A DNA stretch of 64,000 nucleotides from Candidatus Moraniibacteriota bacterium (GTDB lineage: Bacteria; Patescibacteriota; Minisyncoccia; Moranbacterales; UBA1568), in assembly GCA_016699975.1 (NCBI GenBank), contig CP064994.1, positions 1,222-65,221 of the forward strand, written 5' to 3'. Both the position numbers and the translations under genes were made by a program. The notes beneath the pieces are model-generated. The model was not told where the DNA came from. It worked only from the letters and a program-made list of their open reading frames with translations, and did no database searches. This document shows, in pieces, positions 1 through 64,000 of this stretch (the stretch's first letter is position 1; every line of letters begins with the position of its first letter).

Positions 1-1061
1 AGGTCTCCCATATCTTCTTTGCCAAGATCCTCTGCCTTATCCTTCCCGTCAAAGTTCTTCCCTTTGGAAATCCAACATCGATTCTCAAAGGTTCCTCCTG
101 CTTTCTTCTGTCCATAGTTTTTTATATTCATATGGCAGTATCCATTCTTATTAACACGGAGAGAGGAAACTGGATTTTTATTTGCGTCAAGAAGTGATAC
201 TTCCCTCATGGTAAGGTTGGGAAGTTTTCCTGAGTGACTAGATTCAGATACAGGAGATTGTCCAGATGGCTCAAGATTATCACCTACAGTATATTGAGAA
301 GGCTGATCGCCAATGTAAGTAACATAACCACTCCCTTTTCCCCCACTTTCTGGGCATGATAAGGAAGAAAGTGTATAGAAATTATTAGCCTGTTGATCAA
401 AGTAATACCATTTTACAGCGTGTTCACATGCGGCGCTGTATTGACTATGAATCCAACAGAATGGCCCATACCCGCCTGGAAGATTTCGTGCGTTTGTCAC
501 GCAAGTTGCATTTGGTTTTTCGCCATCAATTTTTTCTTCAAAATGAAGGAAGTTATGCGGGTATTCAGATGTACTAGGGGTAAGAGTACGAATTCCGTAT
601 GCTCCTTTAGTTTTATAGTTATATTCAGCAACTTCAATTGAAGAAAGATCGCCATTGCCATGCACATTTATTTTGTATACATAGGCAACATGGCCAGAGC
701 TTGATGCCCCACTGCCAGCGTTCCAGTGCGCTACACTGCCAACAGCCGGATACAGATCTACTCGAATTCCCGCTTTCCCGGCTCTATCAGTATCGTCCCA
801 AAAATGAGCATCGCTCCATTTATCAACTTGTCCGTACCAATTCGAGAAATTAACTCTATTAAGATTCAGTCGATATGCAACGTATGATGTACAATTACAA
901 GCAGCAAAGCCCCGAGCATCTGTTTTATTAATGACATCAGGACAAGTTCCAACTACCCCTTTTAGCAATTCGTACCCCTTATCCAACTCAATTGCAAGAA
1001 TGAATTCAACGTTCGCAAAATAGATAAAAAATCCTAGAAAAATCCTAGAAAAGCCTCTCAT
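1..1061 (-). CDS. CHAP-domain protein (putative secreted peptidoglycan amidase/endopeptidase); partial, 3' end beyond window start
   Basis: Not in ORF track (no in-window stop). Manual minus-strand translation from the ATG at ~1059-1061 stays open to position 1: MRGFSRIFLGFFIYFANVEFILAI (hydrophobic N-terminus) ... TDARGFAACNCTSYVAYRLN ... WNAGSGASSSGHVAYVYKI. This is a Cys/His pair with CHAP-like spacing. Region is AT-rich relative to the rest of the window. Confidence 0.5.
   Translation of the reverse strand, partial: MRGFSRIFLGFFIYFANVEFILAIELDKGYELLKGVVGTCPDVINKTDARGFAACNCTSYVAYRLNLNRVNFSNWYGQVDKWSDAHFWDDTDRAGKAGIRVDLYPAVGSVAHWNAGSGASSSGHVAYVYKINVHGNGDLSSIEVAEYNYKTKGAYGIRTLTPSTSEYPHNFLHFEEKIDGEKPNATCVTNARNLPGGYGPFCWIHSQYSAACEHAVKWYYFDQQANNFYTLSSLSCPESGGKGSGYVTYIGDQPSQYTVGDNLEPSGQSPVSESSHSGKLPNLTMREVSLLDANKNPVSSLRVNKNGYCHMNIKNYGQKKAGGTFENRCWISKGKNFDGKDKAEDLGKEDMGD
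1030..1051. repeat. perfect 11-bp tandem duplication (aatcctagaaa x2) inside the 5' end of the CHAP ORF
   Basis: Read directly from the sequence; codes ...SRIFLGFF... on the minus strand. 11 bp is not a multiple of 3, so a recent duplication would have reset the N-terminal frame. Confidence 0.8.
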
Positions 1062-1110
1062 TATTACTCTCCTTCGAATTAGTCGAACTGGATTTTCTTG
1101 CGCCAAAAAT

Positions 1111-1782
1111 TTAAAACTCCAACGTTTCCAATACTTTCCTTGCGATGTCTACTTCGGGACTGTTCCTGAAACTCGCATTTTTATCGCGTAAATATTTATC
1201 ATCTGACTGACCACAGTTAAAGCCTGCTGCAATCCCTATTTCGCGATTATTTTTCTCAATACACGACGAGAGATGGCTCTTCTCTTTAGAATCAATTTCA
1301 CTATACCCTACTTTAATGCTTTTAGATGCTGTCTTGATAATTTCTGTGTTTTTCAACTGCTTTTTTGGGTCACAATTCCAAATCGGAGTTTTGCTTTTTT
1401 CATATCCTCGAAACTCTATACAGAAGTACCCTTCTTCTCTTTCTTTCCGAGAAAAAATTTGCACGATTTCTATTTTTCCTGACCTACCGTACTCGTCCTC
1501 TATCTGTCTATAATTCCAGTTTTCTGGATAAAAGAAACTTATATCACTTGTTCCCATGTGCGCTTTCTTCCACCCTTCAGGAGGTTTGAGGTTTTTTGGG
1601 ATTTCATTTTCTTGGATGATATTTTCAGATGTGTCAGTTTTCTTTTCTGAAGATTCTGTCCCTGTCATCTCTTGCAAAACGGCTGTCTTCTTTCTGTATT
1701 CATATTGCAAAAAAGTAGTAATCAGTATTCCTCCGGTTATGAGAAGAGCAAACGAAATGATGGCAATTTTTGTTGGTTTCAT
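1111..1782 (-). CDS. hypothetical signal-anchored (N-terminal TM) protein, copy 1 of a two-member module family
   Basis: ORF 223 aa. MKPTKIAIISFALLITGGILITTFLQYEYRKK is a single N-terminal hydrophobic helix, followed by a hydrophilic body. The N-terminus and upstream promoter are ~75-80% nt identical to the gene at 26254..27104. Confidence 0.5.
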   Translation of the reverse strand: MKPTKIAIISFALLITGGILITTFLQYEYRKKTAVLQEMTGTESSEKKTDTSENIIQENEIPKNLKPPEGWKKAHMGTSDISFFYPENWNYRQIEDEYGRSGKIEIVQIFSRKEREEGYFCIEFRGYEKSKTPIWNCDPKKQLKNTEIIKTASKSIKVGYSEIDSKEKSHLSSCIEKNNREIGIAAGFNCGQSDDKYLRDKNASFRNSPEVDIARKVLETLEF

Positions 1783-1810
1783 ACCTCGTGTGAAAAATTA
1801 AACGCTGTTT

Positions 1811-1852
1811 TCATGTTTATCATACGTCCCTTGTTACACTTTTGTAAACAAG
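1811..1852 (-). promoter_or_regulatory. sigma70-like promoter candidate (minus strand: TTTACA ... TATGAT) upstream of 1782 start; block conserved upstream of 27104
   Basis: Plus strand gtttatcatacgtc...tgtaaacaag. The reverse complement gives TTTACA (-35) and TATGAT (-10) with a ~18-19 nt spacer. The same TTTAT[C/G]ATACGTC and TGTAAACAA blocks recur at 27140-27172. Confidence 0.3.
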
Positions 1853-2219
1853 TTTGTATCCATAGTTGTCACCCTTCTCTTGCTCTTCCCTCCTCCCAGA
1901 AATATCATGCGATGTTTCCTTGAGAATCCGCATGACACAGAAACGCAAAAAACTGAATTCATACAATTTTTCTCCCGTTCGGGAAGAGAGACGAACGAGC
2001 GTGAGCGCCCGTTTTTCGGGAGAGCTCGCCGAAGTCTGGGAAGAGCTTCTTGCCGACCTTGCCCCCTTGAGCGCCTCCGACATCCTCAAGGAATGCGTTC
2101 GAGTTCGAGGATTTCTACTCGAACTTCAACGAAGGCAGGTAAACGGTGAGAAAGCCTATGCTCCTCGGCTACGCTCGCGTTTCGAAGAAAGACACCCAAG
2201 ATGTCGCCGCTCAGGTCGA

Positions 2220-3350
2220 TTACTTTTTCTTTTTCGTTTGTTTCTCTTCTTTCGATTTCTTTTCGGAATCCTGCTCACTCGTACTCTCGGAATCCTTTTG
2301 TTCTTCACCCTTCAACATGTAGAAAATTTTCTTCTCCGTTCGAAGGTCGACATAGTCGAGCCTGGAGCGATCTTCGGGGGAAAGAGTTTTCGAAAAAAAG
2401 AGTCGAAGCGCAAGCAGAGATTTTTCAAGCGGAATATCCGCACTCAAAAGAAGCTGCCAGCCTTCAGTGGTACGAAAACGCATTTCGTTCGACAGTCTCG
2501 AGGGAGTTTCCACCACTTTTTCAGTTTCGATGCCGAGCGCTTCGCGAAGCTGACTCGCCGCTTCGGGAAACTCCCGAGCAAAAGATTCCGAGACGCTCCG
2601 ACTTCCTCGAACGATTGCCTTCCCCGATGTATCAAGAAGAACGGAAACTGCCGATTCTCCGGAAGAAGAAAGGGGGGGCGCCGAGTCAAATGCCTCGCCT
2701 CGCTCGTCAATCCGGAAACAGGGTCCCCCGGAACACAAAAGAAAACGTTGCTCTCGCTCGCCAAAAAGGAGCTCGATCGTCTCCGGAAAAACAATCGAGA
2801 GTTTGGCTTCCCGAAAAATCGGGAAGTCTGCTTCGAGCGTGCGAAGAATTTCCCGTCGACGAAGAAAGACGAGTGGCAACGAATTGCGAGGAAAGAGACC
2901 TGCGAATTTTCCCTCAAGAAGCAATCGAGCTCGATTTTCTACCGCTTCTTTGGAGACCGTATGCGTGCCTATGATACGGTATTCCTTTACTCGCAAAAGC
3001 GGAGAAAAAAACGCGACAAAAAATGCTGCGACAAAAAATGCTGCCCACAAAAAAGCATACCACCAGGCCCACACCACAGAAGCCGCCGGAAAGGAAGGCG
3101 ACGAACTTTCTTCTCGGGGCCGCTTCTGCACCGTTCGACTTCGACGAGGACGCAGCAAGACGTCGGGCGATGAGCGTTTCGTTCGTTTGGAAAAGAAAGC
3201 CATATCAACGAAAAAAGAGGGTGAACAAAAAAGTTCGTACACCACGATCGTCCCGACGCCTCCCCGCCCAATCGTCGACATTCCCTCTCGAGAAAGAAGA
3301 GTGTATGAGAATGCTCGGGGTTTAGGTGAAACGACGAAAAGGACGCGCAA
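2220..3350 (-). CDS. hypothetical membrane protein (one TM helix, K/E-rich C-terminal tail), co-oriented immediately downstream of holB
   Basis: ORF 376 aa with hydrophobic stretch AASVVWAWWYAFLWAAFFVAAFFVAFF and non-repetitive globular-looking C-terminal half. It overlaps the holB stop by ~29 nt; the real start may be an internal Met (aa 24). Preferred over the antisense 1866..3173 ORF, which is R/K/C-rich low complexity. Confidence 0.4.
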   Translation of the reverse strand: MRVLFVVSPKPRAFSYTLLSREGMSTIGRGGVGTIVVYELFCSPSFFVDMAFFSKRTKRSSPDVLLRPRRSRTVQKRPREESSSPSFPAASVVWAWWYAFLWAAFFVAAFFVAFFSPLLRVKEYRIIGTHTVSKEAVENRARLLLEGKFAGLFPRNSLPLVFLRRREILRTLEADFPIFREAKLSIVFPETIELLFGEREQRFLLCSGGPCFRIDERGEAFDSAPPLSSSGESAVSVLLDTSGKAIVRGSRSVSESFAREFPEAASQLREALGIETEKVVETPSRLSNEMRFRTTEGWQLLLSADIPLEKSLLALRLFFSKTLSPEDRSRLDYVDLRTEKKIFYMLKGEEQKDSESTSEQDSEKKSKEEKQTKKKK

Positions 3351-4284
3351 GGAGCAAAGACGCGCTTCGTTTAAAAAAGAAAAGCGTTTCGAGCGTCAGA
3401 CGAACGCTTCCCGGAAATCGACGCATGTCCCGAAGAGTCGACGAAACACTCTCGAGCCGCTTAAGCAGAAAACCCCGCGACAAAACGTCCTCTGAGACAA
3501 CACTCGACTGAAGAGATCCAATCCACCACGAGAGCAGTCGCTCCGCAAGGAGACTGTCCGACGCGAGCATCTGCGCAAGTTGCGCTCGTTCTTGAAACGA
3601 GAGCGAATCGAAACGAAGCAGTTGCTCCAAAAGATTTTTCTCGCGTTCATATTTTTCAGGATTATCCCGAAACAGAACCGCGATTCCAGGGCGGCCCGTT
3701 GCCAGAAAACACGCAGGCGTCTCGGGAAGGAATTGCCGAATGCGACTGTTGGGAACGAGTGAAAATGAAACTCGCTCGGTTCGCGACCGAAGCGTTGGGA
3801 GGATGGCGCCTTCTTCCTGTGCTATCAAAAATATCACCGTTTCGGGATACGGCTCCTCAAGCGTTTTGAGGAGAGCATTCTGCGCACTTTCGGTCAGGCG
3901 GTCAGCACGATCGATGATGAGAACACGACGATTCCCTCTTGAAACCGAGAGCGTGATCGTTCGAATCGCTTCGCGCACGCGCTCAACTCCGATTGGCACC
4001 TCTCGCACTCTTCCCTTTTCTTCCACAACTTCCGGGGAGAGGAGAGTAAGAGACGCAGCATGAGGAGAGTCGCCCAGAAAACGCTTTGCGCATTCGAGCG
4101 CTACCAGTCGCTTCCCCACTCCTTCGGGACCCAAAAACAAAAACGCATGCGAAGCAGCGTGGCGCTCGAACGCACGAAAAAGTCGTTTGCAAATCGCTTC
4201 GTGTCCGATAATCATTGGGGAAGAGAAAGAAAAAAATTGCCAAAAAATTTTTTCAAGAAGACGCCAGATGCCATTCGACTCCAA
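3322..4284 (-). CDS. holB: DNA polymerase III delta' subunit
   Basis: GHEAI..., HAFLFLGPEGVGK (Walker A), ALLKTLEEP and TLRSR motifs typical of HolB. Start may be the internal MIIGHE (~4215). Confidence 0.75.
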   Translation of the reverse strand: MESNGIWRLLEKIFWQFFSFSSPMIIGHEAICKRLFRAFERHAASHAFLFLGPEGVGKRLVALECAKRFLGDSPHAASLTLLSPEVVEEKGRVREVPIGVERVREAIRTITLSVSRGNRRVLIIDRADRLTESAQNALLKTLEEPYPETVIFLIAQEEGAILPTLRSRTERVSFSLVPNSRIRQFLPETPACFLATGRPGIAVLFRDNPEKYEREKNLLEQLLRFDSLSFQERAQLAQMLASDSLLAERLLSWWIGSLQSSVVSEDVLSRGFLLKRLESVSSTLRDMRRFPGSVRLTLETLFFFKRSASLLLARPFRRFT

Positions 4285-4293
4285 ATCGTTGTC

Positions 4294-5503
4294 TTAGGGG
4301 GCGAGGCCCATCACCTCCCGGACCGCGGTTCGCATCGATTCATGAAATGTTGCTTCTGAAAATCGGGACGCTTTTATGCGGATCATTTCACGATCGAAGG
4401 TTGGTTCTTGCTTGAGGTACTCTCTCACCGCACGAAGAACGGCGTCTTCAGTTGGCTCCGAAAAAAATATTCCTGAGACACCCTCTTCTACAATTTCTCG
4501 CGCGCCGCCCGCCGACAGGGTAATGACGGGGAGTCCCGCATAACTCGCTTCCCGCAAGTGCGAGTCCGAAATCTTCCTCACCCGCGAAAACAAACGCGCG
4601 AGCGCTGCTATACAAAGTCCCAAGTTTCTCGTCGCTCACGTCTCCCGCAAACAAAACGGTAGGGCCGGCATGGTGCTTAAGGCGCGCGTGCTCGCGCCCC
4701 GTCCCCACGACGACAAGCGGGAGCTCGAGCTTCGTAAACGCGGAGACGAGCGCTTCGGTGTGTTTGTATTTCGAGAGACGCGCCACCGTGAGAAAGGGTC
4801 GATCTTCCAAAAAATGAGCCGGCTCCTCTTGCGAAAGAAACGGACGGACGGGTGGAAAAACAACGCGCGGTGTCCGACGGTAATACTTTTCGATGCGCTG
4901 CGCAGTATAGTGCGAGTTCGCAAGCAGCATATCCGGGCGAAGCGACGCTTCCTTGTCCCACATCCGAAGGTACGATAAGAGCGTGCGTTTCAAGAAATGA
5001 AATCCGCCACTCTCCACGAGGTAACGTTCGTTTTCGTCCCATACGAAGCGCATCGGGGAATGGAGGTACGCGATATGCTTTGTATAAAGCCGGGTCACAA
5101 TTCCCTTCATCCATGCGCCCGACGACGAAAGCACAAGATCAAAGTCGCGAAGATCGATCGCCTCGGCCGCCGTTGGATAGAGCGGCAATAGCAAGCGGTG
5201 ACGCCTCCGGACAAATCCCGGCCATGAGCCCAGAAAAGATGTTCGCACCTCGCGGTCCCGAAACATCCCCTTCATTCCCTCCGGATCAAAAAGGAGCGTG
5301 TAAATCGGCGCTTCGGGAAAAAGGTCTGCGAGCGATCGCAGAACACGCTCCGCGCCGCCCCGGTAGAGCAGAAAATCGTGAACAAGGGCCACGCGTCCTG
5401 AGAAGGCCGGAGGAGAAACAGGAACGTGTGAAGTAGTATCTTGACGCTCAGACATATTCATGCTATACAGGGAAGTCCCAATCCGCGGACGTTTCTTTAA
5501 CAA
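4294..5503 (-). CDS. GT4-family (GT-B, family 1 Pfam) glycosyltransferase, interrupted by one apparent frameshift (ORFs 4448..5503 + 4294..4623)
   Basis: N-terminal ORF ends ...FAGEEDFGLA and then goes out of frame. The C-terminal ORF carries AGLPVITLSAGGAREIVEEGVSG. Joined, they reconstitute the EX7E / GLPVI...GG..E.V motif region of retaining GT4 enzymes. Shift is near ~4575-4600. Confidence 0.65.
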
Positions 5504-5514
5504 AAGGAAAGTAG

Positions 5515-5724
5515 ATGCAACAATCCATCACGTTCCTACAGCTTCTCAATATCTTTCTTCTAGTTGGACTTCTTTTTTCAGTAATATCCTTTGTAAAAAT
5601 TGGCTCGACTCTGAAGGAGATAGAAAAGATAGAGGCACCCGATCAATCGTCAAAGAAAGTACAAGAAGATGCCTCTGAATTAGTCAAAAAAAGTGCGTAT
5701 TTTTTACTGTTCATAATCCTTTGA
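5515..5724 (+). CDS. small hypothetical membrane protein (69 aa)
   Basis: ATG preceded by aaggaaag (SD-like). Hydrophobic core LLNIFLLVGLLFSVISFV. Sits in an intergenic gap between two minus-strand GT genes. Could be spurious. Confidence 0.3.
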   Translation: MQQSITFLQLLNIFLLVGLLFSVISFVKIGSTLKEIEKIEAPDQSSKKVQEDASELVKKSAYFLLFIIL

Positions 5725-5818
5725 CTTCTTTCCGGCATTGTCTGCTCCATGATTTATCAGACATTTATCGGACAATGATTTAGTATTCGCATCGCCAGAA
5801 TTTTTTCTTCCCCCTCCA

Positions 5819-7023
5819 TCACAAAGTGATGCAGGGAATTTTATTTTTGCAAAGAACCTGAGCCACAAGCTCTGCACATCGTTTCCACCCAAACCGAGCC
5901 GCATTCGCTCGGCCTCGTTCGATTATACCACCCCGAAACATGGGATCCAAGGCAAGGCGCTCCATTCCTTGCGCAATACTCTCAACATCGAGCGGATCCG
6001 CAAGCACGGCCCCGTCTCCCGCCACTTCCCGGAGAGCGGGGATATCCGATATGAGTGCTGGGACACCGAGCGCTCCCGCTTCGAGTACGGGAAGCCCAAA
6101 TCCTTCCGCGAGAGACGGAAACAAAAACGCGTCAGCATTTTGAAGGAGAGTCCATTTTTTTTCCTCGCTCACGTATCCAAGCTCAATGATATCCGAGCTG
6201 TCGGCCACTCCTTTTCGTACTGCCACAATATCGGCGTACCCGTATCCTGGTTTCCCCGCGAGGAGAAGTTGGTGTTTCGTGCCACAGCGCTTTTTGAAAA
6301 GTCGAAACGCGTGAATCATGCGAACAATATTCTTCCGCCTCTCAAGTCGTCCTACGAACAAAAAGTAGGGCCTTGTCTCAGAAGACGAATATCCCTCGCT
6401 CGTCACCACAGGATCCTGTAGCGTGACATCGTGCGTGATAAAGTCATGTCGGGCAACTCCCGGAGTGTTCACTCCCTCGTGAACCACATGAATTTTTGTT
6501 TCTGGCACCCGGTAGAGCCGGACCACATCGCGCTTTGTACTCTCGGAGACCGCGATGAGAGTCGACGCCCACTGACACGAGCGGCGCACGAAAAATCGCA
6601 TCATCTGTCGCGAGAGTTCCGGGTACGCCTCCGGACACGTTTCGAACTCGAGGCCGTGAATCACCACCACGGTACGGGCGGGATGAATCCATGGCACAGT
6701 ATGCGCCGGTACCAACAACACGTCCGGCGGATCAAGAGCATCGTAAGCGCGAGACCCCCCTGTGTCCACGCACCCGGCCACCCCAGTTCGCACACCTCCC
6801 ACCGAGGAGGCAAGACAAACGGCTCCGCTCCGGATAAAACTGATCCTCCTTCTGTGGATGATTGACCCTCGCGTTGCACCCCATCATTCCACCTTTCTTC
6901 ACATACAAATGACTCGTTCATTCGCAAGCTCTTCGCGAAGGGCGTCGATGAGTCGTCGCGAATACATTTCTATACCCGTTGGGTTTGGAAGGAATGCTCG
7001 AGATGCGTCGATGCCAATAATCA
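5819..7023 (-). CDS. GT4-family glycosyltransferase, interrupted by one apparent frameshift (ORFs 5819..6802 and C-terminal part of 6899..7225)
   Basis: 6899..7225 ORF ends ...RVIIGIDASRAFLPNPTGIEMYSRRLIDALREELA, a canonical GT4 N-terminus; a GTG at ~7023 gives MIIGIDA. 5819..6802 carries EGFGLPVLEAGALGVPALISD. The in-frame upstream Met at 7225 overlaps mreB and is unlikely to be the real start. Confidence 0.6.
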
Positions 7024-7122
7024 CACGCGAAAAGTAACGAGAATAAAGCCGCGACTGAGTCGAGCGGAGGAGGAGAGGCTTCCCGGCATTTTTGCAAGAG
7101 TAATTCCGGCAGCCGCTCTTCT

Positions 7123-8148
7123 TTATTTCCCCATCATGATACTCCGCTTGTAGATGTCGAGATGCTCGAGAACAATGCCTGTTCCCTTCGCGACACAAAA
7201 AGCTGGGTCGTCCGCTACATAACACGGCACGCCAATGGTCCGCGCGATTAATTGATCAAGATTTTTGAGTTGCGCCGTTCCGCCCGAGAGAATCATTCCT
7301 TTGTCCATCACATCCGCAGCAAGCTCGGGCGGCGTTTCTTGAAGCACATGCTTGATGACGTTGATGATTTCGCGCAGCTCGTCCTGAATCGCTTCGGTAA
7401 TTTCATTGGACGATACTGTGAGCGTCTTCGGAAGTCCGCCCATTAAATCGCGCCCTCGAATATCGAGATATTCTTCCTTCACGAGCTGAATAGCTGAGCC
7501 GATTTTCATTTTCACTTCTTCCGCTGTTCGTTCGCCGATCGCCATACTGTATTTGCGCTTGATGTAATCGGAAATAGCCTGATCGATTCGATTGCCACCG
7601 ACGCGCGCGCTGTGCGCCGCCACAATTCCACCAAGAGAAATGATCGCGATCTCCGAGGTTCCGCCTCCAAGATTGATAATCATATTTCCCTGCGCGGTAT
7701 GAATCGGGATGCCCGCGCCGATCGCTGCAAGAATCGGTTCTTTGACCACATAGACCGCACGCGCGCCCGCCTTGATAGCCGCATCGACAACCGCACGCCG
7801 CTCGGTCGAAGTCACGCCCGCCGGAATGGAAAGGACAACTTCAGGACGAAAAAATCGCACTCGTCCTGAGACGAGCCCGATAAAATAGCGGAGCATCGCT
7901 TCCGTAATCCGATAGTCGGCGATCGCGCCGTCTTTGAGGGGTTGGGAGGCGACAATGGTGTCCGGCGTTCGCCCGAGCATTTCTTTTGCTTCGTTGCCAA
8001 CCGCAAGCACCTTGTTCTCCCCGATTGAGACCGCGACAACCGAAGGCTCATTCACGACGATACCCCGACCCGGCACAAAGACGAGCGTATTGGCTGTTCC
8101 TAAATCGATACCGATTTTTTTGACGAACATGGAAAAAATAAAAAGCAA
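7123..8148 (-). CDS. mreB: rod shape-determining actin homologue MreB
   Basis: IGIDLGTANTLVFVPGRGIVVNEPSVVAV..., full-length 341 aa, actin-fold phosphate-binding motifs present. Alternative start at Met7. Confidence 0.85.
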   Translation of the reverse strand: MLFIFSMFVKKIGIDLGTANTLVFVPGRGIVVNEPSVVAVSIGENKVLAVGNEAKEMLGRTPDTIVASQPLKDGAIADYRITEAMLRYFIGLVSGRVRFFRPEVVLSIPAGVTSTERRAVVDAAIKAGARAVYVVKEPILAAIGAGIPIHTAQGNMIINLGGGTSEIAIISLGGIVAAHSARVGGNRIDQAISDYIKRKYSMAIGERTAEEVKMKIGSAIQLVKEEYLDIRGRDLMGGLPKTLTVSSNEITEAIQDELREIINVIKHVLQETPPELAADVMDKGMILSGGTAQLKNLDQLIARTIGVPCYVADDPAFCVAKGTGIVLEHLDIYKRSIMMGK

Positions 8149-8394
8149 AAAGTATGATTCTCTTTTCCCTGAGAGCTCCCTGAGGGAACAAAAAAATACA
8201 AGAACGAGAAATTACGAAAAATGATAAGAGGCGCTCGAAAAATTTCTCTCTGCACGAAAAACGTAAAGGAATGCGTGATGTCGAGGAGTGAAGTCGCGGA
8301 TTGGCGGGAGATACAAGAAAAAAGAGCCATCTCCCCTTCTCTCAGAAAGAACCTCCTCCCCCTCCAATTCCTTTCGCACCAAAGGAAAGAAATT

Positions 8395-10001
8395 TTACGA
8401 CTGTTTTTCCATGCGGACAATCTGCGCGCCTATTTTTTGAAGACGCTTCTCGATAGACTCGTAGCCGCGATCGACCTGATAGATATCCTCGATCGTGGTA
8501 ACGCCTTGAGCTGCGAGAGCCGCGATAATGAGCGAGGCTCCAGCACGAAGATCGAAGCTCTTAATCGTGGTCCCGCGAAGAGGGGCCGGGCCATGGATCA
8601 CGGCTTGATGAGGATTGAGCACGGTTGCCCGAACGCGCATTTTTTCGAATTCGGAAATGTAATTGAAACGACCTTCGTAAAAGTGTTCGTGAATGAGCGT
8701 TTCACCTTCCGCACGCGTCGCAAGAACTGCAAAGAGAGAGAGCGCATCGGTCGGGATACCGGGATACAATTCTGATTTCACTTTTCCCGGGGAGATGAGT
8801 TTTCTGGCAGGAAGCACGGTTATACGATCCGACTCAATCCGAAAGTCGACTCCGAAATCTCGCATTTTGGAGAGCACTGCCTCAAGGTGCTCCTCGCGTG
8901 CGCCCGATACGGTAAGCGTGCTTCCCGTCACCGCCCCAGAATGAGGAAAGTGGTCGCCTCTATCGGATCGGCAATAACCGTGTGTTGTGCTCCATGGAGG
9001 ACACCGCCTTCGATAGTGAGCGTATGCGAACCGAGTCCCGTGATACGCGCACCCATCGCTTTCAAAAAATTTCCCAGATCTTCGACGTGCGGCTCTCCCG
9101 CGGCAAGGAGAAGCGTTGTCTTTCCTGGAAGAGACGCGGCAAGCATGAGGGCATCCTCGGTTGAAGTGACTGAAAATTCCCGTTGCACCACTTTCCCCGC
9201 TCGACGATCACTCGCATCTACTTCGTAGTGTTTTTCATGTTTCGTGATGCGAATGCCGAGCTGTTCCAGAGCATTCACGTGCGTTTCTATAGAACGCGCA
9301 CCGATCGCACATCCGCCGGGATGGCCGAGAACAAATCGCTCGCACCGAGCAGAAAGCGCCCCAAACAGGAGAACCGACATGCGAACTCGTCGTGTTTCAT
9401 CGAGAGAGAGGCGCTCGGGCGAGAGCGTCTTCGCCTCTATACGGAGAGTTCGTTCATTGAGCCACGTTACTTCGGCACCAAGACTCTTTATAATTTCGAG
9501 GAGACGAAATACATCCTCTATCCGAGGCACGTTGTGAAGAACACACGGCTCCTCTGTAAGAAGAGTCGCGACGATAAGAGGGGCGGCGGCGTTCTTCGAG
9601 CCGCGCACTTCAATTTCTCCCGAGAGAGTTTTTCCGCCTTCAATGCGAAATATCGATTCGCTCATGAGCCGAGTATAGACAAGAAACCCCTTTCTTTCAA
9701 GGAGAGGACGCCCCTTCCTCCCCCGTAAAAACTTCCGAGAAAAACTGTCTCGAGAAACATTTCTGAGGAGAGTCTTAGGAGAGAAATGATTTTCTGTGGC
9801 GTTTCCGATGAAAGGAAATTGCGAATCGATGCGCCTCAGCATTCGCAAGAAGCATCGATTTCCCGAAACGCTCCTTTTCTTCGCCGCCCAAAATTTCTTT
9901 CGGTTTGTGATGCGCATCTTTGAGAACCGAAAAAACAGGAATCGAGAGATCCCGATCGCGAAGAATTGCTTCCGCAACATGACGCTGCACATCCGATCCA
10001 T
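8395..10001 (-). CDS. murA: UDP-N-acetylglucosamine 1-carboxyvinyltransferase, split by a single-base frameshift (ORFs 8928..10001 + 8395..8931)
   Basis: N-terminal part ...GSKNAAAPLIVATLL...; C-terminal part ...TVSGAREEHLEAVLSKMRDFG...IPTD.... At the junction the sequence ctggggcggtg reads FLILGR* in one frame and AVTGSTL in the next. Inserting one extra g restores FLILGAVTGSTLTVSG. Confidence 0.85.
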
Positions 10002-11102
10002 CGACTACAAGCGCGTCAGGGAAGGTCCATTCCGAATGCGCGAGCCGGCGGCGAAGCAATTCTTCGAGCGCGACGAGATCATTGCCTTTCGCCTCGCCTC
10101 GAAGAATAAATTTTCGATAACTCGCGGGATCAGTGTGGCCGTTTTGCACCACGGTCATCACACCGACCGTGTGTGAGCCGCCAAGATACGCCACATCATA
10201 CGCTTCGATCCGAAATGCATTGCCCGACAAACGTTCCTCGCGATCACGCACAACGAGGGCGACATCTCGAATATGATTCAGGGAAAAGAGCGTTTTCTTT
10301 ATGTTCGCTGCTCGTTCAAAATCAAGATCCGACGCTGCGCTCGCCATTTCTTTCTCGAGAAGACGAACGAGCGAACGCTTCTTCCCCGAGAAAAAGAGGC
10401 GAATATGGCGTATCGTTTTCGCATACTCTTTTGCCGAAATGGCACCCGCACAAACGCCAGGACACAATCCGATCTGCGCATTGAAACAGGGTTTTGGCGG
10501 GAGAGGCACAAGCCCGCTCGGCGGCGTGCATGTATCCCGAAACGGAAAAATTTTCCGAATGATGCGCAGGGCTTCGAAAAGTGAACGCCCTGCCGGAAAC
10601 GGCCCGAACGATGCTTTTACACGAGAGCGAGCCTTCGTTCGTTTTCGTTTTTGACCGTCCTCTTCGGGGAGAGCTGCGGGATTTGAAAGCCGCGCGAACG
10701 CTCTTCCTCGCTCGACAAGAACCCGCGGAAACGCCTCATCGGTAATAACAACCATGTTCCAGCTCTTGTCATCTTTAACGTCGGTATTATAGGGAGGCTG
10801 ATGACGTTTGATAAGTTCGGATTCGAGGAGGAGCGCTTCCAACCTGAATCAGTTTTTTGAAATTCTATCGACGATGCCATGGCGATCATGCGCTCGATTT
10901 TCGGCCCGCGTGTCAGAAAAATATCGCGAGAGAAATAGCTGCGAACACGATCGCGAAGCGACGTCGCCTTCCCGATATAGAGAACGTTTTTGTTGTCGTC
11001 GAGAAAAAAATACACACCCGGCTCATCCGGGAGCGTTCGAAAAAATGTGGATTCAAAGACACTCGAATTCATAGAAGAAGGAGGTGGAAGCACAGCGGAC
11101 AC
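9775..11102 (-). CDS. uvrC: excinuclease ABC subunit C (short form lacking the C-terminal HhH region), split by a single-base frameshift (ORFs 10617..11102 + 9775..10842)
   Basis: N-terminal GIY-YIG: EPGVYFFLDDNKNVLYIGKATSLRDRVRSYF ... SIEFQKTDS, then out of frame. Second ORF EALLLESELIKRHQPPYN ... central Cys-rich and endonuclease region. At the junction gattcaggttgg, restoring one g gives DSGLEALLLE. Total ~440 aa. Confidence 0.8.
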
Positions 11103-11329
11103 TTTCAGCTTTCGGCATTTCCATTGTTTCAGAAGCGAACCTATTCTGATCTTATACCAAATTAACTTAATTCCTCACACATTCAATATCCCGTATCCAC
11201 TGAAATCACACTGCACCCCGCAAAGCTTTCGGATGTTTCAAGATTCACTCGCATCGCTTGGATTTGAGGATTATGGGTTGTTATTGTACCGGAGATTTGG
11301 TTAAGTTGGTATTACTCTTTTCGAAACTT

Positions 11330-11640
11330 CTTGAAAGAGAAGCCCTTCTCTCCCGAAGGGGTATTGGTACAATCCTGGAACCAGTAGCTGGGTTGAGTAC
11401 ACCGGGGCTTGTAGTGGGACACAGAATGGAAACTGGTGCCAGGGACCTGTCACGGCAACAGTGACTCATGCGAATATTGATACAACGAGTGCACAGACAC
11501 CCGTTACCTTTGTCGGGATGACCTGCTCTGTACAAACCGGTGCCTGGAAGTGTGGGTGTCGGGATACCACCTGTTCCTCCTTCTTGTGGCAGGTGCAGGG
11601 AGCGGGGAGGTAGGGGGTGAGCTCGTCTCTATTGGCAGAG
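11330..11640 (+). ncRNA. candidate structured RNA with RNase P RNA-like (bacterial type A) sequence blocks; boundaries approximate
   Basis: 560-bp non-coding gap between uvrC and the zinc peptidase gene. Contains ACACCGGGGCUUGUAGUGGGAC (cf. CR-I GUCCGGGCUCCAUAGGGCA), GGUGCCAGG (identical to the P5 block), CACGGCAACAGUGAC (cf. AGUGCAACAGAGAG) and ACAAACCGGUGCC (cf. CR-V ACAGAACCCGGCU). CACCGG and CCGGUG can form P4, and there are local hairpins (CCCUUC/GAAGGG, CCAG/CUGG). It is shorter than a typical rnpB; no covariance-model search could be run. Confidence 0.3.
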
Positions 11641-11661
11641 AATTCTTTGAGAGATTCATTT

Positions 11662-12636
11662 TTACTCCGTTCTTGAGAGACATGTCTCAAGCGAACCACC
11701 CTCATACCCGCGAGTGAAGGCGCTGACTCGTTCTTCCGAAGAGCCATGTGTCCAGGTTTCGGGATTCGTATATCCCTGCGCTTTCTCCTGGATCCGATCG
11801 TCTCCGACCGCGGCTGCCGCGTCCATCGCCTCGGAAATTTCGTTGGGCTCAAACACGGATTTGTCTTTGAGCGAATGTGCCCAGACTCCCGCAAGACAAT
11901 CAGCCTGTAGCTCCATCCTCACCGATTCTTCATTGGTCCGTGCAGCCGTTTTCAGTTTTCCTAAAATATTTTGTACGTGGTGACCTCCCTCGTGAGCAAT
12001 GACATACGCCTGTGCAACATCGCCGCCCTTCGCTCCGAGTTTCTGAGTCAAAACATCAAAAAATGTTTCATCGAGATAGAGAGTGGAGTCCAGAGGACAA
12101 TAGTGAGGACCAATACTCGACGTAGCACCTCCGCACGAAGACGGGGTTTGATCACGAAATAAGACAAGCCTTGGCGGCACATATTGCTTTCCGATCTTTT
12201 CAAACGCCGACCGCCACACTTCGTCGTTCGAACCGAGTACCGTCGAAGCGAATCGTTCGTACGAATCCTCCCCTTCATAGTCCACATGGTTGCGCGAAAC
12301 ATTCGAGGAAGACATTTCCGGGAGAAGCTGTATCGCCCGGTCCAGCGTCTCCGGAAGCGAATTTCCCAAGAGAAGATTTATCCCTACAAACAGTGCGATT
12401 CCAGTGAGACCGATTCCGCTCACGCCGGAAACCATGCCCCGGCGATCTTCCACGCTGCCGCGAGCCGAAATTTTATCCCAGAATGCCATAGGTGATTTGA
12501 TAGCGAGAAAAGCAAAAAGTCGAGAGAAAAAGGGTTCATCATAATGAGGGGGCGCGAAGAATACTGACGATTGGAAAGAGTGAATGGTGCAAGAAAAAAG
12601 AAGTGTCATTATCATAAAGGATATTCGGCAACTCAA
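11662..12636 (-). CDS. putative neutral zinc metallopeptidase (YpfJ family)
   Basis: N-terminal TM region then YVIAHEGGHHVQNILGK...ELQADCLAGVWAHS, the HExxH-like signature and layout of the YpfJ/Zn_peptidase_2 family. The real start is probably an internal Met (MAFWDK or MVSGVSG). Confidence 0.65.
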   Translation of the reverse strand: MSCRISFMIMTLLFSCTIHSFQSSVFFAPPHYDEPFFSRLFAFLAIKSPMAFWDKISARGSVEDRRGMVSGVSGIGLTGIALFVGINLLLGNSLPETLDRAIQLLPEMSSSNVSRNHVDYEGEDSYERFASTVLGSNDEVWRSAFEKIGKQYVPPRLVLFRDQTPSSCGGATSSIGPHYCPLDSTLYLDETFFDVLTQKLGAKGGDVAQAYVIAHEGGHHVQNILGKLKTAARTNEESVRMELQADCLAGVWAHSLKDKSVFEPNEISEAMDAAAAVGDDRIQEKAQGYTNPETWTHGSSEERVSAFTRGYEGGSLETCLSRTE

Positions 12637-12833
12637 AAAGAAAAACCGAATTGGAAGTGCTCTGCGAGATGGGATGGAGAAAGGGAGAACGGAATTTCGG
12701 AAATTGAATTACCGGAGGTCTTTTTCGCCAGGGTGAGAAAATTCTCGGAGATAACTCTCGTTCAGAAAAGCTTGTCATGTTGCCAAGCAGATGCTCTCCT
12801 CTGAGGGCACAAAGGGACAAGAAGGCAAAAGTT

Positions 12834-15401
12834 TCATTTTTCCTTCTTGAGAACACGCTTCAGATAGACCCCGGTATGAGATCGCGGATTCGCGGCCACT
12901 TGCTCAGGAGTCCCTTTCGCAACAAGCATTCCGCCGCCCGCACCACCTTCCGGACCAATATCGAGAAGGTAGTCCGAATTTTTCAAAATATCAATATTGT
13001 GTTCGATAAGGACAACGGTGTTCCCTTTCTCAACCAAACGCTCGAGAATTTCGATGAGCTTTTTCACATCGTCATAATGAAGTCCGACGGTGGGCTCGTC
13101 GAGGAGATACATGGTTCGGTGAAGATCGGGCCGATAGAGTTCGCTTGCGATTTTCACGCGCTGCGCCTCGCCTCCCGAGAGCGTCGTCGCCGACTGGCCG
13201 AGTTCCAAATAGCCAAGTCCAACATCGAGAAGGGTCTTGAGGCGATCAGCAATTGCCGGAATATCTTTAAAAAATTCAAACGCTTCTTCCGCCGTCATGC
13301 GGAGCACTTCCGAAATGTTTTTGTTTTTGTATTCGATTTCGAGCGTCTCTTTCGTAAAGCGCTTCCCGCCGCAGACATCACAGAGAACATAGACGGTCGG
13401 AAGAAAGTGCATCTCGACTGCGATCTCGCCGTTTCCTTCGCAGGCCTCGCACCGCCCACCACGCACATTAAATGAGAATCGCCCCGGCTTCCACCCACGA
13501 AGACGCGCTTCCGATGTCATTGCAAACATATCGCGAATATGCGTCCACATACCCGTATAGGTTGCCGGATTCGAACGAGGCGTTCTGCCAATCGGAGACT
13601 GATCAATCAAGACCGCACGCGACAAATATTCGGTTCCCGAAAACGAAGTGCAATTGATCACCTTCGGACTCTTGTATCGGCGATCCAGTCGCGCCTGCAG
13701 ATTTTTGTACAGTATTTCGTACAAAAAGGTAGATTTCCCTGATCCCGAAACTCCGGTAATCCCGACCATCCGTCCGAGCGGAATATCGGCATCGAGGTTG
13801 GTAATGTTAAACGCTTTTCCTCCCCGAATTTTGATCGCTCCTTTTTCTTTCGTGCGGCGACGCAGAGGAAGGGGGATAAACGATTCGCCGCGCAAATACG
13901 AAAGCGTGCGCGAGCCCGACGTATTTTTCTTCGCGGTAAGGAGTTCTTCCAAAAATCCAGACACAACGACGGATCCGCCGTGAACTCCGGCAGCGGGTCC
14001 GATATCAACAATATAGTCCGCAGAAAAGAGCGTGTCTTCATCATGCTCCACGACAAGAATCGTATTCCCAAGATTGCGAAGTTCGAGAAGCGTTTTGATG
14101 AGGCGATCGTTGTCACGCGGGTGAAGTCCGATCGTTGGTTCATCAAGAACATAGAGCGCTCCGACAAGCCGACTCCCGAGTTGTGAAGCGAGCCGAATAC
14201 GCTGCGACTCCCCGCCCGAAAGGGTGTTCGCGCGCCGGTCGAGCGAGAGATAATCGAGTCCCACATCGAGAAGAAAAGCGAGTCGCGCACCAATCTCTCG
14301 AAGCACTACCGAAGCAATCGCGCGTTCCCGATCGGTCAAGTGCGCCGTATCAAGAAATTGTTTCGCTTCACCGATCACCATACTCGAAAACTGCACGATA
14401 TTTTTGTCGGCTACTTTCACATGAAGCGCCTCTTCGCGAAGACGACTCCCCTTGCAGAGAGGACACGGCTCCGATCCGAAAAAATGTTTCGTTCCGAGTC
14501 CGTTACAGTCCGGACACGCCCCGAAAGGCGAATTGAAAGAGAAGAGCCGTGGCTCTACTTCCGGATACGAAAAGCCATCGTACGGACACGAATATTTGGA
14601 AGAGAGAAGCTTCTCTTCAGAGCCGACCACAATTTTTACAAGTCCTTCAGTTTCTTCAAGAGAACGCTCCACTGCTTCCCGCAAACGCATCCCGGCGTCG
14701 GCACTCCAGATCGCACTCTTCATTTCCGAAACGGGAATCGTATCAACGAGCATATCGATATCGTGCGTCTTGTACTTTGAGAGCACCACTCGCTCACGAA
14801 GACTTTTCATTTCGCCGTCGATCCGTGCTTCGGAAAATCCTTTTCCGAGATAGTCGTAGAGAAGCTGATAGTACTCGCCCTTTCGACCGCGCACGACGGG
14901 CGCAAAAATTCGAAGCGCCGCATTCGGTTCGGCATGCGTCGCGCGCTCCGTGATGAAACCAATCATTTCATCTGTCGAGAGCTTAGAAATTTCCCGTCCG
15001 CACGTGAGGCAGTGAGGGCGGCCAATGCGCGCATACAAGACACGCAAGTAGTCATAGATTTCGGTGACGGTCGCTACAGTCGAACGCGGATTCGACGAGC
15101 GCGATTTTTGGTCGATGGATATGGCAGGCGAGAGACCCTCGATTTCATCGACATCCGGCTTTTGCATTTGATTCAAAAATTGACGTGCATACGCCGAAAG
15201 CGACTCGACATATCGTCGCTGCCCTTCTGCAAAGATGGTATCGAAGGCGAGTGACGATTTTCCGGATCCTGAGAGTCCCGTAAAGGCGGTCATTTTTCCG
15301 CGCGGGATCGATACCGTAACATTCTTCAAATTGTGCGTCCGCGCCCCTTTCACCGTAATCCATTCTTGCGGGGAGTGAGGTTCGTTTCGTTTGTGCGCCA
15401 T
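12834..15401 (-). CDS. uvrA: excinuclease ABC subunit A (compact, 855 aa)
   Basis: ARTHNLKNVTVSIPRGKMTAFTGLSGSGKSSLAFDTIFAEGQRRYVESLSAYARQFL, two ABC modules with LSGGE signatures and Cys-rich zinc-finger insertions. Confidence 0.9.
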   Translation of the reverse strand: MAHKRNEPHSPQEWITVKGARTHNLKNVTVSIPRGKMTAFTGLSGSGKSSLAFDTIFAEGQRRYVESLSAYARQFLNQMQKPDVDEIEGLSPAISIDQKSRSSNPRSTVATVTEIYDYLRVLYARIGRPHCLTCGREISKLSTDEMIGFITERATHAEPNAALRIFAPVVRGRKGEYYQLLYDYLGKGFSEARIDGEMKSLRERVVLSKYKTHDIDMLVDTIPVSEMKSAIWSADAGMRLREAVERSLEETEGLVKIVVGSEEKLLSSKYSCPYDGFSYPEVEPRLFSFNSPFGACPDCNGLGTKHFFGSEPCPLCKGSRLREEALHVKVADKNIVQFSSMVIGEAKQFLDTAHLTDRERAIASVVLREIGARLAFLLDVGLDYLSLDRRANTLSGGESQRIRLASQLGSRLVGALYVLDEPTIGLHPRDNDRLIKTLLELRNLGNTILVVEHDEDTLFSADYIVDIGPAAGVHGGSVVVSGFLEELLTAKKNTSGSRTLSYLRGESFIPLPLRRRTKEKGAIKIRGGKAFNITNLDADIPLGRMVGITGVSGSGKSTFLYEILYKNLQARLDRRYKSPKVINCTSFSGTEYLSRAVLIDQSPIGRTPRSNPATYTGMWTHIRDMFAMTSEARLRGWKPGRFSFNVRGGRCEACEGNGEIAVEMHFLPTVYVLCDVCGGKRFTKETLEIEYKNKNISEVLRMTAEEAFEFFKDIPAIADRLKTLLDVGLGYLELGQSATTLSGGEAQRVKIASELYRPDLHRTMYLLDEPTVGLHYDDVKKLIEILERLVEKGNTVVLIEHNIDILKNSDYLLDIGPEGGAGGGMLVAKGTPEQVAANPRSHTGVYLKRVLKKEK

Positions 15402-15532
15402 AAATAAGTGCGATGGAATCTCTTGACGAAAGAGAATCAGTATATCGTGAAACTCGCCTCAGATCAACTCGCAGAAATTCACCAACAAAAAGAGAGGAAA
15501 GAGGAGAGACGAAGCTGCTTCCCTCTCGAAAA

Positions 15533-15566
15533 AGAAGGCGGCTGAGCGCCGCCTTCTTTTTATTCA
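15533..15566. terminator. bidirectional rho-independent terminator (GAAGGCGGC-ugagc-GCCGCCUUC flanked by A- and T-runs)
   Basis: aaaaagaaggcggctgagcgccgccttctttttatt is a perfect 9-bp GC-rich stem with T-run. Lies downstream of the 15625 minus-strand gene end and upstream of the uvrA start. Confidence 0.6.
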
Positions 15567-15624
15567 CTGTTCACTTCTCTTATTGAAGAGAGAATGAGAC
15601 ACACGCTTGTCTCGAGAATCCTGA

Positions 15625-15975
15625 TTATTCTTTTTCAAGTGAACGCGCTTTAGGTTGTTCCGGGGCGCCCATTTCGATCGGAGCATCGAACGCTGCCTTC
15701 AACTCGGCGCGCGCACGGTCAACAGATGTTTTAAATTCTTCAAGTGCTTTTTGAAACGCGGTTCTCTGAGCTTCGGCGAGCGCTTTTACTCGAGCTCCCA
15801 CCGTAAGAGAAGCGGCACGATCATCGCGCGTCGCGTTTCGCGCCACATCAAGACTTGATCGCAATTGATCGCGAACCTCTTTTGCCGGCACTCCAGATTC
15901 ACAGTCGCGACGCGCTGCTAAGAAAGCCTGTTCGGAAGCAGACTGAAACCGAGCAACACTTCCTTCCATCGTCAT
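15625..15975 (-). CDS. hypothetical helical protein (may be the C-terminal continuation of 15972..16673)
   Basis: 116 aa, A/R/K/E-rich helical composition like its upstream neighbour. ATGA overlap with the preceding ORF (either translational coupling or a frameshift in one gene). Confidence 0.35.
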   Translation of the reverse strand: MTMEGSVARFQSASEQAFLAARRDCESGVPAKEVRDQLRSSLDVARNATRDDRAASLTVGARVKALAEAQRTAFQKALEEFKTSVDRARAELKAAFDAPIEMGAPEQPKARSLEKE

Positions 15976-16673
15976 CTTTTGGAACCGATCGCGGCATCGA
16001 CGCCCGTTCGAAAAGTCTTCTTTTCAGCATCCACAGCACTCGTTCTCTTTGCTATTGCGTCTTCAACTGCCAATCTGAAGGCATTCACGGCATCACTCTT
16101 CTTGGGATCATCTCCGGCTTTCTCCAAGAGTGTGCGATACATTTCCTCACGCTTCTCCTGCCGCTGTGTCCGAAGACCAGCAAGTTTCTCATCACGTTCG
16201 GATCGCTTTTCATCAAAAACAGTGAGTCGCTTTTCTTTTCGTTCGAGCATTTTTTTCACACGTTCACTGAGGCGATCGCTCGTTTTTGCTCCTCGTTCCA
16301 AGAGCTTTGCGCACAGCTTCTCTGTCTGTTCCTCACTCTCTTCTTCTTCTTTTTCGACACGCTCGGTTGAGAAATTTTCTTTTCGCTCACGATCTTCCTT
16401 TTGTGATTCGAACAACTTCTTCCGCTCTTCTCGCTCTTTTTCTCGCGCATCTTTCAAGGCTTCCTCGCGCTTCTTTTCCATCCGGTCCTCATTTTCTTGT
16501 TCTCTCTCCTTTGCTTCTTCTCCCTCGTTCTCGTCTTCGTGCGTCTCCTCGGCCGAATCTTCACGCTCGGCGCCATCATCCTCCCCTCGCACAGGAACAA
16601 CTGAGGTGAAGAGGAATCCCGTGGCAGAGAAGATTCCAATCATCACAAGACGCTTACAAAGATTTTTCGTCAT
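15972..16673 (-). CDS. hypothetical secreted/anchored acidic coiled-coil protein
   Basis: N-terminal hydrophobic segment LVMIGIFSATGFLFTSVVPVRG, then very E/K/R-rich predicted coiled coil (EREEALKDAREKEREERKKLFESQKEDRERKE...). Not simple-repeat junk; the antisense 15979..16932 ORF is S/R-rich and rejected. Confidence 0.4.
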   Translation of the reverse strand: MTKNLCKRLVMIGIFSATGFLFTSVVPVRGEDDGAEREDSAEETHEDENEGEEAKEREQENEDRMEKKREEALKDAREKEREERKKLFESQKEDRERKENFSTERVEKEEEESEEQTEKLCAKLLERGAKTSDRLSERVKKMLERKEKRLTVFDEKRSERDEKLAGLRTQRQEKREEMYRTLLEKAGDDPKKSDAVNAFRLAVEDAIAKRTSAVDAEKKTFRTGVDAAIGSKR

Positions 16674-16977
16674 AGGTGTTATTTATATCATGAATTGTTT
16701 CGACATTTTCTTGAGCCGCTTCCGACTCCCCTTCTGCTTCTTCATCGAGAATATTTTTTCCGGAATCTCCCTCAAGAATGTTATCTGCGATGGCGTCCGG
16801 CGTCTCAGGGACCGGCGCTGGTTTTTCCGGTCGAGACACAGAAGAAGTGTCAGAGCGTGGAGGAACTCGACGATCATCATTCTCATCGCGCACAGAAAAC
16901 GACCGATAAAGAAAAACAAACGCGAGTACTAAAAAGAATACTCCAATAAACACTACAATTTTTTGTTTTTCGGTCAT
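16654..16977 (-). CDS. small membrane-anchored acidic protein
   Basis: 107 aa. MTEKQKIVVFIGVFFLVLAFVFLYRSF is one TM helix, then a D/E/P-rich tail. Heads the 16977->15625 operon. Confidence 0.35.
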   Translation of the reverse strand: MTEKQKIVVFIGVFFLVLAFVFLYRSFSVRDENDDRRVPPRSDTSSVSRPEKPAPVPETPDAIADNILEGDSGKNILDEEAEGESEAAQENVETIHDINNTYDEKSL

Positions 16978-17048
16978 AGGTTGCGAAAGATAAAAATATA
17001 TCGTGTTTCAACATGCAAATACATTCTAACACACTTGTTTACAATGAA

Positions 17049-17086
17049 AGAAAAAACCACCCAGAGAAGGCCAGGTGGTTTTCTTG
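17049..17086 (-). terminator. rho-independent terminator downstream of DEAD-box helicase gene
   Basis: Plus strand aaaaaaccacccagagaaggccaggtggttttctt. On the minus strand the AACCACC...GGTGGTT stem is followed by TTTTTTT. Confidence 0.55.
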
Positions 17087-17337
17087 AAACTCATTTCAAA
17101 AAAGAGGAGTCAAACAATAGAGAGTGAGAAAATTTTTTGAATGAGATGAGAAGAGGAAAAAAATAAAAATGAGGAAGGAATGCTCAAAATATATTCCACT
17201 CCGATATGAACCATTGAGTGAAAGGCCAAGGAGGCCACGACAAGGGAAGACAAAATTTGAGGCACGTTCTTGTTCGAAGAGCGCTCCTCAAACAAGACGT
17301 CGGGTCAAGAGAGCTTCTGAAAGAGCGCGACGAATAC

Positions 17338-18624
17338 TTAGCGTGCTCGCCGATGAAACGGTCGTGACGAACGAGGCTTCGAAGCCGGACGATCGGAAGA
17401 ACGCGTCAGACGAAATCCGGAGAATTCTTCTACAAAGGTAAGCGCATATCCGATATTTGCACCGCGACCCGTGCGCCCGATCCGGTGTACATAATCTTCG
17501 TAGGTCATTGGCAAATCATAGTTGATGACATGGGTGATGCCATCGATATCGAGACCCCGAGCGGCGACATCGGTCGCGACGAGAACTCGAAGATGATCTT
17601 CCCGAAAGCGTTCGAGAGAGCGACGACGTTCGGCCTGAGAAAGATCACCATGAATCGCGCCTGCCTTGAATCCCCGTTCGAAGAGCGAGCGCGCAAGACG
17701 ATCCGCGCCGCGCTTCGTCTTGCTGAAGACGAGCACTTTTCGAAATTCTTCTTTGAGAAGAAGTTCATGGAGCGTCTCTATTTTTTCTTCGACCGTTTTT
17801 ATAGACACGATATCTTGATGAACGTTTTCACTCGTCGCGCGCGTTTTGACGAAAATCGTGATGGGATTCTCGAGAAAAGTCTTCGCCAAATCACGCACAG
17901 CCCCTTCGAGCGTTGCCGAAAAAAAGAGCGACTGGCGATCTTTCCGAACCAAAGAAAGGAGGTACTTCATGTCTTTGACGAATCCCATATCGAGCATGCG
18001 ATCGACTTCGTCGAGAACAACGGTATTCACAACCGAGAGATCAAGGAGTTTTCGTTCCACCAAGTCGTTTACTCGCCCGGGCGTGCCAAAAATAAAATTG
18101 GGACGTGCACGAAGATCGCGGACTTGAAGTCGCATATGCGCACCGCCGATGATGAGCGCGGAAGCGAGTCCCGACCCTTTCGAGAACTCCGTAAACTCTT
18201 CTTGAATCTGAAGCGCCAGTTCGCGTGTCGGCACCAGTACCAGAACAAATTCTTTTTTTGGTGCATGGAAAACTTTATTGATGAGCGGTATAAGAAAAGC
18301 AGCGGTCTTCCCGGTGCCGGTATTTGCAATGCCAATCACATCGCGTCCATTCAGAACGTGGGGAATGGCGCCGTCTTGAATAGGCGTCGGGTCCGTAAAG
18401 TTTCGCGCGGCGATGTTTCGTTTCAACTTTTCGTGAAGCGGAAAGTCGGCGAAATGAAATTCTGGAACAAACGGTTTTTCAGAAGCGGGTGCCGCCCGTT
18501 TCACAAATTGCGTCACATCAAGCTCTTTTCCGCGTGTGCGCGAAACAGAAGTGTTTCTGCTGCGGGAAAATCCCGTTCGGCCTCCTCTTTGGGCACTCGT
18601 TGATCCCGAATGTCGCTGGTACAT
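17338..18624 (-). CDS. DEAD-box ATP-dependent RNA helicase with R/S/G-rich N-terminal extension
   Basis: Q-motif and GTGKTAAF, PTRELA, DEVD, SAT, HRIGRTGRG motifs all present. Confidence 0.85.
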   Translation of the reverse strand: MYQRHSGSTSAQRGGRTGFSRSRNTSVSRTRGKELDVTQFVKRAAPASEKPFVPEFHFADFPLHEKLKRNIAARNFTDPTPIQDGAIPHVLNGRDVIGIANTGTGKTAAFLIPLINKVFHAPKKEFVLVLVPTRELALQIQEEFTEFSKGSGLASALIIGGAHMRLQVRDLRARPNFIFGTPGRVNDLVERKLLDLSVVNTVVLDEVDRMLDMGFVKDMKYLLSLVRKDRQSLFFSATLEGAVRDLAKTFLENPITIFVKTRATSENVHQDIVSIKTVEEKIETLHELLLKEEFRKVLVFSKTKRGADRLARSLFERGFKAGAIHGDLSQAERRRSLERFREDHLRVLVATDVAARGLDIDGITHVINYDLPMTYEDYVHRIGRTGRGANIGYALTFVEEFSGFRLTRSSDRPASKPRSSRPFHRRAR

Positions 18625-18647
18625 AAATTCATGAAAAAAGAAAAAAG

Positions 18648-18681
18648 ATCCTCAAAAGGATCTTCTCGTTTCTCTACACGA
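18648..18681 (-). terminator. rho-independent terminator downstream of obg
   Basis: Plus strand gaaaaaagaaaaaagatcctcaaaaggatcttctc. On the minus strand the AAGATCC-uuuuga-GGAUCUU stem is followed by a UUUUUUCUUUUUU run. Confidence 0.55.
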
Positions 18682-18864
18682 AAAATTCCCTCCAAGAGAC
18701 GTTCCCACATTAAAGCAGAAACCGGTTCTCGTGTCAACAGGGTATTCCCGGGCGAGAGAATGAGACGGAACACGAACAAAAACCGCTCGTCTGCCCTTTC
18801 TTCTTCGAGAGCATTGCTGCTTCAGGAAATAAGAGAAAGGAAGGCCGACTCATGTTCATAGTAC

Positions 18865-19865
18865 TCACGCTCTTTCTTGAGCGGAATCACTCGAAGAATT
18901 CAATGAACACTGCGTCGAGAGAATGTGCTTCACGCGATCGAGACTCACATCGTCGAGAATGGAGAGCGACGAGACGCGTTCGTTTTTTTCGGCAAGCGCC
19001 GCAACAAGCGCCTTCACGTGCTCAGGATCGACTTCATCGGCGCGCGACACGAACACCCACTCGGGTTTTTTGAGAAGTGCCGGGTTATATTTGCGAAGCT
19101 CTTCGCGAACACTCATATAATCAGCGATCGGGTCATCACTTTCCGCCGACACCAAATGAAACAAAACACGCGTTCGCTCAATGTGACGTAAAAACTTGTG
19201 TCCCAGTCCCTTTCCTTCAGCTGCCCCTTCGATGAGGCCGGGAATATCCGCGAGAATGACATCAAAATACCCGCCCAGATTGGGCTCAAGCGTCGTGAAG
19301 CGATAATTCCCCACCTTGCTCGAGGCACTGGTGAGCACATTGAGGAGACTCGACTTTCCAGCATTTGGGACTCCAATAAGCCCACATCGGCAATCATTTT
19401 GAGTTCGAGGCGAAGCTCCCACGTTTCCCCCGGGAGTCCGGGAAGCGCTTTTTCGGGAGTTGTATTACGACTTGAACGGAAGCGAGCATTCCCAAACCCG
19501 CCTTTCCCTCCTCGTGCAACCACAATGCGCTGCCCAACGGACACCATCTCCACCGTCTGTCCGTTCGTCACATTATGCGCCACGGTGCCAATCGGCACCC
19601 GCACTACCATATCTTCGCCTCCCCCACCAGTACGAGTATTTTGTTCGCCGGGCCCTCCATCTTTCGCACGAATTTCCTTGACGGAGCGAAATACCCGAAG
19701 CGCGCCAAGATCATTCACGCCGCATAGAACCACATCCCCTCCTTTTCCGCCGTCACCTCCTGTCGGCCCTTCGGTCATCATGGTGCGCGCAAACCGTACG
19801 ACACCATCGCCGCCTCTTCCCGCCTTCACAGTAATGGTGACATCGTCTATTAACATAGGGAGCAT
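18865..19865 (-). CDS. obg: GTPase Obg/CgtA, split by a single-base frameshift (ORFs 19113..19865 + 18865..19422)
   Basis: N-terminal Obg fold with glycine-rich repeats (GGDGGKGGDVV..., GGKGGFGN) up to LELKMIADVGLL, then out of frame. Second ORF GLIGVPNAGKSSLLN...DIPGLIEGA... is the G domain. In GGCTTATTGGAGTC, restoring one a (TTAATT) gives IADVGLIGVPNAGKS. Confidence 0.85.
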
Positions 19866-20423
19866 TTGAAAAGGTCTGAATCAAGGTCACGAAAAATCGA
19901 GGGGGCGAGATTGAGGGTAAGCTATAACGAATCGCTCAAATGCTGGGAAGAAAAAGGAGAAATGTACGATCAGGAAATTTTTTGAGATATATTTGAAACC
20001 TCTCTCTTTTGGGTTCCAGTATCGCCAGAGGACGCGGTCAATCTACAAAAGGAACCGCTTCGGAGAACTCTTACGGTACCTTGATTCTCTGAAAAAGAAA
20101 AGCCTTGGCTTTCCTGGCTCTCCCCTTGTGTCTCAAATACAAGAGAAACCTCGCTGCAGTTCCCCACAAGGCAAAGAGGAAATATCTGCCTCTTCTCAAG
20201 AAAAATCAAAGTAATCTACCTGCCACTTCAACAGAGAGGAAAAGAGAAAGGGGAGAAAAAGTTTATCCAAAAGAATTTTTCGATGTCACAAGAAAACGGA
20301 GAAACCGGGAAAGTCGTTGCCCTTTGGAAGAACGTACCAAAGTCACTCGCCTCATCTCTCCCCTCTCTCTTTCCTTTTTGAGGAACGGGGAATATTACTG
20401 TCCTTTCTTACAAAAAGCAACGA

Positions 20424-23285
20424 TTGGCGATCAGAAAAAACCTCAAGAAGATAAAGAGGGAATGCTATACTGAAAGAAGTGATGGCACTCATTCGAAAAA
20501 TAAGAACAAGATTCCTATGTCACTTTCCGAATCTTCAAAAACAATATCGCCGCTCACGCTCACGACACTTTCGCCGGAAGAAACACTTTCGAAACTCGGC
20601 TCTTCGTGGGGAGGACTCCCAACCGAAGAAGCCGAAGCGCGTCTTGTCACGTGGGGAAAGAATGAACTCAAAAAAGAGCATCGCCTTCGCTGGAGTGAGA
20701 TTCTTCTCCATCAGTTTACTGATATCCTCATTTGGATTCTCCTCACGGCCGCGTTTTTCTCACTCATCTTCGGTGAATTTCGTGACACCACTATTATTCT
20801 CATAATCGTGTCCGTGAACGCCTTGATCGGATTCGTACAAGAATATAAAGCCGAGCGCATCCTGGACCGACTGCGCGAACTCGAAACCGATCGCGCGATT
20901 GTTATCCGAGACGGACAACGAAGCGAAATCAATTCGCGCGAACTGGTGCCAGGCGATATGATCGCTCTTGATGCCGGAACAACGGCGCCCGCCGATGTAC
21001 GACTCCTCGAGAGTTTTTCACTCAAGGTAAACACGATTCTTTTTACAGGTGAAGCTCATCCTCGCAAGAAAAACGCGCTTCCCCTTTCTGAAATGCCCGC
21101 CTCTCTTCCTGATGCCGAAAATATTATTCTCTCCGGAGAATCGGTAACGACAGGAGAAGCGCGCGGAGTTGTCATTGCGACCGGAAGCGCAACCGAGCTC
21201 GGCCACCTTGCCACCATGACTGCGCGCATCGAAGAAGAACCGACTCCGCTTCAGAAAAAAATGAGCCGCCTCGGAAAAGCAATCGCACTTCTCTCGCTCG
21301 TGATCGGCATTGCCGTGATAGCAATCGGGCGAAACGGCGGCCTCTCGTGGTACGACAACTTTCTCTTGGCGCTCGCCCTTGCTGTCTCGATCGTGCCTGA
21401 GGGGCTTCCGGCCGCCATCTCGATCGCCTTTGCACTCGGCATGAAGCGACTCCTCAAGTTTCGCATTCTCGCGAAAAAATTGAACGCCGTCGAAACACTC
21501 GGGTCCGTGACGACCATCTGTACAGATAAAACCGGCACTATCACAAAAGGAGAGCTCACCGTTACCCATATTATTCTCGGACACGACCTCTACGACGTAA
21601 GCGGCGAAGGCTACGAACCGCGTGGCGGATTTTTTCGAAACGGAAAAGCCGTAAGTCCCGCAAGTATTCTCGGCGCCGAAACGCTCTTCAAGATCGGGGT
21701 CCTGGCAAACAGCGCGAGCCTCATCACGCGGGATGATCGTGTGGAAGTGGTCGGCGACAGTACCGAGGGCGCCATCCTCGTCGCTTCGCGAAAGTACCAT
21801 CCGGATCCCGACTTTTTCCGCATCGGAGAAACAAAAATTTTTGAACATCCTTTCTCCTCGGAACGCATGCGCATGAGCGCGCTCTTCCAAAATTCCGGTG
21901 TGACATCGTACGTGAAAGGCTCCCCGGACGTTCTCCTCGCGCGCGCCACAAAGCAACTAAAGAACGGGCGCGAAGTTCCCTTTCCAGAAACGGACCGAAA
22001 CAAAACAAAAGCGCTCTACGATGAACTCTCCGCAAAAGCGCTTCGGGTTCTCGCTTTCGGGTACCGCACGCTCACGACGCTTCCAGAATCCGAACGAGCA
22101 GACGCCATGGAGCGCGACATTGTCTGGGTCGGGATGATGGCCATGGTCGACCCGCCACGTCCAGGCGTTCGAGATGCCATTCTCGAGTGCCGCGATCGCG
22201 GCCTTCGCGTCGTCATGATCACAGGAGACTACGAAGTGACCGCTGCTGCAATCGCGAAAAACATCGCTCTCATCGATGAAAGTCGTCCGTACAAAATCGT
22301 GAACGGGAAAGATCTCGCGACCCTTTCGGACGACGAACTCTTTTCGCAGATTCAAGAGAAAGATGCGGTCTTCGCGCGAATCACTCCCGAACAAAAACTG
22401 CGTATCGCAACCGTCCTTAAGGATCGCGGCGAAACAATTGCCATGACGGGCGATGGAGTGAACGACGCCCCTGCCCTCAAGAAAGCCGATATCGGCGTCG
22501 CGATGGGAATAACAGGAACGGACGTTTCAAAAGAAGCGGCGGACATGATCCTTCTCGACGATAATTTTTCGAACATCGTCTATGGTATTCGCGAGGGCCG
22601 CACCATTTTTTCCAATCTCAAAAAATTTGTTCATTACGTTTTCACCTCGAATGTGAGTGAGCTCTTTACCGTGCTCCTCGGATTCGCGCTCGGTATTCCC
22701 GCCCCTATTCTCGCGGTTCAAATTCTCGCAATCGACCTCGGCACCGACGTCTTCCCCTCGCTCGCACTCGGTGTCGAACCCGAAGAACCTCACTCGTCAA
22801 AACAAGGGAGCGCCGAAAATACCGCTTCCGTCATTGATAGAGAGGGCGTGGGTCGACTCCTTCGATTCGGACTCCTCATGGCACTTGGCGCTGTGACCGC
22901 CTTTCTCCTTTCTCTCCTTCGCGGCGGCTGGCAGTGGGGCGACGCAATCGACACACACTCCGCTCTCTATCAGAAATCGACCGCGGCGACCTACACAACA
23001 CTCGCCCTCACGCAAATGGCAAACCTCTTACAATCACGCTCGGCGACCCTCTCGTTTTTTTCACTCCCCTTCTTTTCGAATCCGTGGATCTGGATCTCCA
23101 TGACATTCTCGCTCTTTCTCCTCTGGGTGGTGACCTCTTCTCCCCTTCAGTCTCTCCTCTCTCTGCAGACGCCAGACGCACTCGACTGGATGACCGCAAT
23201 GACGTTTACGGTCCTTATCTTCACCTACGAAGAAATCCGAAAGCGACACGCACTCAAAAAAGCGGGTGTTGGAGAGAAATCTTAA
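20424..23285 (+). CDS. cation-transporting P-type ATPase (P2-type, Ca2+/Mg2+ SERCA/PMCA-like)
   Basis: 953 aa with TGES-like actuator, ICTDKTGTITKG phosphorylation motif, TGDGVNDAPALKKADIGVAMG hinge and 10 predicted TM helices. The real start is possibly Met32 (MSLSESSK...). Confidence 0.85.
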   Translation: MAIRKNLKKIKRECYTERSDGTHSKNKNKIPMSLSESSKTISPLTLTTLSPEETLSKLGSSWGGLPTEEAEARLVTWGKNELKKEHRLRWSEILLHQFTDILIWILLTAAFFSLIFGEFRDTTIILIIVSVNALIGFVQEYKAERILDRLRELETDRAIVIRDGQRSEINSRELVPGDMIALDAGTTAPADVRLLESFSLKVNTILFTGEAHPRKKNALPLSEMPASLPDAENIILSGESVTTGEARGVVIATGSATELGHLATMTARIEEEPTPLQKKMSRLGKAIALLSLVIGIAVIAIGRNGGLSWYDNFLLALALAVSIVPEGLPAAISIAFALGMKRLLKFRILAKKLNAVETLGSVTTICTDKTGTITKGELTVTHIILGHDLYDVSGEGYEPRGGFFRNGKAVSPASILGAETLFKIGVLANSASLITRDDRVEVVGDSTEGAILVASRKYHPDPDFFRIGETKIFEHPFSSERMRMSALFQNSGVTSYVKGSPDVLLARATKQLKNGREVPFPETDRNKTKALYDELSAKALRVLAFGYRTLTTLPESERADAMERDIVWVGMMAMVDPPRPGVRDAILECRDRGLRVVMITGDYEVTAAAIAKNIALIDESRPYKIVNGKDLATLSDDELFSQIQEKDAVFARITPEQKLRIATVLKDRGETIAMTGDGVNDAPALKKADIGVAMGITGTDVSKEAADMILLDDNFSNIVYGIREGRTIFSNLKKFVHYVFTSNVSELFTVLLGFALGIPAPILAVQILAIDLGTDVFPSLALGVEPEEPHSSKQGSAENTASVIDREGVGRLLRFGLLMALGAVTAFLLSLLRGGWQWGDAIDTHSALYQKSTAATYTTLALTQMANLLQSRSATLSFFSLPFFSNPWIWISMTFSLFLLWVVTSSPLQSLLSLQTPDALDWMTAMTFTVLIFTYEEIRKRHALKKAGVGEKS

Positions 23286-23457
23286 TCACAAAAATTCTCA
23301 AGCGATGACGAGAGTTGCCCAAATGAAGACACGGAACGCTTGTGAAAAAGAGGAAAAGAAGTGCCTTCGGAACCGATATCAACCCATATGAGGGCAAAAA
23401 CGATGAAAGATCGCTTTCTGAAAAAAGAAGATGAGCCCGAGAAAACTCATCAAAAAA

Positions 23458-23484
23458 ACATCCGAAATACGGATGTTTTTTATT
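23458..23484 (+). terminator. rho-independent terminator after P-type ATPase gene
   Basis: acatccg-aaata-cggatgt followed by ttttttatt. Confidence 0.55.
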
Positions 23485-23519
23485 GGAAGTGTTCACTCGT
23501 TTTTTCCTTTCCAAAAAAT

Positions 23520-24032
23520 TCACATTCTTCGAGTATCGTACGCCCACTGGAGGAGCGCTTGCCGTTGTCGCGGGCGACACAAAAAATCTCCAGGACGACA
23601 GTGGTATGAAATTTGTGCGAGGTGCCGACGCATCGCTTTCCACCGAGCGATTTGTCGACGATCGTCAGGATGACGACGCCCCGAAAAATACCGAGAGTAC
23701 CACTGAAACCATCCGCGCGGATCGTCGGGATGAATCCATCCTTTGGCTTGCCAAACCGAAAGCGACTGTCCCGCGAGCATACCGAAAAAATTGAGTGACG
23801 GATCGCGCTTCCCGATCGCGAGCTTCGCTTCGCGAAACCAGTCGGGCGGAAATTCCTTCACGCAATCGCGCATGTAGACACCACCAAAAATTCCAAGCCG
23901 GAGCATTGCTTTTGGCGAAAGATCTGGAGTAAAGTCCGCGTCAAAGTGTTTCCCCATGGGTTCGGTACGGACATACCGGTATCCGCGCTGCATGCGATCG
24001 TGCACCCTTACCCGCTTCCTCTCCATACGCAT
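23520..24032 (-). CDS. conserved hypothetical protein (W/R-rich; possibly a DUF4385-like family, from memory only)
   Basis: 170 aa, non-repetitive, carries the distinctive motif DPRGWFQWYSRYFSGRR. No enzymatic signature recognised. Confidence 0.35.
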   Translation of the reverse strand: MRMERKRVRVHDRMQRGYRYVRTEPMGKHFDADFTPDLSPKAMLRLGIFGGVYMRDCVKEFPPDWFREAKLAIGKRDPSLNFFGMLAGQSLSVWQAKGWIHPDDPRGWFQWYSRYFSGRRHPDDRRQIARWKAMRRHLAQISYHCRPGDFLCRPRQRQALLQWAYDTRRM

Positions 24033-24066
24033 ATTTCACAACCATTTCTGAAGCTTTCCTTACTCA

Positions 24067-24932
24067 TCAATCGATGATTTCGTAGGTAATCATTACCTGA
24101 AGATTCTTGTTGCGAGATCCCGGTTCCGGCGTGGGGACGCCTTCCCCGGCATTCGCTTTCATCTGAGCTCCCCCCATTCCCTCAAACGGGAAGGGCGGGT
24201 CGGTCGTTTCCGAAATATTCACAAGCTTTCCGATACGAAACTTCCCGGCCTTTGAGAGCGCATCGGCCTTTTGCGAGCCACTTCAATCGCTTTTGTGCGC
24301 GCTTCGTTTCGCGCCTTGGTGTCGTCATCCGTTACAAATCGAATATCGGACACACCAGTCGCACCTTTTTCGACAACGCCGGAAAGAAGCGCTCCTGTTT
24401 TCTCTCGGTCTCGCACTTTGACCACAAGAGACTGTGTCAACGTATAGCCAATTTTTTTCTGCTCCGGACATATACCACTTGCGCACGAAAGAGCCTCATA
24501 CCGCGGAGCAAGCGAATATTCCGACGTCTCGAGATCCTTGGCATCAATGCCCTCTCCTTTCAAGAAATTCGAAATCGCGTTCATTTTTTCCGCATTCTCG
24601 CGCAACACGTTTTGTGCATCCATCGATCCCTCTGTCACCACCGAAACCGAGAATGTCGCTACTTCGGGCACACCCTCAATCACACTTGAGCCCTCGACCG
24701 AAAATGTTCTCGACGGATACTGCTGCGCAACGGACTGCTGTACAGATACCGCATAAAAATAGGTGTAGACCGAAAACGCCGCCGCAAGAAGAAGCCATGA
24801 AATCGACCGAATCGAAGGACACCACCGAACACATCCTTTGTGCAATGTCTCGCATTCGCTCTGCTCATTCATATTCATAAAAAAAGAATTATACCAAGAG
24901 AATACCTCGCTCCCCCACAGCACATCAATCAC
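24067..24932 (-). CDS. SIMPL-domain (DUF541, YggE-like) secreted/periplasmic protein, with one frameshift near ~24270
   Basis: N-terminal TM or signal segment, then ATFSVSVVTEGSMDAQNVLRENAEKMNAISNFLKGEGIDAKDLETSEYSLAPRY..., typical of SIMPL. The ORF-track protein ends ...AIEVARKRPMRS, but the +1 frame continues KADALSKAGKFRIGKLVNISETT...ITYEIID*, the canonical SIMPL C-terminus. One a is missing in cgcaaaaggcc. Confidence 0.6.
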
Positions 24933-25626
24933 TTTCAGTCGTCGCGGTTTTCACGGGCGAGGCGATCGAGTACGCGCTCTCTCCGGACTTTTTGATCTGT
25001 GCCTTAAATCGATACGCGGTGTCGGATGCCAAACCATCAACGAACACGATTCCCTCCCCGTCACCGTCAAGCGTGAGCGAAAACACCCGCTTCGTCCACG
25101 ATTTTTTCTTCTGGTACGAAACCTGAACATTCACCGCTTTGTTTTCGAGATCATTGCTCACAATGCGAAGTTTCACCGAGTTATCGGTAATATTGGTAAT
25201 CTTCGAAATTTGCGGTTTATGCTTGGATCCCTTGGTGGTTACTTTGGCCTCACCCGAAAACGGCGTGTAAGAATCGCCCGATGTCCCACGCTCTTTCATT
25301 TTCACTTTGAACGAATACGGCGTTGAGGAATCGAGATCGCGAATCTGTATGGTAGTAGTTCCCTTTTTCTTCCCGAGTTTCGCATCGAATGTCTTTTGCG
25401 AATTCGAATCGTCAGCAGTATTCGAAACCGTCACTTTGAGAGAGACTTCTTTTCCTTTGAGACCCGAACATCCGACTTTCATTTTGACCGCGGTCTCTTT
25501 TATTTTTTTCACACTCAAAGATGGCGTGCAGAGTTCATCCGCAGCAAAAGAGCTCGGGGCACCGAAAAAGATGCCACCTGCAACAAGCATCGCGATCGAA
25601 CACATTCGAAATATCTTTTTTCTCAT
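24925..25626 (-). CDS. secreted protein with two fibronectin-III-like beta-sandwich repeats
   Basis: Signal peptide MRKKIFRMCSIAMLVAGGIFFGAPSSFA, then two ~90-aa repeats that both end with S..TPYSFKVKM / S.DTAYRFKAQ patterns. Confidence 0.45.
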   Translation of the reverse strand: MRKKIFRMCSIAMLVAGGIFFGAPSSFAADELCTPSLSVKKIKETAVKMKVGCSGLKGKEVSLKVTVSNTADDSNSQKTFDAKLGKKKGTTTIQIRDLDSSTPYSFKVKMKERGTSGDSYTPFSGEAKVTTKGSKHKPQISKITNITDNSVKLRIVSNDLENKAVNVQVSYQKKKSWTKRVFSLTLDGDGEGIVFVDGLASDTAYRFKAQIKKSGESAYSIASPVKTATTESD

Positions 25627-25882
25627 ACGGGTTTCTTAAAAGTAAGAACATAGTACCACACTCGCCCTGCATAAGAATAGGAAGGCCACACAAATTGACG
25701 GTACCCCGCTTAAATCGACACACCTGAATCGCTCAAAAACATTGAGAGAGCAGTGCCCCGCTTGAAAATTCGCCAGACCAGACTATATAGAGTTGACGAC
25801 TGAATTAATCTTTTTGAATTTATAACTTTCACAGTTTGGCGATAAGCTAAAATAGGTTTTTCAACTTTTCCGGAGAGAGACG

Positions 25883-26074
25883 ATGGAAGAATCATTAGAG
25901 CAAATTTACAAATTCTACGAGGATTTGTTCAACAACCCTACCCGCAGGAGCGACAGAGGAAGTGAGCATGGCCGAGCTGATCAAGCTCGGAAATTCCGAA
26001 TTAACGGCCAACGTGAGTACTCTCAGATACTCAAGGATAATAGAACTGATCGAGCAAACTTTGTCATAACCTAA
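25883..26074 (+). CDS. orphan small ORF (63 aa) in AT-rich islet
   Basis: Lone plus-strand ORF with a strong intrinsic terminator 30 nt downstream. No recognisable domain; could be non-coding. Confidence 0.3.
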   Translation: MEESLEQIYKFYEDLFNNPTRRSDRGSEHGRADQARKFRINGQREYSQILKDNRTDRANFVIT

Positions 26075-26105
26075 TGGGAGATTCCCTATAGATATAAATA
26101 ATGGG

Positions 26106-26138
26106 AAAGGCAAAACACAATTGTTTTGCCTTTTTATT
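26106..26138 (+). terminator. rho-independent terminator (AAGGCAAAAC-acaau-GUUUUGCCUU + UUUAUU)
   Basis: gggaaaggcaaaacacaattgttttgcctttttattattg read directly from the sequence. Confidence 0.55.
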
Positions 26139-26253
26139 ATTGTGACTTCTGAGGCTCTAGAATGTAGAATGAGGACTCTTTACAATTTACAAGTTAAAAA
26201 AAGACTCTATTTTCTTCCCTGACAATACTTAAAATTCTTTCCCCCTCTCATTT

Positions 26254-27104
26254 TCACTCAAATCTCAAACTGTCCAGAAGATGATCAAAGCTCTCGCTCT
26301 CGATTTTCTTAAGGTCATCTTGAGTATACTGAGCCCTCTCCTCTGGTCTGACATAATGTTGCTTGTAGAGAACAAGAGATTTTTCCTTCGCAAGAGGAAT
26401 ATTCACTTCCATCCACTTTGAATACGGGTCTGGAGTATTCTCTCCGAAAGAAATGAAAGCCGAACGACCTCCAATGGTTTTCTTCAATGTAAATCGAAAA
26501 TTTATTGTAGGCAGTATAAAGAGGTCTATTTGAGTAGAACTTGCAGTCGGATAGGATATCCCACCGAGTGAAGACAGAGATGCTTTGGGAAATCCAGGAA
26601 AGTTTCCTGGATTAATATACTCATCAAAAACTTTTTTCATTTCTTCATATTTCATATTTTTGAGCATCTCCCAATTGAAGTCGAGATATTGCCCTGAAAG
26701 TTCCGGGTTTTCTTTGATGTTTCCAAAATAATTTGTGGCGAAAAACTCCCTCAACTCCTCTTCCGTCATCTCTCTTTCTCCAGAATTTCTTGTTTCTACA
26801 AAGTAGGTATCGGGAACTTCAAAGGAGAAGGTGATTTGCCCATCGTGGATGGTCACTTTTTTGTACGGACCTTCAATATCTTTAACGCCCGTGATTTTAC
26901 TTTCAGGAAGCACTTTGTTGTAGCGTTCGAATTCCGCTTGCGAGAAAGTGCTGCTTGAGGAGATTCTTGTACAGATTCGGCACGATTCACTGCTTGTGAA
27001 GCGCTCTGTTCTTTTCTGCGTTCGTATCGGAAGAGTACGGTGAGCAGTATTCCTCCAGTTACGAAAAGAGCGAAAATCACGATGGCGGTTTTTGTTGGTT
27101 TCAT
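26254..27104 (-). CDS. hypothetical signal-anchored protein, copy 2 of the shared-promoter/leader family; frameshifted (ORFs 26853..27104 + 26254..26913)
   Basis: N-terminus MKPTKTAIVIFALFVTGGILLTVLFRYERRKE matches the 1111..1782 N-terminus MKPTKIAIISFALLITGGILITTFLQYEYRKK. The body (26254..26913, GTG-initiated in another frame) has no similarity to the body of copy 1. Confidence 0.45.
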
Positions 27105-27137
27105 AGATTCGAAAAGAAGTGAGTGATTGTTGTTTGA

Positions 27138-27175
27138 GTTTATGATACGTCTATGATGAGCGTGTAAACAAAAAT
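27138..27175 (-). promoter_or_regulatory. promoter candidate conserved with 1811..1852 (minus strand TTTACA/TTGTTT ... TATCAT)
   Basis: Plus strand gtttatgatacgtct...gtgtaaacaaaaa. Same blocks as upstream of the paralogue at 1782. Confidence 0.3.
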
Positions 27176-27253
27176 TTTTTGAGCGGCACTATTCCTTCTT
27201 GCTCGTATCATGAAGCCTCTGAGTGGCAAGAAAAAAACTTACGCCTTCCTCAT

Positions 27254-27925
27254 TCACTCGCGTTCGGGTTGGGAATGGCGGAGCAGGAAAAGTGTAAAGA
27301 GGTACGGGATAACCGTGACGAGCGAGAAGAGAAACGAGAGAAGAAGAGCATGAAGCATCCATGCCGGACTCGCGAAATGGAGCGCCGTTTCGTGTATCAC
27401 AGTGAGCGGTTCGGTCACTACTTGCCAGCTATTAAGTCGCAAGAACCGTCCCAAATAGACTCCCACTCCTGAGAGACAAACGCTGAGGAGAAGAAAAAAA
27501 TCGGAGAGCATGCTCCCCCACATTCGCTCAAGGGTTGCTTTCATCGATACGAGAGAGAGGATTCCGAAAAGTATCCCAGCAGAGGCAAACGATCCCACTA
27601 AGAGAAAGTCGTAGAGGAAGAAAATCGAGGAAGCATATTCCCACGGAAGATGGATGAAGTCTGTCACGATATAGGGCGCATTGGGAAAAAAGAAAAACCA
27701 CACCAAAAGAATCGGCGCATTCCACAAGAAAGAGAGTGGATGCTTTTTCGAAATCCACTCAAAGAAGGAGGCCACAATATATGGAATAGCGGCGAGTCCA
27801 AGGTTCCACGTCAAGAAAAAGTATCCGTCGGTTTCCGTTGCAAGCATGCGTATCCCCAAGAGAAGAAACGCGATACTCGAAACGAAGCGAAGAAGCGCGT
27901 TCAAAAACGAGAGACGAGAATCCAT
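27254..27925 (-). CDS. DUF1361-family polytopic membrane protein
   Basis: 6-7 TM helices and the hallmark PNAPYIVTDFIHL motif of DUF1361. Last gene of the long minus-strand glycan operon. Confidence 0.5.
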   Translation of the reverse strand: MDSRLSFLNALLRFVSSIAFLLLGIRMLATETDGYFFLTWNLGLAAIPYIVASFFEWISKKHPLSFLWNAPILLVWFFFFPNAPYIVTDFIHLPWEYASSIFFLYDFLLVGSFASAGILFGILSLVSMKATLERMWGSMLSDFFLLLSVCLSGVGVYLGRFLRLNSWQVVTEPLTVIHETALHFASPAWMLHALLLSFLFSLVTVIPYLFTLFLLRHSQPERE

Positions 27926-28138
27926 ACGAAGAAAGTCGACAATGGAAATACCATTGTATCACGGCGGGAGAGGAGCAAAAGAAGTTATTCCTTCAGCTCG
28001 TAAATATCCGCGAATGGATATGAATCGACTTTGGTATAGCGCTCCAAAAATCGCGGATTATTTTTAAGAAGACGCCAGGTAGAATCACTGTCGGAATAGG
28101 AGCGGACGACAATAAATCGCGCATATTCGTCGGGCGTA

Positions 28139-29572
28139 TCAATCGCGCGGCGATAGTATTCCCCGTTCCTCGCGAATAAACCGTTTCATGGGAAGACCAG
28201 ACGAAAAAATAATGGAATCGTGCGAAGCAGCCGATATGAGAATATATCCGTCGCGCCCTCCTGCGTGCTCGCGAAGCCACGTCGAAACTTCGGTGACATT
28301 TTTTTGACTTGATCCCACACGACCGTCGTCGATGGTCACCGCGTCCGCGCTCGAAAATTGAAAGAAGAAGACGAGCGCGAGCGTCCCCACAAGAACAGAT
28401 CGAATCCCGGCCATTCGCTCCATCAAGAATCCTGCAAATATGGCGACCGACGGCATCATCATGATGCCGTAACGAATATTAAACCACGTGTCTCCCGAAA
28501 GCCCCTGAATAAAAAGAACGGAGTGTCCCAAATAGAGCGCGAGAATATTGAAGAAGAGTGGCGCAAAAAGGGCGAGTGAAGCGAAGCGCGCATTTCTCGA
28601 AACACGCCGATCAAGAAAGAGAAGAATGGTTCCGACAAATCCGAGCGCGAGGACCCACGCATTGGTATTATACGCGAGCGCATAGAAATACATCTTGGCT
28701 GATAAGAACCAATCACCTTTTGTCGGAAGCATGCCCGCAGACTGAAGATCCTGTTGCTGCGTGTGTGCGGAATAGGGGCCAAACGCGAAAAAGAGTGGGT
28801 CGCCAAAAATGAGGAGATTCCACAACAGCCACAGAAAGACACCGAATCCACCGAGCGTCGCGAACAAAATGAACCGCCCTTCCGCCTTCCGGTATCCGCC
28901 CTCCTTGAAACTCGAGAAAAAAATCATGAGGGAAGAAAAGAAGAGAAGAAACCATCCGTCGTAGCGCACAAGGGTCGCAAGCATCACAAAGAACGACGAC
29001 AGAATGAGAAATGACAAAATGCCACGCGTGTAGAAGAGAAGAAGAAAATATGCGGCGGCAGTCATCGTTCCCAAAAGAACAAGTTCGGTCATCGCGGTCG
29101 ACTGAAGATAGAGGATATTGATGTTCGCCGCAAAGAGGAAAACGCCCGTCAATCGGCCGACCCTCCCGACGCCAAGCTCCTTCAGGAAAAGATGAATAAG
29201 GACACCCGTCCCCACAAAAGAAATCATGGACCACAAGGCGCCCGCGAGTCCCGAGTGCCACATGAAATCATTCCACACCGTGAGCGTCATAAGGAGATGC
29301 GTAAGCGGAAGCCACACGCTTCCAAGTTGAGCAAATCCGGGGCTCAGTCCCTCGACGACGCGCCGCCCGATATCAAGATGGGAACGCGCATCGTTGTACG
29401 CAAGGCCGAGGCCGTTTTGATAATAGAAAACGAAGGCGATGACGGAGATGATCGACAAGACAAGAGAAAGAATCGAAACCTCGTATCGATCGAGAATCAT
29501 TTTGAGTCGCCCGAAAAAGCGAGGGGTGATATTTTCTTCCATATGAAAAGAATTGGAGGGTGAAATATTCAT
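28139..29572 (-). CDS. large polytopic membrane protein, putative GT-C fold glycosyltransferase (ArnT/PMT/YkcB-like)
   Basis: 477 aa, ~11 TM helices, N-proximal extracytoplasmic loop with acidic motif (NDARSHLDIGRR). Architecture matches lipid-linked-sugar GT-C transferases. Assignment rests on topology and context, not a strict motif. Confidence 0.45.
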   Translation of the reverse strand: MNISPSNSFHMEENITPRFFGRLKMILDRYEVSILSLVLSIISVIAFVFYYQNGLGLAYNDARSHLDIGRRVVEGLSPGFAQLGSVWLPLTHLLMTLTVWNDFMWHSGLAGALWSMISFVGTGVLIHLFLKELGVGRVGRLTGVFLFAANINILYLQSTAMTELVLLGTMTAAAYFLLLFYTRGILSFLILSSFFVMLATLVRYDGWFLLFFSSLMIFFSSFKEGGYRKAEGRFILFATLGGFGVFLWLLWNLLIFGDPLFFAFGPYSAHTQQQDLQSAGMLPTKGDWFLSAKMYFYALAYNTNAWVLALGFVGTILLFLDRRVSRNARFASLALFAPLFFNILALYLGHSVLFIQGLSGDTWFNIRYGIMMMPSVAIFAGFLMERMAGIRSVLVGTLALVFFFQFSSADAVTIDDGRVGSSQKNVTEVSTWLREHAGGRDGYILISAASHDSIIFSSGLPMKRFIREERGILSPRD

Positions 29573-31158
29573 ACGCGTCTCGAAGGAAAAGAAGATTCAC
29601 GAAGCAGTGCGTATAGAAAGAGGAACGCACTCACGACAACAAAAATGAAAAGTGAAACGCCATACGGTATCGCTCCGAAGAATCGGTGGAGCACACTTCG
29701 ATAAAGAAAGGCGGTGGACGTGTTTTGTTCCAAAGCTTGCCAGTTCCTCATCACGGTATACTTTTGTTCCTTTCCTGAGAGCGCTTCAAGTTCCAAGACC
29801 TGCACTTTTGGCGGATTGGCGATCGACGTAATAGCGCCGAGCGTATTCACCGAAAGAGAGAACGAGAAGAGCAAAAAGAACGCGGCCAGAAAAATGAACG
29901 ATCGCTTCCTTGATTCGAGCGCAATGGCGATTCCAATCGAGAGCATCGCATACGCCGGGATAAGGTAGCGCGATCCGAATGCCCATCCGCCCCACGGATC
30001 GCTCCACAATGAGTAGAGAAGAAACGTGAGCAAAGAAGTCCCCAAGAGAACGCGAAGTATTCCATACTCTTTGCGCACAAACAGCACGGCAAAACCAAAG
30101 AAGCCCAAGAAAATAACCGGCGTAAACCACAGCGCTCCGCGATCCGGACTTGTCAGATGGATCAGAAATCCATTGAGGAGCGCTCTCGTTTGAAAAAATC
30201 CGACAGCCGTTTTCTCCGACGCTTCTCGTTCAAGTCGATCGCGCGGAATTTGGTTCGGGTCCGTCGAAAGCGGAGAGCCGTCGGAAGAGATTGCAACAAC
30301 CGAAGGAAGTGTTCCCGATAACGTGAATGGATTCCCGTTTGCGAGGGAGTTGTACCACAAAAAAAAGAGGAGCGGGATCACGGCAAAGAATCCCGAGAAC
30401 AAAAGGAGGGGTCGGAAGGACACGCGCACACTCTCCGTATCCGAAGTGCGGAAGGAAAGGATTCGAGACAAAGCCCAGAGACCAACCGGCAAAAAGAGAA
30501 TCGCATTCGGATTGTCGAGCGCGATTCCCGAGACGAGCAGGAAGAACACCAACGCAAGCGACAGAAATCCTCGATTCGAGAGAAGGAGGAGGATAGCACT
30601 GAGGAGAAAGAGCACCGAAAAGTGGTGCTGATAGAGCGTCGTTGCGTAAGGAAATGCGGGCGTCGCCAAGAGAAATGTGAGCGCGCCAAGGGACGCGGCA
30701 TTTTTTCCGGCACCAAGGCGAAGCGCAATCGCGCGGATGAGAAACGCATTGGCAAAAGCCGCAATCGCTACAACGAGAGTGGCACCGACCACGGAGGCAC
30801 CAAAGAACTTCCCGATCAAATATCCGGGAATAAGGAGGAATGAAAGAAGCGGCGCAAAAAGCGACACGAATTTTCCATCCGGATTCCGCGCAAGGTCCGG
30901 TGTTGCAAGCCGCGCAACCGGAAGCGAAAAAAAGAGTGAACGATCCTCAACCACAGAGTAAAGAAGCGCGAACCGCCCACGTTCCGGTGAAAGCTCAAGC
31001 GGGCCATGATCTTTCCAAACGGGCGTCACAAGTTCCTGCGCTGTTGGATTTCCCGGAAGCCCGCGCACCGAGAAAAGAAGTGCGATCGCGCACACGAATC
31101 CGAACAAAAAGATGGAAAGTCGAGAGTATTTCATACGAATGTAAAAAGCATGTACCAA
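29569..31158 (-). CDS. large polytopic membrane protein, second putative GT-C-like glycosyltransferase
   Basis: 529 aa, ~13 TM helices, first loop ELSPERGRFALLYSVVEDRS (DE-like motif), large C-terminal periplasmic domain. Stop-start overlap with 28139..29572. Confidence 0.45.
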   Translation of the reverse strand: MVHAFYIRMKYSRLSIFLFGFVCAIALLFSVRGLPGNPTAQELVTPVWKDHGPLELSPERGRFALLYSVVEDRSLFFSLPVARLATPDLARNPDGKFVSLFAPLLSFLLIPGYLIGKFFGASVVGATLVVAIAAFANAFLIRAIALRLGAGKNAASLGALTFLLATPAFPYATTLYQHHFSVLFLLSAILLLLSNRGFLSLALVFFLLVSGIALDNPNAILFLPVGLWALSRILSFRTSDTESVRVSFRPLLLFSGFFAVIPLLFFLWYNSLANGNPFTLSGTLPSVVAISSDGSPLSTDPNQIPRDRLEREASEKTAVGFFQTRALLNGFLIHLTSPDRGALWFTPVIFLGFFGFAVLFVRKEYGILRVLLGTSLLTFLLYSLWSDPWGGWAFGSRYLIPAYAMLSIGIAIALESRKRSFIFLAAFFLLFSFSLSVNTLGAITSIANPPKVQVLELEALSGKEQKYTVMRNWQALEQNTSTAFLYRSVLHRFFGAIPYGVSLFIFVVVSAFLFLYALLRESSFPSRRV

Positions 31159-31170
31159 TAATAAGAGAGA

Positions 31171-32175
31171 TTAGAAACCATTTTTCGAAAGCGAATACGA
31201 AAGCAGTTTCGTATCACGAGAAAAAAACTCGAGAAACTCTGCTAGCCCTTTCGCGCGATCTGAAGACAGAGTCGAACTCTCAAGAAGAAGTGCCTGAACG
31301 AACGAAAAAGCGAGAAATGCGATACAGCGCGACTTTTCGGAAGGTGTCATTGAAAAAGAATCAAGAAACCGTTTGGTAGAATATAGTCCCCATATCGGAA
31401 ACGCCTCAAGAACAATGCGAGCCACTTCCAATTCCGGATTCGACCGCACGCATAGTTCGAAGTCGAAGACCGAAAGCGTCTCACCTTTCACCGCCATATT
31501 CCGCGCGAAAAGATCCCGATGCGTCACAACGAGACGAGACGGGGCAAATACTGCTTGAGACGCGTTCAAAAAGAAGAGTTTTCCGAAGGAGAGAAGCGTT
31601 CGAAAAAAACGCGGAAAGAGAACAAGAGAAATTCCCCAATAGATCGGAAAGGTGACGAGCGCGAGAGAAAACGGGCGTCGCGCAAAAGAAGATACCGCGT
31701 CATCGGGAATCGCGCGCAGGGAGAGAATAGCGACCCGAAGCGCCTCCTGTTCGAAAGCGATGTCTTTGGAAACCGGCCGCCCGGAGTGAAAAGACCGCGC
31801 TATCGTTATACGCCCACCTACCTCTTCGAATGAGAGGAGGCGCGGGAAAAAAACCCGTCGAAATCTCGAGGACTCGAGGACGACAGACATGCCGCCTATA
31901 TGCGACAGCACATGCGCTTCGTTCCTCAGGTGAAAAAAAGAAAGTGTTCGAAAGCGAAACCGGAGTCGTTTCAAGAGGACCGGTGTTTGTCCATGAAAAA
32001 AGATGCCGACCGTTTGTCTCCCATTTTTCTTTTGCTCTTTAAGAAGGCGCCTCGAAGAGGCGGGGAATTCTCGAAATTCCCGCTCTGGAAGTGAAAGAGG
32101 AAACAAGAGCTCAAGGGCGCTCCCGATCGCGCCTCGCAGACTTTTTCCAAAAGTGAGTGCTCCGATATTTTTCAT
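31171..32175 (-). CDS. protein-kinase-like fold phosphotransferase (APH/choline-kinase/Kdo-kinase-like)
   Basis: VTHRDLFARNMAV (HxDLxxxN catalytic loop) followed by LSVFDFELCV (DFE/DxD metal-binding). No Gly-rich loop recognised, so the substrate is unknown. Confidence 0.5.
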   Translation of the reverse strand: MKNIGALTFGKSLRGAIGSALELLFPLSLPEREFREFPASSRRLLKEQKKNGRQTVGIFFHGQTPVLLKRLRFRFRTLSFFHLRNEAHVLSHIGGMSVVLESSRFRRVFFPRLLSFEEVGGRITIARSFHSGRPVSKDIAFEQEALRVAILSLRAIPDDAVSSFARRPFSLALVTFPIYWGISLVLFPRFFRTLLSFGKLFFLNASQAVFAPSRLVVTHRDLFARNMAVKGETLSVFDFELCVRSNPELEVARIVLEAFPIWGLYSTKRFLDSFSMTPSEKSRCIAFLAFSFVQALLLESSTLSSDRAKGLAEFLEFFSRDTKLLSYSLSKNGF

Positions 32176-32227
32176 ACGTCAGTTCTCGTTGATACGATTC
32201 TCGATGAAGCTTTTTCAAGTGGCATTC

Positions 32228-33052
32228 TCAAAACCATGACGGCAGCCACCGCTTCACCGTGGCGCGAAACACAATGGCACTCGTACTGAAAAGTGTTTCA
32301 CATTCCGAAACAGTGTGCGTGCGATCGACACCAACGCGCGGCACTCTGAAAGGATCAATCCCTGGCTCCACGAATCCGTCATCCATAGAAAGCGCGAGCA
32401 AAAATCCAGCATCTCGAAGCGCGCGGCGCACAACTTTTGTTGAACGTCCTCGCGGATACGCGAAGAAGCGAATGGGAACTCCCACTTCCGACTCAAGCAT
32501 GCGCTTTGCACCAACAGTTTCCTGAGCCACCTGCTTTGAAGATAAGGCCCACATGTCCCGGTGAGTCGCACTGTGGCAACCAATCTCCCAACCTGATTTG
32601 GCGAGAAATCGCAACTCCTCCGTACCGAGAAACGCGCGATCAGTTCCGAGTTCGCTCGTGTCGGCATGCGCGCGATCGGCAAGTGGAAAAACACTGGGTG
32701 TCACGCCGGAATCGCGAAGAAAATCGAAAACGTCGAGAATATCTCGGTAACCATCATCAAAACACAAGACGAATGAAGGTTCCGTAAAAGGTGCCTCTCC
32801 TGAAATGTGTCGCGCGAGTTCGGACAGAGACCGAGGTTTTCGTTTCCGGAGAAGACGAGTAATTTGTTGTTCGAAAGAAGCGCGATCGATACTATACCGC
32901 CAAGAATCTTCCGCAATACTGTGATAGGCAAAGACAACGACCCGCGGTTCGGGAATGCGAAAAACACGATCGAAAATTGTGAACATTCGATAGGCGATTC
33001 TTCGAAGACCAGAAAAAAGTTTCGTGCGAAATGACATAGTGTCCTTCCTCAT
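32228..33052 (-). CDS. polysaccharide deacetylase (NodB/CE4 family)
   Basis: VLCFDDGYRD (motif 1 D-D), CHSATHRD (His motif), FFAYPRGRS and the beta/alpha barrel order of CE4. Confidence 0.75.
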   Translation of the reverse strand: MRKDTMSFRTKLFSGLRRIAYRMFTIFDRVFRIPEPRVVVFAYHSIAEDSWRYSIDRASFEQQITRLLRKRKPRSLSELARHISGEAPFTEPSFVLCFDDGYRDILDVFDFLRDSGVTPSVFPLADRAHADTSELGTDRAFLGTEELRFLAKSGWEIGCHSATHRDMWALSSKQVAQETVGAKRMLESEVGVPIRFFAYPRGRSTKVVRRALRDAGFLLALSMDDGFVEPGIDPFRVPRVGVDRTHTVSECETLFSTSAIVFRATVKRWLPSWF

Positions 33053-33960
33053 TAACGGAGTCGTTTCGAAGTCGTTGAAACGTCCCAGAGTTCTTCGGGC
33101 GCGGGCGCAAAGAACGAGCGGATTCGTGTCGTCACAACGACGATCATATACGAGATTGAGCGAATCGGATGGCGAAAAAGAAGCGGCGAAGCAGAAAGGG
33201 CCCCACGAAAAAATGCGCTGACAGGAATATACATCTCTTGTTCGACGAGCTCTTTGGGAAATTCCTTCATGAGCGTTTCTTTCCCGCGAGAGAATCGAAA
33301 GCTTTGCTTATCATTGTCGGCGCTGGTCGCTGGCACCCGCAAAAAGAGTACCGCGTCTTTCACATACGCGTAGCGAAAATTTCGAGCGATGCAGGAGAGA
33401 TACGAATATGCGTCCTCCCCCACGCTCTGCGTAAATCGAAACTGAGCGAAGAACCTTCGCGAAAATGCACGGCACGCTCCATGACAGGTATATATGGTCT
33501 TCCCGCCCCGTATTGATTCGAAGAGCGTGTTTTTCAGGAGAAATCCTGTCTCGAGAATTCGTTCGAAACGGCCTCGTGCCGACATCGGACGAAGATCAGA
33601 CGAGGTCAATTCGGCTTTCCCTTCACGAATCGGCCGTGTCAGTTTTTCTAAAAATCGATCGTCATCAATCCGCATATCAGCGTTGACGAGCACGAGAACA
33701 TCGCTCTTCGTTCGTTCGAGAATCACATTTTGTCCACAGGCAAGCCCTTGTCGACCCGGTCCCTCGATCAATTCCACACGGGCATCTCGCAGCGAACGAA
33801 CAATTTCATTCGTTCTATCGGTGCTGCCATCGGAGTAGACAAGAATTTTCTCAAGCGAAAATTCTTCCGCGCTCTGCCGGAGAAGATCTCTGAGGAGAGC
33901 GCCGATATTTTCGGCTTCGTTGTAGGCCGGAATCCCGACCGTGACCGTAGCGTGTTTCAT
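33052..33960 (-). CDS. GT2-family glycosyltransferase (GT-A fold)
   Basis: VTVGIPAYNEAENIGALLRDL...YSDGSTDRT...VNADM..., the canonical GT2 N-terminal region and DxD. Confidence 0.75.
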   Translation of the reverse strand: MKHATVTVGIPAYNEAENIGALLRDLLRQSAEEFSLEKILVYSDGSTDRTNEIVRSLRDARVELIEGPGRQGLACGQNVILERTKSDVLVLVNADMRIDDDRFLEKLTRPIREGKAELTSSDLRPMSARGRFERILETGFLLKNTLFESIRGGKTIYTCHGACRAFSRRFFAQFRFTQSVGEDAYSYLSCIARNFRYAYVKDAVLFLRVPATSADNDKQSFRFSRGKETLMKEFPKELVEQEMYIPVSAFFRGALSASPLLFRHPIRSISYMIVVVTTRIRSFFAPAPEELWDVSTTSKRLR

Positions 33961-36900
33961 ACTTCGTTGTGCTTTGCGAATACCGCAGAAAACAATTGCT
34001 TACTCGACACGTCCCAATCGAAACCTTCCGCCCACTCGCGCGCCTCACGATTCATGCCGAGTCGAAGTTCCCGATCGCGAATAAGCAAGAGCATTTTTTC
34101 TGCGAAGAGATCGACATCACCGTACGGAATCAAAAACCCAGACTGAGTGTTGACCGAATCTCGCAGCCCCGGCACATCTGAGGCAATGACCGGCGTACCG
34201 CATGCATTCGCTTCGATTGAGACAATACCCCACCCTTCCATTTTTGACGGATTCACGAGCATCCATGCTTCCCGCAAAAGCCGCTTTTTTATTTCTTCGG
34301 AAACATATCCCAGAAATTCCACATGATTTGTTCCGAGTCGAAGTTCTTCGTAGGCGAGGTATTTAAGAGCCTGCTCTTCGTCACCGTTTCCTGCAATAAC
34401 AAGTCGCGCTTCAGGGCGCTCGGATCGTACCTGGTGAAATGCGCGAAGCAAGATATCAACCGACTTGTAAGCTTTGAGTCGGCCAAGATAGAGAATGAGC
34501 GGTGTCTCTGACTTTCGTTCCGAGGGTACAAATTCGTCGAGCAAAACACCGGGGTGGACAATGCTTACGCCCGCTTTTCCGAGACCGAGCGCGAGCAAAT
34601 CCTCACGACTTGATTCCGAAACAGTCACAAATGGAACATTCGCATACACAATCGGCATGAGCGTTCCCTCAAGAAAGTTCGCGAGGTGAGCGAATGGTTT
34701 CGGGAGATACTGAAAAAAAATCGTTCGATGCACGTGATGAAGAAGGCACACCACCGGTTCCTTCACATAGAGTGGTGTAAAAAATGGTATGCCGTTTTCG
34801 CAATCAATAATCACGTCGTAGCGTCCGCGAAAGCGCGTGAAGTAATACACAAACGCCCACACATACACCAGATAAAATCCGCCGCGGCGCACGATATGAA
34901 TACCGTCTCGGATCTCATGCCGGGGAAGTCGGCCATCATTTCCGGAAAACAGAGTGACAAAATGACCATCCGCGACCCACCGCTTCGCCATTTCCTCTAT
35001 ATACACTTCCGCGCCGCCGCCGTGTTGATGTTTTGTATCGCGCCAGTTCACGATGAGAACGCGTTTCCCGCCTGTGAGTGGTGAGAGTTCCGGGATCTTC
35101 CCGCGAAAGGCATCAAGAAAATCTCGAACACCGCGCTCGAGGAATCGAAATTGCGGTTCGAAAAGATGAAGAAGTTCGAGTATCCCCCACCCCACAAGTC
35201 CCGAAAAAAAGACGGCGTGCGCCACCGCTTCGAGAGAATCGTGGAAGAAAACGATACTCATCACTTCGCCGATCGCCACCAACAACGAGACTCCCACGAA
35301 AATATATTTTTTCTTCGCAAGCTGATACGTCACGATGAGCGTCGAGAGTGTGAAAAAAGCAGCAGAGAGGGTTGAGATGAGGAGGAGGGGTGCCACTTCC
35401 CGCACTTTTTCTCCAAAAAGAAATGGCGCAAAAAATTCTCCGAAGAGTCCGAAAAGAAGTACTCCCAGAATGCACGCCGCCATCGAAAACGCGTAGAGTA
35501 TTCGGAAAACATACCGTGTTCCTTTTTTGAGACCCTTATTTCGTCCAACGAGGGTCATCATGAACATGTTGGGCATGGTTCCGAAGAAGAAAACGATTTT
35601 CCCAACAAGCGACAGGAGCGCGTACCGACCAGCATCGTATTCTGGCAGAAAGTGTTTCGCCAAAAGAACATCGACGGTCGTAAACGTGGCCGTCGAAAGC
35701 GTGAGGAGAAGTGCCGCAACAAAAAACGTGAACGGAAACGCTTCTCGACTTTTTTCAAAGAGGAGCGCGCGCGATACCGAGGGAATGAAAAATCCCGATG
35801 CGACCGCTGCAACAAAAACACTCGCAGGAATAGAAAGATAGGCGAACTCCGCGTATCCGAAGGTCACAAACAAGAAAGCAACAAGAAGTTTCGTAAGCGC
35901 CTCGACAAAAGAAATAACTCCTGCCGCGCGAAAGCGAAGCGATCCTTGTAAGAATCCGAAGTTGCCAAACGAAAAAAGTCCGAGTGAGAGAAGCGGCGCA
36001 AAGGAAATGAGGAGGAAGAGATCGTCGACGTGAAAGAATCGCGCGAGCGTCGGCACGAGAAACAACCACAGCGCACTCAAAAATATCGAAACGATAAGTC
36101 CCGTTCGGAGAACCGAGGCCCACAGTGTACGCGCCTCTTTCGCTCCACACTTCGCGGAAAGAAACGATGTCTCGCGATTGATCATCGTCGAAAAGGGACT
36201 GATGAAAATGAGTGCGAGATACCACAACGTATTGAGGAGCGCGACTGCGCCGAGCGCTTCAAAGGGGAGCGTCCGTCCCAAAAATGCGCTAAAGGTGAAA
36301 TTAAGAACACTGGTCGCTATGATCGCCATCGCAAAAAATCCTTCAGGAGAAGTGAGAAGGCGAAGCATTTTTTGAAAAGAGCGTAAAAGAAAGGTGGGCG
36401 AAGAACTTACCGGAGCCACCTCGGAAATCCGTTCGGGAGACAGAATATTCTGCGACAGAATCGGTGACAAAGATGGGTCTCGTTGCGACAAAGGATCGGG
36501 CGAAGGAGGCAAATCAGCAACTGATTCCTTTCGTTTTTTCTTGAGAAGGTGAAGTCCGTGTGTCGTTTTTTCCCAGTAGTGCGGTTTCACGAGAAGCTGA
36601 TACGCCGCCATCATGGCTGCAAGAGAAACGAGAAGCCAGTAAAAAGGAATGAGAAAAACCCACTTCATGAGCGACCACTTTTCTCGTTTCGCACAGCCGA
36701 TCATGTAGTAGTACATCGCAAGAAAGTTTCCAAAGACGAGCGAAACGACCGCCATATAAAAGACGACACTCGGGTAGAGCGACTCGATTGCGCCCCCTAC
36801 GGAATCGCGAAATGTAAAATAGAGAATCGTTTCGATCCACAGGATAGGATTAATGAGCATGAAGGCGATTTTTCCGCCGACGATGAACTGAAAGAGAAGA

Positions 36901-38915
36901 GCATGAACGCCGTTTTTTCGGAAGAATTCTCCGGGACGACGCATGTGGACGAGATACGTTTGCATGTATCCTTTGATCCAACGGGAGCGCTGTCGAATCC
37001 AATTCCCAACTTTGCTGTTCGCTTCTTCGAGCGTAACGGAATCAATGATCGCCGTGCGAAATCCACGCGTGAAAATTCGCGCGCCCAAATCGCAGTCTTC
37101 CGTCACATTAAACGGATCCCATCCCTCAAGAGCGAGTAAATCTTCGCGACGAAAGTGATTGCTCGTGCCGCCAAGTGGAATCGACGTCGAAACCGACTGA
37201 AGCGCCGGAAGCATGACATCGAACCACAGCGAATACTCCGCCGTAAAAAGACGTGTCAGAATATTTTGATCGACATTGAAATAGTTGAGTTTCGCCTGAA
37301 GACACCACACCGTTCTCGGAAGCGTCTGAAATCCGAGATACGCCTTTTTCAGCTGAGCGGGATCGGGAATATCTTCCGCGTCATAGATCACCACATATTC
37401 CCCCGTCGCAACCGAAAGTCCATAGTTACAGGCTTTTGGTTTTGTCTTCGGTTCCGAATGCGGGACAACCACGATCTTCACAAACGAAGGGAGGGCCATA
37501 GCACGCGCCGCCTCAATCGTTTCACGATCGTTTTCTTCAAGAAGAAGAAGTGCTTCGAGTTTCTCTTTCGGCCATTCCATTTTCTCTATCGCTTCGAGAA
37601 ATCCCGGGAGCACGTGCGCTTCTCGATAGAGTGGGCACAGAACGGAATAGGTGGGAAGCGAATCGTCCGAAATGAGAGCAAGTTCTTCTTTCGTAAAAGA
37701 AATTTCGGGCGGTTTCTTGAGACTCCGCGAGACGAAGAAGAGATTAAAGAGTACATCAAAAAAGTAAATGCCGGTCAGGATGGCGGTAACCGTAATAAGC
37801 GTCCCGAGCGGAAAGAAAACGAGGCCACCAACAAAGAGAAAAACCAGAAGGAAAAGGAGGGCCTTTTGCCACAAAAGAAACGTGTGCAGCGCGGAAAATT
37901 CATGGGACAGCGTCGAGTGGGTAATGAATCGCTTCCTCGCATGAAGAACGCCCGCACCAATCATGCTCCGACCTGAATTCCCCTGCTCGGCCGGCATTAT
38001 GTGAAACGGAAGAAGGGAGCGGAATCGGAGACGAATTGCATTCCAACCAATCTCTCGGATTGCTTTCCCGAGAACGATTTTGGATTCGCCGGCCATGCGC
38101 TCCGAGAAAGTGATATCGTGCCCTCCAATGTGGTAGCCGTAGTGACGCGCGGTACGCAAAAATTCGAGATCGAATGTCCACGGATCGGGCGCGATGCGCA
38201 CTTCGCGCGCAATGGTGGAACGAAAAACCTTGAGGCCCGATTGTACGTCAACATCAAATCCGTGAAGAAGTTTCGAAAACACGAAAGCGAATCCGCGACT
38301 CGACAATTTCCGCACAAAACTCGTTTCACGTTCGACTCGATTCGCAACCACGATATCGAGTCCTTCGGAGAGTTTCTGCACCATGGCGGGAATCGCTTCG
38401 GGTGGATACTGCAAGTCCGCATCGATCATCGCTATCATCTCGAATCGAGCATGTTCGAATCCTTCAAGAATCGAAAACGCTTTTCCGGGTCTCCCCTTTT
38501 TGACATGCAAAAAAACCGGGAATTGGTTTTTCAACTTCTCGATTTGGTCGGTGGTTCCATCGCTTGAGTGATCATCGATCACGTGAATTTCATATTCAAT
38601 TCCCGCGCCACGAATCGACGCGTCAAGACGACGGATGAGTTCCGCTATATTGCCCGCTTCGTTCAAGGTCGGTACTAAGATCGAAAGGCGTTTCTTGTCC
38701 ATCATATTTTTTGCGAGCTGCCGTTTCGCTTGAGTAAGGAAAGACTCTTCCTCGTACGAAGAACGAGAAAGAGTCCGTCTTTTCCCCAAGCGACCAGCGA
38801 GTGGCCCGTACATAAATGCGCGAAATGTCAGCCTAAATGAACACTTGAATTTTGTCAAGAGGACGGGCCCATTGTGACAAGCTCGAGAATCAAGTACGAT
38901 AACGAGAGCAATCAC
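33957..38915 (-). CDS. giant multidomain glycan-synthesis protein: GT2 (Dpm1/GtrB-like) + processive membrane GT2 synthase (QxxRW) + MOP/Wzx-like flippase domain + GT4
   Basis: Single uninterrupted 1652-aa ORF. aa ~75-320: LSILVPTLNEAGNI...IDDHSSDGT...IDADLQYP. aa ~400-760: TM helices then YSVLCPLYREAHV...YDAEDIPDP...TEDCDLG...QRSRWIKGY plus C-terminal TMs. Then a P/S-rich linker (KKKRKESVADLPPSPDPLSQRDPSLSP). aa ~800-1230: 12-14 TM helices with polysaccharide-biosynthesis/MOP-like composition. aa ~1250-1652: GT4 with EGWGIVSIEANACGTPVIASDVPGLRD. Probable true start is MMDKKR (~38705). Confidence 0.75.
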   Translation of the reverse strand: MIALVIVLDSRACHNGPVLLTKFKCSFRLTFRAFMYGPLAGRLGKRRTLSRSSYEEESFLTQAKRQLAKNMMDKKRLSILVPTLNEAGNIAELIRRLDASIRGAGIEYEIHVIDDHSSDGTTDQIEKLKNQFPVFLHVKKGRPGKAFSILEGFEHARFEMIAMIDADLQYPPEAIPAMVQKLSEGLDIVVANRVERETSFVRKLSSRGFAFVFSKLLHGFDVDVQSGLKVFRSTIAREVRIAPDPWTFDLEFLRTARHYGYHIGGHDITFSERMAGESKIVLGKAIREIGWNAIRLRFRSLLPFHIMPAEQGNSGRSMIGAGVLHARKRFITHSTLSHEFSALHTFLLWQKALLFLLVFLFVGGLVFFPLGTLITVTAILTGIYFFDVLFNLFFVSRSLKKPPEISFTKEELALISDDSLPTYSVLCPLYREAHVLPGFLEAIEKMEWPKEKLEALLLLEENDRETIEAARAMALPSFVKIVVVPHSEPKTKPKACNYGLSVATGEYVVIYDAEDIPDPAQLKKAYLGFQTLPRTVWCLQAKLNYFNVDQNILTRLFTAEYSLWFDVMLPALQSVSTSIPLGGTSNHFRREDLLALEGWDPFNVTEDCDLGARIFTRGFRTAIIDSVTLEEANSKVGNWIRQRSRWIKGYMQTYLVHMRRPGEFFRKNGVHALLFQFIVGGKIAFMLINPILWIETILYFTFRDSVGGAIESLYPSVVFYMAVVSLVFGNFLAMYYYMIGCAKREKWSLMKWVFLIPFYWLLVSLAAMMAAYQLLVKPHYWEKTTHGLHLLKKKRKESVADLPPSPDPLSQRDPSLSPILSQNILSPERISEVAPVSSSPTFLLRSFQKMLRLLTSPEGFFAMAIIATSVLNFTFSAFLGRTLPFEALGAVALLNTLWYLALIFISPFSTMINRETSFLSAKCGAKEARTLWASVLRTGLIVSIFLSALWLFLVPTLARFFHVDDLFLLISFAPLLSLGLFSFGNFGFLQGSLRFRAAGVISFVEALTKLLVAFLFVTFGYAEFAYLSIPASVFVAAVASGFFIPSVSRALLFEKSREAFPFTFFVAALLLTLSTATFTTVDVLLAKHFLPEYDAGRYALLSLVGKIVFFFGTMPNMFMMTLVGRNKGLKKGTRYVFRILYAFSMAACILGVLLFGLFGEFFAPFLFGEKVREVAPLLLISTLSAAFFTLSTLIVTYQLAKKKYIFVGVSLLVAIGEVMSIVFFHDSLEAVAHAVFFSGLVGWGILELLHLFEPQFRFLERGVRDFLDAFRGKIPELSPLTGGKRVLIVNWRDTKHQHGGGAEVYIEEMAKRWVADGHFVTLFSGNDGRLPRHEIRDGIHIVRRGGFYLVYVWAFVYYFTRFRGRYDVIIDCENGIPFFTPLYVKEPVVCLLHHVHRTIFFQYLPKPFAHLANFLEGTLMPIVYANVPFVTVSESSREDLLALGLGKAGVSIVHPGVLLDEFVPSERKSETPLILYLGRLKAYKSVDILLRAFHQVRSERPEARLVIAGNGDEEQALKYLAYEELRLGTNHVEFLGYVSEEIKKRLLREAWMLVNPSKMEGWGIVSIEANACGTPVIASDVPGLRDSVNTQSGFLIPYGDVDLFAEKMLLLIRDRELRLGMNREAREWAEGFDWDVSSKQLFSAVFAKHNEV

Positions 38916-38931
38916 TTTTCTTCTTCACATT

Positions 38932-39462
38932 ATGGAAATATCTCCCGCCAAAAAACTTCGCATCGGTTGGTTTACCTTTACCTGCTGCGAAGACAGCACC
39001 GTTATTTTTACGGAAATCATGAACGATCATTTCGAAACGTGGCGAAAAATACTCGATATCCGACATGCGCGTGTCCTTCAAACAAAAAATGTGCTTGACG
39101 AACTCGACGTCGCCTTCGTCGAAGGAGCAATCAACTCCGACGAACAAGAATCCCGCCTCAAAGAGATTCGCGCGAAATCAAAAAGACTCGTTGCAATTGG
39201 AGCCTGCGCGTGTACCGGCATGCCGAGTGCCCAGCGAAACGCATTTCCACCAGAACTCAAAGATAAAATTCAATTTCTCCTCGACCGGTTTCATCAGGGA
39301 GAAAGGGTGAAGAAACTCGATGAAGTCGTCACGGTCGATGATCGTGTCCCGGGCTGCCCTATGACAGAATCCGCTTTCCTCGCCGCCCTCGAAAAGATGC
39401 TCAAAGAGTTCGAAATTCCTCTTCCTGAAAAAGAACCAGAAACATCAGAAAAGAATGTCTGA
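38932..39462 (+). CDS. [NiFe] hydrogenase small subunit, minimal NuoB-like form (proximal Fe-S cluster only)
   Basis: 176 aa: FTCCEDS ... AFVEGAI ... AIGACACTG ... VPGCPM, the four Cys motifs in the order of the Oxidored_q6 / hydrogenase small-subunit N-domain. No C-terminal medial/distal cluster domain. Confidence 0.7.
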   Translation: MEISPAKKLRIGWFTFTCCEDSTVIFTEIMNDHFETWRKILDIRHARVLQTKNVLDELDVAFVEGAINSDEQESRLKEIRAKSKRLVAIGACACTGMPSAQRNAFPPELKDKIQFLLDRFHQGERVKKLDEVVTVDDRVPGCPMTESAFLAALEKMLKEFEIPLPEKEPETSEKNV

Positions 39463-39723
39463 TGCCTCGCATCGCTTGCTGCGAAAGCAATAATCTTGAA
39501 AGAAAAGGTGCCCGGAAAAATACTGGGCTCAAAATCTTTGAGTGAAAGATGAGCAGTATCGTTTCTCGAGCACTTCCCCAAAAATACTCGTGGAACACCG
39601 CTCAAGATTTTTTAAGTGAGGACGCAAAAAAAGAGAAGCAGAAATTTCTCCTCCGACTTTGGGAAACATGCTTGAACCTCAAATAAAATGTTTGGTCAGA
39701 AATATTTTTGAAGTGGTATAAGA

Positions 39724-39762
39724 AAACCCCCTTCGTTTCAAGAAAAACGAAGGGGGTGTTTT
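39724..39762. terminator. bidirectional rho-independent terminator (CCCCCUUCGUUU-caagaa-AAACGAAGGGGG)
   Basis: aaaacccccttcgtttcaagaaaaacgaagggggtgtttt lies between the convergent hydrogenase small-subunit gene (+) and the 39768..40592 gene (-). Confidence 0.6.
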
Positions 39763-39767
39763 AATTA

Positions 39768-40592
39768 CTAATAGGGGACGGGCGGGAAAAGCGCCCCATG
39801 TATCTTCCAGGCAATATCCATTCCGCGTCCTCCCAAGTACGTTTCACTCATTCCGTGACAGGTCCAATCGTCCGGTGAACACGGGACATTTGCATTTGCC
39901 GGAAGCGCTCCGGTAACGTCACGAATGGTATTTATCACCATATCGTTTTCCCCGGTAACATACCCGAGGGAAGGAGCGACACTTTCCGGAGTCGCAATGG
40001 CGAGAACCGGGAGCCGAAGTTCTCGCGGAAGCAAGAGATTTGCTTGCGTCGCATAGAAGTTCCCTTGGGAATGCGGTACAACTATTCCTCTGCCGTTCGT
40101 TCCCGCATACGTTTCGACATGCTGCCGGAGATCCCCGTCCACTATGTAGAAAATCGCACTCGAAATGGTCTTTGAAACAGTAAGCTCCACTTCTTTGAAC
40201 CATTCGGGGACAGGAATGCCGTGCGATCGCGATATCCATTCCCAGAAATGCACGGTATCATCGGAAGAGGACTGGACAAACGCTTCCAGAAGATCAAGCC
40301 AGGCTTTCTCTCTCTGGTTATGCGCCACACGAAATTCCACACAACGCATTTCGTCAGTGACGAATTGTTGATCCGGAATTGTTTCAAGGTAGGAAAGGTA
40401 GGTGGCTTTTAATCTCTGCTTTGTCATTTCTGCTGAGAAAGCATCCACATACATCCCATTTACATAGAATACTGTCGATTTGTTCGCAATAGCAGAACAA
40501 CGATCGGCCCCTTGCGCAACTGCGATTTCCTGTTGACACAAGACAATCAACAATAAAACAAGAAGACGAGAAAACCATAAAACAGCTTTCAT
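39768..40592 (-). CDS. secreted protein, possibly alpha/beta-hydrolase (lipase/esterase-like HSQGN nucleophile elbow)
   Basis: Signal peptide MKAVLWFSRLLVLLLIVLCQQEIAVAQG. VVPHSQGNFYA resembles a GxSxG-type nucleophile elbow. Function is a weak inference. Confidence 0.4.
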   Translation of the reverse strand: MKAVLWFSRLLVLLLIVLCQQEIAVAQGADRCSAIANKSTVFYVNGMYVDAFSAEMTKQRLKATYLSYLETIPDQQFVTDEMRCVEFRVAHNQREKAWLDLLEAFVQSSSDDTVHFWEWISRSHGIPVPEWFKEVELTVSKTISSAIFYIVDGDLRQHVETYAGTNGRGIVVPHSQGNFYATQANLLLPRELRLPVLAIATPESVAPSLGYVTGENDMVINTIRDVTGALPANANVPCSPDDWTCHGMSETYLGGRGMDIAWKIHGALFPPVPY

Positions 40593-40725
40593 GATACGCT
40601 TCCTCCTCGGAAAGTTCAGTTACAATGAGAAATCACATTGCTTCACGTAAGTCTCTTGAGGGACATCTCCTCCCACCTCCCCACCAATGTTTCTGTTAAA
40701 CGATACCCATGCTCGAGTACGCATC

Positions 40726-41517
40726 TCAGTGTTTGGGGACCTGAGCTTTCAGCTCTTCCTGAGCTTCGCTTGACATTTCAATGCCCATGACACCGGTCAA
40801 ACAATATCCATCTCTCTCTCGTTCATGAAGAACCTTGACCGACTCCGCTTCGTCCGATGCGGCAAGGAGAGCCATTTGAAACCCTTTAGCCTGTTGACGA
40901 AGCGCCTTTCGCACATTTTCCTCGCTCCTTCCGGGATACGTCTCTGCGATATAACGCTCGATATCATCGCGCAGTCCATCTTTGTTGGCATCAACTCCTT
41001 CAATCGTTACCTTCCCAGCTTCACCGGGATCAGGCGGGAGACCGTCATCAAAAGTCTCGATTGAGAGCGTGATGAGAAGTGGCTCCGCAAGAAATACGGG
41101 GAGAGTTACCTCTCTCCCGAAGACGCGTGCTTTCCGAAAAAGGCGCATCTCTCCATTTATAATTCCTTCCGGCGCAGACGGGGAAAGATACAGGGTCACA
41201 ATAAGAGTCGTGTCTGCCCTGCATATCGCTCCGGGAACAATTTGGGTACTGACCGCGACTGCCGAAAGATTCTCGGAAAGACGAGGAACAGTGGAGGCTC
41301 CCAAGAGACACAAGGTTTTCGAAAGTATGTTTCCCGCATGAGCCGAAACTGAAAATGAAACACGATCGCCCGGCATTCCGGAGAGAGTGATCGCTTTCGG
41401 ATTCCACGAGAATGCTTGATCAAGCTTCTCGGAAGCACGAAATCCTACCGAGAAAAGGAGCGTGAAGAGCACACCAGAAATCAAGAGTGCTCGTTTGGAT
41501 ATTCGCAAAGTTTTCAT
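40726..41517 (-). CDS. secreted hypothetical protein
   Basis: 263 aa, signal peptide MKTLRISKRALLISGVLFTLLFSVGFRASE, no recognised domain. Confidence 0.4.
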   Translation of the reverse strand: MKTLRISKRALLISGVLFTLLFSVGFRASEKLDQAFSWNPKAITLSGMPGDRVSFSVSAHAGNILSKTLCLLGASTVPRLSENLSAVAVSTQIVPGAICRADTTLIVTLYLSPSAPEGIINGEMRLFRKARVFGREVTLPVFLAEPLLITLSIETFDDGLPPDPGEAGKVTIEGVDANKDGLRDDIERYIAETYPGRSEENVRKALRQQAKGFQMALLAASDEAESVKVLHERERDGYCLTGVMGIEMSSEAQEELKAQVPKH

Positions 41518-41778
41518 ACGATACTACCTCATTGTAGCATGAAGCTTTCTTCATGCTGATTGAAAAGAACTCCCCGATTTTCTGTCGGGTACGAAACAAG
41601 AACCCATGGAGGTTCTCGAAAAAATCGTAGTGGAAGAGGAGAGATACGTCAATACTTTTCTGTCGGCATACATGAGGCGTGATGTTCTTCCCTTTTCTCA
41701 GAAAAGTCCCTACAATGAGGAATATTCGTCCGAAAGACGATCGGGAAAATCGTTCGAAGAAAATTTGAAATTTTCGAT

Positions 41779-43155
41779 ATGCATCAAATATCCGAACTCA
41801 GTCAGTTCTCAATAGAAGAAATCACCAAGGTCGAAGGCGCTGCGGGACTGAACGTTTTCCTCGAAAGCGGCCGCGTGAAAAAAGTGGAGTTCGCGATTAA
41901 AGAATTCAAGCGTTTTTACACGCACGCAATGGAAGGAAAACCAATCGCGGCGATTCCACAGCTTCTCGCGCGAATTTGTGGCACGTGTTCGAATGCACAT
42001 TTGGTCGCGAGTATCGAAGCCGTAGAAAAAACGCTCGGCATCGTTCCCTCGGAGCAGACCATGATTTTGAGAACCCTCACCTATCACGGGCTCATTATCC
42101 GCGATCACGCGCTCCATCTCTATCTCTTTTGTCTCCCCGACATTTTCGGAAAAGATTCTTTGCTCGGCTTCGACGAGAGCGATCCGGTGGAGCACCAACT
42201 CCTCCATGATGCCTTCGCCGTGAAAGCATCGGGGAATCACCTCGCTATTGCTGTTGCGGGGCGAAGCGTTCACGCGCCCCTCCCAATGCCAGGAGGCTTC
42301 GCAAAAATTCCCGACAAAAAGGCAGTGGCAGAAGTTATTCTTGAGCTCGAAAATATTCGTCCGGCGGTTCTTCGTCTTATTCGGGTTTTTACTGATGATC
42401 CATCTTCTCTCGTTCGGGAAAGTAACTCGGCAGCGCTTCGAAATAGTAAATTTTCATACCTCGAGGGCGATCTCTGGGATATGCATGGTTTTGTCGTCGA
42501 CGAAGCAGGTTATCGCGATCATCTCGAACATGTCGTTCTGCCCTATTCGCAGGCATCCGCCTATACCTTTGATGGCGAAACTTATCGTGTGGGTGCGCTC
42601 GCGCGCCTCAATATAAATGCCTCTGGTCTCCATCCGCGTACGAAGCACGACGCAGAAGAAGCGCTTCGACTTTTCCCATCGAACAATATTTTTCACAATA
42701 ACTTGGCTCAGGCAATCGAGATCCTCCATTCGGTCGATGAATCAATTGACCTCCTGAAGCAAAAAATGTTCGTCCCCGAACCACTGCAAAAACTCGTTCC
42801 CAAAAGTGGCGTCGGTGTCGGTCTTGTGGAAGCACCACGCGGTGCGCTCTACCACAAACTCGAAGTGAATGAAAAAGGAATCGTGGAGCGTGGCGAGGTG
42901 GTCGTCCCCACAGGGCAAAATCAGATCGCGATCGAGCTCGATCTCATACAGTTTATAAACAACCATCTCGACATGGAAGAAGAAGATATGAAACTCGAAT
43001 GTGAAAAAATCATTCGCGCGTATGACCCGTGCATGAGTTGCGGCGCGCACTTTCTTGAGCTCAAGGTAAGTCGCGATGGGAAACCCCTCAAAAAAATTAT
43101 CCCGAAAAAGAAACGGACCACATCCAAAAAAACTTCTCATCATCACCCTGCTTGA
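41779..43155 (+). CDS. [NiFe] hydrogenase large subunit with cleavable C-terminal extension
   Basis: N-terminal Ni-binding motif RICGTCSNAH and C-terminal DPCMSCGAH, followed by a ~34-aa basic tail (the usual substrate for a HycI/HybD-type maturation protease). 458 aa. Confidence 0.85.
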   Translation: MHQISELSQFSIEEITKVEGAAGLNVFLESGRVKKVEFAIKEFKRFYTHAMEGKPIAAIPQLLARICGTCSNAHLVASIEAVEKTLGIVPSEQTMILRTLTYHGLIIRDHALHLYLFCLPDIFGKDSLLGFDESDPVEHQLLHDAFAVKASGNHLAIAVAGRSVHAPLPMPGGFAKIPDKKAVAEVILELENIRPAVLRLIRVFTDDPSSLVRESNSAALRNSKFSYLEGDLWDMHGFVVDEAGYRDHLEHVVLPYSQASAYTFDGETYRVGALARLNINASGLHPRTKHDAEEALRLFPSNNIFHNNLAQAIEILHSVDESIDLLKQKMFVPEPLQKLVPKSGVGVGLVEAPRGALYHKLEVNEKGIVERGEVVVPTGQNQIAIELDLIQFINNHLDMEEEDMKLECEKIIRAYDPCMSCGAHFLELKVSRDGKPLKKIIPKKKRTTSKKTSHHHPA

Positions 43156-43179
43156 TGACGCCCAAAAAATCAGAAAAAG

Positions 43180-43220
43180 AAAACCGCCTTTTCCAAAATG
43201 GAAAGGCGGTTTTGCATTTT
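43180..43220 (+). terminator. rho-independent terminator after hydrogenase large subunit gene
   Basis: aaaccgcctttcc-aaaatg-gaaaggcggttt then tgcatttt. Confidence 0.55.
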
Positions 43221-43614
43221 ATGTCTTGAGCCCGCAGACCATTCTTTTGGTATCGAGACTCCAAAATATTATTGACAGAGAAAGGAAAATGGTGACACAA
43301 CCCAGAAAGACAGTCGCAAAGAAAAAATTTAGGAAAAGAGCCAAAAAAAATCCTATGGCAGATCCTATGAGCACATAGGACACACTCCCCGCTATTCTCA
43401 GTGAACGCCAATGAAACTCCCGCTCGCATGCTTCTCTTTCAAAATCCACTTCCGTAACGAATTCCAGGGTATATCGATTCATCCAGGAAAAAACCGCTAG
43501 AATTTGAGAGGAAAACAGAATGCCAACATCATGGAGATCGGAAAGTGAAAGTTCAATTCCTTCCAGCCCCAGAGGGAAACTGCAAAAAACGAAGAATACG
43601 AAAATCGAGCTCAT
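43219..43614 (-). CDS. hypothetical small membrane protein (last ORF of convergent accessory operon)
   Basis: 131 aa with two hydrophobic stretches; weak coding evidence. Confidence 0.25.
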   Translation of the reverse strand: MSSIFVFFVFCSFPLGLEGIELSLSDLHDVGILFSSQILAVFSWMNRYTLEFVTEVDFEREACEREFHWRSLRIAGSVSYVLIGSAIGFFLALFLNFFFATVFLGCVTIFLSLSIIFWSLDTKRMVCGLKT

Positions 43615-43671
43615 ATTCTCGTCGTCTTCCCTGAAGAATGGTATGCCATCATACTTACTCCTCTTGTTTCA

Positions 43672-44217
43672 TCAGAATACCTTTGAGACGGCATGGGACA
43701 CTTCGAATCGACGAAAATCGACACAAAGCCTCCCTCGAACTTGGTAGTAATCAAGAAATTCATGAGTAGTCCAAGTAGCCGATCCACCACAAATTATCGA
43801 TGAATGATAGAGATACTGGAGATCTCTACATGGACCACGAAGCGAGTGTCCCAAAAATACTGCCGAATGCCAGTTCATCCTTAGCGCCCCGTTATTTGAA
43901 GAAGCTGCCGTTTTCGAGGCCTTATTTCTTCGTTCGGCATAGATCACATCATGAACACACGCCGACTCGAAAGAATTGTTCTCGTCATCTACCGGAATAA
44001 ATTTTCCCAACATTTCGGGGGACAAAATATCTTCCGCGGGAATAAATGCTCCGCGCGCGTACCAGAAATACGCCTGAACCGCTCGTCGAGAGTTACCCGT
44101 TTTGAAGCCCTTCTGCATTTCTTGGAGAGAAGCAAATGGACCACTCTCGTGGGTGTACACAAACGAAGGGATCGTCTCTCGCGGAGGATGTGTGCGTTGT
44201 AAAGGAACTCTATTCAT
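43672..44217 (-). CDS. hypothetical protein (faint, degenerate metallophosphoesterase-like His/Asp pattern)
   Basis: 181 aa. 4-nt overlap with the upstream hycI-like gene. ...YTHESG...VHDVIY...FLGHSL...NPGS-like order but motifs imperfect. No confident family. Confidence 0.35.
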   Translation of the reverse strand: MNRVPLQRTHPPRETIPSFVYTHESGPFASLQEMQKGFKTGNSRRAVQAYFWYARGAFIPAEDILSPEMLGKFIPVDDENNSFESACVHDVIYAERRNKASKTAASSNNGALRMNWHSAVFLGHSLRGPCRDLQYLYHSSIICGGSATWTTHEFLDYYQVRGRLCVDFRRFEVSHAVSKVF

Positions 44218-44219
44218 GC

Positions 44220-44636
44220 TTACCTCCTCTTGTTTTCAAGAACATTCGAAAGCGCTCGGGTAATATCTCGGAAGACTGCCTCTTCGTGAATGCCCTGGGG
44301 CACACCGAGAATCTTCGGCGCAAACGACGGGTCGAGCTTCTTTCCAAGGAGAAGAAGGGTCGACAAGTCGTAATCGTGCGCTGTGAGAGCGTTTGCCCGC
44401 TCAGCAATTTCCTCCACGGAAACCCACGATACCCGGTCAAGTCCTCGAACCGTGTCGAGAATAACCCAGTCACCATGCTTTGGCAAGTCTATTTCGTTTG
44501 GATCTTCCACAAAGAAGGAGACCTTTGGAAATCGCTTTCGAAGACGAGGCACGAGTCGAACAGGAAGATTGTCCGAGAGAAGATCGGGATTCCCGAAGAT
44601 GGAAACGGAAATTAAGTTAGCCGCGTTCATAAGCAT
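44220..44636 (-). CDS. hydrogenase maturation endopeptidase (HycI/HybD/HoxW family)
   Basis: 138 aa: SIFGNPDLLSDNLPVRLV ... DWVILDTV, matching the GNxxxxDDGxG and (I/V)ILDA core of hydrogenase maturation proteases. Adjacent to a large subunit that carries a C-terminal extension. Confidence 0.6.
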   Translation of the reverse strand: MLMNAANLISVSIFGNPDLLSDNLPVRLVPRLRKRFPKVSFFVEDPNEIDLPKHGDWVILDTVRGLDRVSWVSVEEIAERANALTAHDYDLSTLLLLGKKLDPSFAPKILGVPQGIHEEAVFRDITRALSNVLENKRR

Positions 44637-45354
44637 TCGAGAGAGCGATACTTTTTTGCGTGAAGAAACGAAGGCGCCGCACTGCCTCTTCGGAGATCAC
44701 TTCGCAGGGTACGCCCCAATGAATTGTGATCCAATTTCCAGGAGCAAGAAGATCAATATCAATGTCAGCTCCGAGACTGCGCGTGATCTTTCGAGAGAGA
44801 GGCGGCCCGAGCGAAAAATTCCCCCGCTCATCCCGAAGAAGCGGTTCGGTGGACACCTCGATGAACGGTCCCGAGACCGAGATCACTTTTCCCCAGGTGA
44901 CAAGACACTGCGCTGCCGCACTCCAGTTTGTTCGAAACAATTCGTGCCCCGTCCGACTCCACACATTGAGCACATGGAAAGAATGATGCGGAAATCCGCC
45001 ATGTACAATGCTCTGCCCGATCCGATCAAATCGCTCGCGACCGGTTTTCTTTTTGACGTCGAGGTCGTCGAGAAGCGCCAGATACTTCCTTGAAGAAAAG
45101 GTGTTGAGAAGCCTGTTCCCAATCCAGTACGATTCCACCACGCGATCATCGAACGGATCGCGAATGCCATTTCCTTCCGCAATATGTGAAAGGTAGGGAA
45201 AAAGATTCTGAAATCGCGTGAGAATCGCAGAGAGCGCGGGATCGCTTTCGCCCGCATCAAGATATTCCTTCATGGTTCGGTTGGCATCGGGGCCACAGTA
45301 GTGCAAACGATTTGGTCCGAACGCATATCGACTGCACCGTAACACTCCATCCAT
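44617..45354 (-). CDS. hypothetical protein (Cys/His-containing, first gene of accessory operon)
   Basis: 245 aa, non-repetitive; CSRYAFGPNRLHYCGPD and HGGFPHHSFH could be metal ligands. No family recognised. Confidence 0.4.
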   Translation of the reverse strand: MDGVLRCSRYAFGPNRLHYCGPDANRTMKEYLDAGESDPALSAILTRFQNLFPYLSHIAEGNGIRDPFDDRVVESYWIGNRLLNTFSSRKYLALLDDLDVKKKTGRERFDRIGQSIVHGGFPHHSFHVLNVWSRTGHELFRTNWSAAAQCLVTWGKVISVSGPFIEVSTEPLLRDERGNFSLGPPLSRKITRSLGADIDIDLLAPGNWITIHWGVPCEVISEEAVRRLRFFTQKSIALSNAYERG

Positions 45355-45423
45355 AAAAATTGCGAAACTATTTTCGAAAAGACTCCTTTACTCCTCTTAC
45401 TCTATGTGACCCATAAAAAAAGT

Positions 45424-45460
45424 GCAAAAAAAGCCGGCTTGGTTTTACCAAGTCGGCTTA
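45424..45460 (-). terminator. rho-independent terminator downstream of 45476..45727
   Basis: Plus strand aaaaaaagccggcttggttttaccaagtcggctt. On the minus strand a 12-bp stem (one G/A mismatch) is followed by UUUUUUU. Confidence 0.55.
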
Positions 45461-45475
45461 ACAGTTCTCAATTCA

Positions 45476-45727
45476 TTAAAGTTTCGGAAAGACCGTCCGG
45501 TCGTAGTATCCTTGAGGATTACGCCTTGATTGTTCCAGCCTTTCTTCTAAAGCTTCCCTTTTCCTTTCAAAATAAGCCCTAGAAACAGCCTCCCGCAAAT
45601 ACAGCGGAGCTTTCCAGTACGCCTCCGAACCATATTGTATGGTAGTAGGATCGGGGGAATAATCTATAACACGCATACAACACCTCCAATTTTGTTGTTG
45701 TGGTTCCACACCGTTCCAAAAAGTCAT
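45476..45727 (-). CDS. small hypothetical protein (83 aa; downstream member of a two-gene cassette)
   Basis: Separated by 6 nt from 45734..46036 and followed by a terminator. W/Y-rich with a basic helical C-terminus. Confidence 0.35.
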   Translation of the reverse strand: MTFWNGVEPQQQNWRCCMRVIDYSPDPTTIQYGSEAYWKAPLYLREAVSRAYFERKREALEERLEQSRRNPQGYYDRTVFPKL

Positions 45728-45733
45728 TCAAAG

Positions 45734-46036
45734 TCATGCTTTGTTTTCTTGTTCTTGTTTAAATTCAGCAACAATTTCTTCAAATTGGCGGTTCAAGAGA
45801 ACAATTGCATCATCAAGAACCAGCCGCAATGTTATGAGGGCTTCTTCAAGCGCTGCATTGTGACCCCCACCAGCATCAGCTTCTTCGAGGCTCTGGATGA
45901 AGCTCAGAAGTTCAATGACCTGGCCTTGGAAAACTCTTCGGCGAGCCAATTGAAGCAAGGAAACATCCTGTAGCAGGCGAGCAAATTTATCAATAGCGTG
46001 GCGAAGGCCAATTTCTTCTTCATTGAGGAGTGTCAT
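45734..46036 (-). CDS. small hypothetical helical protein (100 aa; upstream member of a two-gene cassette)
   Basis: GGGGA SD-like sequence 8 nt upstream of the ATG; all-helical acidic composition. Confidence 0.35.
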   Translation of the reverse strand: MTLLNEEEIGLRHAIDKFARLLQDVSLLQLARRRVFQGQVIELLSFIQSLEEADAGGGHNAALEEALITLRLVLDDAIVLLNRQFEEIVAEFKQEQENKA

Positions 46037-46096
46037 TTCTTTTCCCCTTTCTTGTTTTAAAAATTTTTAAAAAACTGTTTCTTGGATGTTTCTTGG

Positions 46097-46130
46097 AAAC
46101 AAAAAGAGCGAAACGATGGTGTTTGCTCTT
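46097..46130 (-). terminator. rho-independent terminator (minus strand) downstream of 46193..46465
   Basis: Plus strand aaacaaaaagagcgaaacgatggtgtttgctctt. The reverse complement has the stem followed by a UUUUUGUUU run. Confidence 0.45.
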
Positions 46131-46192
46131 TTGTGACTGTCTACAGAGTACTCGTAAATGTCAGCGTTGTCAAACAAAAACTTCAGCGAAGT

Positions 46193-46465
46193 TTAAAAAT
46201 AATTATTCCTCCTCGCGCTCCGCCTCCCGAACGAGTGTCCGGAGAGAGTGTGTGGTAAGAAGGTTCCGACACCCTCTTCCCCGGTCATCGCGTTCATCGA
46301 ATAATTCGTTGAGCCCGCATTTTCCTCTCCGCCTGCACCGAATCCAAAATTTCTGAGTTCATAATTCGTACTCGCCGGAAACACAAAAAAGAAAGCGAAA
46401 CTGGCCGCCATGCACGTACGGAAAGAAAAAAATTCACCACGACGCATACAAAAAGCGTTTGTCAA
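46193..46465 (-). CDS. possible small secreted peptide (90 aa)
   Basis: MRRGEFFSFRTCMAASFAFFFVFPAS is a signal-peptide-like N-terminus with a terminator downstream. Weak evidence. Confidence 0.25.
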   Translation of the reverse strand: MTNAFCMRRGEFFSFRTCMAASFAFFFVFPASTNYELRNFGFGAGGEENAGSTNYSMNAMTGEEGVGTFLPHTLSGHSFGRRSARRNNYF

Positions 46466-46664
46466 TTTTTTTTATTATAGGTCATTCCTTCACAAACAAA
46501 AACGAGTGATGTGTTTATCACTCGTTTTCTGAGAGGGATTTTTCATTCGGAAAGACACCTGGAAGAGTCGCTCTTGTTTTGGAAAAACCGGACGGTTTCT
46601 TTCGAAAAAGAGATGTCGAATCGCTCTCTCGAGCACTCACGCTTTCCGAGAGGAGTCGGGCGCG

Positions 46665-47150
46665 TTATTTCTCGAGGACGCCGATTTGCATTTTTTCAAG
46701 ACCCATCTCTTGTTTTTGTTTGCCGCCGTGTTGCTTCACGAATTCTTCGGTCGCATCACGTCCACACATGTTGAGAATTTTTTCTGATCCTCCGGGGTGC
46801 GTCTTTATGGCAGGCGTCACGTCGTAAACATTGCCACGCACAATCGTCCAGCAATCAGATTCGCTCTTGTGCGCAGAAACCTGCACCGAACTATACTGAG
46901 GAAATACTTGGGGAGAAGTTGATCTGCCAGCTTTTTCGGTTTCCGTTTCCTCGTTCTCCGTTTCGACTTCGGACATTTCTTTGTCGGAAGAAACATCACT
47001 CTCTTTGTCTTCGGATGTCGCCATCTGCTCTTCTTCCGAGCCCTCGCCCGGAGCGGGAGCCGCTGTCTCTCGCACGAACCAGAAAATGCCGAGCACAAGG
47101 ACGAGAAGAGCAATGCCTCCTGCGATCAGTGTTTTGTTTGACGCATTCAT
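46665..47150 (-). CDS. membrane-anchored cytochrome b5-like heme-binding domain protein
   Basis: TM anchor LIAGGIALLVLVLGIFWF, acidic linker, then SESDCWTIVRGNVYDVTPAIKTHPGGSEKILNMCGRDATEEFVKQHG, the HPGG heme-ligand motif and fold signature of cytochrome b5. Start taken at MNASNK (ORF-track start is 47189). Confidence 0.6.
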   Translation of the reverse strand: MNASNKTLIAGGIALLVLVLGIFWFVRETAAPAPGEGSEEEQMATSEDKESDVSSDKEMSEVETENEETETEKAGRSTSPQVFPQYSSVQVSAHKSESDCWTIVRGNVYDVTPAIKTHPGGSEKILNMCGRDATEEFVKQHGGKQKQEMGLEKMQIGVLEK

Positions 47151-47233
47151 ATTGGTGAAATTAAAAAAGAAAAATGATCCAAAGAGCACTCCAAGTATAC
47201 TCGAGAGTCAAAAAAAATTCCAAGAACGTTTTC

Positions 47234-48688
47234 TCACTGCAGCGTCTCGAGGTCGATCACTTCATCGATTCGAATCTGCGAAACAAACTGGAAATCGTGA
47301 CTCACGAGAATGAGCGTTCCCCGATACCGATCAAGCGCTTCGGCAATCACTGGGAGGTGCCGAAAGTTAATATGATTGGTCGGCTCATCAAGAAGGAGCA
47401 GATCCGGTTCCTCAAGAAACAGTGTTGCAAAAAGAAGCAATCCCTTTTGTCCCTCAGAAAGACTCGATACCCGATTCTGAAGAAGACTGGCCGGCAAAAG
47501 AAAACGCGCCGCAGTTTTGTAGACGAGTTCTTTATTTTTTTCAGGAAGAGAAGCGAACAGCGTCTCGAATACCGTTTTTTCAAAATCAAGCGTAGAGAAA
47601 TCCTGTCGGTAATATCCCACTCGTACTCCAGGCAGAATGGACGCGATCGAGGTTTCGCCGCGCGCAATCGACTCGAGAAATGTGCTCTTCCCTATTCCGT
47701 TCGGCCCCGATACGAGAACATGTGTCTTCTTCTTCAGCGTGAGTTCGAGCGGGCGAACATTTGAAACCCCCCCACTCAAGAGGGAAATTCCGTGAATTGC
47801 GACGATCGGCCCCGGCCGTTCGGAACAGGCAATCTCAAACGAAGGAAGTGTTTTGTCTTCACGTCGCACATCGGCTTTATTTTCTTCGAGATCATCGGCA
47901 AGCGTACGCATACGTTTGGCAACAGAGCGAAGCTTTCCTCCTTTGTGAGCAAAGACATTGGCCTGCGCTCGCTTCTCCTTGATTGTGCGCTCGCGTCTCG
48001 CGTTTTCACTCTCGGCTTTTTCGATGCGGCGCTCTATTTCTTCAACCACATCATAATAGTCCCCCGCGTACTGCTCGATTTTTTTTGTAAAGATATCAAG
48101 ATACAGGACCCCGTTTGTGAACGAATTCAAAAAGTCAGCATCGTGAGAAATAACAAGACACGTTTTTTGGAAATTCGCGAGAAACGCTTTGAGATGCTCG
48201 ATGCCAAGGGGATCAAGATTGTTCGTCGGCTCATCGAGAAGCAAAATATCCGGATCAGAAATGAGTGCTGCCGCAAGAAGGAGGCGTGCCTGCTGACCCC
48301 CCGAAAAATCCCGGATTTTTTTCTGAAGAGGGGGCATTGGCAAGTGCACGGTCTCGAGAACGTTTTCGATACGAGCCGGGAGATTCCACTTCTTGTCTCT
48401 GAAACACTTCGCGAAAAATGCTTCGACCGACAGGTCGAGCTTATCCCGGCGTACCACCTGCCGCGCGATCGAAACACTTGCCTGCGGATCAATCGAAATT
48501 CTTCCACTGTTCGCAGTAAGCTCACCCAAAATAAGTCGGAAGAGAGAGCTCTTCCCGGCCCCATTTTGACCCATAAGCGCTGCTTTGAATCCGCTGCGAA
48601 CAGAGAAACTCACCTCTTCCAAAAGAGGTTTGTTGTGACTATATTCAAAGGAAACATTTTCGAAACGAAGTACCGTTTTGTCGGTCAT
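47234..48688 (-). CDS. ABC-F family ATPase (tandem ABC domains, no TMD)
   Basis: Two Walker A sites (GQNGAGKSSLF, GPNGIGKSTFL), two signature motifs (LSGGQQ, LSEGQK), two Walker B sites (ILLLDEPTN, LLLLDEPTN) with an inter-domain linker. Confidence 0.85.
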   Translation of the reverse strand: MTDKTVLRFENVSFEYSHNKPLLEEVSFSVRSGFKAALMGQNGAGKSSLFRLILGELTANSGRISIDPQASVSIARQVVRRDKLDLSVEAFFAKCFRDKKWNLPARIENVLETVHLPMPPLQKKIRDFSGGQQARLLLAAALISDPDILLLDEPTNNLDPLGIEHLKAFLANFQKTCLVISHDADFLNSFTNGVLYLDIFTKKIEQYAGDYYDVVEEIERRIEKAESENARRERTIKEKRAQANVFAHKGGKLRSVAKRMRTLADDLEENKADVRREDKTLPSFEIACSERPGPIVAIHGISLLSGGVSNVRPLELTLKKKTHVLVSGPNGIGKSTFLESIARGETSIASILPGVRVGYYRQDFSTLDFEKTVFETLFASLPEKNKELVYKTAARFLLPASLLQNRVSSLSEGQKGLLLFATLFLEEPDLLLLDEPTNHINFRHLPVIAEALDRYRGTLILVSHDFQFVSQIRIDEVIDLETLQ

Positions 48689-49086
48689 AAGAAAACTCAG
48701 TTGAGAGGAAAAGAGAAAGAATGAAGAATGGTGACGAAGAGAGAAAGGGCAAAGAGAAATCGATTGAAAAAGACGCCAAGGCGCCTTCCACCATGACAGA
48801 AAAATTCAAAGGAAGCAAGTGATTCTCTTTCAGAGGCTGATCTCCCATGCTCACGTGAAACCTTTTTTCTCACCGGCATACCTCACAAGACAGATCGCCC
48901 TCCAAAAAATATATTCCCAAAATTTTCTTCTCTCTGACTCGTCAACAGGAACATTCAGGTTAGGAAAAGAAATGGATTTGCTTTCGATTGAGAATTATTT
49001 TCGAGCGATACGATGGAAAACCATCAATCAGCCATGAGGAAGAGTAAGAACAACGGATCAATCGAAGCGCTGCGTCTTAGATTCAT

Positions 49087-49473
49087 TTCAACTCGTCGTC
49101 CATTTTTTTAAGCCACTCTTCGAGTGCCTTCCTCTGGTGAGTCGCCAACTTTTTCTGCTCGTCGAGCCATCCAGGAACTTCAGAATCGACTTTCGTCTGA
49201 AATCTTCTTGCTTTTTTTCTCATCTTCATCGGTCCAACCTTCCAGTTTTTTTCCGGACATTTTCCGAATTTTCTTGCTAGATGATCTCAATATATCGAGA
49301 AAGCTCTTTTTCTCCTCGACCCATTGCTCTCGTGTTTTTTCTTCGCTGGAAGCAAGCTCTTCTTGCCTTTCTCTGGGTACATCCAAAACTGATGTCATAT
49401 ATGTATTTAAGAACGTATGAGGAGAAAATTCTCGCCGCTTCACTTTTTGAGGAGTGCCCTTCTGCGGCACCAT
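49087..49473 (-). CDS. hypothetical charged (K/E-rich) protein, one frameshift in an A7 run
   Basis: The ORF-track 97-aa protein ends ...EDEKKSKKISDESRF*. The adjacent frame continues ...FQTKVDSEVPGWLDEQKKLATHQRKALEEWLKKMDDELK*. The junction is at gagaaaaaaagc. Confidence 0.3.
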
Positions 49474-49549
49474 TTTTCTTGAATAAAAATTTTTCCTCCA
49501 AGAGAATGTCCAGAAACCATCATTCTTCTTTTTTCTTTGAGAAAAAGCA

Positions 49550-52137
49550 TCATTCCATCCTCACCAGTTTTTCAAAGAGTCGCTTCGCACCTTCGACGGT
49601 CGCGAGATAGAGAATCGTAATGCCAAGAAGTGCTGCAAAGAGCGCGGGCGGAAGCGGCTCGAAACCAAACACCTTCCCGAACGGCGAGAGCGCAATTGTC
49701 CAGCCAATAAGGAGAATAATCGCGGTATTGAGAATCAGAAACCCGCTCGGCGTACTCCGAAAAAAAGGGATACGCCTCGTTCGAATAATAAAGATAACGA
49801 GAACTTGAGTCGCGAGCGATTCCAAAAACCAGCCGGTCTGAAAGGTGCGTTCCCCAAGATGAAAGACGCCGTACAAAATACCAAAGGTGAGAAAATCAAA
49901 GACCGAACTAATGGTACCGAAGACAAGCATATATCGGCGAATTCCGCGCAGGTTCCACCGCGATGGCTTTCGAATGGAAAGTGTATCGACGCGATCCGTA
50001 GGTAAGCCGATCTGCGCCGCGTCGTAGAGAAAGTTGTTCAATAAAATCTGCTGCGGCGCCATCGGAAGAAACGGCAAAAATGCAGACGCTCCCATCATCG
50101 AAAACATGTTGCCAAAATTCGAGGAGAGCCACATACGAATATACTTGAGCGTGTTCTCAAATGTCTTTCTTCCCTCTTCGATGCCGTCTTTTAAGACAGA
50201 GAAGTTTTTCTCAAGGAGAATAATGTCCGCCGCATCTTTGGCAACGGGGACTGCATTTTCAACGGAGATGCTAACATCGGAAATCTTGAGCGCCGTCACA
50301 TCATTGATGCCATCCCCCATATAACCCACTACGGTCTCGGAATCGTGCGGAGCGCGGCGATGATCCGCTCTTTCTCGGCAGGAGTCACGCGCGCAAATAC
50401 CGTCGTATGGGCAGCGAGCGCCGCCACTTCCGATTCGGAACATCCGTCGATATCTTTTCCAAGTGCGATTCCCTGAACCGGGATACCGATATCGGAACAG
50501 ATTTTTTTGGTGAGGATTTCGCTGTCTCCGGTCAAAATTTTTACGGAGACGCCGCGCTCCGCGAGTTCGGCAATAGTTTGCGCCGCATCTTTCTTGGGCG
50601 GATCAAGAAAAGCGGCAAATCCGACGAACGTCATCCCGGATTCATCCTCGACGCTGTATGTGTAGTCATCCGCGTCCAGCACCTTGGTAGCGATCGCAAG
50701 AACGCGGAATCCTTCCTCGAAAAATCGCTCCGCCATTTTTTCAAGCGTTCGAAGCCGCTCAGGACTGATCGGCACCAGTTTTCCTGCTTCCGAGATCGAC
50801 GAGGCGATGGAGAAAATATGTTCGGGCGCGCCTTTCGTCGTCAGTATTTTTTTCCCCGCACGAGAAACAACGAGCGACTGGCGACGGCGAACGAAATCGA
50901 ACGGCACTTCGTCGACTTTTTCGAACGCGGAAATATCCGGCGTTCCGTGTTCAACAATCGCCCTATCGAGAGGGTTTTTGACTCCCGTCTGAAAGACGCT
51001 GTTCAAAAACGAATAGAGAAACACCTCTTCGGAATCGCGGCCGTCACCGTCAACATGACGCACGAGAGTAATGCGATCTTCGGTTAAGGTTCCCGTCTTA
51101 TCGGTACAGAGAATCGTCATACTGCCGAAATTTTGAATAGACGAGAGCGTCTTCACGACGGCATGTTTTTTCGCCATGCGCACCGATCCGCGCGCGAGAG
51201 AGACTGAGAGCATTACCGGCAAGAGTTCTGGCGTGAGGCCAATCGCGATTGCAATCGAAAATGTGAGCGCGTCCAAAAAATCCCGGCCGAGAAGCGTGTT
51301 CACGATAAGCACGATCCCCACGAGTATGAAATTGAGGCGCATGATAAAGAGACTGAACGATCGGATATGTTTCTCGAAATCCGTTTCCCGCGTCCCACTC
51401 GAAAGTTTTTGCACTATTTTTCCATACTCCGTCTCTTTGCCAGTCGCCAAAACTCGCACCGTTGCAAAACCAGACACAACACTCGTCCCCAAAAATACCC
51501 GATCGAGACGTTCCGAAATCCTCTCTGTTGTCGCTCCATCCGAAAGCGGGCGCTTCTCAACCGGAAATGCTTCTCCCGTAAACGCAGACTGGTTTACAAA
51601 AAAATCGCGTGCCTCAAGAATCTCTCCATCCGCTGCAACAAGACTTCCCGCGGAAAGAAGAAGAATGTCTCCCGGCACTACCCGACGCGCGTCGATCTCA
51701 CACTCTTCGCGATCACGGCGGACACGCGCCAATGTCTTCACCCGTTCCGCCAACTTCACGGATATTTTCTCGGATCGATACGTATTCACGAAGTCGACAA
51801 TGGCAGAGATAAAAACCATCGCCACGATGATTACCGCATTCGTTTTTTCCCCGAGAACGAAAAACGAGGTCCCAGCGATTGCAAGGAGAATAATGAGAAG
51901 CGGGCTGTTAAATTCTTTCAAAAATTCAAGAACCGGTCGAAAGGGCCGAGACTCCGACACCACATTCATTCCGTATTCCAAGAGTCTCTGCTTCGCTTCT
52001 TCAGAGGAGAGTCCCGCTGCCGCATCTATCGCCGTCAATTTCGATTGCTCTTCCTGCGCCATAGGTTTAGTCAAAAGATGTATCGGCAACATTACCGCGC
52101 ACTCCATGTGAAAAGAAAATGACTGCTTTATCCACAA
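49550..52137 (-). CDS. mgtA: Mg2+-importing P-type ATPase (MgtA-like, P3B), split by a frameshift (ORFs 50329..52137 + 49550..50443)
   Basis: N-terminal ORF: ...ICTDKTGTLTEDRI..., KILTGDSEI. C-terminal ORF: MGDGINDVTALKISDVSISV... and C-terminal TM helices. The junction ...AEKERIIAALR|...ETVVGYMGDGINDV falls inside the conserved hinge. Confidence 0.85.
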
Positions 52138-52259
52138 GAGTATCGCGACTCAAAACTTTCTCCTCTCGACTTACTTGATGAACGATTCCAGAAAAACTTT
52201 GTTCTCCCTTCCCGGGGAAAAAATCAAAAAAAATAATCAGAGAATCTCGATCGCTCCCA

Positions 52260-52772
52260 TCAGTCATCTGAACACACTCCGTCTGCCCAGAGTCCGCGCC
52301 TTGCTTCGCGCGCCTCACGCTCAGCCTCACGAAAAAGATCTTGATGCGCCACATCGGGCGGATAGGCGGACGCGCGCGCAAATCCATCCCGAACAAGCAC
52401 TTCGTTTACAAACGTGTCTCCCACATAGACGTAGCGCAACAGTCGACCATATTTATCCGTTTCGGAAACATCTTTTTCGAGACGCACAGATTTTCCCGAA
52501 ACGAGTTCAATATTTCGCTTGCTCGCTTCTTTTCCAAAACACTGAGCGCCGCGCCTCGGATCAACTGTTTCCGGCGTATCGATGCCGATATAGCGGAGTG
52601 TTTTCCCATTTGAAAGTTTTACGGTATCGCCATCGACCACACGCTCCACTTGCACCGTATCGCGTTCGTTCGGAGCAGGAAAAATTCGCTCGTGAGAAAG
52701 AGAGAAGAGTGCTGCGAGAAGAAACACTGTCATCCCAAAAAGTGTTCTTCGAAACGATCTTGTGAAACGCAT
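52260..52772 (-). CDS. secreted thermonuclease (staphylococcal nuclease/SNase homologue)
   Basis: Signal peptide, then VVDGDTVKL...RYIGIDTPE...RLLRYVYV...DGFA, the SNase catalytic motifs. Confidence 0.75.
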   Translation of the reverse strand: MRFTRSFRRTLFGMTVFLLAALFSLSHERIFPAPNERDTVQVERVVDGDTVKLSNGKTLRYIGIDTPETVDPRRGAQCFGKEASKRNIELVSGKSVRLEKDVSETDKYGRLLRYVYVGDTFVNEVLVRDGFARASAYPPDVAHQDLFREAEREAREARRGLWADGVCSDD

Positions 52773-52781
52773 ACGGAACCC

Positions 52782-53516
52782 TTAGTGTGACACATGCGTT
52801 TCCGAGCTTCGAGAAGCAAGGAAGGAGCGGTACCGAGACGAGATTTGATCCCGTACGCTCACCAAGATACTCGGCATACCACGATATGCCCAAAACTTGA
52901 GAAGCAGGTAGATTCCCAACACAAAAAACGTCGGCGGGATCGCCCTTTGAACACCAGCACCATGCTCCGTCGCAAACTTATGGAAGACCGCAAAAAAAAG
53001 AAGGGGGTAGGCCAAGAACTGCACACGTTTCCAATAAATGCCGAGCCACTTTGTCGAGAAATCGTTTGAGGTAAGAAGAAGCGGGACCGTAAGAAGAAGC
53101 GCGCAAACGCCAAGCGCGAAGGCCGAATCAACAAACGACGAACTCACAAATCCCCACGCACCCGTATTCGGATTCAATTGAAAAAGATCAAATAAATATC
53201 CCGAACCATGAACAATGGCGAGCGCGCCCATCAAAATCCCCAGTTGCCGACGGTAGCTCATGAGAAGAACAAGGAGCCGCATGCCAAGAATTTTTGAAAT
53301 GGGACTGAGAAAGAGCAAAAAGAGAAGTACGTTGAGCGCCTGTTCGCCGAAATCCTTCCGCCACTCCGGCACAAAAATTCCAAGAAGCGAAAAGAAAGCG
53401 AAAAAAAGAAGGGTGCGCTTTAGGAGAACCATGTTCCGTACCAGAATATTCGAAACGCGATCGTGAAGAAGAAAAATCGTATTCATAAAAGTAAAGTGAA
53501 TGTCACACTCATACAA
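52782..53516 (-). CDS. ferric-reductase-like transmembrane heme-binding protein (MsrQ/YedZ-like)
   Basis: 6 TM helices with conserved His pairs (AIVHGSGYLF; WKRVQFLAYPLLFFAVFHKF), matching MsrQ/YedZ. The real start is probably Met29. The C-terminal ~25 aa are possibly out of frame. Confidence 0.45.
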   Translation of the reverse strand: MYECDIHFTFMNTIFLLHDRVSNILVRNMVLLKRTLLFFAFFSLLGIFVPEWRKDFGEQALNVLLFLLFLSPISKILGMRLLVLLMSYRRQLGILMGALAIVHGSGYLFDLFQLNPNTGAWGFVSSSFVDSAFALGVCALLLTVPLLLTSNDFSTKWLGIYWKRVQFLAYPLLFFAVFHKFATEHGAGVQRAIPPTFFVLGIYLLLKFWAYRGMPSILVSVRDQISSRYRSFLASRSSETHVSH

Positions 53517-53718
53517 GATCTTCCTGAATGCCTTTCAAAAACTTCGACAGAATCAGGTCCGTCCAAGAAGAACTTTTACAGCGCCTCTCATAGAAAAGAA
53601 AGTGTCGTATGGATCGCTCTCTTTTGAGTATAAAACGTTTCGGGAGTTTTCGGAAAAATAGCCTTCCCCCACTTGAAACTCGAAATGCTTTTCGGATTTC
53701 ATCCAAAAAGTGAATTGC

Positions 53719-54222
53719 TTAAGGGTTGAGCGATTCCCATGCGAGTATCGCTTTCTTTCGACGAGTTCCCCATCGGTACCCACCAATCGTCGCATCGGAT
53801 CGAATCACGCGGTGACACGGAATAAAAAGTGAAATCGGATTCGCGCCGATCGCCGTACCAACGGCGCGCACGGCCCGAGGATGTCCGATTCGTCGCGCGA
53901 CTTCGGCATAGGTCGCTGTCTTCCCGCGCGGAATATCAAGAAGCGCCTTCCACACGGCGCACTGAAACGGTGTGCCCGAGAACCGAAAGAGCACCCTGGG
54001 CAATGTGCGATTTTCCGAAAGGAATGTTTGCGCCTTCTCATGCCATTTCGCCTCCCCTTGAGAAATCGAGGCTTCTGGAAACTCATTTCGGAGAAGAGCT
54101 ATTGCCGCATCATGACCTGCCTCAGAAAATCCTGCGAAACAAATTTTCTCGGCTGTGCCCAGAACCACCAGAGATCCAAAAGGCGCTTCATACCGAGTGA
54201 AAATGAGTGCTTCTTTTTTCAT
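53719..54222 (-). CDS. ogt: methylated-DNA--protein-cysteine methyltransferase
   Basis: IPCHRVIRSDATIGGYRWG active-site PCHR motif, and HTH YAEVARRIGHPRAVRAVGTAIGANPISL. Confidence 0.8.
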   Translation of the reverse strand: MKKEALIFTRYEAPFGSLVVLGTAEKICFAGFSEAGHDAAIALLRNEFPEASISQGEAKWHEKAQTFLSENRTLPRVLFRFSGTPFQCAVWKALLDIPRGKTATYAEVARRIGHPRAVRAVGTAIGANPISLFIPCHRVIRSDATIGGYRWGTRRKKAILAWESLNP

Positions 54223-54700
54223 ACGCTCCTGAGGACCCGAGAAAAATCATGCACCCCTCACCTCCCACATTCGCCTCACACATTTCTCTTACATTTTTTC
54301 TCGAATTGTCTTGAGAACTGAAACGCTCACAAGAAGAATGGAGGCTGGAGAGGCAAGACGTAACAAGTCAGTAATTTCCAAATGAAAACGACGAAACCAA
54401 GAAGTGGTCCCAAAAATTCGAGCAGATTGAAAACCCCGAACCACAGTACCGTCACAAAAAAGGATTCGTGTTGGCACCTGCATCGACCGCATTTGGTCTA
54501 TTTGCGGGACGTCCGACCGAGAAGTCGGTCAACAAAAGTGCGCAGAAGAAAAATTCCCGCGACGACTAATACCTTTCTCAGTATCGTTTTCATATGAGTG
54601 AAGAAAAAAGTTATCAAAAAAGAGACTCAGCCAAAATTGCACAACATCGATCAGAACGTGAATAGGTTTTCCTCAAGAAAAAACATTTTCCGACAAGGCG

Positions 54701-55551
54701 TTAGAGAGATCGCTTGCGAGGTGATGTGGCGAAGATTGCAACTGCTTCCGCGCCCAAAAAAAGAATGTGCGATGAATAATAAATCCAGAGCAGAATAAGA
54801 AGTATGGAGCCCGCCGCGCCGGAAGAAGAAACCGCGCCGCTTCTTCCCAAGTAAAGGCCGAGCAGGGTTTTGCCGATGACGAAAAGAACAGCCGTAAACA
54901 ACGCGCCGCGGAGAATTGGTTTCCACGAAAAGCGCGTATCCGGAATAAAACGAAAGAGAAGAGCAAAAATGCCAAAGATCAGTAGGAAAGAAAGACATCC
55001 ACTCAGAAGACTCCAGATACCCGCCGGAAATATGGGGAGGAGATAAGAAGCGGAGTCCAACAAAAACTGAGGACTGCGGTAAGAACAAGTGAGACAAGAA
55101 GCAGAAATCCCGTCGCAATCACCATCCCGAAACTGAAAAAGTTTTGTTTCAAAAATCCGAAAATCCCACCTTTTTCTCGGCAATATCAAAGATACGATTC
55201 AGACTGCTTTTGAGTTCCTTGAAGACACTCGCCGCCCCAACAAGCAACAAAACAAATCCAAGAAGAGCGAAGACCCCTCCTTTTTGAAGCCGAGTCGTTC
55301 GAAGCCATCATACTTCTCAATGTCTCTTCTCCTTCTCTTCCCAAGAATGCGCTCGCTTCGGAAAGGACGACCCGTTCCGCTTCCGTCGTCCCAAAAACGA
55401 TGCCAACGATACCAACCAAAATGATAAGAAGTGGAGAAAGCGAAAACACGGCATAATACGAAAGAGCCGCACTCATACGCGACACCTCGTGATCAAGAAA
55501 TCGCGCAAGCATCTCCGAGAAGAATGACCGTATAGAGGCAAAGTATTTCAT
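54701..55551 (-). CDS. yihY: YihY/BrkB-family membrane protein, frameshifted (ORFs 55186..55551 + 54701..55189)
   Basis: MSAALSYYAVFSLSPLLIILVGIVG in the first ORF and ...YYSSHILFLGAEAVAIF in the second correspond to the N- and C-terminal conserved blocks of YihY. Confidence 0.6.
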
Positions 55552-55680
55552 AGAAATATTCTCTTATGAAGCTTTTAATCTCAGCACAAAGATTCTCTCT
55601 CCACCATACTCGGAACCTCCAAAAAAAGAAAGCGGGGACGAATCCCCGCCTTTTAAAAAGGAGTAAAGTGCGCATTGGAG

Positions 55681-56757
55681 TTAGAGAAGCGTCGTCTTTA
55701 CCACCAGTCGCTTCCATGTAGTATTGAGCGGCCAACAGGTCACGAGCGTAGCGCGTGGCACTTCCGACTCCGCAAAAATACGGGCATCGTCAGGAGAAGC
55801 CACGAATTTTTCATCCACACGATACGTATACTCCTGCCGATTTCCATTTTGCTGCGTCAGCACCACTTTGACAGTGTCTCCCGCCTCCAGGTCATTTAAA
55901 TTGCGAAAGATATAATTGTACGCGCCCGGCGCCCAAGCGTAGTTGCTGCTGTGTGCGGTAATCATAGCATTGCCCTTTTGCCCGGGAGTCGCCGTGTCGG
56001 GGTAAAGGACTGCTCCGCGCTCCAAATCTTTCTCGATTGCCGCATCTTCCGTATCTTCGGAAAGAACAATCGGCACGGCTACGTTAATTTTTGAAATGAA
56101 GAGCTCGACTTTCGGACGAGCATCTCCCGGAGCCGAAGGATCGTAGCCGTCTCGAATTTCTTGTCCGTCCGAGAATCCATCTCCGTCAGAATCAAGAACG
56201 ATCGGATTCGTTCCAAACGTGTACTCGTCCCGAGTCACAATTCCGTCTCCGTCTCGATCATCGAGACTCTCGTCTTTTCGAAGAGAAAGTCCGTACTGTT
56301 TCTCCCACTGGTCTGGAATTGCGTTTTCGTTCGTGTCGGCAATACCGGAGCCGTTCGGATTTTGTCCGCGGTCGACTTCCTCGCCATCGTGTTTCCCGTC
56401 CCGGTCAGTATCGGCTTCAAGTGGATTCGTATGGTACAAATATTCGCCAAGCAGATCGAGCCCGTCCTGATCGGCATCAACATAGAGATCCTCCTTCGTC
56501 TTGACGGTAAGGCTATACTGATCAAGCCACTCAGGAGCAATACTAAGGCGCGCATCGTCTTCACGGTCGAGTGTTTTGAGTTGTTCCGCGCGGTTTTTGG
56601 AAACCGTGAAGCTGTCCCGAAAATCGGAAGTCAAGAGCCACAAGCCTCCAAAAAATACTCCTCCAAAAATGAGAACCGTAATCGGAGAAAATCGAAACGG
56701 CTTGCGAGAAAATTCCCGAAACGAAAGAGAGGGATCAATTTCGGAAGAAAATTTCAT
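55681..56757 (-). CDS. sortase-family transpeptidase with Asp-rich calcium-binding-like (thrombospondin type-3-like DxDxDG) linker
   Basis: N-terminal TM anchor; middle DADQDGLDLLGE, DTDRDGKHDGEE, DDRDGDGIVTRDE, DSDGDGFSDGQE repeats; C-terminal catalytic domain with NAMITAHS (His), TLVTCWP (TLxTC Cys) and downstream Arg. Confidence 0.6.
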   Translation of the reverse strand: MKFSSEIDPSLSFREFSRKPFRFSPITVLIFGGVFFGGLWLLTSDFRDSFTVSKNRAEQLKTLDREDDARLSIAPEWLDQYSLTVKTKEDLYVDADQDGLDLLGEYLYHTNPLEADTDRDGKHDGEEVDRGQNPNGSGIADTNENAIPDQWEKQYGLSLRKDESLDDRDGDGIVTRDEYTFGTNPIVLDSDGDGFSDGQEIRDGYDPSAPGDARPKVELFISKINVAVPIVLSEDTEDAAIEKDLERGAVLYPDTATPGQKGNAMITAHSSNYAWAPGAYNYIFRNLNDLEAGDTVKVVLTQQNGNRQEYTYRVDEKFVASPDDARIFAESEVPRATLVTCWPLNTTWKRLVVKTTLL

Positions 56758-56904
56758 AGGCTCAACTCAAAGAGTAATCATCATTCCCTCGAAAGAGCAA
56801 TTGCTACGATAACAGGCGATAATAGCATAGAAATTACTATGTGTCAACACTTTTCGGCAAAGGAAGTCTCTTCCTTGGCTTAGGAAAGCCATGTATAAAC
56901 TTCC

Positions 56905-56948
56905 GAGAAAAAAGAAACCCCTCAGCATTCAGCATTATGCATGAGGGG
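56905..56948 (-). terminator. rho-independent terminator (minus strand) downstream of 57016..57249
   Basis: Plus strand gagaaaaaagaaacccctcagcattcagcattatgcatgagggg. The CCCCUCA/UGAGGGG stem on the minus strand is followed by a UUUCUUUUUUCUC run. Confidence 0.45.
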
Positions 56949-57015
56949 ATAAAAAAGTTCTGAAAACAATACTATAACAAATATAATAATAGTAACTGGA
57001 TTTTTTGGGAAACCT

Positions 57016-57249
57016 CTAAACCACCCGGATCCTGTGCCTCACGACGGGTTTATGCGCGAAACAGAGATCCCCCCCATTGTATCTACTTAATTTTTTTCCA
57101 CATTCCGTGCAGCACCTCTGAGTCCCTCCTCGGGTTATTCCATCTTTCTCTTTCTTCTTGCTCCTTGGCGGTCTCTCAACTAACGAAAAATAATTTGTAT
57201 CAGAATGTCGTAAGCCGTCTCTTGCTCCTCTTATGAAACATCCGCTCAT
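57016..57249 (-). CDS. possible small zinc-ribbon protein (77 aa)
   Basis: CCTECGKKLSRYNGGDLCFAH gives a C-x2-C ... C-x2-H spacing. Has its own downstream terminator. Otherwise weak. Confidence 0.25.
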   Translation of the reverse strand: MSGCFIRGARDGLRHSDTNYFSLVERPPRSKKKEKDGITRGGTQRCCTECGKKLSRYNGGDLCFAHKPVVRHRIRVV

Positions 57250-57504
57250 CTTCTTTACCTCTTTAAAAAAACTTGACTAAAATCCGCCCAGAAAACATAC
57301 GGGGCGACGAGTTGGGAAAGAACGCCCCCACCATAGCAAAGAATGTCAACTTCGTCAATAGTCATCGACACTTTGAAAAAGGTGGCGGTTTGACCGTCAA
57401 GCGCTTCTTTGGTAGCGTGGAGTACTTACGGACACGAAGAGTTGCTTTCTTCCTCTTGCACGTCCGAACGACACCAAAAACCCACCCCTCCCCTTCCTGA
57501 ACAT

Positions 57505-58647
57505 ATGTCACTCCCTCTCGAACTGCAGGTCAAAGAACTTCTCGAAAAATCTTCTTCCGTCCTGATCCTCCTCCCAAGAGAACAAAACGGAGATGCATTT
57601 GGTGCGGCGGCCGGCCTCGGCGCTTTTTTTGAGAAAATAGGAAAGAGCGTCACTCTCTCCGGGGAAGACGCGGAAGATTCATCGAAGCGTTTCGCATTTC
57701 TTCATCCACCCAAAACCGTTGTTCCCACCATTTCCGGTGTTCGAGAATTCATCCTCTCCTTCAACACGAAGCGAAATGACATTGTCTCAGTCCGAAGTGA
57801 ACGAACCGACGATGCCTACAATATCTTCATCACTCCCGAAAAAGGATCGATTGATCCGCGGGACTTCTCGTTCATCCCAGCAAAATTTTCATTCGACTTA
57901 GTCATAGTGACCGGTGCGCCCGACAAAGAATCCCTTGGCCTCATCGCTTCCGAAAATCCCGATATTTTTTACGAGGTGCCCGTCATTACGCTCGACTGCC
58001 GCGCCGAGAGCGAACGATTCGGTCAAGTAAACATCGTCGATGTAACCGCTTCGACGACAAGTGAGGTCGTCACAAAGCTCCTCGAAAAAATCGGCGGGCC
58101 GCACTTCGATGCTCGAGTAGCAGGACTTCTCTTGGGCGGCATCGTCTCGGGCACCGAAAGCTTTCAGAAAGAGACGACGACCCCAGGGGCACTCCATGCC
58201 GCCTCTCAGCTTATGGATCGCGGTGCCGATCAGCACGACATCATTTTTCGCCTAGTGAAAACGCAACCCCTCTCCCTCCTCAAACTCTGGGGGCGCGCCA
58301 TGGCAAACCTCAGATGGGACGATGCAAAAAAAACCATGTGGGCCCAAATTTCCCAAAAAGATGTTGCCGAAACCGGTTCACGACCGACCGACATCCCGCT
58401 CATTCTCGAAAAAATAAAAAGTCATTCATCTCTCGGGAATACCGTCATCATTTTTTCGACCTCTTCCGACAGTCCCGTCGTGGTAACAATAAAGAGTACC
58501 GATTCGGTGCTGGAGACGCTTTCCACCACATTTCCAAACACGCTGCGCCGCGGCGATGTTCTCGCGATTCCCCTGGAGATCACAAGCTTCTCCGATGCGG
58601 AAGCGCTTATTCTCAAAGAAATCCCCACGGAATCATCGGCGAAATAA
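57505..58647 (+). CDS. nrnA: DHH-family phosphoesterase (NrnA-like nanoRNase / pAp phosphatase)
   Basis: VLILLPREQNGDAFGAAAGL (DHH motifs I-II), LLLGGIVSGTESF (motif III-like) and DHHA1-like C-terminal domain. Start placed at MSLPLELQ; the ORF-track Met is at 57409. Confidence 0.65.
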   Translation: MSLPLELQVKELLEKSSSVLILLPREQNGDAFGAAAGLGAFFEKIGKSVTLSGEDAEDSSKRFAFLHPPKTVVPTISGVREFILSFNTKRNDIVSVRSERTDDAYNIFITPEKGSIDPRDFSFIPAKFSFDLVIVTGAPDKESLGLIASENPDIFYEVPVITLDCRAESERFGQVNIVDVTASTTSEVVTKLLEKIGGPHFDARVAGLLLGGIVSGTESFQKETTTPGALHAASQLMDRGADQHDIIFRLVKTQPLSLLKLWGRAMANLRWDDAKKTMWAQISQKDVAETGSRPTDIPLILEKIKSHSSLGNTVIIFSTSSDSPVVVTIKSTDSVLETLSTTFPNTLRRGDVLAIPLEITSFSDAEALILKEIPTESSAK

Positions 58648-59078
58648 ACGAGAAGGGGCGGAGAACCAAAAAAATCGGATCGAAAATACCATTAACAAAA
58701 TAGAGGTCACAAACGTTCATATGTCCCGCGCTCTTCTTAAAAATACCAGACAAGAAAGTGTGAATATTTTTTGAGAAAAGACACAAAAGATCAGCAAAAA
58801 GAACGGCGGATATTCTGGAGAAGCTCAAGCTATTCGAAGAGTAAAAATCTGATACGTGGTTGGAAGAGATTGTTGAGAGAACCTCGGAAAGACCCCTACA
58901 AAAAATTCTTGCCCAGAGAATTTTGCAAAACCAAAAATGGTGCTTGTGCCAGAAGACATGAAGATTGAAATGAGATCAATCTCTCACGTCTTCCTCTCAC
59001 TTATTCTTCGACGCCCGCATGGTATACTGAAGAAAATTGTAGCGAATTTTCGTATGGTAACCGTCGTGACTCGAGGAA

Positions 59079-60750
59079 GTGGAGACGAGCTCCGAAACGA
59101 ACGCCAAGAAAAACCGAAAAATACTCTCGACTCTCAAGCGCTCTTCGGAAGAAAATGAAGCGGCGCTTCTTGCTCATACGGCGCGTCTCCCGTATGTGGA
59201 CCTCCACATTTTTCCGGTTGACTTCGATCGTGTCAGTCTCATCCCCGAACGGGAAGCACGAACCCTCGGAATCGCACTCTTCCACAAAAAGGGTCGGGAA
59301 ATACGCCTTGCCATACAGAATCCCGAAAACCCCGAGGCAGTCGACTTTATTCGACGATTCGAAGAACGAGAAGGAGTATCCGCAAAAATATACGTCGCGT
59401 CGAAGCCATCTCTCGAACACGCGTGGAATGCGTACAAAAAAGCACTCTTTCTCGAATACCTCGATCACCTGAAAGTGAACCTTTCGGAAAATGACCTGGA
59501 AAAATTCGAGGCCGATTTTGGAACGCTTCTCGAACTCAAAGATCGCATCCTAAATATTCCGACGACACAAATCCTCGAAACTGTTCTCTTGGGCGCAATC
59601 AAACTCCGCTCGAGCGACATTCACCTTGAGCCGGAGGAGCACGACGAAATCCGTCTGCGTTACCGTATCGACGGCATCCTTCAGGATATCGGGCGCTTCC
59701 CCGAGAGTATCTATCCGCTTCTCCTCTCTCGCGTCAAAATGCTCGGCAAAATGAAACTGAACGTCCGAGACAAATCCCAAGACGGACATTTCTCGCTCAA
59801 CCTTGATTCGCGAAAGATCGACATTCGCGTCTCGAGCATCCCCGGAAACTACGGCGAGAGTCTGGTCATGCGACTCCTCGACCAAGAAACGGCACTCCAA
59901 GACATAGAAACGCTCGGACTACGCGGCCTTGCTTACGAACAAGTCGAGCGAGCTTTTCAGAAGCCAACCGGCATCATCTTGAACACCGGCCCGACAGGAA
60001 GCGGCAAAACAACCACGCTGTACGCGATCCTTCGCAAATTAAACGACACGAAAACCAAAATCATCACGATCGAAGATCCGATCGAGTATGAAATTCCAAA
60101 CATCACGCAGACGCAGGTGTCGAGAAGTCGAAACTACACGTTTGCCATGGGACTGCGCTCCATCGTTCGCCAGGACCCCGATGTTATTTTGGTCGGTGAA
60201 ATCCGCGACGACGAGACCGCAAATATCGCAATCAACGCTGGCCTCACAGGGCACCTCGTTCTCTCCACTCTCCACACGAATAACGCCGCGGGATCAGTGG
60301 CGCGGCTTAGTTGAGATGGGCGTTCGGCCAAATACTATTCTGAACGCCGTGAATGCCTTCATTGCGCAGCGACTCGTGCGCGTCCTCTGCGAGCACTGCA
60401 AAGAATCCTACGAGCCTGCCCAAGAAACCGCGAACTCACTCAAAGAAATTCTTTCGCTCATTTCACCGAAAGCGAAAATGGAAATTCCGAAAGAGATTTC
60501 TTCACTCTTTCGCGCCAAAGGGTGTGAACGATGCAATGGAACAGGGTACCGCGGACGAATTGGCATCTTCGAAGTCTTGACGATGACTGACCGCATCGTC
60601 GAAAAAATCTCTTCGCTCGCGAGTGAAAACGAAATCATGCGCGAGGCGCTCGAAGACGGCATGGTGACTATGGCGCAAGACGGGATCCTGAAAGCAATCG
60701 AGGGCGTGACGTCCCTCGACGAAGTCTGGCGCGTCACCGGACAGACAGAA
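59079..60750 (+). CDS. pilB: type II/IV secretion-system ATPase PilB/GspE (unit 1, full-length with N1 domain), one frameshift at ~60300
   Basis: GSPII_E_N-like N-domain (PYVDLHIFPVDFDRVSLIPEREA), GILQD, Walker A TGPTGSGKTTTLY, Asp box IITIEDPIEY, Walker B ILVGEIRD, His box TLHTNNAAG. The frame then breaks (CGGCTTAGTTGAG has one extra A) and the C-terminus, including the tetracysteine CEHCK...CERCNGTGY, continues in ORF 60088..62091. Confidence 0.8.
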
Positions 60751-60762
60751 TTTCTCAAAGAG

Positions 60763-62091
60763 ATGTACGACAATCTCATGTCCCAAACGCTTGCGCGCGC
60801 CTTTCCCGTTTCAACAACGATTTTGAACGAATCGCGCGAGAGCCTCAAACAATTTTCGGATTTCGGTGCTCTTGTCGAAAAAGTCGACCAGAGAAGCGTT
60901 CTTAAATATATTTTCGCCGGCGCCCTCCTCACGAATGCAAACGATATTCACATCGAGCCAGAAGAAAATGCCGTCGACATTCGTTTCCGAATTGATGGCA
61001 TTCTGCGAACCGTCGCATCCCTTCCCATGAACGAATACCCGTCCCTCCTCGGCGATATCAAGCTTCTTTCGGGACTCCGTACCGAGGAACGCTCTGGCGT
61101 CCGAGACAGCCGATTCATGGTCAAAACCGAATCGCCGCTCCCCGAAACCAATGAGGAAAAATTCGATATTCGCGTTTCCATTATTACCGGAGGATTCGGC
61201 GAAACAGTCGTTATGCGACTCCTCAGTCGCGGCGCGATCGCTCTTAGCCTCGGGAAACTTGGCATTCGTCCGGAAACGCTCGCACGCATCGAACGCGGCG
61301 CGAGGAAGCCAACCGGCATCATCTTGAATACCGGCCCGACGGGAAGCGGCAAAACAACCACCCTCTACAGCCTCATTGATTCAATCAAAACGCCGGAACT
61401 GAAAATCATTACAGTCGAAGATCCGATCGAATATCAGTTCTCGGGCATTCTCCAAACGCAGGTCAACGAAGAGAGTGGCTATACATTTTCGTCCGCACTG
61501 CGCTCTCTCCTCCGACAGAACCCGAACATTATTATGATCGGCGAAATCCGAGACGACGAAACGGCCGCGATCGCCTTTCAGGCGGCACTCACGGGTCACC
61601 TCGTCATCGCAACCCTTCACACCAATAACGCAGCCGGCAGTATTCCGCGCCTCCTGTCGATGGGAGTACGCCCGGACGACATCGTGAATGCGGGCGGCAC
61701 TTTTATGGCCCAGCGACTGGTCCGTAAACTCTGCGAATGTAAAAAGCGTATCTCCATTACACCGTTCCACCAAGAAACCTTGGAAAAAGTACGGGCACAG
61801 TTTACTCCAGCATCTCACATATCCACTCCGCTCACGCCAGCGGAAGAATGGGCCCCCGTAGGATGCGAGCGCTGCGGCAATTCCGGATACAAAGGACGAC
61901 TCGTTCTCTCAGAAGTACTTGAGATTGATAAAGACATTCAGCACCTCATTATGTCGGGCGCCCTCAATATTGAAATCGAAGAAAAAGCGGTCGAAAACGG
62001 CATGATCACCATGTTGATGGACGGCGTTCTTCGCGCGATCGAGGGTGAAACGTCTTTCGAAGAAGTCTTCCGTGTTGTCACGCCCCAGTAG
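60763..62091 (+). CDS. second PilB/GspE-like ATPase (unit 2, short N-terminus), in-frame with unit 1 with no intervening stop
   Basis: From MYDNLMSQTL: NDIHIEPEEN, Walker A TGPTGSGKTTTLY, VEDPIEY, MIGEIRD, TLHTNNAAG, tetracysteine CECKK...CERCGNSGY, C-terminal EVFRVVTPQ*. About 55% identical to unit 1 across the ATPase core. Confidence 0.65.
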   Translation: MYDNLMSQTLARAFPVSTTILNESRESLKQFSDFGALVEKVDQRSVLKYIFAGALLTNANDIHIEPEENAVDIRFRIDGILRTVASLPMNEYPSLLGDIKLLSGLRTEERSGVRDSRFMVKTESPLPETNEEKFDIRVSIITGGFGETVVMRLLSRGAIALSLGKLGIRPETLARIERGARKPTGIILNTGPTGSGKTTTLYSLIDSIKTPELKIITVEDPIEYQFSGILQTQVNEESGYTFSSALRSLLRQNPNIIMIGEIRDDETAAIAFQAALTGHLVIATLHTNNAAGSIPRLLSMGVRPDDIVNAGGTFMAQRLVRKLCECKKRISITPFHQETLEKVRAQFTPASHISTPLTPAEEWAPVGCERCGNSGYKGRLVLSEVLEIDKDIQHLIMSGALNIEIEEKAVENGMITMLMDGVLRAIEGETSFEEVFRVVTPQ

Positions 62092-62150
62092 AAAAGCAGA
62101 CCAAGAAACGTACCAAAAAAGAGTGGCCCTCACAGAAAAAGAAAACAAAA

Positions 62151-62185
62151 GAAAACGGACATACGCACATGTCCGTTTTTTAAAA
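62151..62185. terminator. rho-independent terminator after pilB tandem (ACGGACAU-acgcac-AUGUCCGU + UUUUU)
   Basis: gaaaacggacatacgcacatgtccgttttttaaaaatatttt. Also terminator-like on the minus strand, for 62274..62495. Confidence 0.6.
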
Positions 62186-62273
62186 ATATTTTACATTACT
62201 GGCTCGCCAGCTCCTTCTCTTCAGGAAGGAGTCTCAGGAAACATCTTTCGAGGAGATCATGTTCGCCATATTC

Positions 62274-62495
62274 TTAAATGAATGACTCTGCCGTTTGCTC
62301 GTGGTCAAAACGTATCCTCTCGATTTCCTCTGAAGAAAACTCTCCATTCAGAAGAGCATACACAAGTGCCGCCGGCCAAAATGTATGATCCGGATAAGTC
62401 CCTTTTTGCACATGCTGTATAAAGCAGACGCGACCAATTCTTTTGAGCTCCTTAACCAAAAAAACGCAAATTTCTTCTTTCGAAACATCCTGCAT
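62274..62495 (-). CDS. hypothetical small protein (73 aa)
   Basis: Non-repetitive composition and a downstream terminator. No domain recognised. Confidence 0.3.
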   Translation of the reverse strand: MQDVSKEEICVFLVKELKRIGRVCFIQHVQKGTYPDHTFWPAALVYALLNGEFSSEEIERIRFDHEQTAESFI

Positions 62496-62672
62496 TTCAA
62501 TCGCAAGAGCAAGAATTCTGGCTAGCTTTTCATTCCAAAGCCAGGGAAACCTGCAAGGACCTGGCGCTGGGTAAAATCTTGCAAGATCAATTTTTGAAAC
62601 TGCTTGCAGAACAATTTCTCAAAGCGGATTTCGAAAATCAACAGATTTCATTACTTCCTCCTACCCAAAAAT

Positions 62673-62700
62673 CGGGCTTTCTATATCGGGCTTTCTATAT
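62673..62700. repeat. 14-bp perfect tandem duplication (cgggctttctatat x2)
   Basis: Read directly from the sequence, in the low-GC region upstream of the IS30 transposase. Confidence 0.8.
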
Positions 62701-62753
62701 AATAGATGAGAAACGCTGGAAGATTGGAAAAGATAAAAAATCACACATCCCCG

Positions 62754-62905
62754 CCGGTCTGTAGACGGATCCTCGAAGAAAAATTCCCCGAGGGAAGGAG
62801 CAGTGTCGAGGAATAGGAGAGCCGAAACCCTCACTACCCGATCTGGGCAAAAAAGCTCCCGGTTTGAGGACAAAAGATAGAAGTCCCCAAGTGTCTACAG
62901 ACCGG
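62754..62905. repeat. perfect 13-bp inverted repeat (ccggtctgtagac / gtctacagaccgg) bracketing a 126-bp segment
   Basis: Read directly; an inner CCUCG/CGAGG hairpin is also present. MITE-like element or long RNA stem. Confidence 0.7.
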
Positions 62906-63073
62906 CGAGTCTGTCGTATTTCGCGAGAAAGAAGGATTGTGAACGAACAAAAACGGCGCGACTGCCCATCCTAGCATGGGTTTTCTTTTTTGTCAACCAG
63001 AGGTAGACTAGGGTGAATTCAAACCCCGAAGCCCCTTTTCTGGTATACTCCGGCGTTAACTTCCAAAAACGCT

Positions 63074-64000
63074 ATGAATATGCCAAAAGGAACGTCCATA
63101 ACCTTCTTTGAACGAGAGCGAATAAGCTTTCTCCGCATGAAGAAAAAGAAAACATGGATCGCGGAGAAACTTGGAAGAGATTACTCCGTCATCAAGCGAG
63201 AGATACAAGATTCGAGTCCGCACCTTCCCTATGTTGCCATCCGAGCTGAAGCGTATGCGGAAAAGACGAAGAAAATACCAACAAAAAGACTGGAAAAATG
63301 GCAAAACGAGAAACTGAAAAAAGTTTGTCGAAAGCGAACTCCTGAAGGGACATTCACCGGAGCAGATAGCCGGCCGGTTGAAAACATCTCCTCCGAAAAT
63401 CTTTCCTCGTGTACGGATACCTCGATAAGTTACGAATCCATCTATGATTACATTTACCGCGGGAAGGAAGGGTCGGCGGATGGTACAAACATCTGCGACG
63501 AAAACAGAAGCGGAGACGACCAAAGTTCTCTCGAAAACCGCGAAAAGAGACGATTCCGGATAGAATACCCATTCACGAAAGACCCGCGGTCATTACCAAG
63601 CGTACACACTTTGGAGACTGGGAAACCGATTCCGTGATATTCTCAAACAGAAGTCAGTACTCCGGTACAGTACGAGCGAAAAAATGAAGCTATGCCGATT
63701 AAAGAAAGTTCCAAACAAAACAGCGGTCGAAAGCGAACGAGCGATACAGGGACATTTCTCTGCTTCCGCAGCAATTGAGGAGAAGTATTACGAGAGATAA
63801 TGGAACGGAGAATGTTTTGCACGGAGAAACGAAACAAAAACTTTCTCTTCCTACTTCTGCGATACCTACAAAAGTTGGCAGAAAGGAGGTGTGGAAAACT
63901 TGAATGGATTGTTACGAGAGTATTTTCCAAGAAATGCCCGTTTGATAAAATTTCCCAAAAAGAAGTTCGGTCAGTTCAGGACAAACTCAACAATCGACCG
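63074..64000 (+). mobile_element. IS30-family transposase gene, partial (runs off window) and disrupted by at least 2 frameshifts
   Basis: N-terminal HTH KGTSITFFERERISFLRMKKKKTWIAEKLGRDYSVIKREI (IS30 pattern LT.EER..I......S.R.IA..LGRS.STISREL). Later, in shifted frames, IHERPAVITKRTHFGDWETDSV (cf. ...ERP..VE.R...GHWEGD) and FCDTYKSWQKGGVENLNGLLREYFPR (cf. [26 protein letters not shown]) and ...QDKLNNRP. No terminal inverted repeats could be defined in-window. Confidence 0.6.

Follow-up and report, generated by a model that had tools for sequence, protein, structure and literature searches.

A tandem PilB/GspE-type ATPase gene, split by apparent assembly errors in a Moraniibacteriota genome, predicts two motor modules in one chain

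PilB-type assembly ATPases carry one ATPase module per polypeptide and assemble as homohexamers, and in characterised systems their N1 domain and Zn motif serve to dock the motor to its machine. How the PilB hexamer coordinates ATP and turns the platform is still argued from structures of symmetric homohexamers. Thermus thermophilus PilF is a PilB-type motor enlarged through internal duplication, with three N-terminal GSPII domains and one ATPase module, so that its repetition is confined to the N-terminal regulatory domain. The platform protein PilC/GspF (PulF), a membrane protein of unrelated fold, is likewise built on an internal tandem duplication, by which three chains provide six domains (PMC10790770). 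In the published model this trimeric, internally duplicated protein binds six ATPase N2 domains with alternating Cyto1 and Cyto2, and in the PulF3:PulE6 model one N2 domain is bound by each of Cyto1 and Cyto2 (PMC10790770).

Here we describe a gene in the 64-kb window (the whole stretch of Moraniibacteriota DNA that was analysed) that, like PilF, encodes a PilB-type motor enlarged through internal duplication, but in which the N2-ATPase unit itself is repeated. Once three one-base assembly indels are removed, its product is ~1,012 aa long and is laid out as N1 - [linker-N2-ATPase] - [linker-N2-ATPase], so that one chain contains two complete PilB/GspE-type modules where PilB and GspE have one. 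We are highly confident of the identity and integrity of this intact double PilB-type ATPase, and we consider it likely that the explanation as a whole (a single double-ATPase gene, one old fusion, assembly errors and a ring motor) is the best one. The gene and its parts are as follows.

59054..62091, plus strand: whole tandem PilB-type ATPase gene (frame analysis, DNA alignment to the orthologue L001, contig L089)
59109-59113 and 59117-59121, plus strand: two homopolymer undercalls, A5 each in the window and A6 each in L089
59184..59435, plus strand: N1 domain of MshEN/GSPII-E N-terminal type (Pfam PF05157, E=2.5e-8, residues 36-119)
59562..60732, plus strand: module 1, N2 and C-terminal ATPase domain (Pfam T2SSE, residues 162-551)
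60309, plus strand: extra A (CTT-A-GTT) splitting module 1, absent from L001 and L089
60736..60804, plus strand: junction peptide TGQTEFLKEMYDNLMSQTLARAF leading from module 1 to module 2, stop-free in frame
60823..62076, plus strand: module 2, three lead-in helices, N2 and C-terminal ATPase domain (BLASTP, PDB phmmer)

Searching Pfam with the 1,003-aa reconstruction gave two T2SSE stretches (PF00437, 737 bits against a gathering cut-off of 24.9, the best stretch covering profile positions 8-370 of 370) and one N-terminal MshEN/GSPII domain (PF05157, 34.2 bits against a cut-off of 23.1). The latter is the N1 domain that a preliminary description of this DNA had placed in the first unit; it occurs once per chain and is absent from module 2, so that the GSPII/MshEN-type N1 shared with PilB, PilF and GspE is present as one copy per two modules. 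Visual inspection showed no RLGxx(L/V/I)(L/V/I)xxG… c-di-GMP-binding motif in the first 35 residues (MVTVVTRGSGDELRNERQEKTEKILSTLKRSSEEN). Motif inspection agreed with the preliminary description that each unit carries Walker A (GPTGSGKTTT; 59988-60017 in module 1 and 61333-61362 in module 2), an Asp box (EDPIEY), Walker B (GEIRDDET), a His box (LTGHLV..TLHTN) and a tetracysteine Zn motif, all of which PilB, PilF and GspE have in common with each module. The Zn cysteines of module 1 read CEHC…CERC (CxxC…CxxC) and those of module 2 CEC…CERC (CxC…CxxC), the first pair of module 2 thus differing from the CxxC of PilB and GspE. Walker A, the Asp box, Walker B with its catalytic Glu and the His box are invariant among 77-117 family members, and the invariant Zn cysteines, in the numbering of the orthologue P0001, are C447, C450, C492 and C495 in module 1 and C895, C897, C939 and C942 in module 2. 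The P-loop GxxxxGK[ST] is present in both modules nearly everywhere in the family, the sole exception being a deep representative (P0140) with a degenerate module 1. On this ground one dead module was rejected for the family, and, judged by their motifs, both modules look active.

Each module is 42% identical to Geobacter PilB (5TSH), Thermus PilF (5OIU) and Vibrio GspE (4KSR). A phmmer search of the PDB matched PilF, PilB and GspE at 1e-90 to 1e-75 (best match PilF 5oiu, 3.9e-90) and PilT at ~1e-29, and Foldseek likewise gave 4e-45 on the PilB/PilF/GspE side against ~1e-22 for PilT. No solved structure spanning both modules was found among the Foldseek matches, each of which covered one module. 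In an AF2 model of P0001 (pLDDT 79.7), superposing either module on PilF/PilB gives a TM-score of 0.91 (target-normalised), consistent with a shared N2 and C-terminal ATPase fold; as a monomer model with a pTM of 0.51 and a low-confidence junction, it has good domains and carries no usable information on the relative placement of the modules. A PilB-PilT style division of labour was rejected, both modules being PilB-type with Zn sites.

The protein was also scored against profile models of whole families. The whole tandem scored 831 against NCBIfam TIGR02538 (type IV-A PilB, cut-off 676) and 862 against TIGR02533 (GspE, cut-off 630), but it passes these equivalog cut-offs only because the scores of two modules add up, and module 2 alone reached 379 bits (TIGR02538) and 400 bits (TIGR02533), below both. 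The only TadA-family model to match the tandem protein, the conjugal-transfer ATPase model TIGR03819, reached 91 bits, below its cut-off of 373, and the scores with the PilB and GspE models were ~10x as high. In GenBank, the gene is annotated as two polypeptides of 411 aa (QQS20981.1) and 591 aa (QQS20982.1), named TadA. The locus illustrates two pitfalls of annotation, a gene split into two ‘TadA’ proteins and equivalog cut-offs passed through summed modules.

The source record splits one gene in two because of sequence (homopolymer) errors. The preliminary description began the gene at 59079, which we revise: the true start is the ATG at 59054 (MVTVVTRG…; orthologues begin MVKV…), in the third frame, and two one-base deletions in A-runs separate its frame from that of 59079. 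With both undercalls corrected the peptide reads ERQEKTEKILSTLKR, identical to the protein P0312 and of the same length in P0001 and P0002. Further on, the extra A at 60309 divides module 1 between ORF 59079..60314 (frame 0), which ends …SVARLS before a stop codon, and ORF 60088..62091 (+), module 1 then continuing in frame 1; with the A removed, SVARLVEMGVRP is restored and aligns with SIPRLLSMGVRP of module 2. The second ORF does run stop-free from …EVWRVTGQTE of module 1 straight into module 2 (FLKEMYDNLMSQ…), as had been described, and ends at the stop codon at 62089-62091. A tandem without a stop between its modules was correctly recognised; overlooked were three one-base indels, owing to which the gene does not read through in a single frame in the window.

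An independent sequence of the locus, from what is in essence the same organism, bears on the nature of these breaks. Contig L089, from the Logan assembly of the short-read run SRR11674037, is 99.9% identical to window positions 54665-63012 (8.3 kb), from which it differs by 2 substitutions and 7 one-base indels, 6 of the 7 in homopolymers. None of the three tandem-gene indels is present in L089, which encodes the intact tandem protein P0312 as well as intact BrkB and DHH, and its tandem reading frame has neither a stop nor a frameshift. Within the window, frame splits also affect the genes for UvrC, MurA, Obg, a P-type ATPase and BrkB. These comparisons identify the three frame breaks as consensus indel errors of the assembly and indicate that the organism makes an intact protein, although the extra A at 60309, which lies outside any homopolymer, could, taken alone, be a real strain difference. 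That site, and the presence of the indels in the deposited sequence, are what speak for real breaks, by which the gene would be either a fresh pseudogene or the source of two products, one of 411 aa and one of 591 aa. We consider this very unlikely given the state of L089, the homopolymer character of most differences, the same kind of damage in other genes of the window (BrkB, again, being whole in L089) and the 593 codons past the break in which no stops have accumulated; a pseudogene was rejected on the evidence of the in-frame orthologues, L089 and the window-wide indel pattern. A programmed +1 ribosomal frameshift at 60306-60314 (CTT AGT TGA) would also join both ORFs, and a stop codon does lie closely downstream in the zero frame. 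However, the site is unlike the CUU-UGA slippery pattern of RF2-type shifts, and orthologues and L089 are in frame there, which rules out such a shift and leaves it with practically no probability.

We found that the tandem is widespread. Proteins of ~1,005-1,025 aa that align with the tandem over its whole length (53-80% identity, 96-100% coverage) form >117 clusters at 90% identity; they come from Moranbacteria as well as other Patescibacteria and from many independent assemblies. The recurrence of the same stop-free junction in >117 independent protein clusters indicates that it is not due to chance. With a 160-aa junction query, ~15 representatives of 50%-identity clusters, all full-length, gave contiguous matches in mid-protein; identity across the junction falls to 32% in the deeper relatives, whose named members are Parcubacteria and Paceibacterota. 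A scan of GTDB genomes found tandem ORFs in Moraniibacteriota, Parcubacteria and Falkowbacteria (a MAG). PilB-pilB fusions among CPR relatives, which the preliminary description had raised as a point to check, are thus many, and the double-module architecture is conserved across many CPR/Patescibacteria. The junction peptide itself has a mean orthologue identity of 62%, with G564, F568, L569 and Y573 invariant in a 77-sequence alignment, and AF2 predicts it to be helical (pLDDT below 50). One relative, P0011, has three modules, and Portnoybacteria have a single-module gene that may be a secondary fission. A search of the open-access full-text literature found no description of a tandem, double or fused PilB/GspE/T2SSE, and the double PilB architecture is apparently undescribed in print; the earlier remark that it would be unusual for secretion ATPases stands. 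The tandem motor is a distinctive trait of a large group of ultrasmall bacteria, most of them uncultured, whose pili presumably serve attachment to hosts and the uptake of DNA.

To place the origin of the tandem, the two modules can be set against each other and against their counterparts elsewhere. Module 1 and module 2 share 45% protein identity over 427 aa (BLASTP) and ~70% DNA identity outside the P-loop. Orthologue identities are 67/69% for N2a/N2b and 73/66% for CTDa/CTDb, compared with paralogue identities between modules of 44% for N2 and 52% for the CTD, so each module is nearer its orthologue in other genomes than its partner. In an NJ tree without support values, the unit-1 and unit-2 sequences form sister clades of parallel topology. 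The repeated unit starts directly behind N1 and opens with the linker that also stands ahead of N2 in module 1. Alignments and tree together trace the fusion to a single event within Patescibacteria, in an ancestor whose linker-N2-CTD unit of 448 codons was duplicated, and indicate vertical inheritance since then, with constraint on both modules. The preliminary description had allowed for either a genuine fusion or a recent duplication with a point-mutated stop; the fusion is upheld. Direct repeats between the modules, spaced 1,345 nt, and one 64-nt P-loop segment that is 94% identical between them would be expected of a recent tandem duplication, a mis-assembled repeat or adjacent pilB paralogues merged through a lost stop. 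This reading has next to no probability, as the modules are far too diverged elsewhere, the junction is conserved both in being stop-free and in sequence in >117 clusters, and unit-1 and unit-2 fall into separate deep clades. Protein divergence and clade structure rule out a recent duplication, and the collapsed-repeat artefact that had been considered fails on the divergence of the modules and the conservation of their junction.

We infer that three chains would come together as a trimer of tandems, a single ring of six modules in which both modules of each chain would hydrolyse ATP, alternating positions would be non-identical and just three N1 domains would be present. Such a ring would power a filament machine resembling that of type IV pili or competence, acting through the platform protein PilC, its presumed partner but no homologue of it, and the tandem ATPase trimer would match the trimeric platform protein 3:3. 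We give this ring and pilus mechanism about an even chance. It draws on the existence of two- and three-module versions, 2 and 3 both dividing 6, on the start of the repeat right after N1 with the pre-N2 linker of module 1, and on the PulF3:PulE6 model (PMC10790770). More broadly, and at somewhat less than even odds, natural covalent concatemers may have replaced the homohexameric pilus-assembly motor in Moranbacteria/Paceibacteria-lineage Patescibacteria, as doublet trimers and, in one lineage, triplet dimers.

If the ring model is true, the tandem or triple concatemer would fix which module occupies which ring position. The ring positions would thereby differ genetically and be specialised, for instance with one N2 type per PilC cytoplasmic domain, and because the concatemer fixes them, single positions could be mutated without engineered linked subunits, making position-specific mutation of a PilB ring feasible. 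The protein would be a natural counterpart of the engineered linked-subunit rings used on other ring motors, and it would be relevant to the proposed 6:3 ATPase:platform models.

Alternatively, six chains could form a stacked motor with one hexameric ring of module 1, another of module 2 and 12 ATPase sites in all; one ring would be the motor, and the second would regulate it or serve as a scaffold. KaiC and p97/NSF/ClpB likewise have two RecA-like or AAA-type modules per polypeptide, both of which can be active, and tandem ATPase domains of such ring families do stack. Both modules here are complete and separately conserved, and the junction of ~25 aa plus the three lead-in helices (AF2) could bridge two tiers. 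These are, however, different superfamilies, and by analogy only, a side-by-side arrangement seems more natural for PilB-type packing: in PilB, GspE and PilT, N2 packs on the C-terminal domain of the neighbouring subunit (PMC10790770), so covalently joined modules sit naturally side by side. The three-module relative, moreover, would require three tiers, yet suits a six-module ring as a dimer. We therefore regard stacking as unlikely.

The surroundings of the gene were also examined for signs of a pilus machine.

55681..56757, minus strand: sortase gene
57505..58647 (about), plus strand: DHH-family phosphoesterase gene, a conserved neighbour (tblastn to the L001 DHH gene, 63% identity)

The sortase noted upstream in the preliminary description is present, but the DHH-family gene lies between it and the tandem gene. 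DHH is directly upstream of the tandem gene in L001, L003, L004 and L006, and conserved neighbours occur in the order TsaE-DHH-tandem-RuvB, with YebC, RuvC, PolA, DnaN and DnaA nearby in related loci. No T2SSF, PilM, PilN or prepilin motif was found in the ~40 ORFs scanned across the 64-kb window, which also holds no PilT gene, and PilC, PilM, PilN, prepilin and PilT genes are absent within 10 kb in L001, L003, L004, L006 and L007. The absence of adjacent pilC, pilM and pilin genes, unlike in PilB/GspE systems, thus extends from the window to five related loci, and because of it the link to a pilus machine rests on homology.

This setting, both the conserved synteny with its replication and recombination genes and the lack of pilus genes, could be taken to mean that the protein has a non-pilus role, such as DNA uptake or processing, without a classical pilus machine. 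Against this, every PilB/GspE hallmark is retained, including N1 and the Zn motif, and housekeeping surroundings near the origin are weak functional evidence. In other bacteria, motor genes can be distant from pilin genes. A non-pilus role is accordingly improbable, in our view. One minor feature lies downstream of the gene:

62152..62179, no strand assigned: 12-bp hairpin 60 nt past the stop codon, a possible terminator from a consensus scan in which terminator-like sites in the region were no more numerous than in shuffled sequence

Two overlapping plus-strand ORFs cover the tandem gene in the window, 59079..60314 (411 aa) and 60088..62091 (667 aa). The second runs stop-free from the C-terminal part of a PilB-like module 1 (…EVWRVTGQTE) into module 2 (FLKEMYDNLMSQ…), and skipping base 60309 joins both ORFs into a 1,003-aa product, in which Pfam identified two T2SSE stretches (737 bits in total) preceded by a single MshEN/GSPII N-domain (residues 36-119). 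The read-through and the paired T2SSE matches bear out the preliminary description of two PilB/GspE modules in tandem without an intervening stop; the Walker A, Walker B, Asp and His boxes and four cysteines that it assigned to both units were all found in both modules. The repeat unit is 448 codons long, begins directly after N1 and takes in the N1-N2 linker. When the two units were aligned with each other, as had been proposed, they were 45% identical over 427 aa and ~70% identical in DNA, except for one 64-nt P-loop segment. This divergence excludes a recent duplication or a repeat collapse, and so contradicts two earlier suggestions, a recent tandem duplication with a point-mutated stop and a collapsed-repeat artefact behind unit 2. 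Over the exceptional segment (59960-60023 versus 61305-61368), which encodes KPTGIILNTGPTGSGKTTTLY, the two modules share 94% DNA identity here, and in seven other genomes the segment is 68-79% identical; a short tract of gene conversion may have joined the modules in this lineage.

Module 1 is itself divided over two frames in the window: frame 0 ends …NNAAGSVARLS at a stop, and frame 1 carries on with VEMGVRP…, corresponding to SIPRLLSMGVRP in module 2 without any change of length. The N-terminus, MVKV… in relatives, reads MVTVVTRG… at ATG 59054, in the third frame. Alignment to the intact orthologue locus L001 (CP064989.1; 74% DNA identity) showed that the window has one A too many at 60309 and a one-base gap in each of the A-runs at 59109-59113 and 59117-59121. 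The source record holds the pieces as QQS20981.1 (411 aa, 59079-60314) and QQS20982.1 (591 aa, 60316-62091). Both share a 90%-identity cluster with P0312, an intact tandem protein of 1,051 aa from the Logan assembly of SRR11674037, where it is carried on an independent short-read contig (L089, 8,349 bp) that aligns to window 54665-63012 with 99.9% identity. Window and L089 differ by seven one-base indels and two substitutions and nothing else, and six of the seven indels in these 8.3 kb are homopolymer length errors.

Differences between the window and L089
55061: window without one A (A5 versus A6 in L089)
55159: window without one A (A4 versus A5 in L089)
55281: extra T in window (T5 versus T4 in L089)
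57069: extra C in window (C7 versus C6 in L089)
59109-59113: window without one A (A5 versus A6 in L089)
59117-59121: window without one A (A5 versus A6 in L089)
60309: extra A in window, outside any homopolymer
57639: substitution, A/C
60341: substitution, T/C

The indel error rate in this stretch is ~0.8 per kb. The tandem, DHH and BrkB genes are each intact in L089; in the window BrkB lies in at least three pieces, and it is one of several genes that are split.

Window genes divided between reading frames
54651-55551: BrkB/YihY
8395-10001: MurA
9775-11102: UvrC
18865-19865: Obg
49550-52137: P-type ATPase

Because L089 is intact and other window genes are split alike, the frame breaks are consensus indel errors of the assembly; the same observations rule out pseudogenisation of the tandem gene and programmed frameshifting. 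In MurA, the break resembles an undercall of G5 as G4 near 8935-8940. The whole assembly appears to be indel-rich, so ORF-level oddities in the window need an indel check first. The QQS/CP0649xx records probably derive from the activated-sludge MAGs of Singleton et al. 2021, which are Nanopore-based, an origin that would fit the error profile of the window.

A search of 5.8 billion proteins listed 120 matches, of which 117 were 1,005-1,025 aa long and 53-80% identical, with 96-100% query coverage; the named organisms among the listed matches were Candidatus Moraniibacteriota/Moranbacteria or Patescibacteria. A junction-only query (160 aa), scored against 1.84 billion cluster representatives, gave contiguous mid-protein matches in ~15 full-length representatives (978-1,047 aa, identity down to 32%), with 'Parcubacteria group GW2011_GWA2_47_8' and Candidatus Paceibacterota among the named cluster members. 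Scanning GTDB species genomes, we found tandem ORFs in Moraniibacteriota, Parcubacteria, Falkowbacteria and unclassified Patescibacteria MAGs, and the non-CPR matches were single-module. The full-length and junction matches thus uphold the initial reading of a genuine double-ATPase fusion, and pilB-pilB fusions, which were to be looked for in CPR relatives, occur in Moraniibacteriota, Parcubacteria, Falkowbacteria and Paceibacterota. An NJ tree (no support values) built from module cores grouped all first modules into one clade and all second modules into a sister clade, the two being parallel in internal topology. This indicates a single old duplication-fusion that was then inherited vertically. 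Nested within the unit-1 clade is a 582-aa single-module PilB from a Candidatus Portnoybacteria MAG (L027:9542-11287); no second module lies within its 21-kb locus, and module 2 may have been lost or split off secondarily.

A relative with three modules, P0011 (1,460 aa; L003:10001-14383, JGI metagenome 3300022698), likewise lies with TsaE and DHH genes. The middle module is chimeric, with an N2 part 65-80% identical to module 3 and a C-terminal part closer to module 1, a pattern consistent with an internal duplication that ran from mid-CTD to mid-CTD. Since identity between modules 2 and 3 is just 58%, we rejected an assembly artefact. We conclude that Patescibacteria possess a genuine, old and widespread PilB-type motor with two, occasionally three, modules, and that the window copy appears broken solely through assembly indels. 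Tandem proteins are already in public databases under generic names; we found no description of tandem PilB/GspE ATPases in the full text of the open-access literature.

The following were invariant or nearly so in both modules when 77 and 118 sequences were aligned: Walker A, the EDPxE box, Walker B (GEhRD, including its Glu), the His box (TGH…H.N), the R.R.DG arginines of N2 and each of the eight Zn cysteines. The module 2 P-loop varies in deeper lineages (GPTGAGKT, GPTSAGKT, GPTSSGKT) and keeps GxxxxGK[ST]. Identity between orthologues (N2a 67%, N2b 69%, CTDa 73%, CTDb 66%) exceeds that between modules 1 and 2 (N2 44%, CTD 52%), so each module is conserved as an entity in its own right. Conservation of the junction peptide VTGQTEFL..Y..LM.Q, at 62%, is on par with that of the domains, and AF2 models the peptide with low confidence. 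The sole deep representative with a degenerate module 1 is P0140 (1,047 aa), whose P-loop there is GPTGSGTT (lysine lost) and Asp box EDPVQLP, with module 2 intact; judging from these motifs, module 1 may have turned into a non-catalytic partner in at least one lineage.

By sequence and fold, each module groups with the assembly ATPases PilF, PilB and GspE. PDB phmmer gave 1e-90 to 1e-75 for these versus ~1e-29 for PilT, on which grouping with PilT was rejected, and Foldseek gave a target-normalised TM-score of 0.91 for each module against assembly ATPases. Foldseek found no solved chain spanning both modules (query-normalised TM-score ≤ 0.36). GenBank labels both pieces 'Flp pilus assembly complex ATPase component TadA'. 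This name is not supported: TIGR03819, the sole TadA-family model matching, reached 91 bits versus a cut-off of 373, and PilB and GspE models score highest on the tandem protein. It is only by summing two modules that the intact tandem exceeds the NCBIfam equivalog cut-offs for PilB and GspE; one module alone falls below both. The junction-query search also returned PilB-like representatives of 700-850 aa (P0161, P0201, P0230, P0236, P0238, P0242, P0250, P0251, P0258, P0260 and P0270) in which the PilB C-terminus at ~560-600 is followed by 150-300 more residues, which would make them further cases of C-terminally extended or fused PilB-type ATPases.

What the tandem architecture means for the biology we can only infer. 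In rings of PilB, GspE or PilT, every N2 domain is packed against the C-terminal domain of its neighbour, so two covalently linked modules would be placed side by side within one ring. Three tandem chains would then probably close one six-module ring of alternating module types with three N1 domains. Stacked rings of tandem modules are less favoured, because two- and three-module forms exist and 2 and 3 divide 6, because the linker between modules shares homology with the flexible one between N1 and N2, and because of a published model in which trimeric, internally duplicated PulF binds a PulE hexamer 3:6, Cyto1 and Cyto2 each on one N2 (PMC10790770). That model makes alternate ATPase positions already non-equivalent, and within a single ring a tandem ATPase could harden them into a 3:3 complex with a trimeric platform protein. 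Module placement is not reliable from the AF2 monomer of the orthologue P0001 (pTM 0.51). As a natural concatemer, the tandem motor is useful for the study of ring-motor mechanism.

The tandem ATPase is tied to pili by homology only. Across the 64-kb window, no T2SSF, PilM, PilN or peptidase A24 was found in ~40 ORFs scanned and the prepilin motif G-F-[ST]-L-x-E was absent from every frame, confirming that no pilC, pilM or pilin gene adjoins; 10-kb flanks in five related loci likewise held no pilus genes. The conserved neighbours in these five loci are TsaE, a ~375-aa DHH protein directly upstream and RuvB downstream, with YebC, RuvC, PolA, DnaN and DnaA nearby; RuvB also adjoins the tandem gene in loci L009-L012 and L022. 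A non-pilus role, hinted at by this neighbourhood of recombination and replication genes, is possible but less likely.

DHH-family gene directly upstream of the tandem gene
window 57505-58647
L001:8811-9947
L003:8782-9909
L004:8792-9919
L006:8823-9974

The DHH protein is about 375-383 aa in Moranbacteria and Parcubacteria loci and has no NCBIfam name assigned; its gene usually ends 27-92 nt before the tandem gene, and about 400 nt before it in the window. The window keeps the DHH gene and has an HTH_38 fragment downstream in place of RuvB. This ORF (63074-63637, plus strand), with a weak helix-turn-helix match only, may represent part of a transposase and mark where the region downstream of the tandem gene was rearranged. 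Elsewhere in the window, a 1,652-aa minus-strand ORF (33957-38915) with two GT2-type and one GT4/GT1-type glycosyltransferase domains heads a minus-strand run at 28139-33960 of a GT2 gene, a polysaccharide deacetylase gene and unknown genes, and AT skew within this stretch is unusually high (0.28-0.36 at 28-32 kb).
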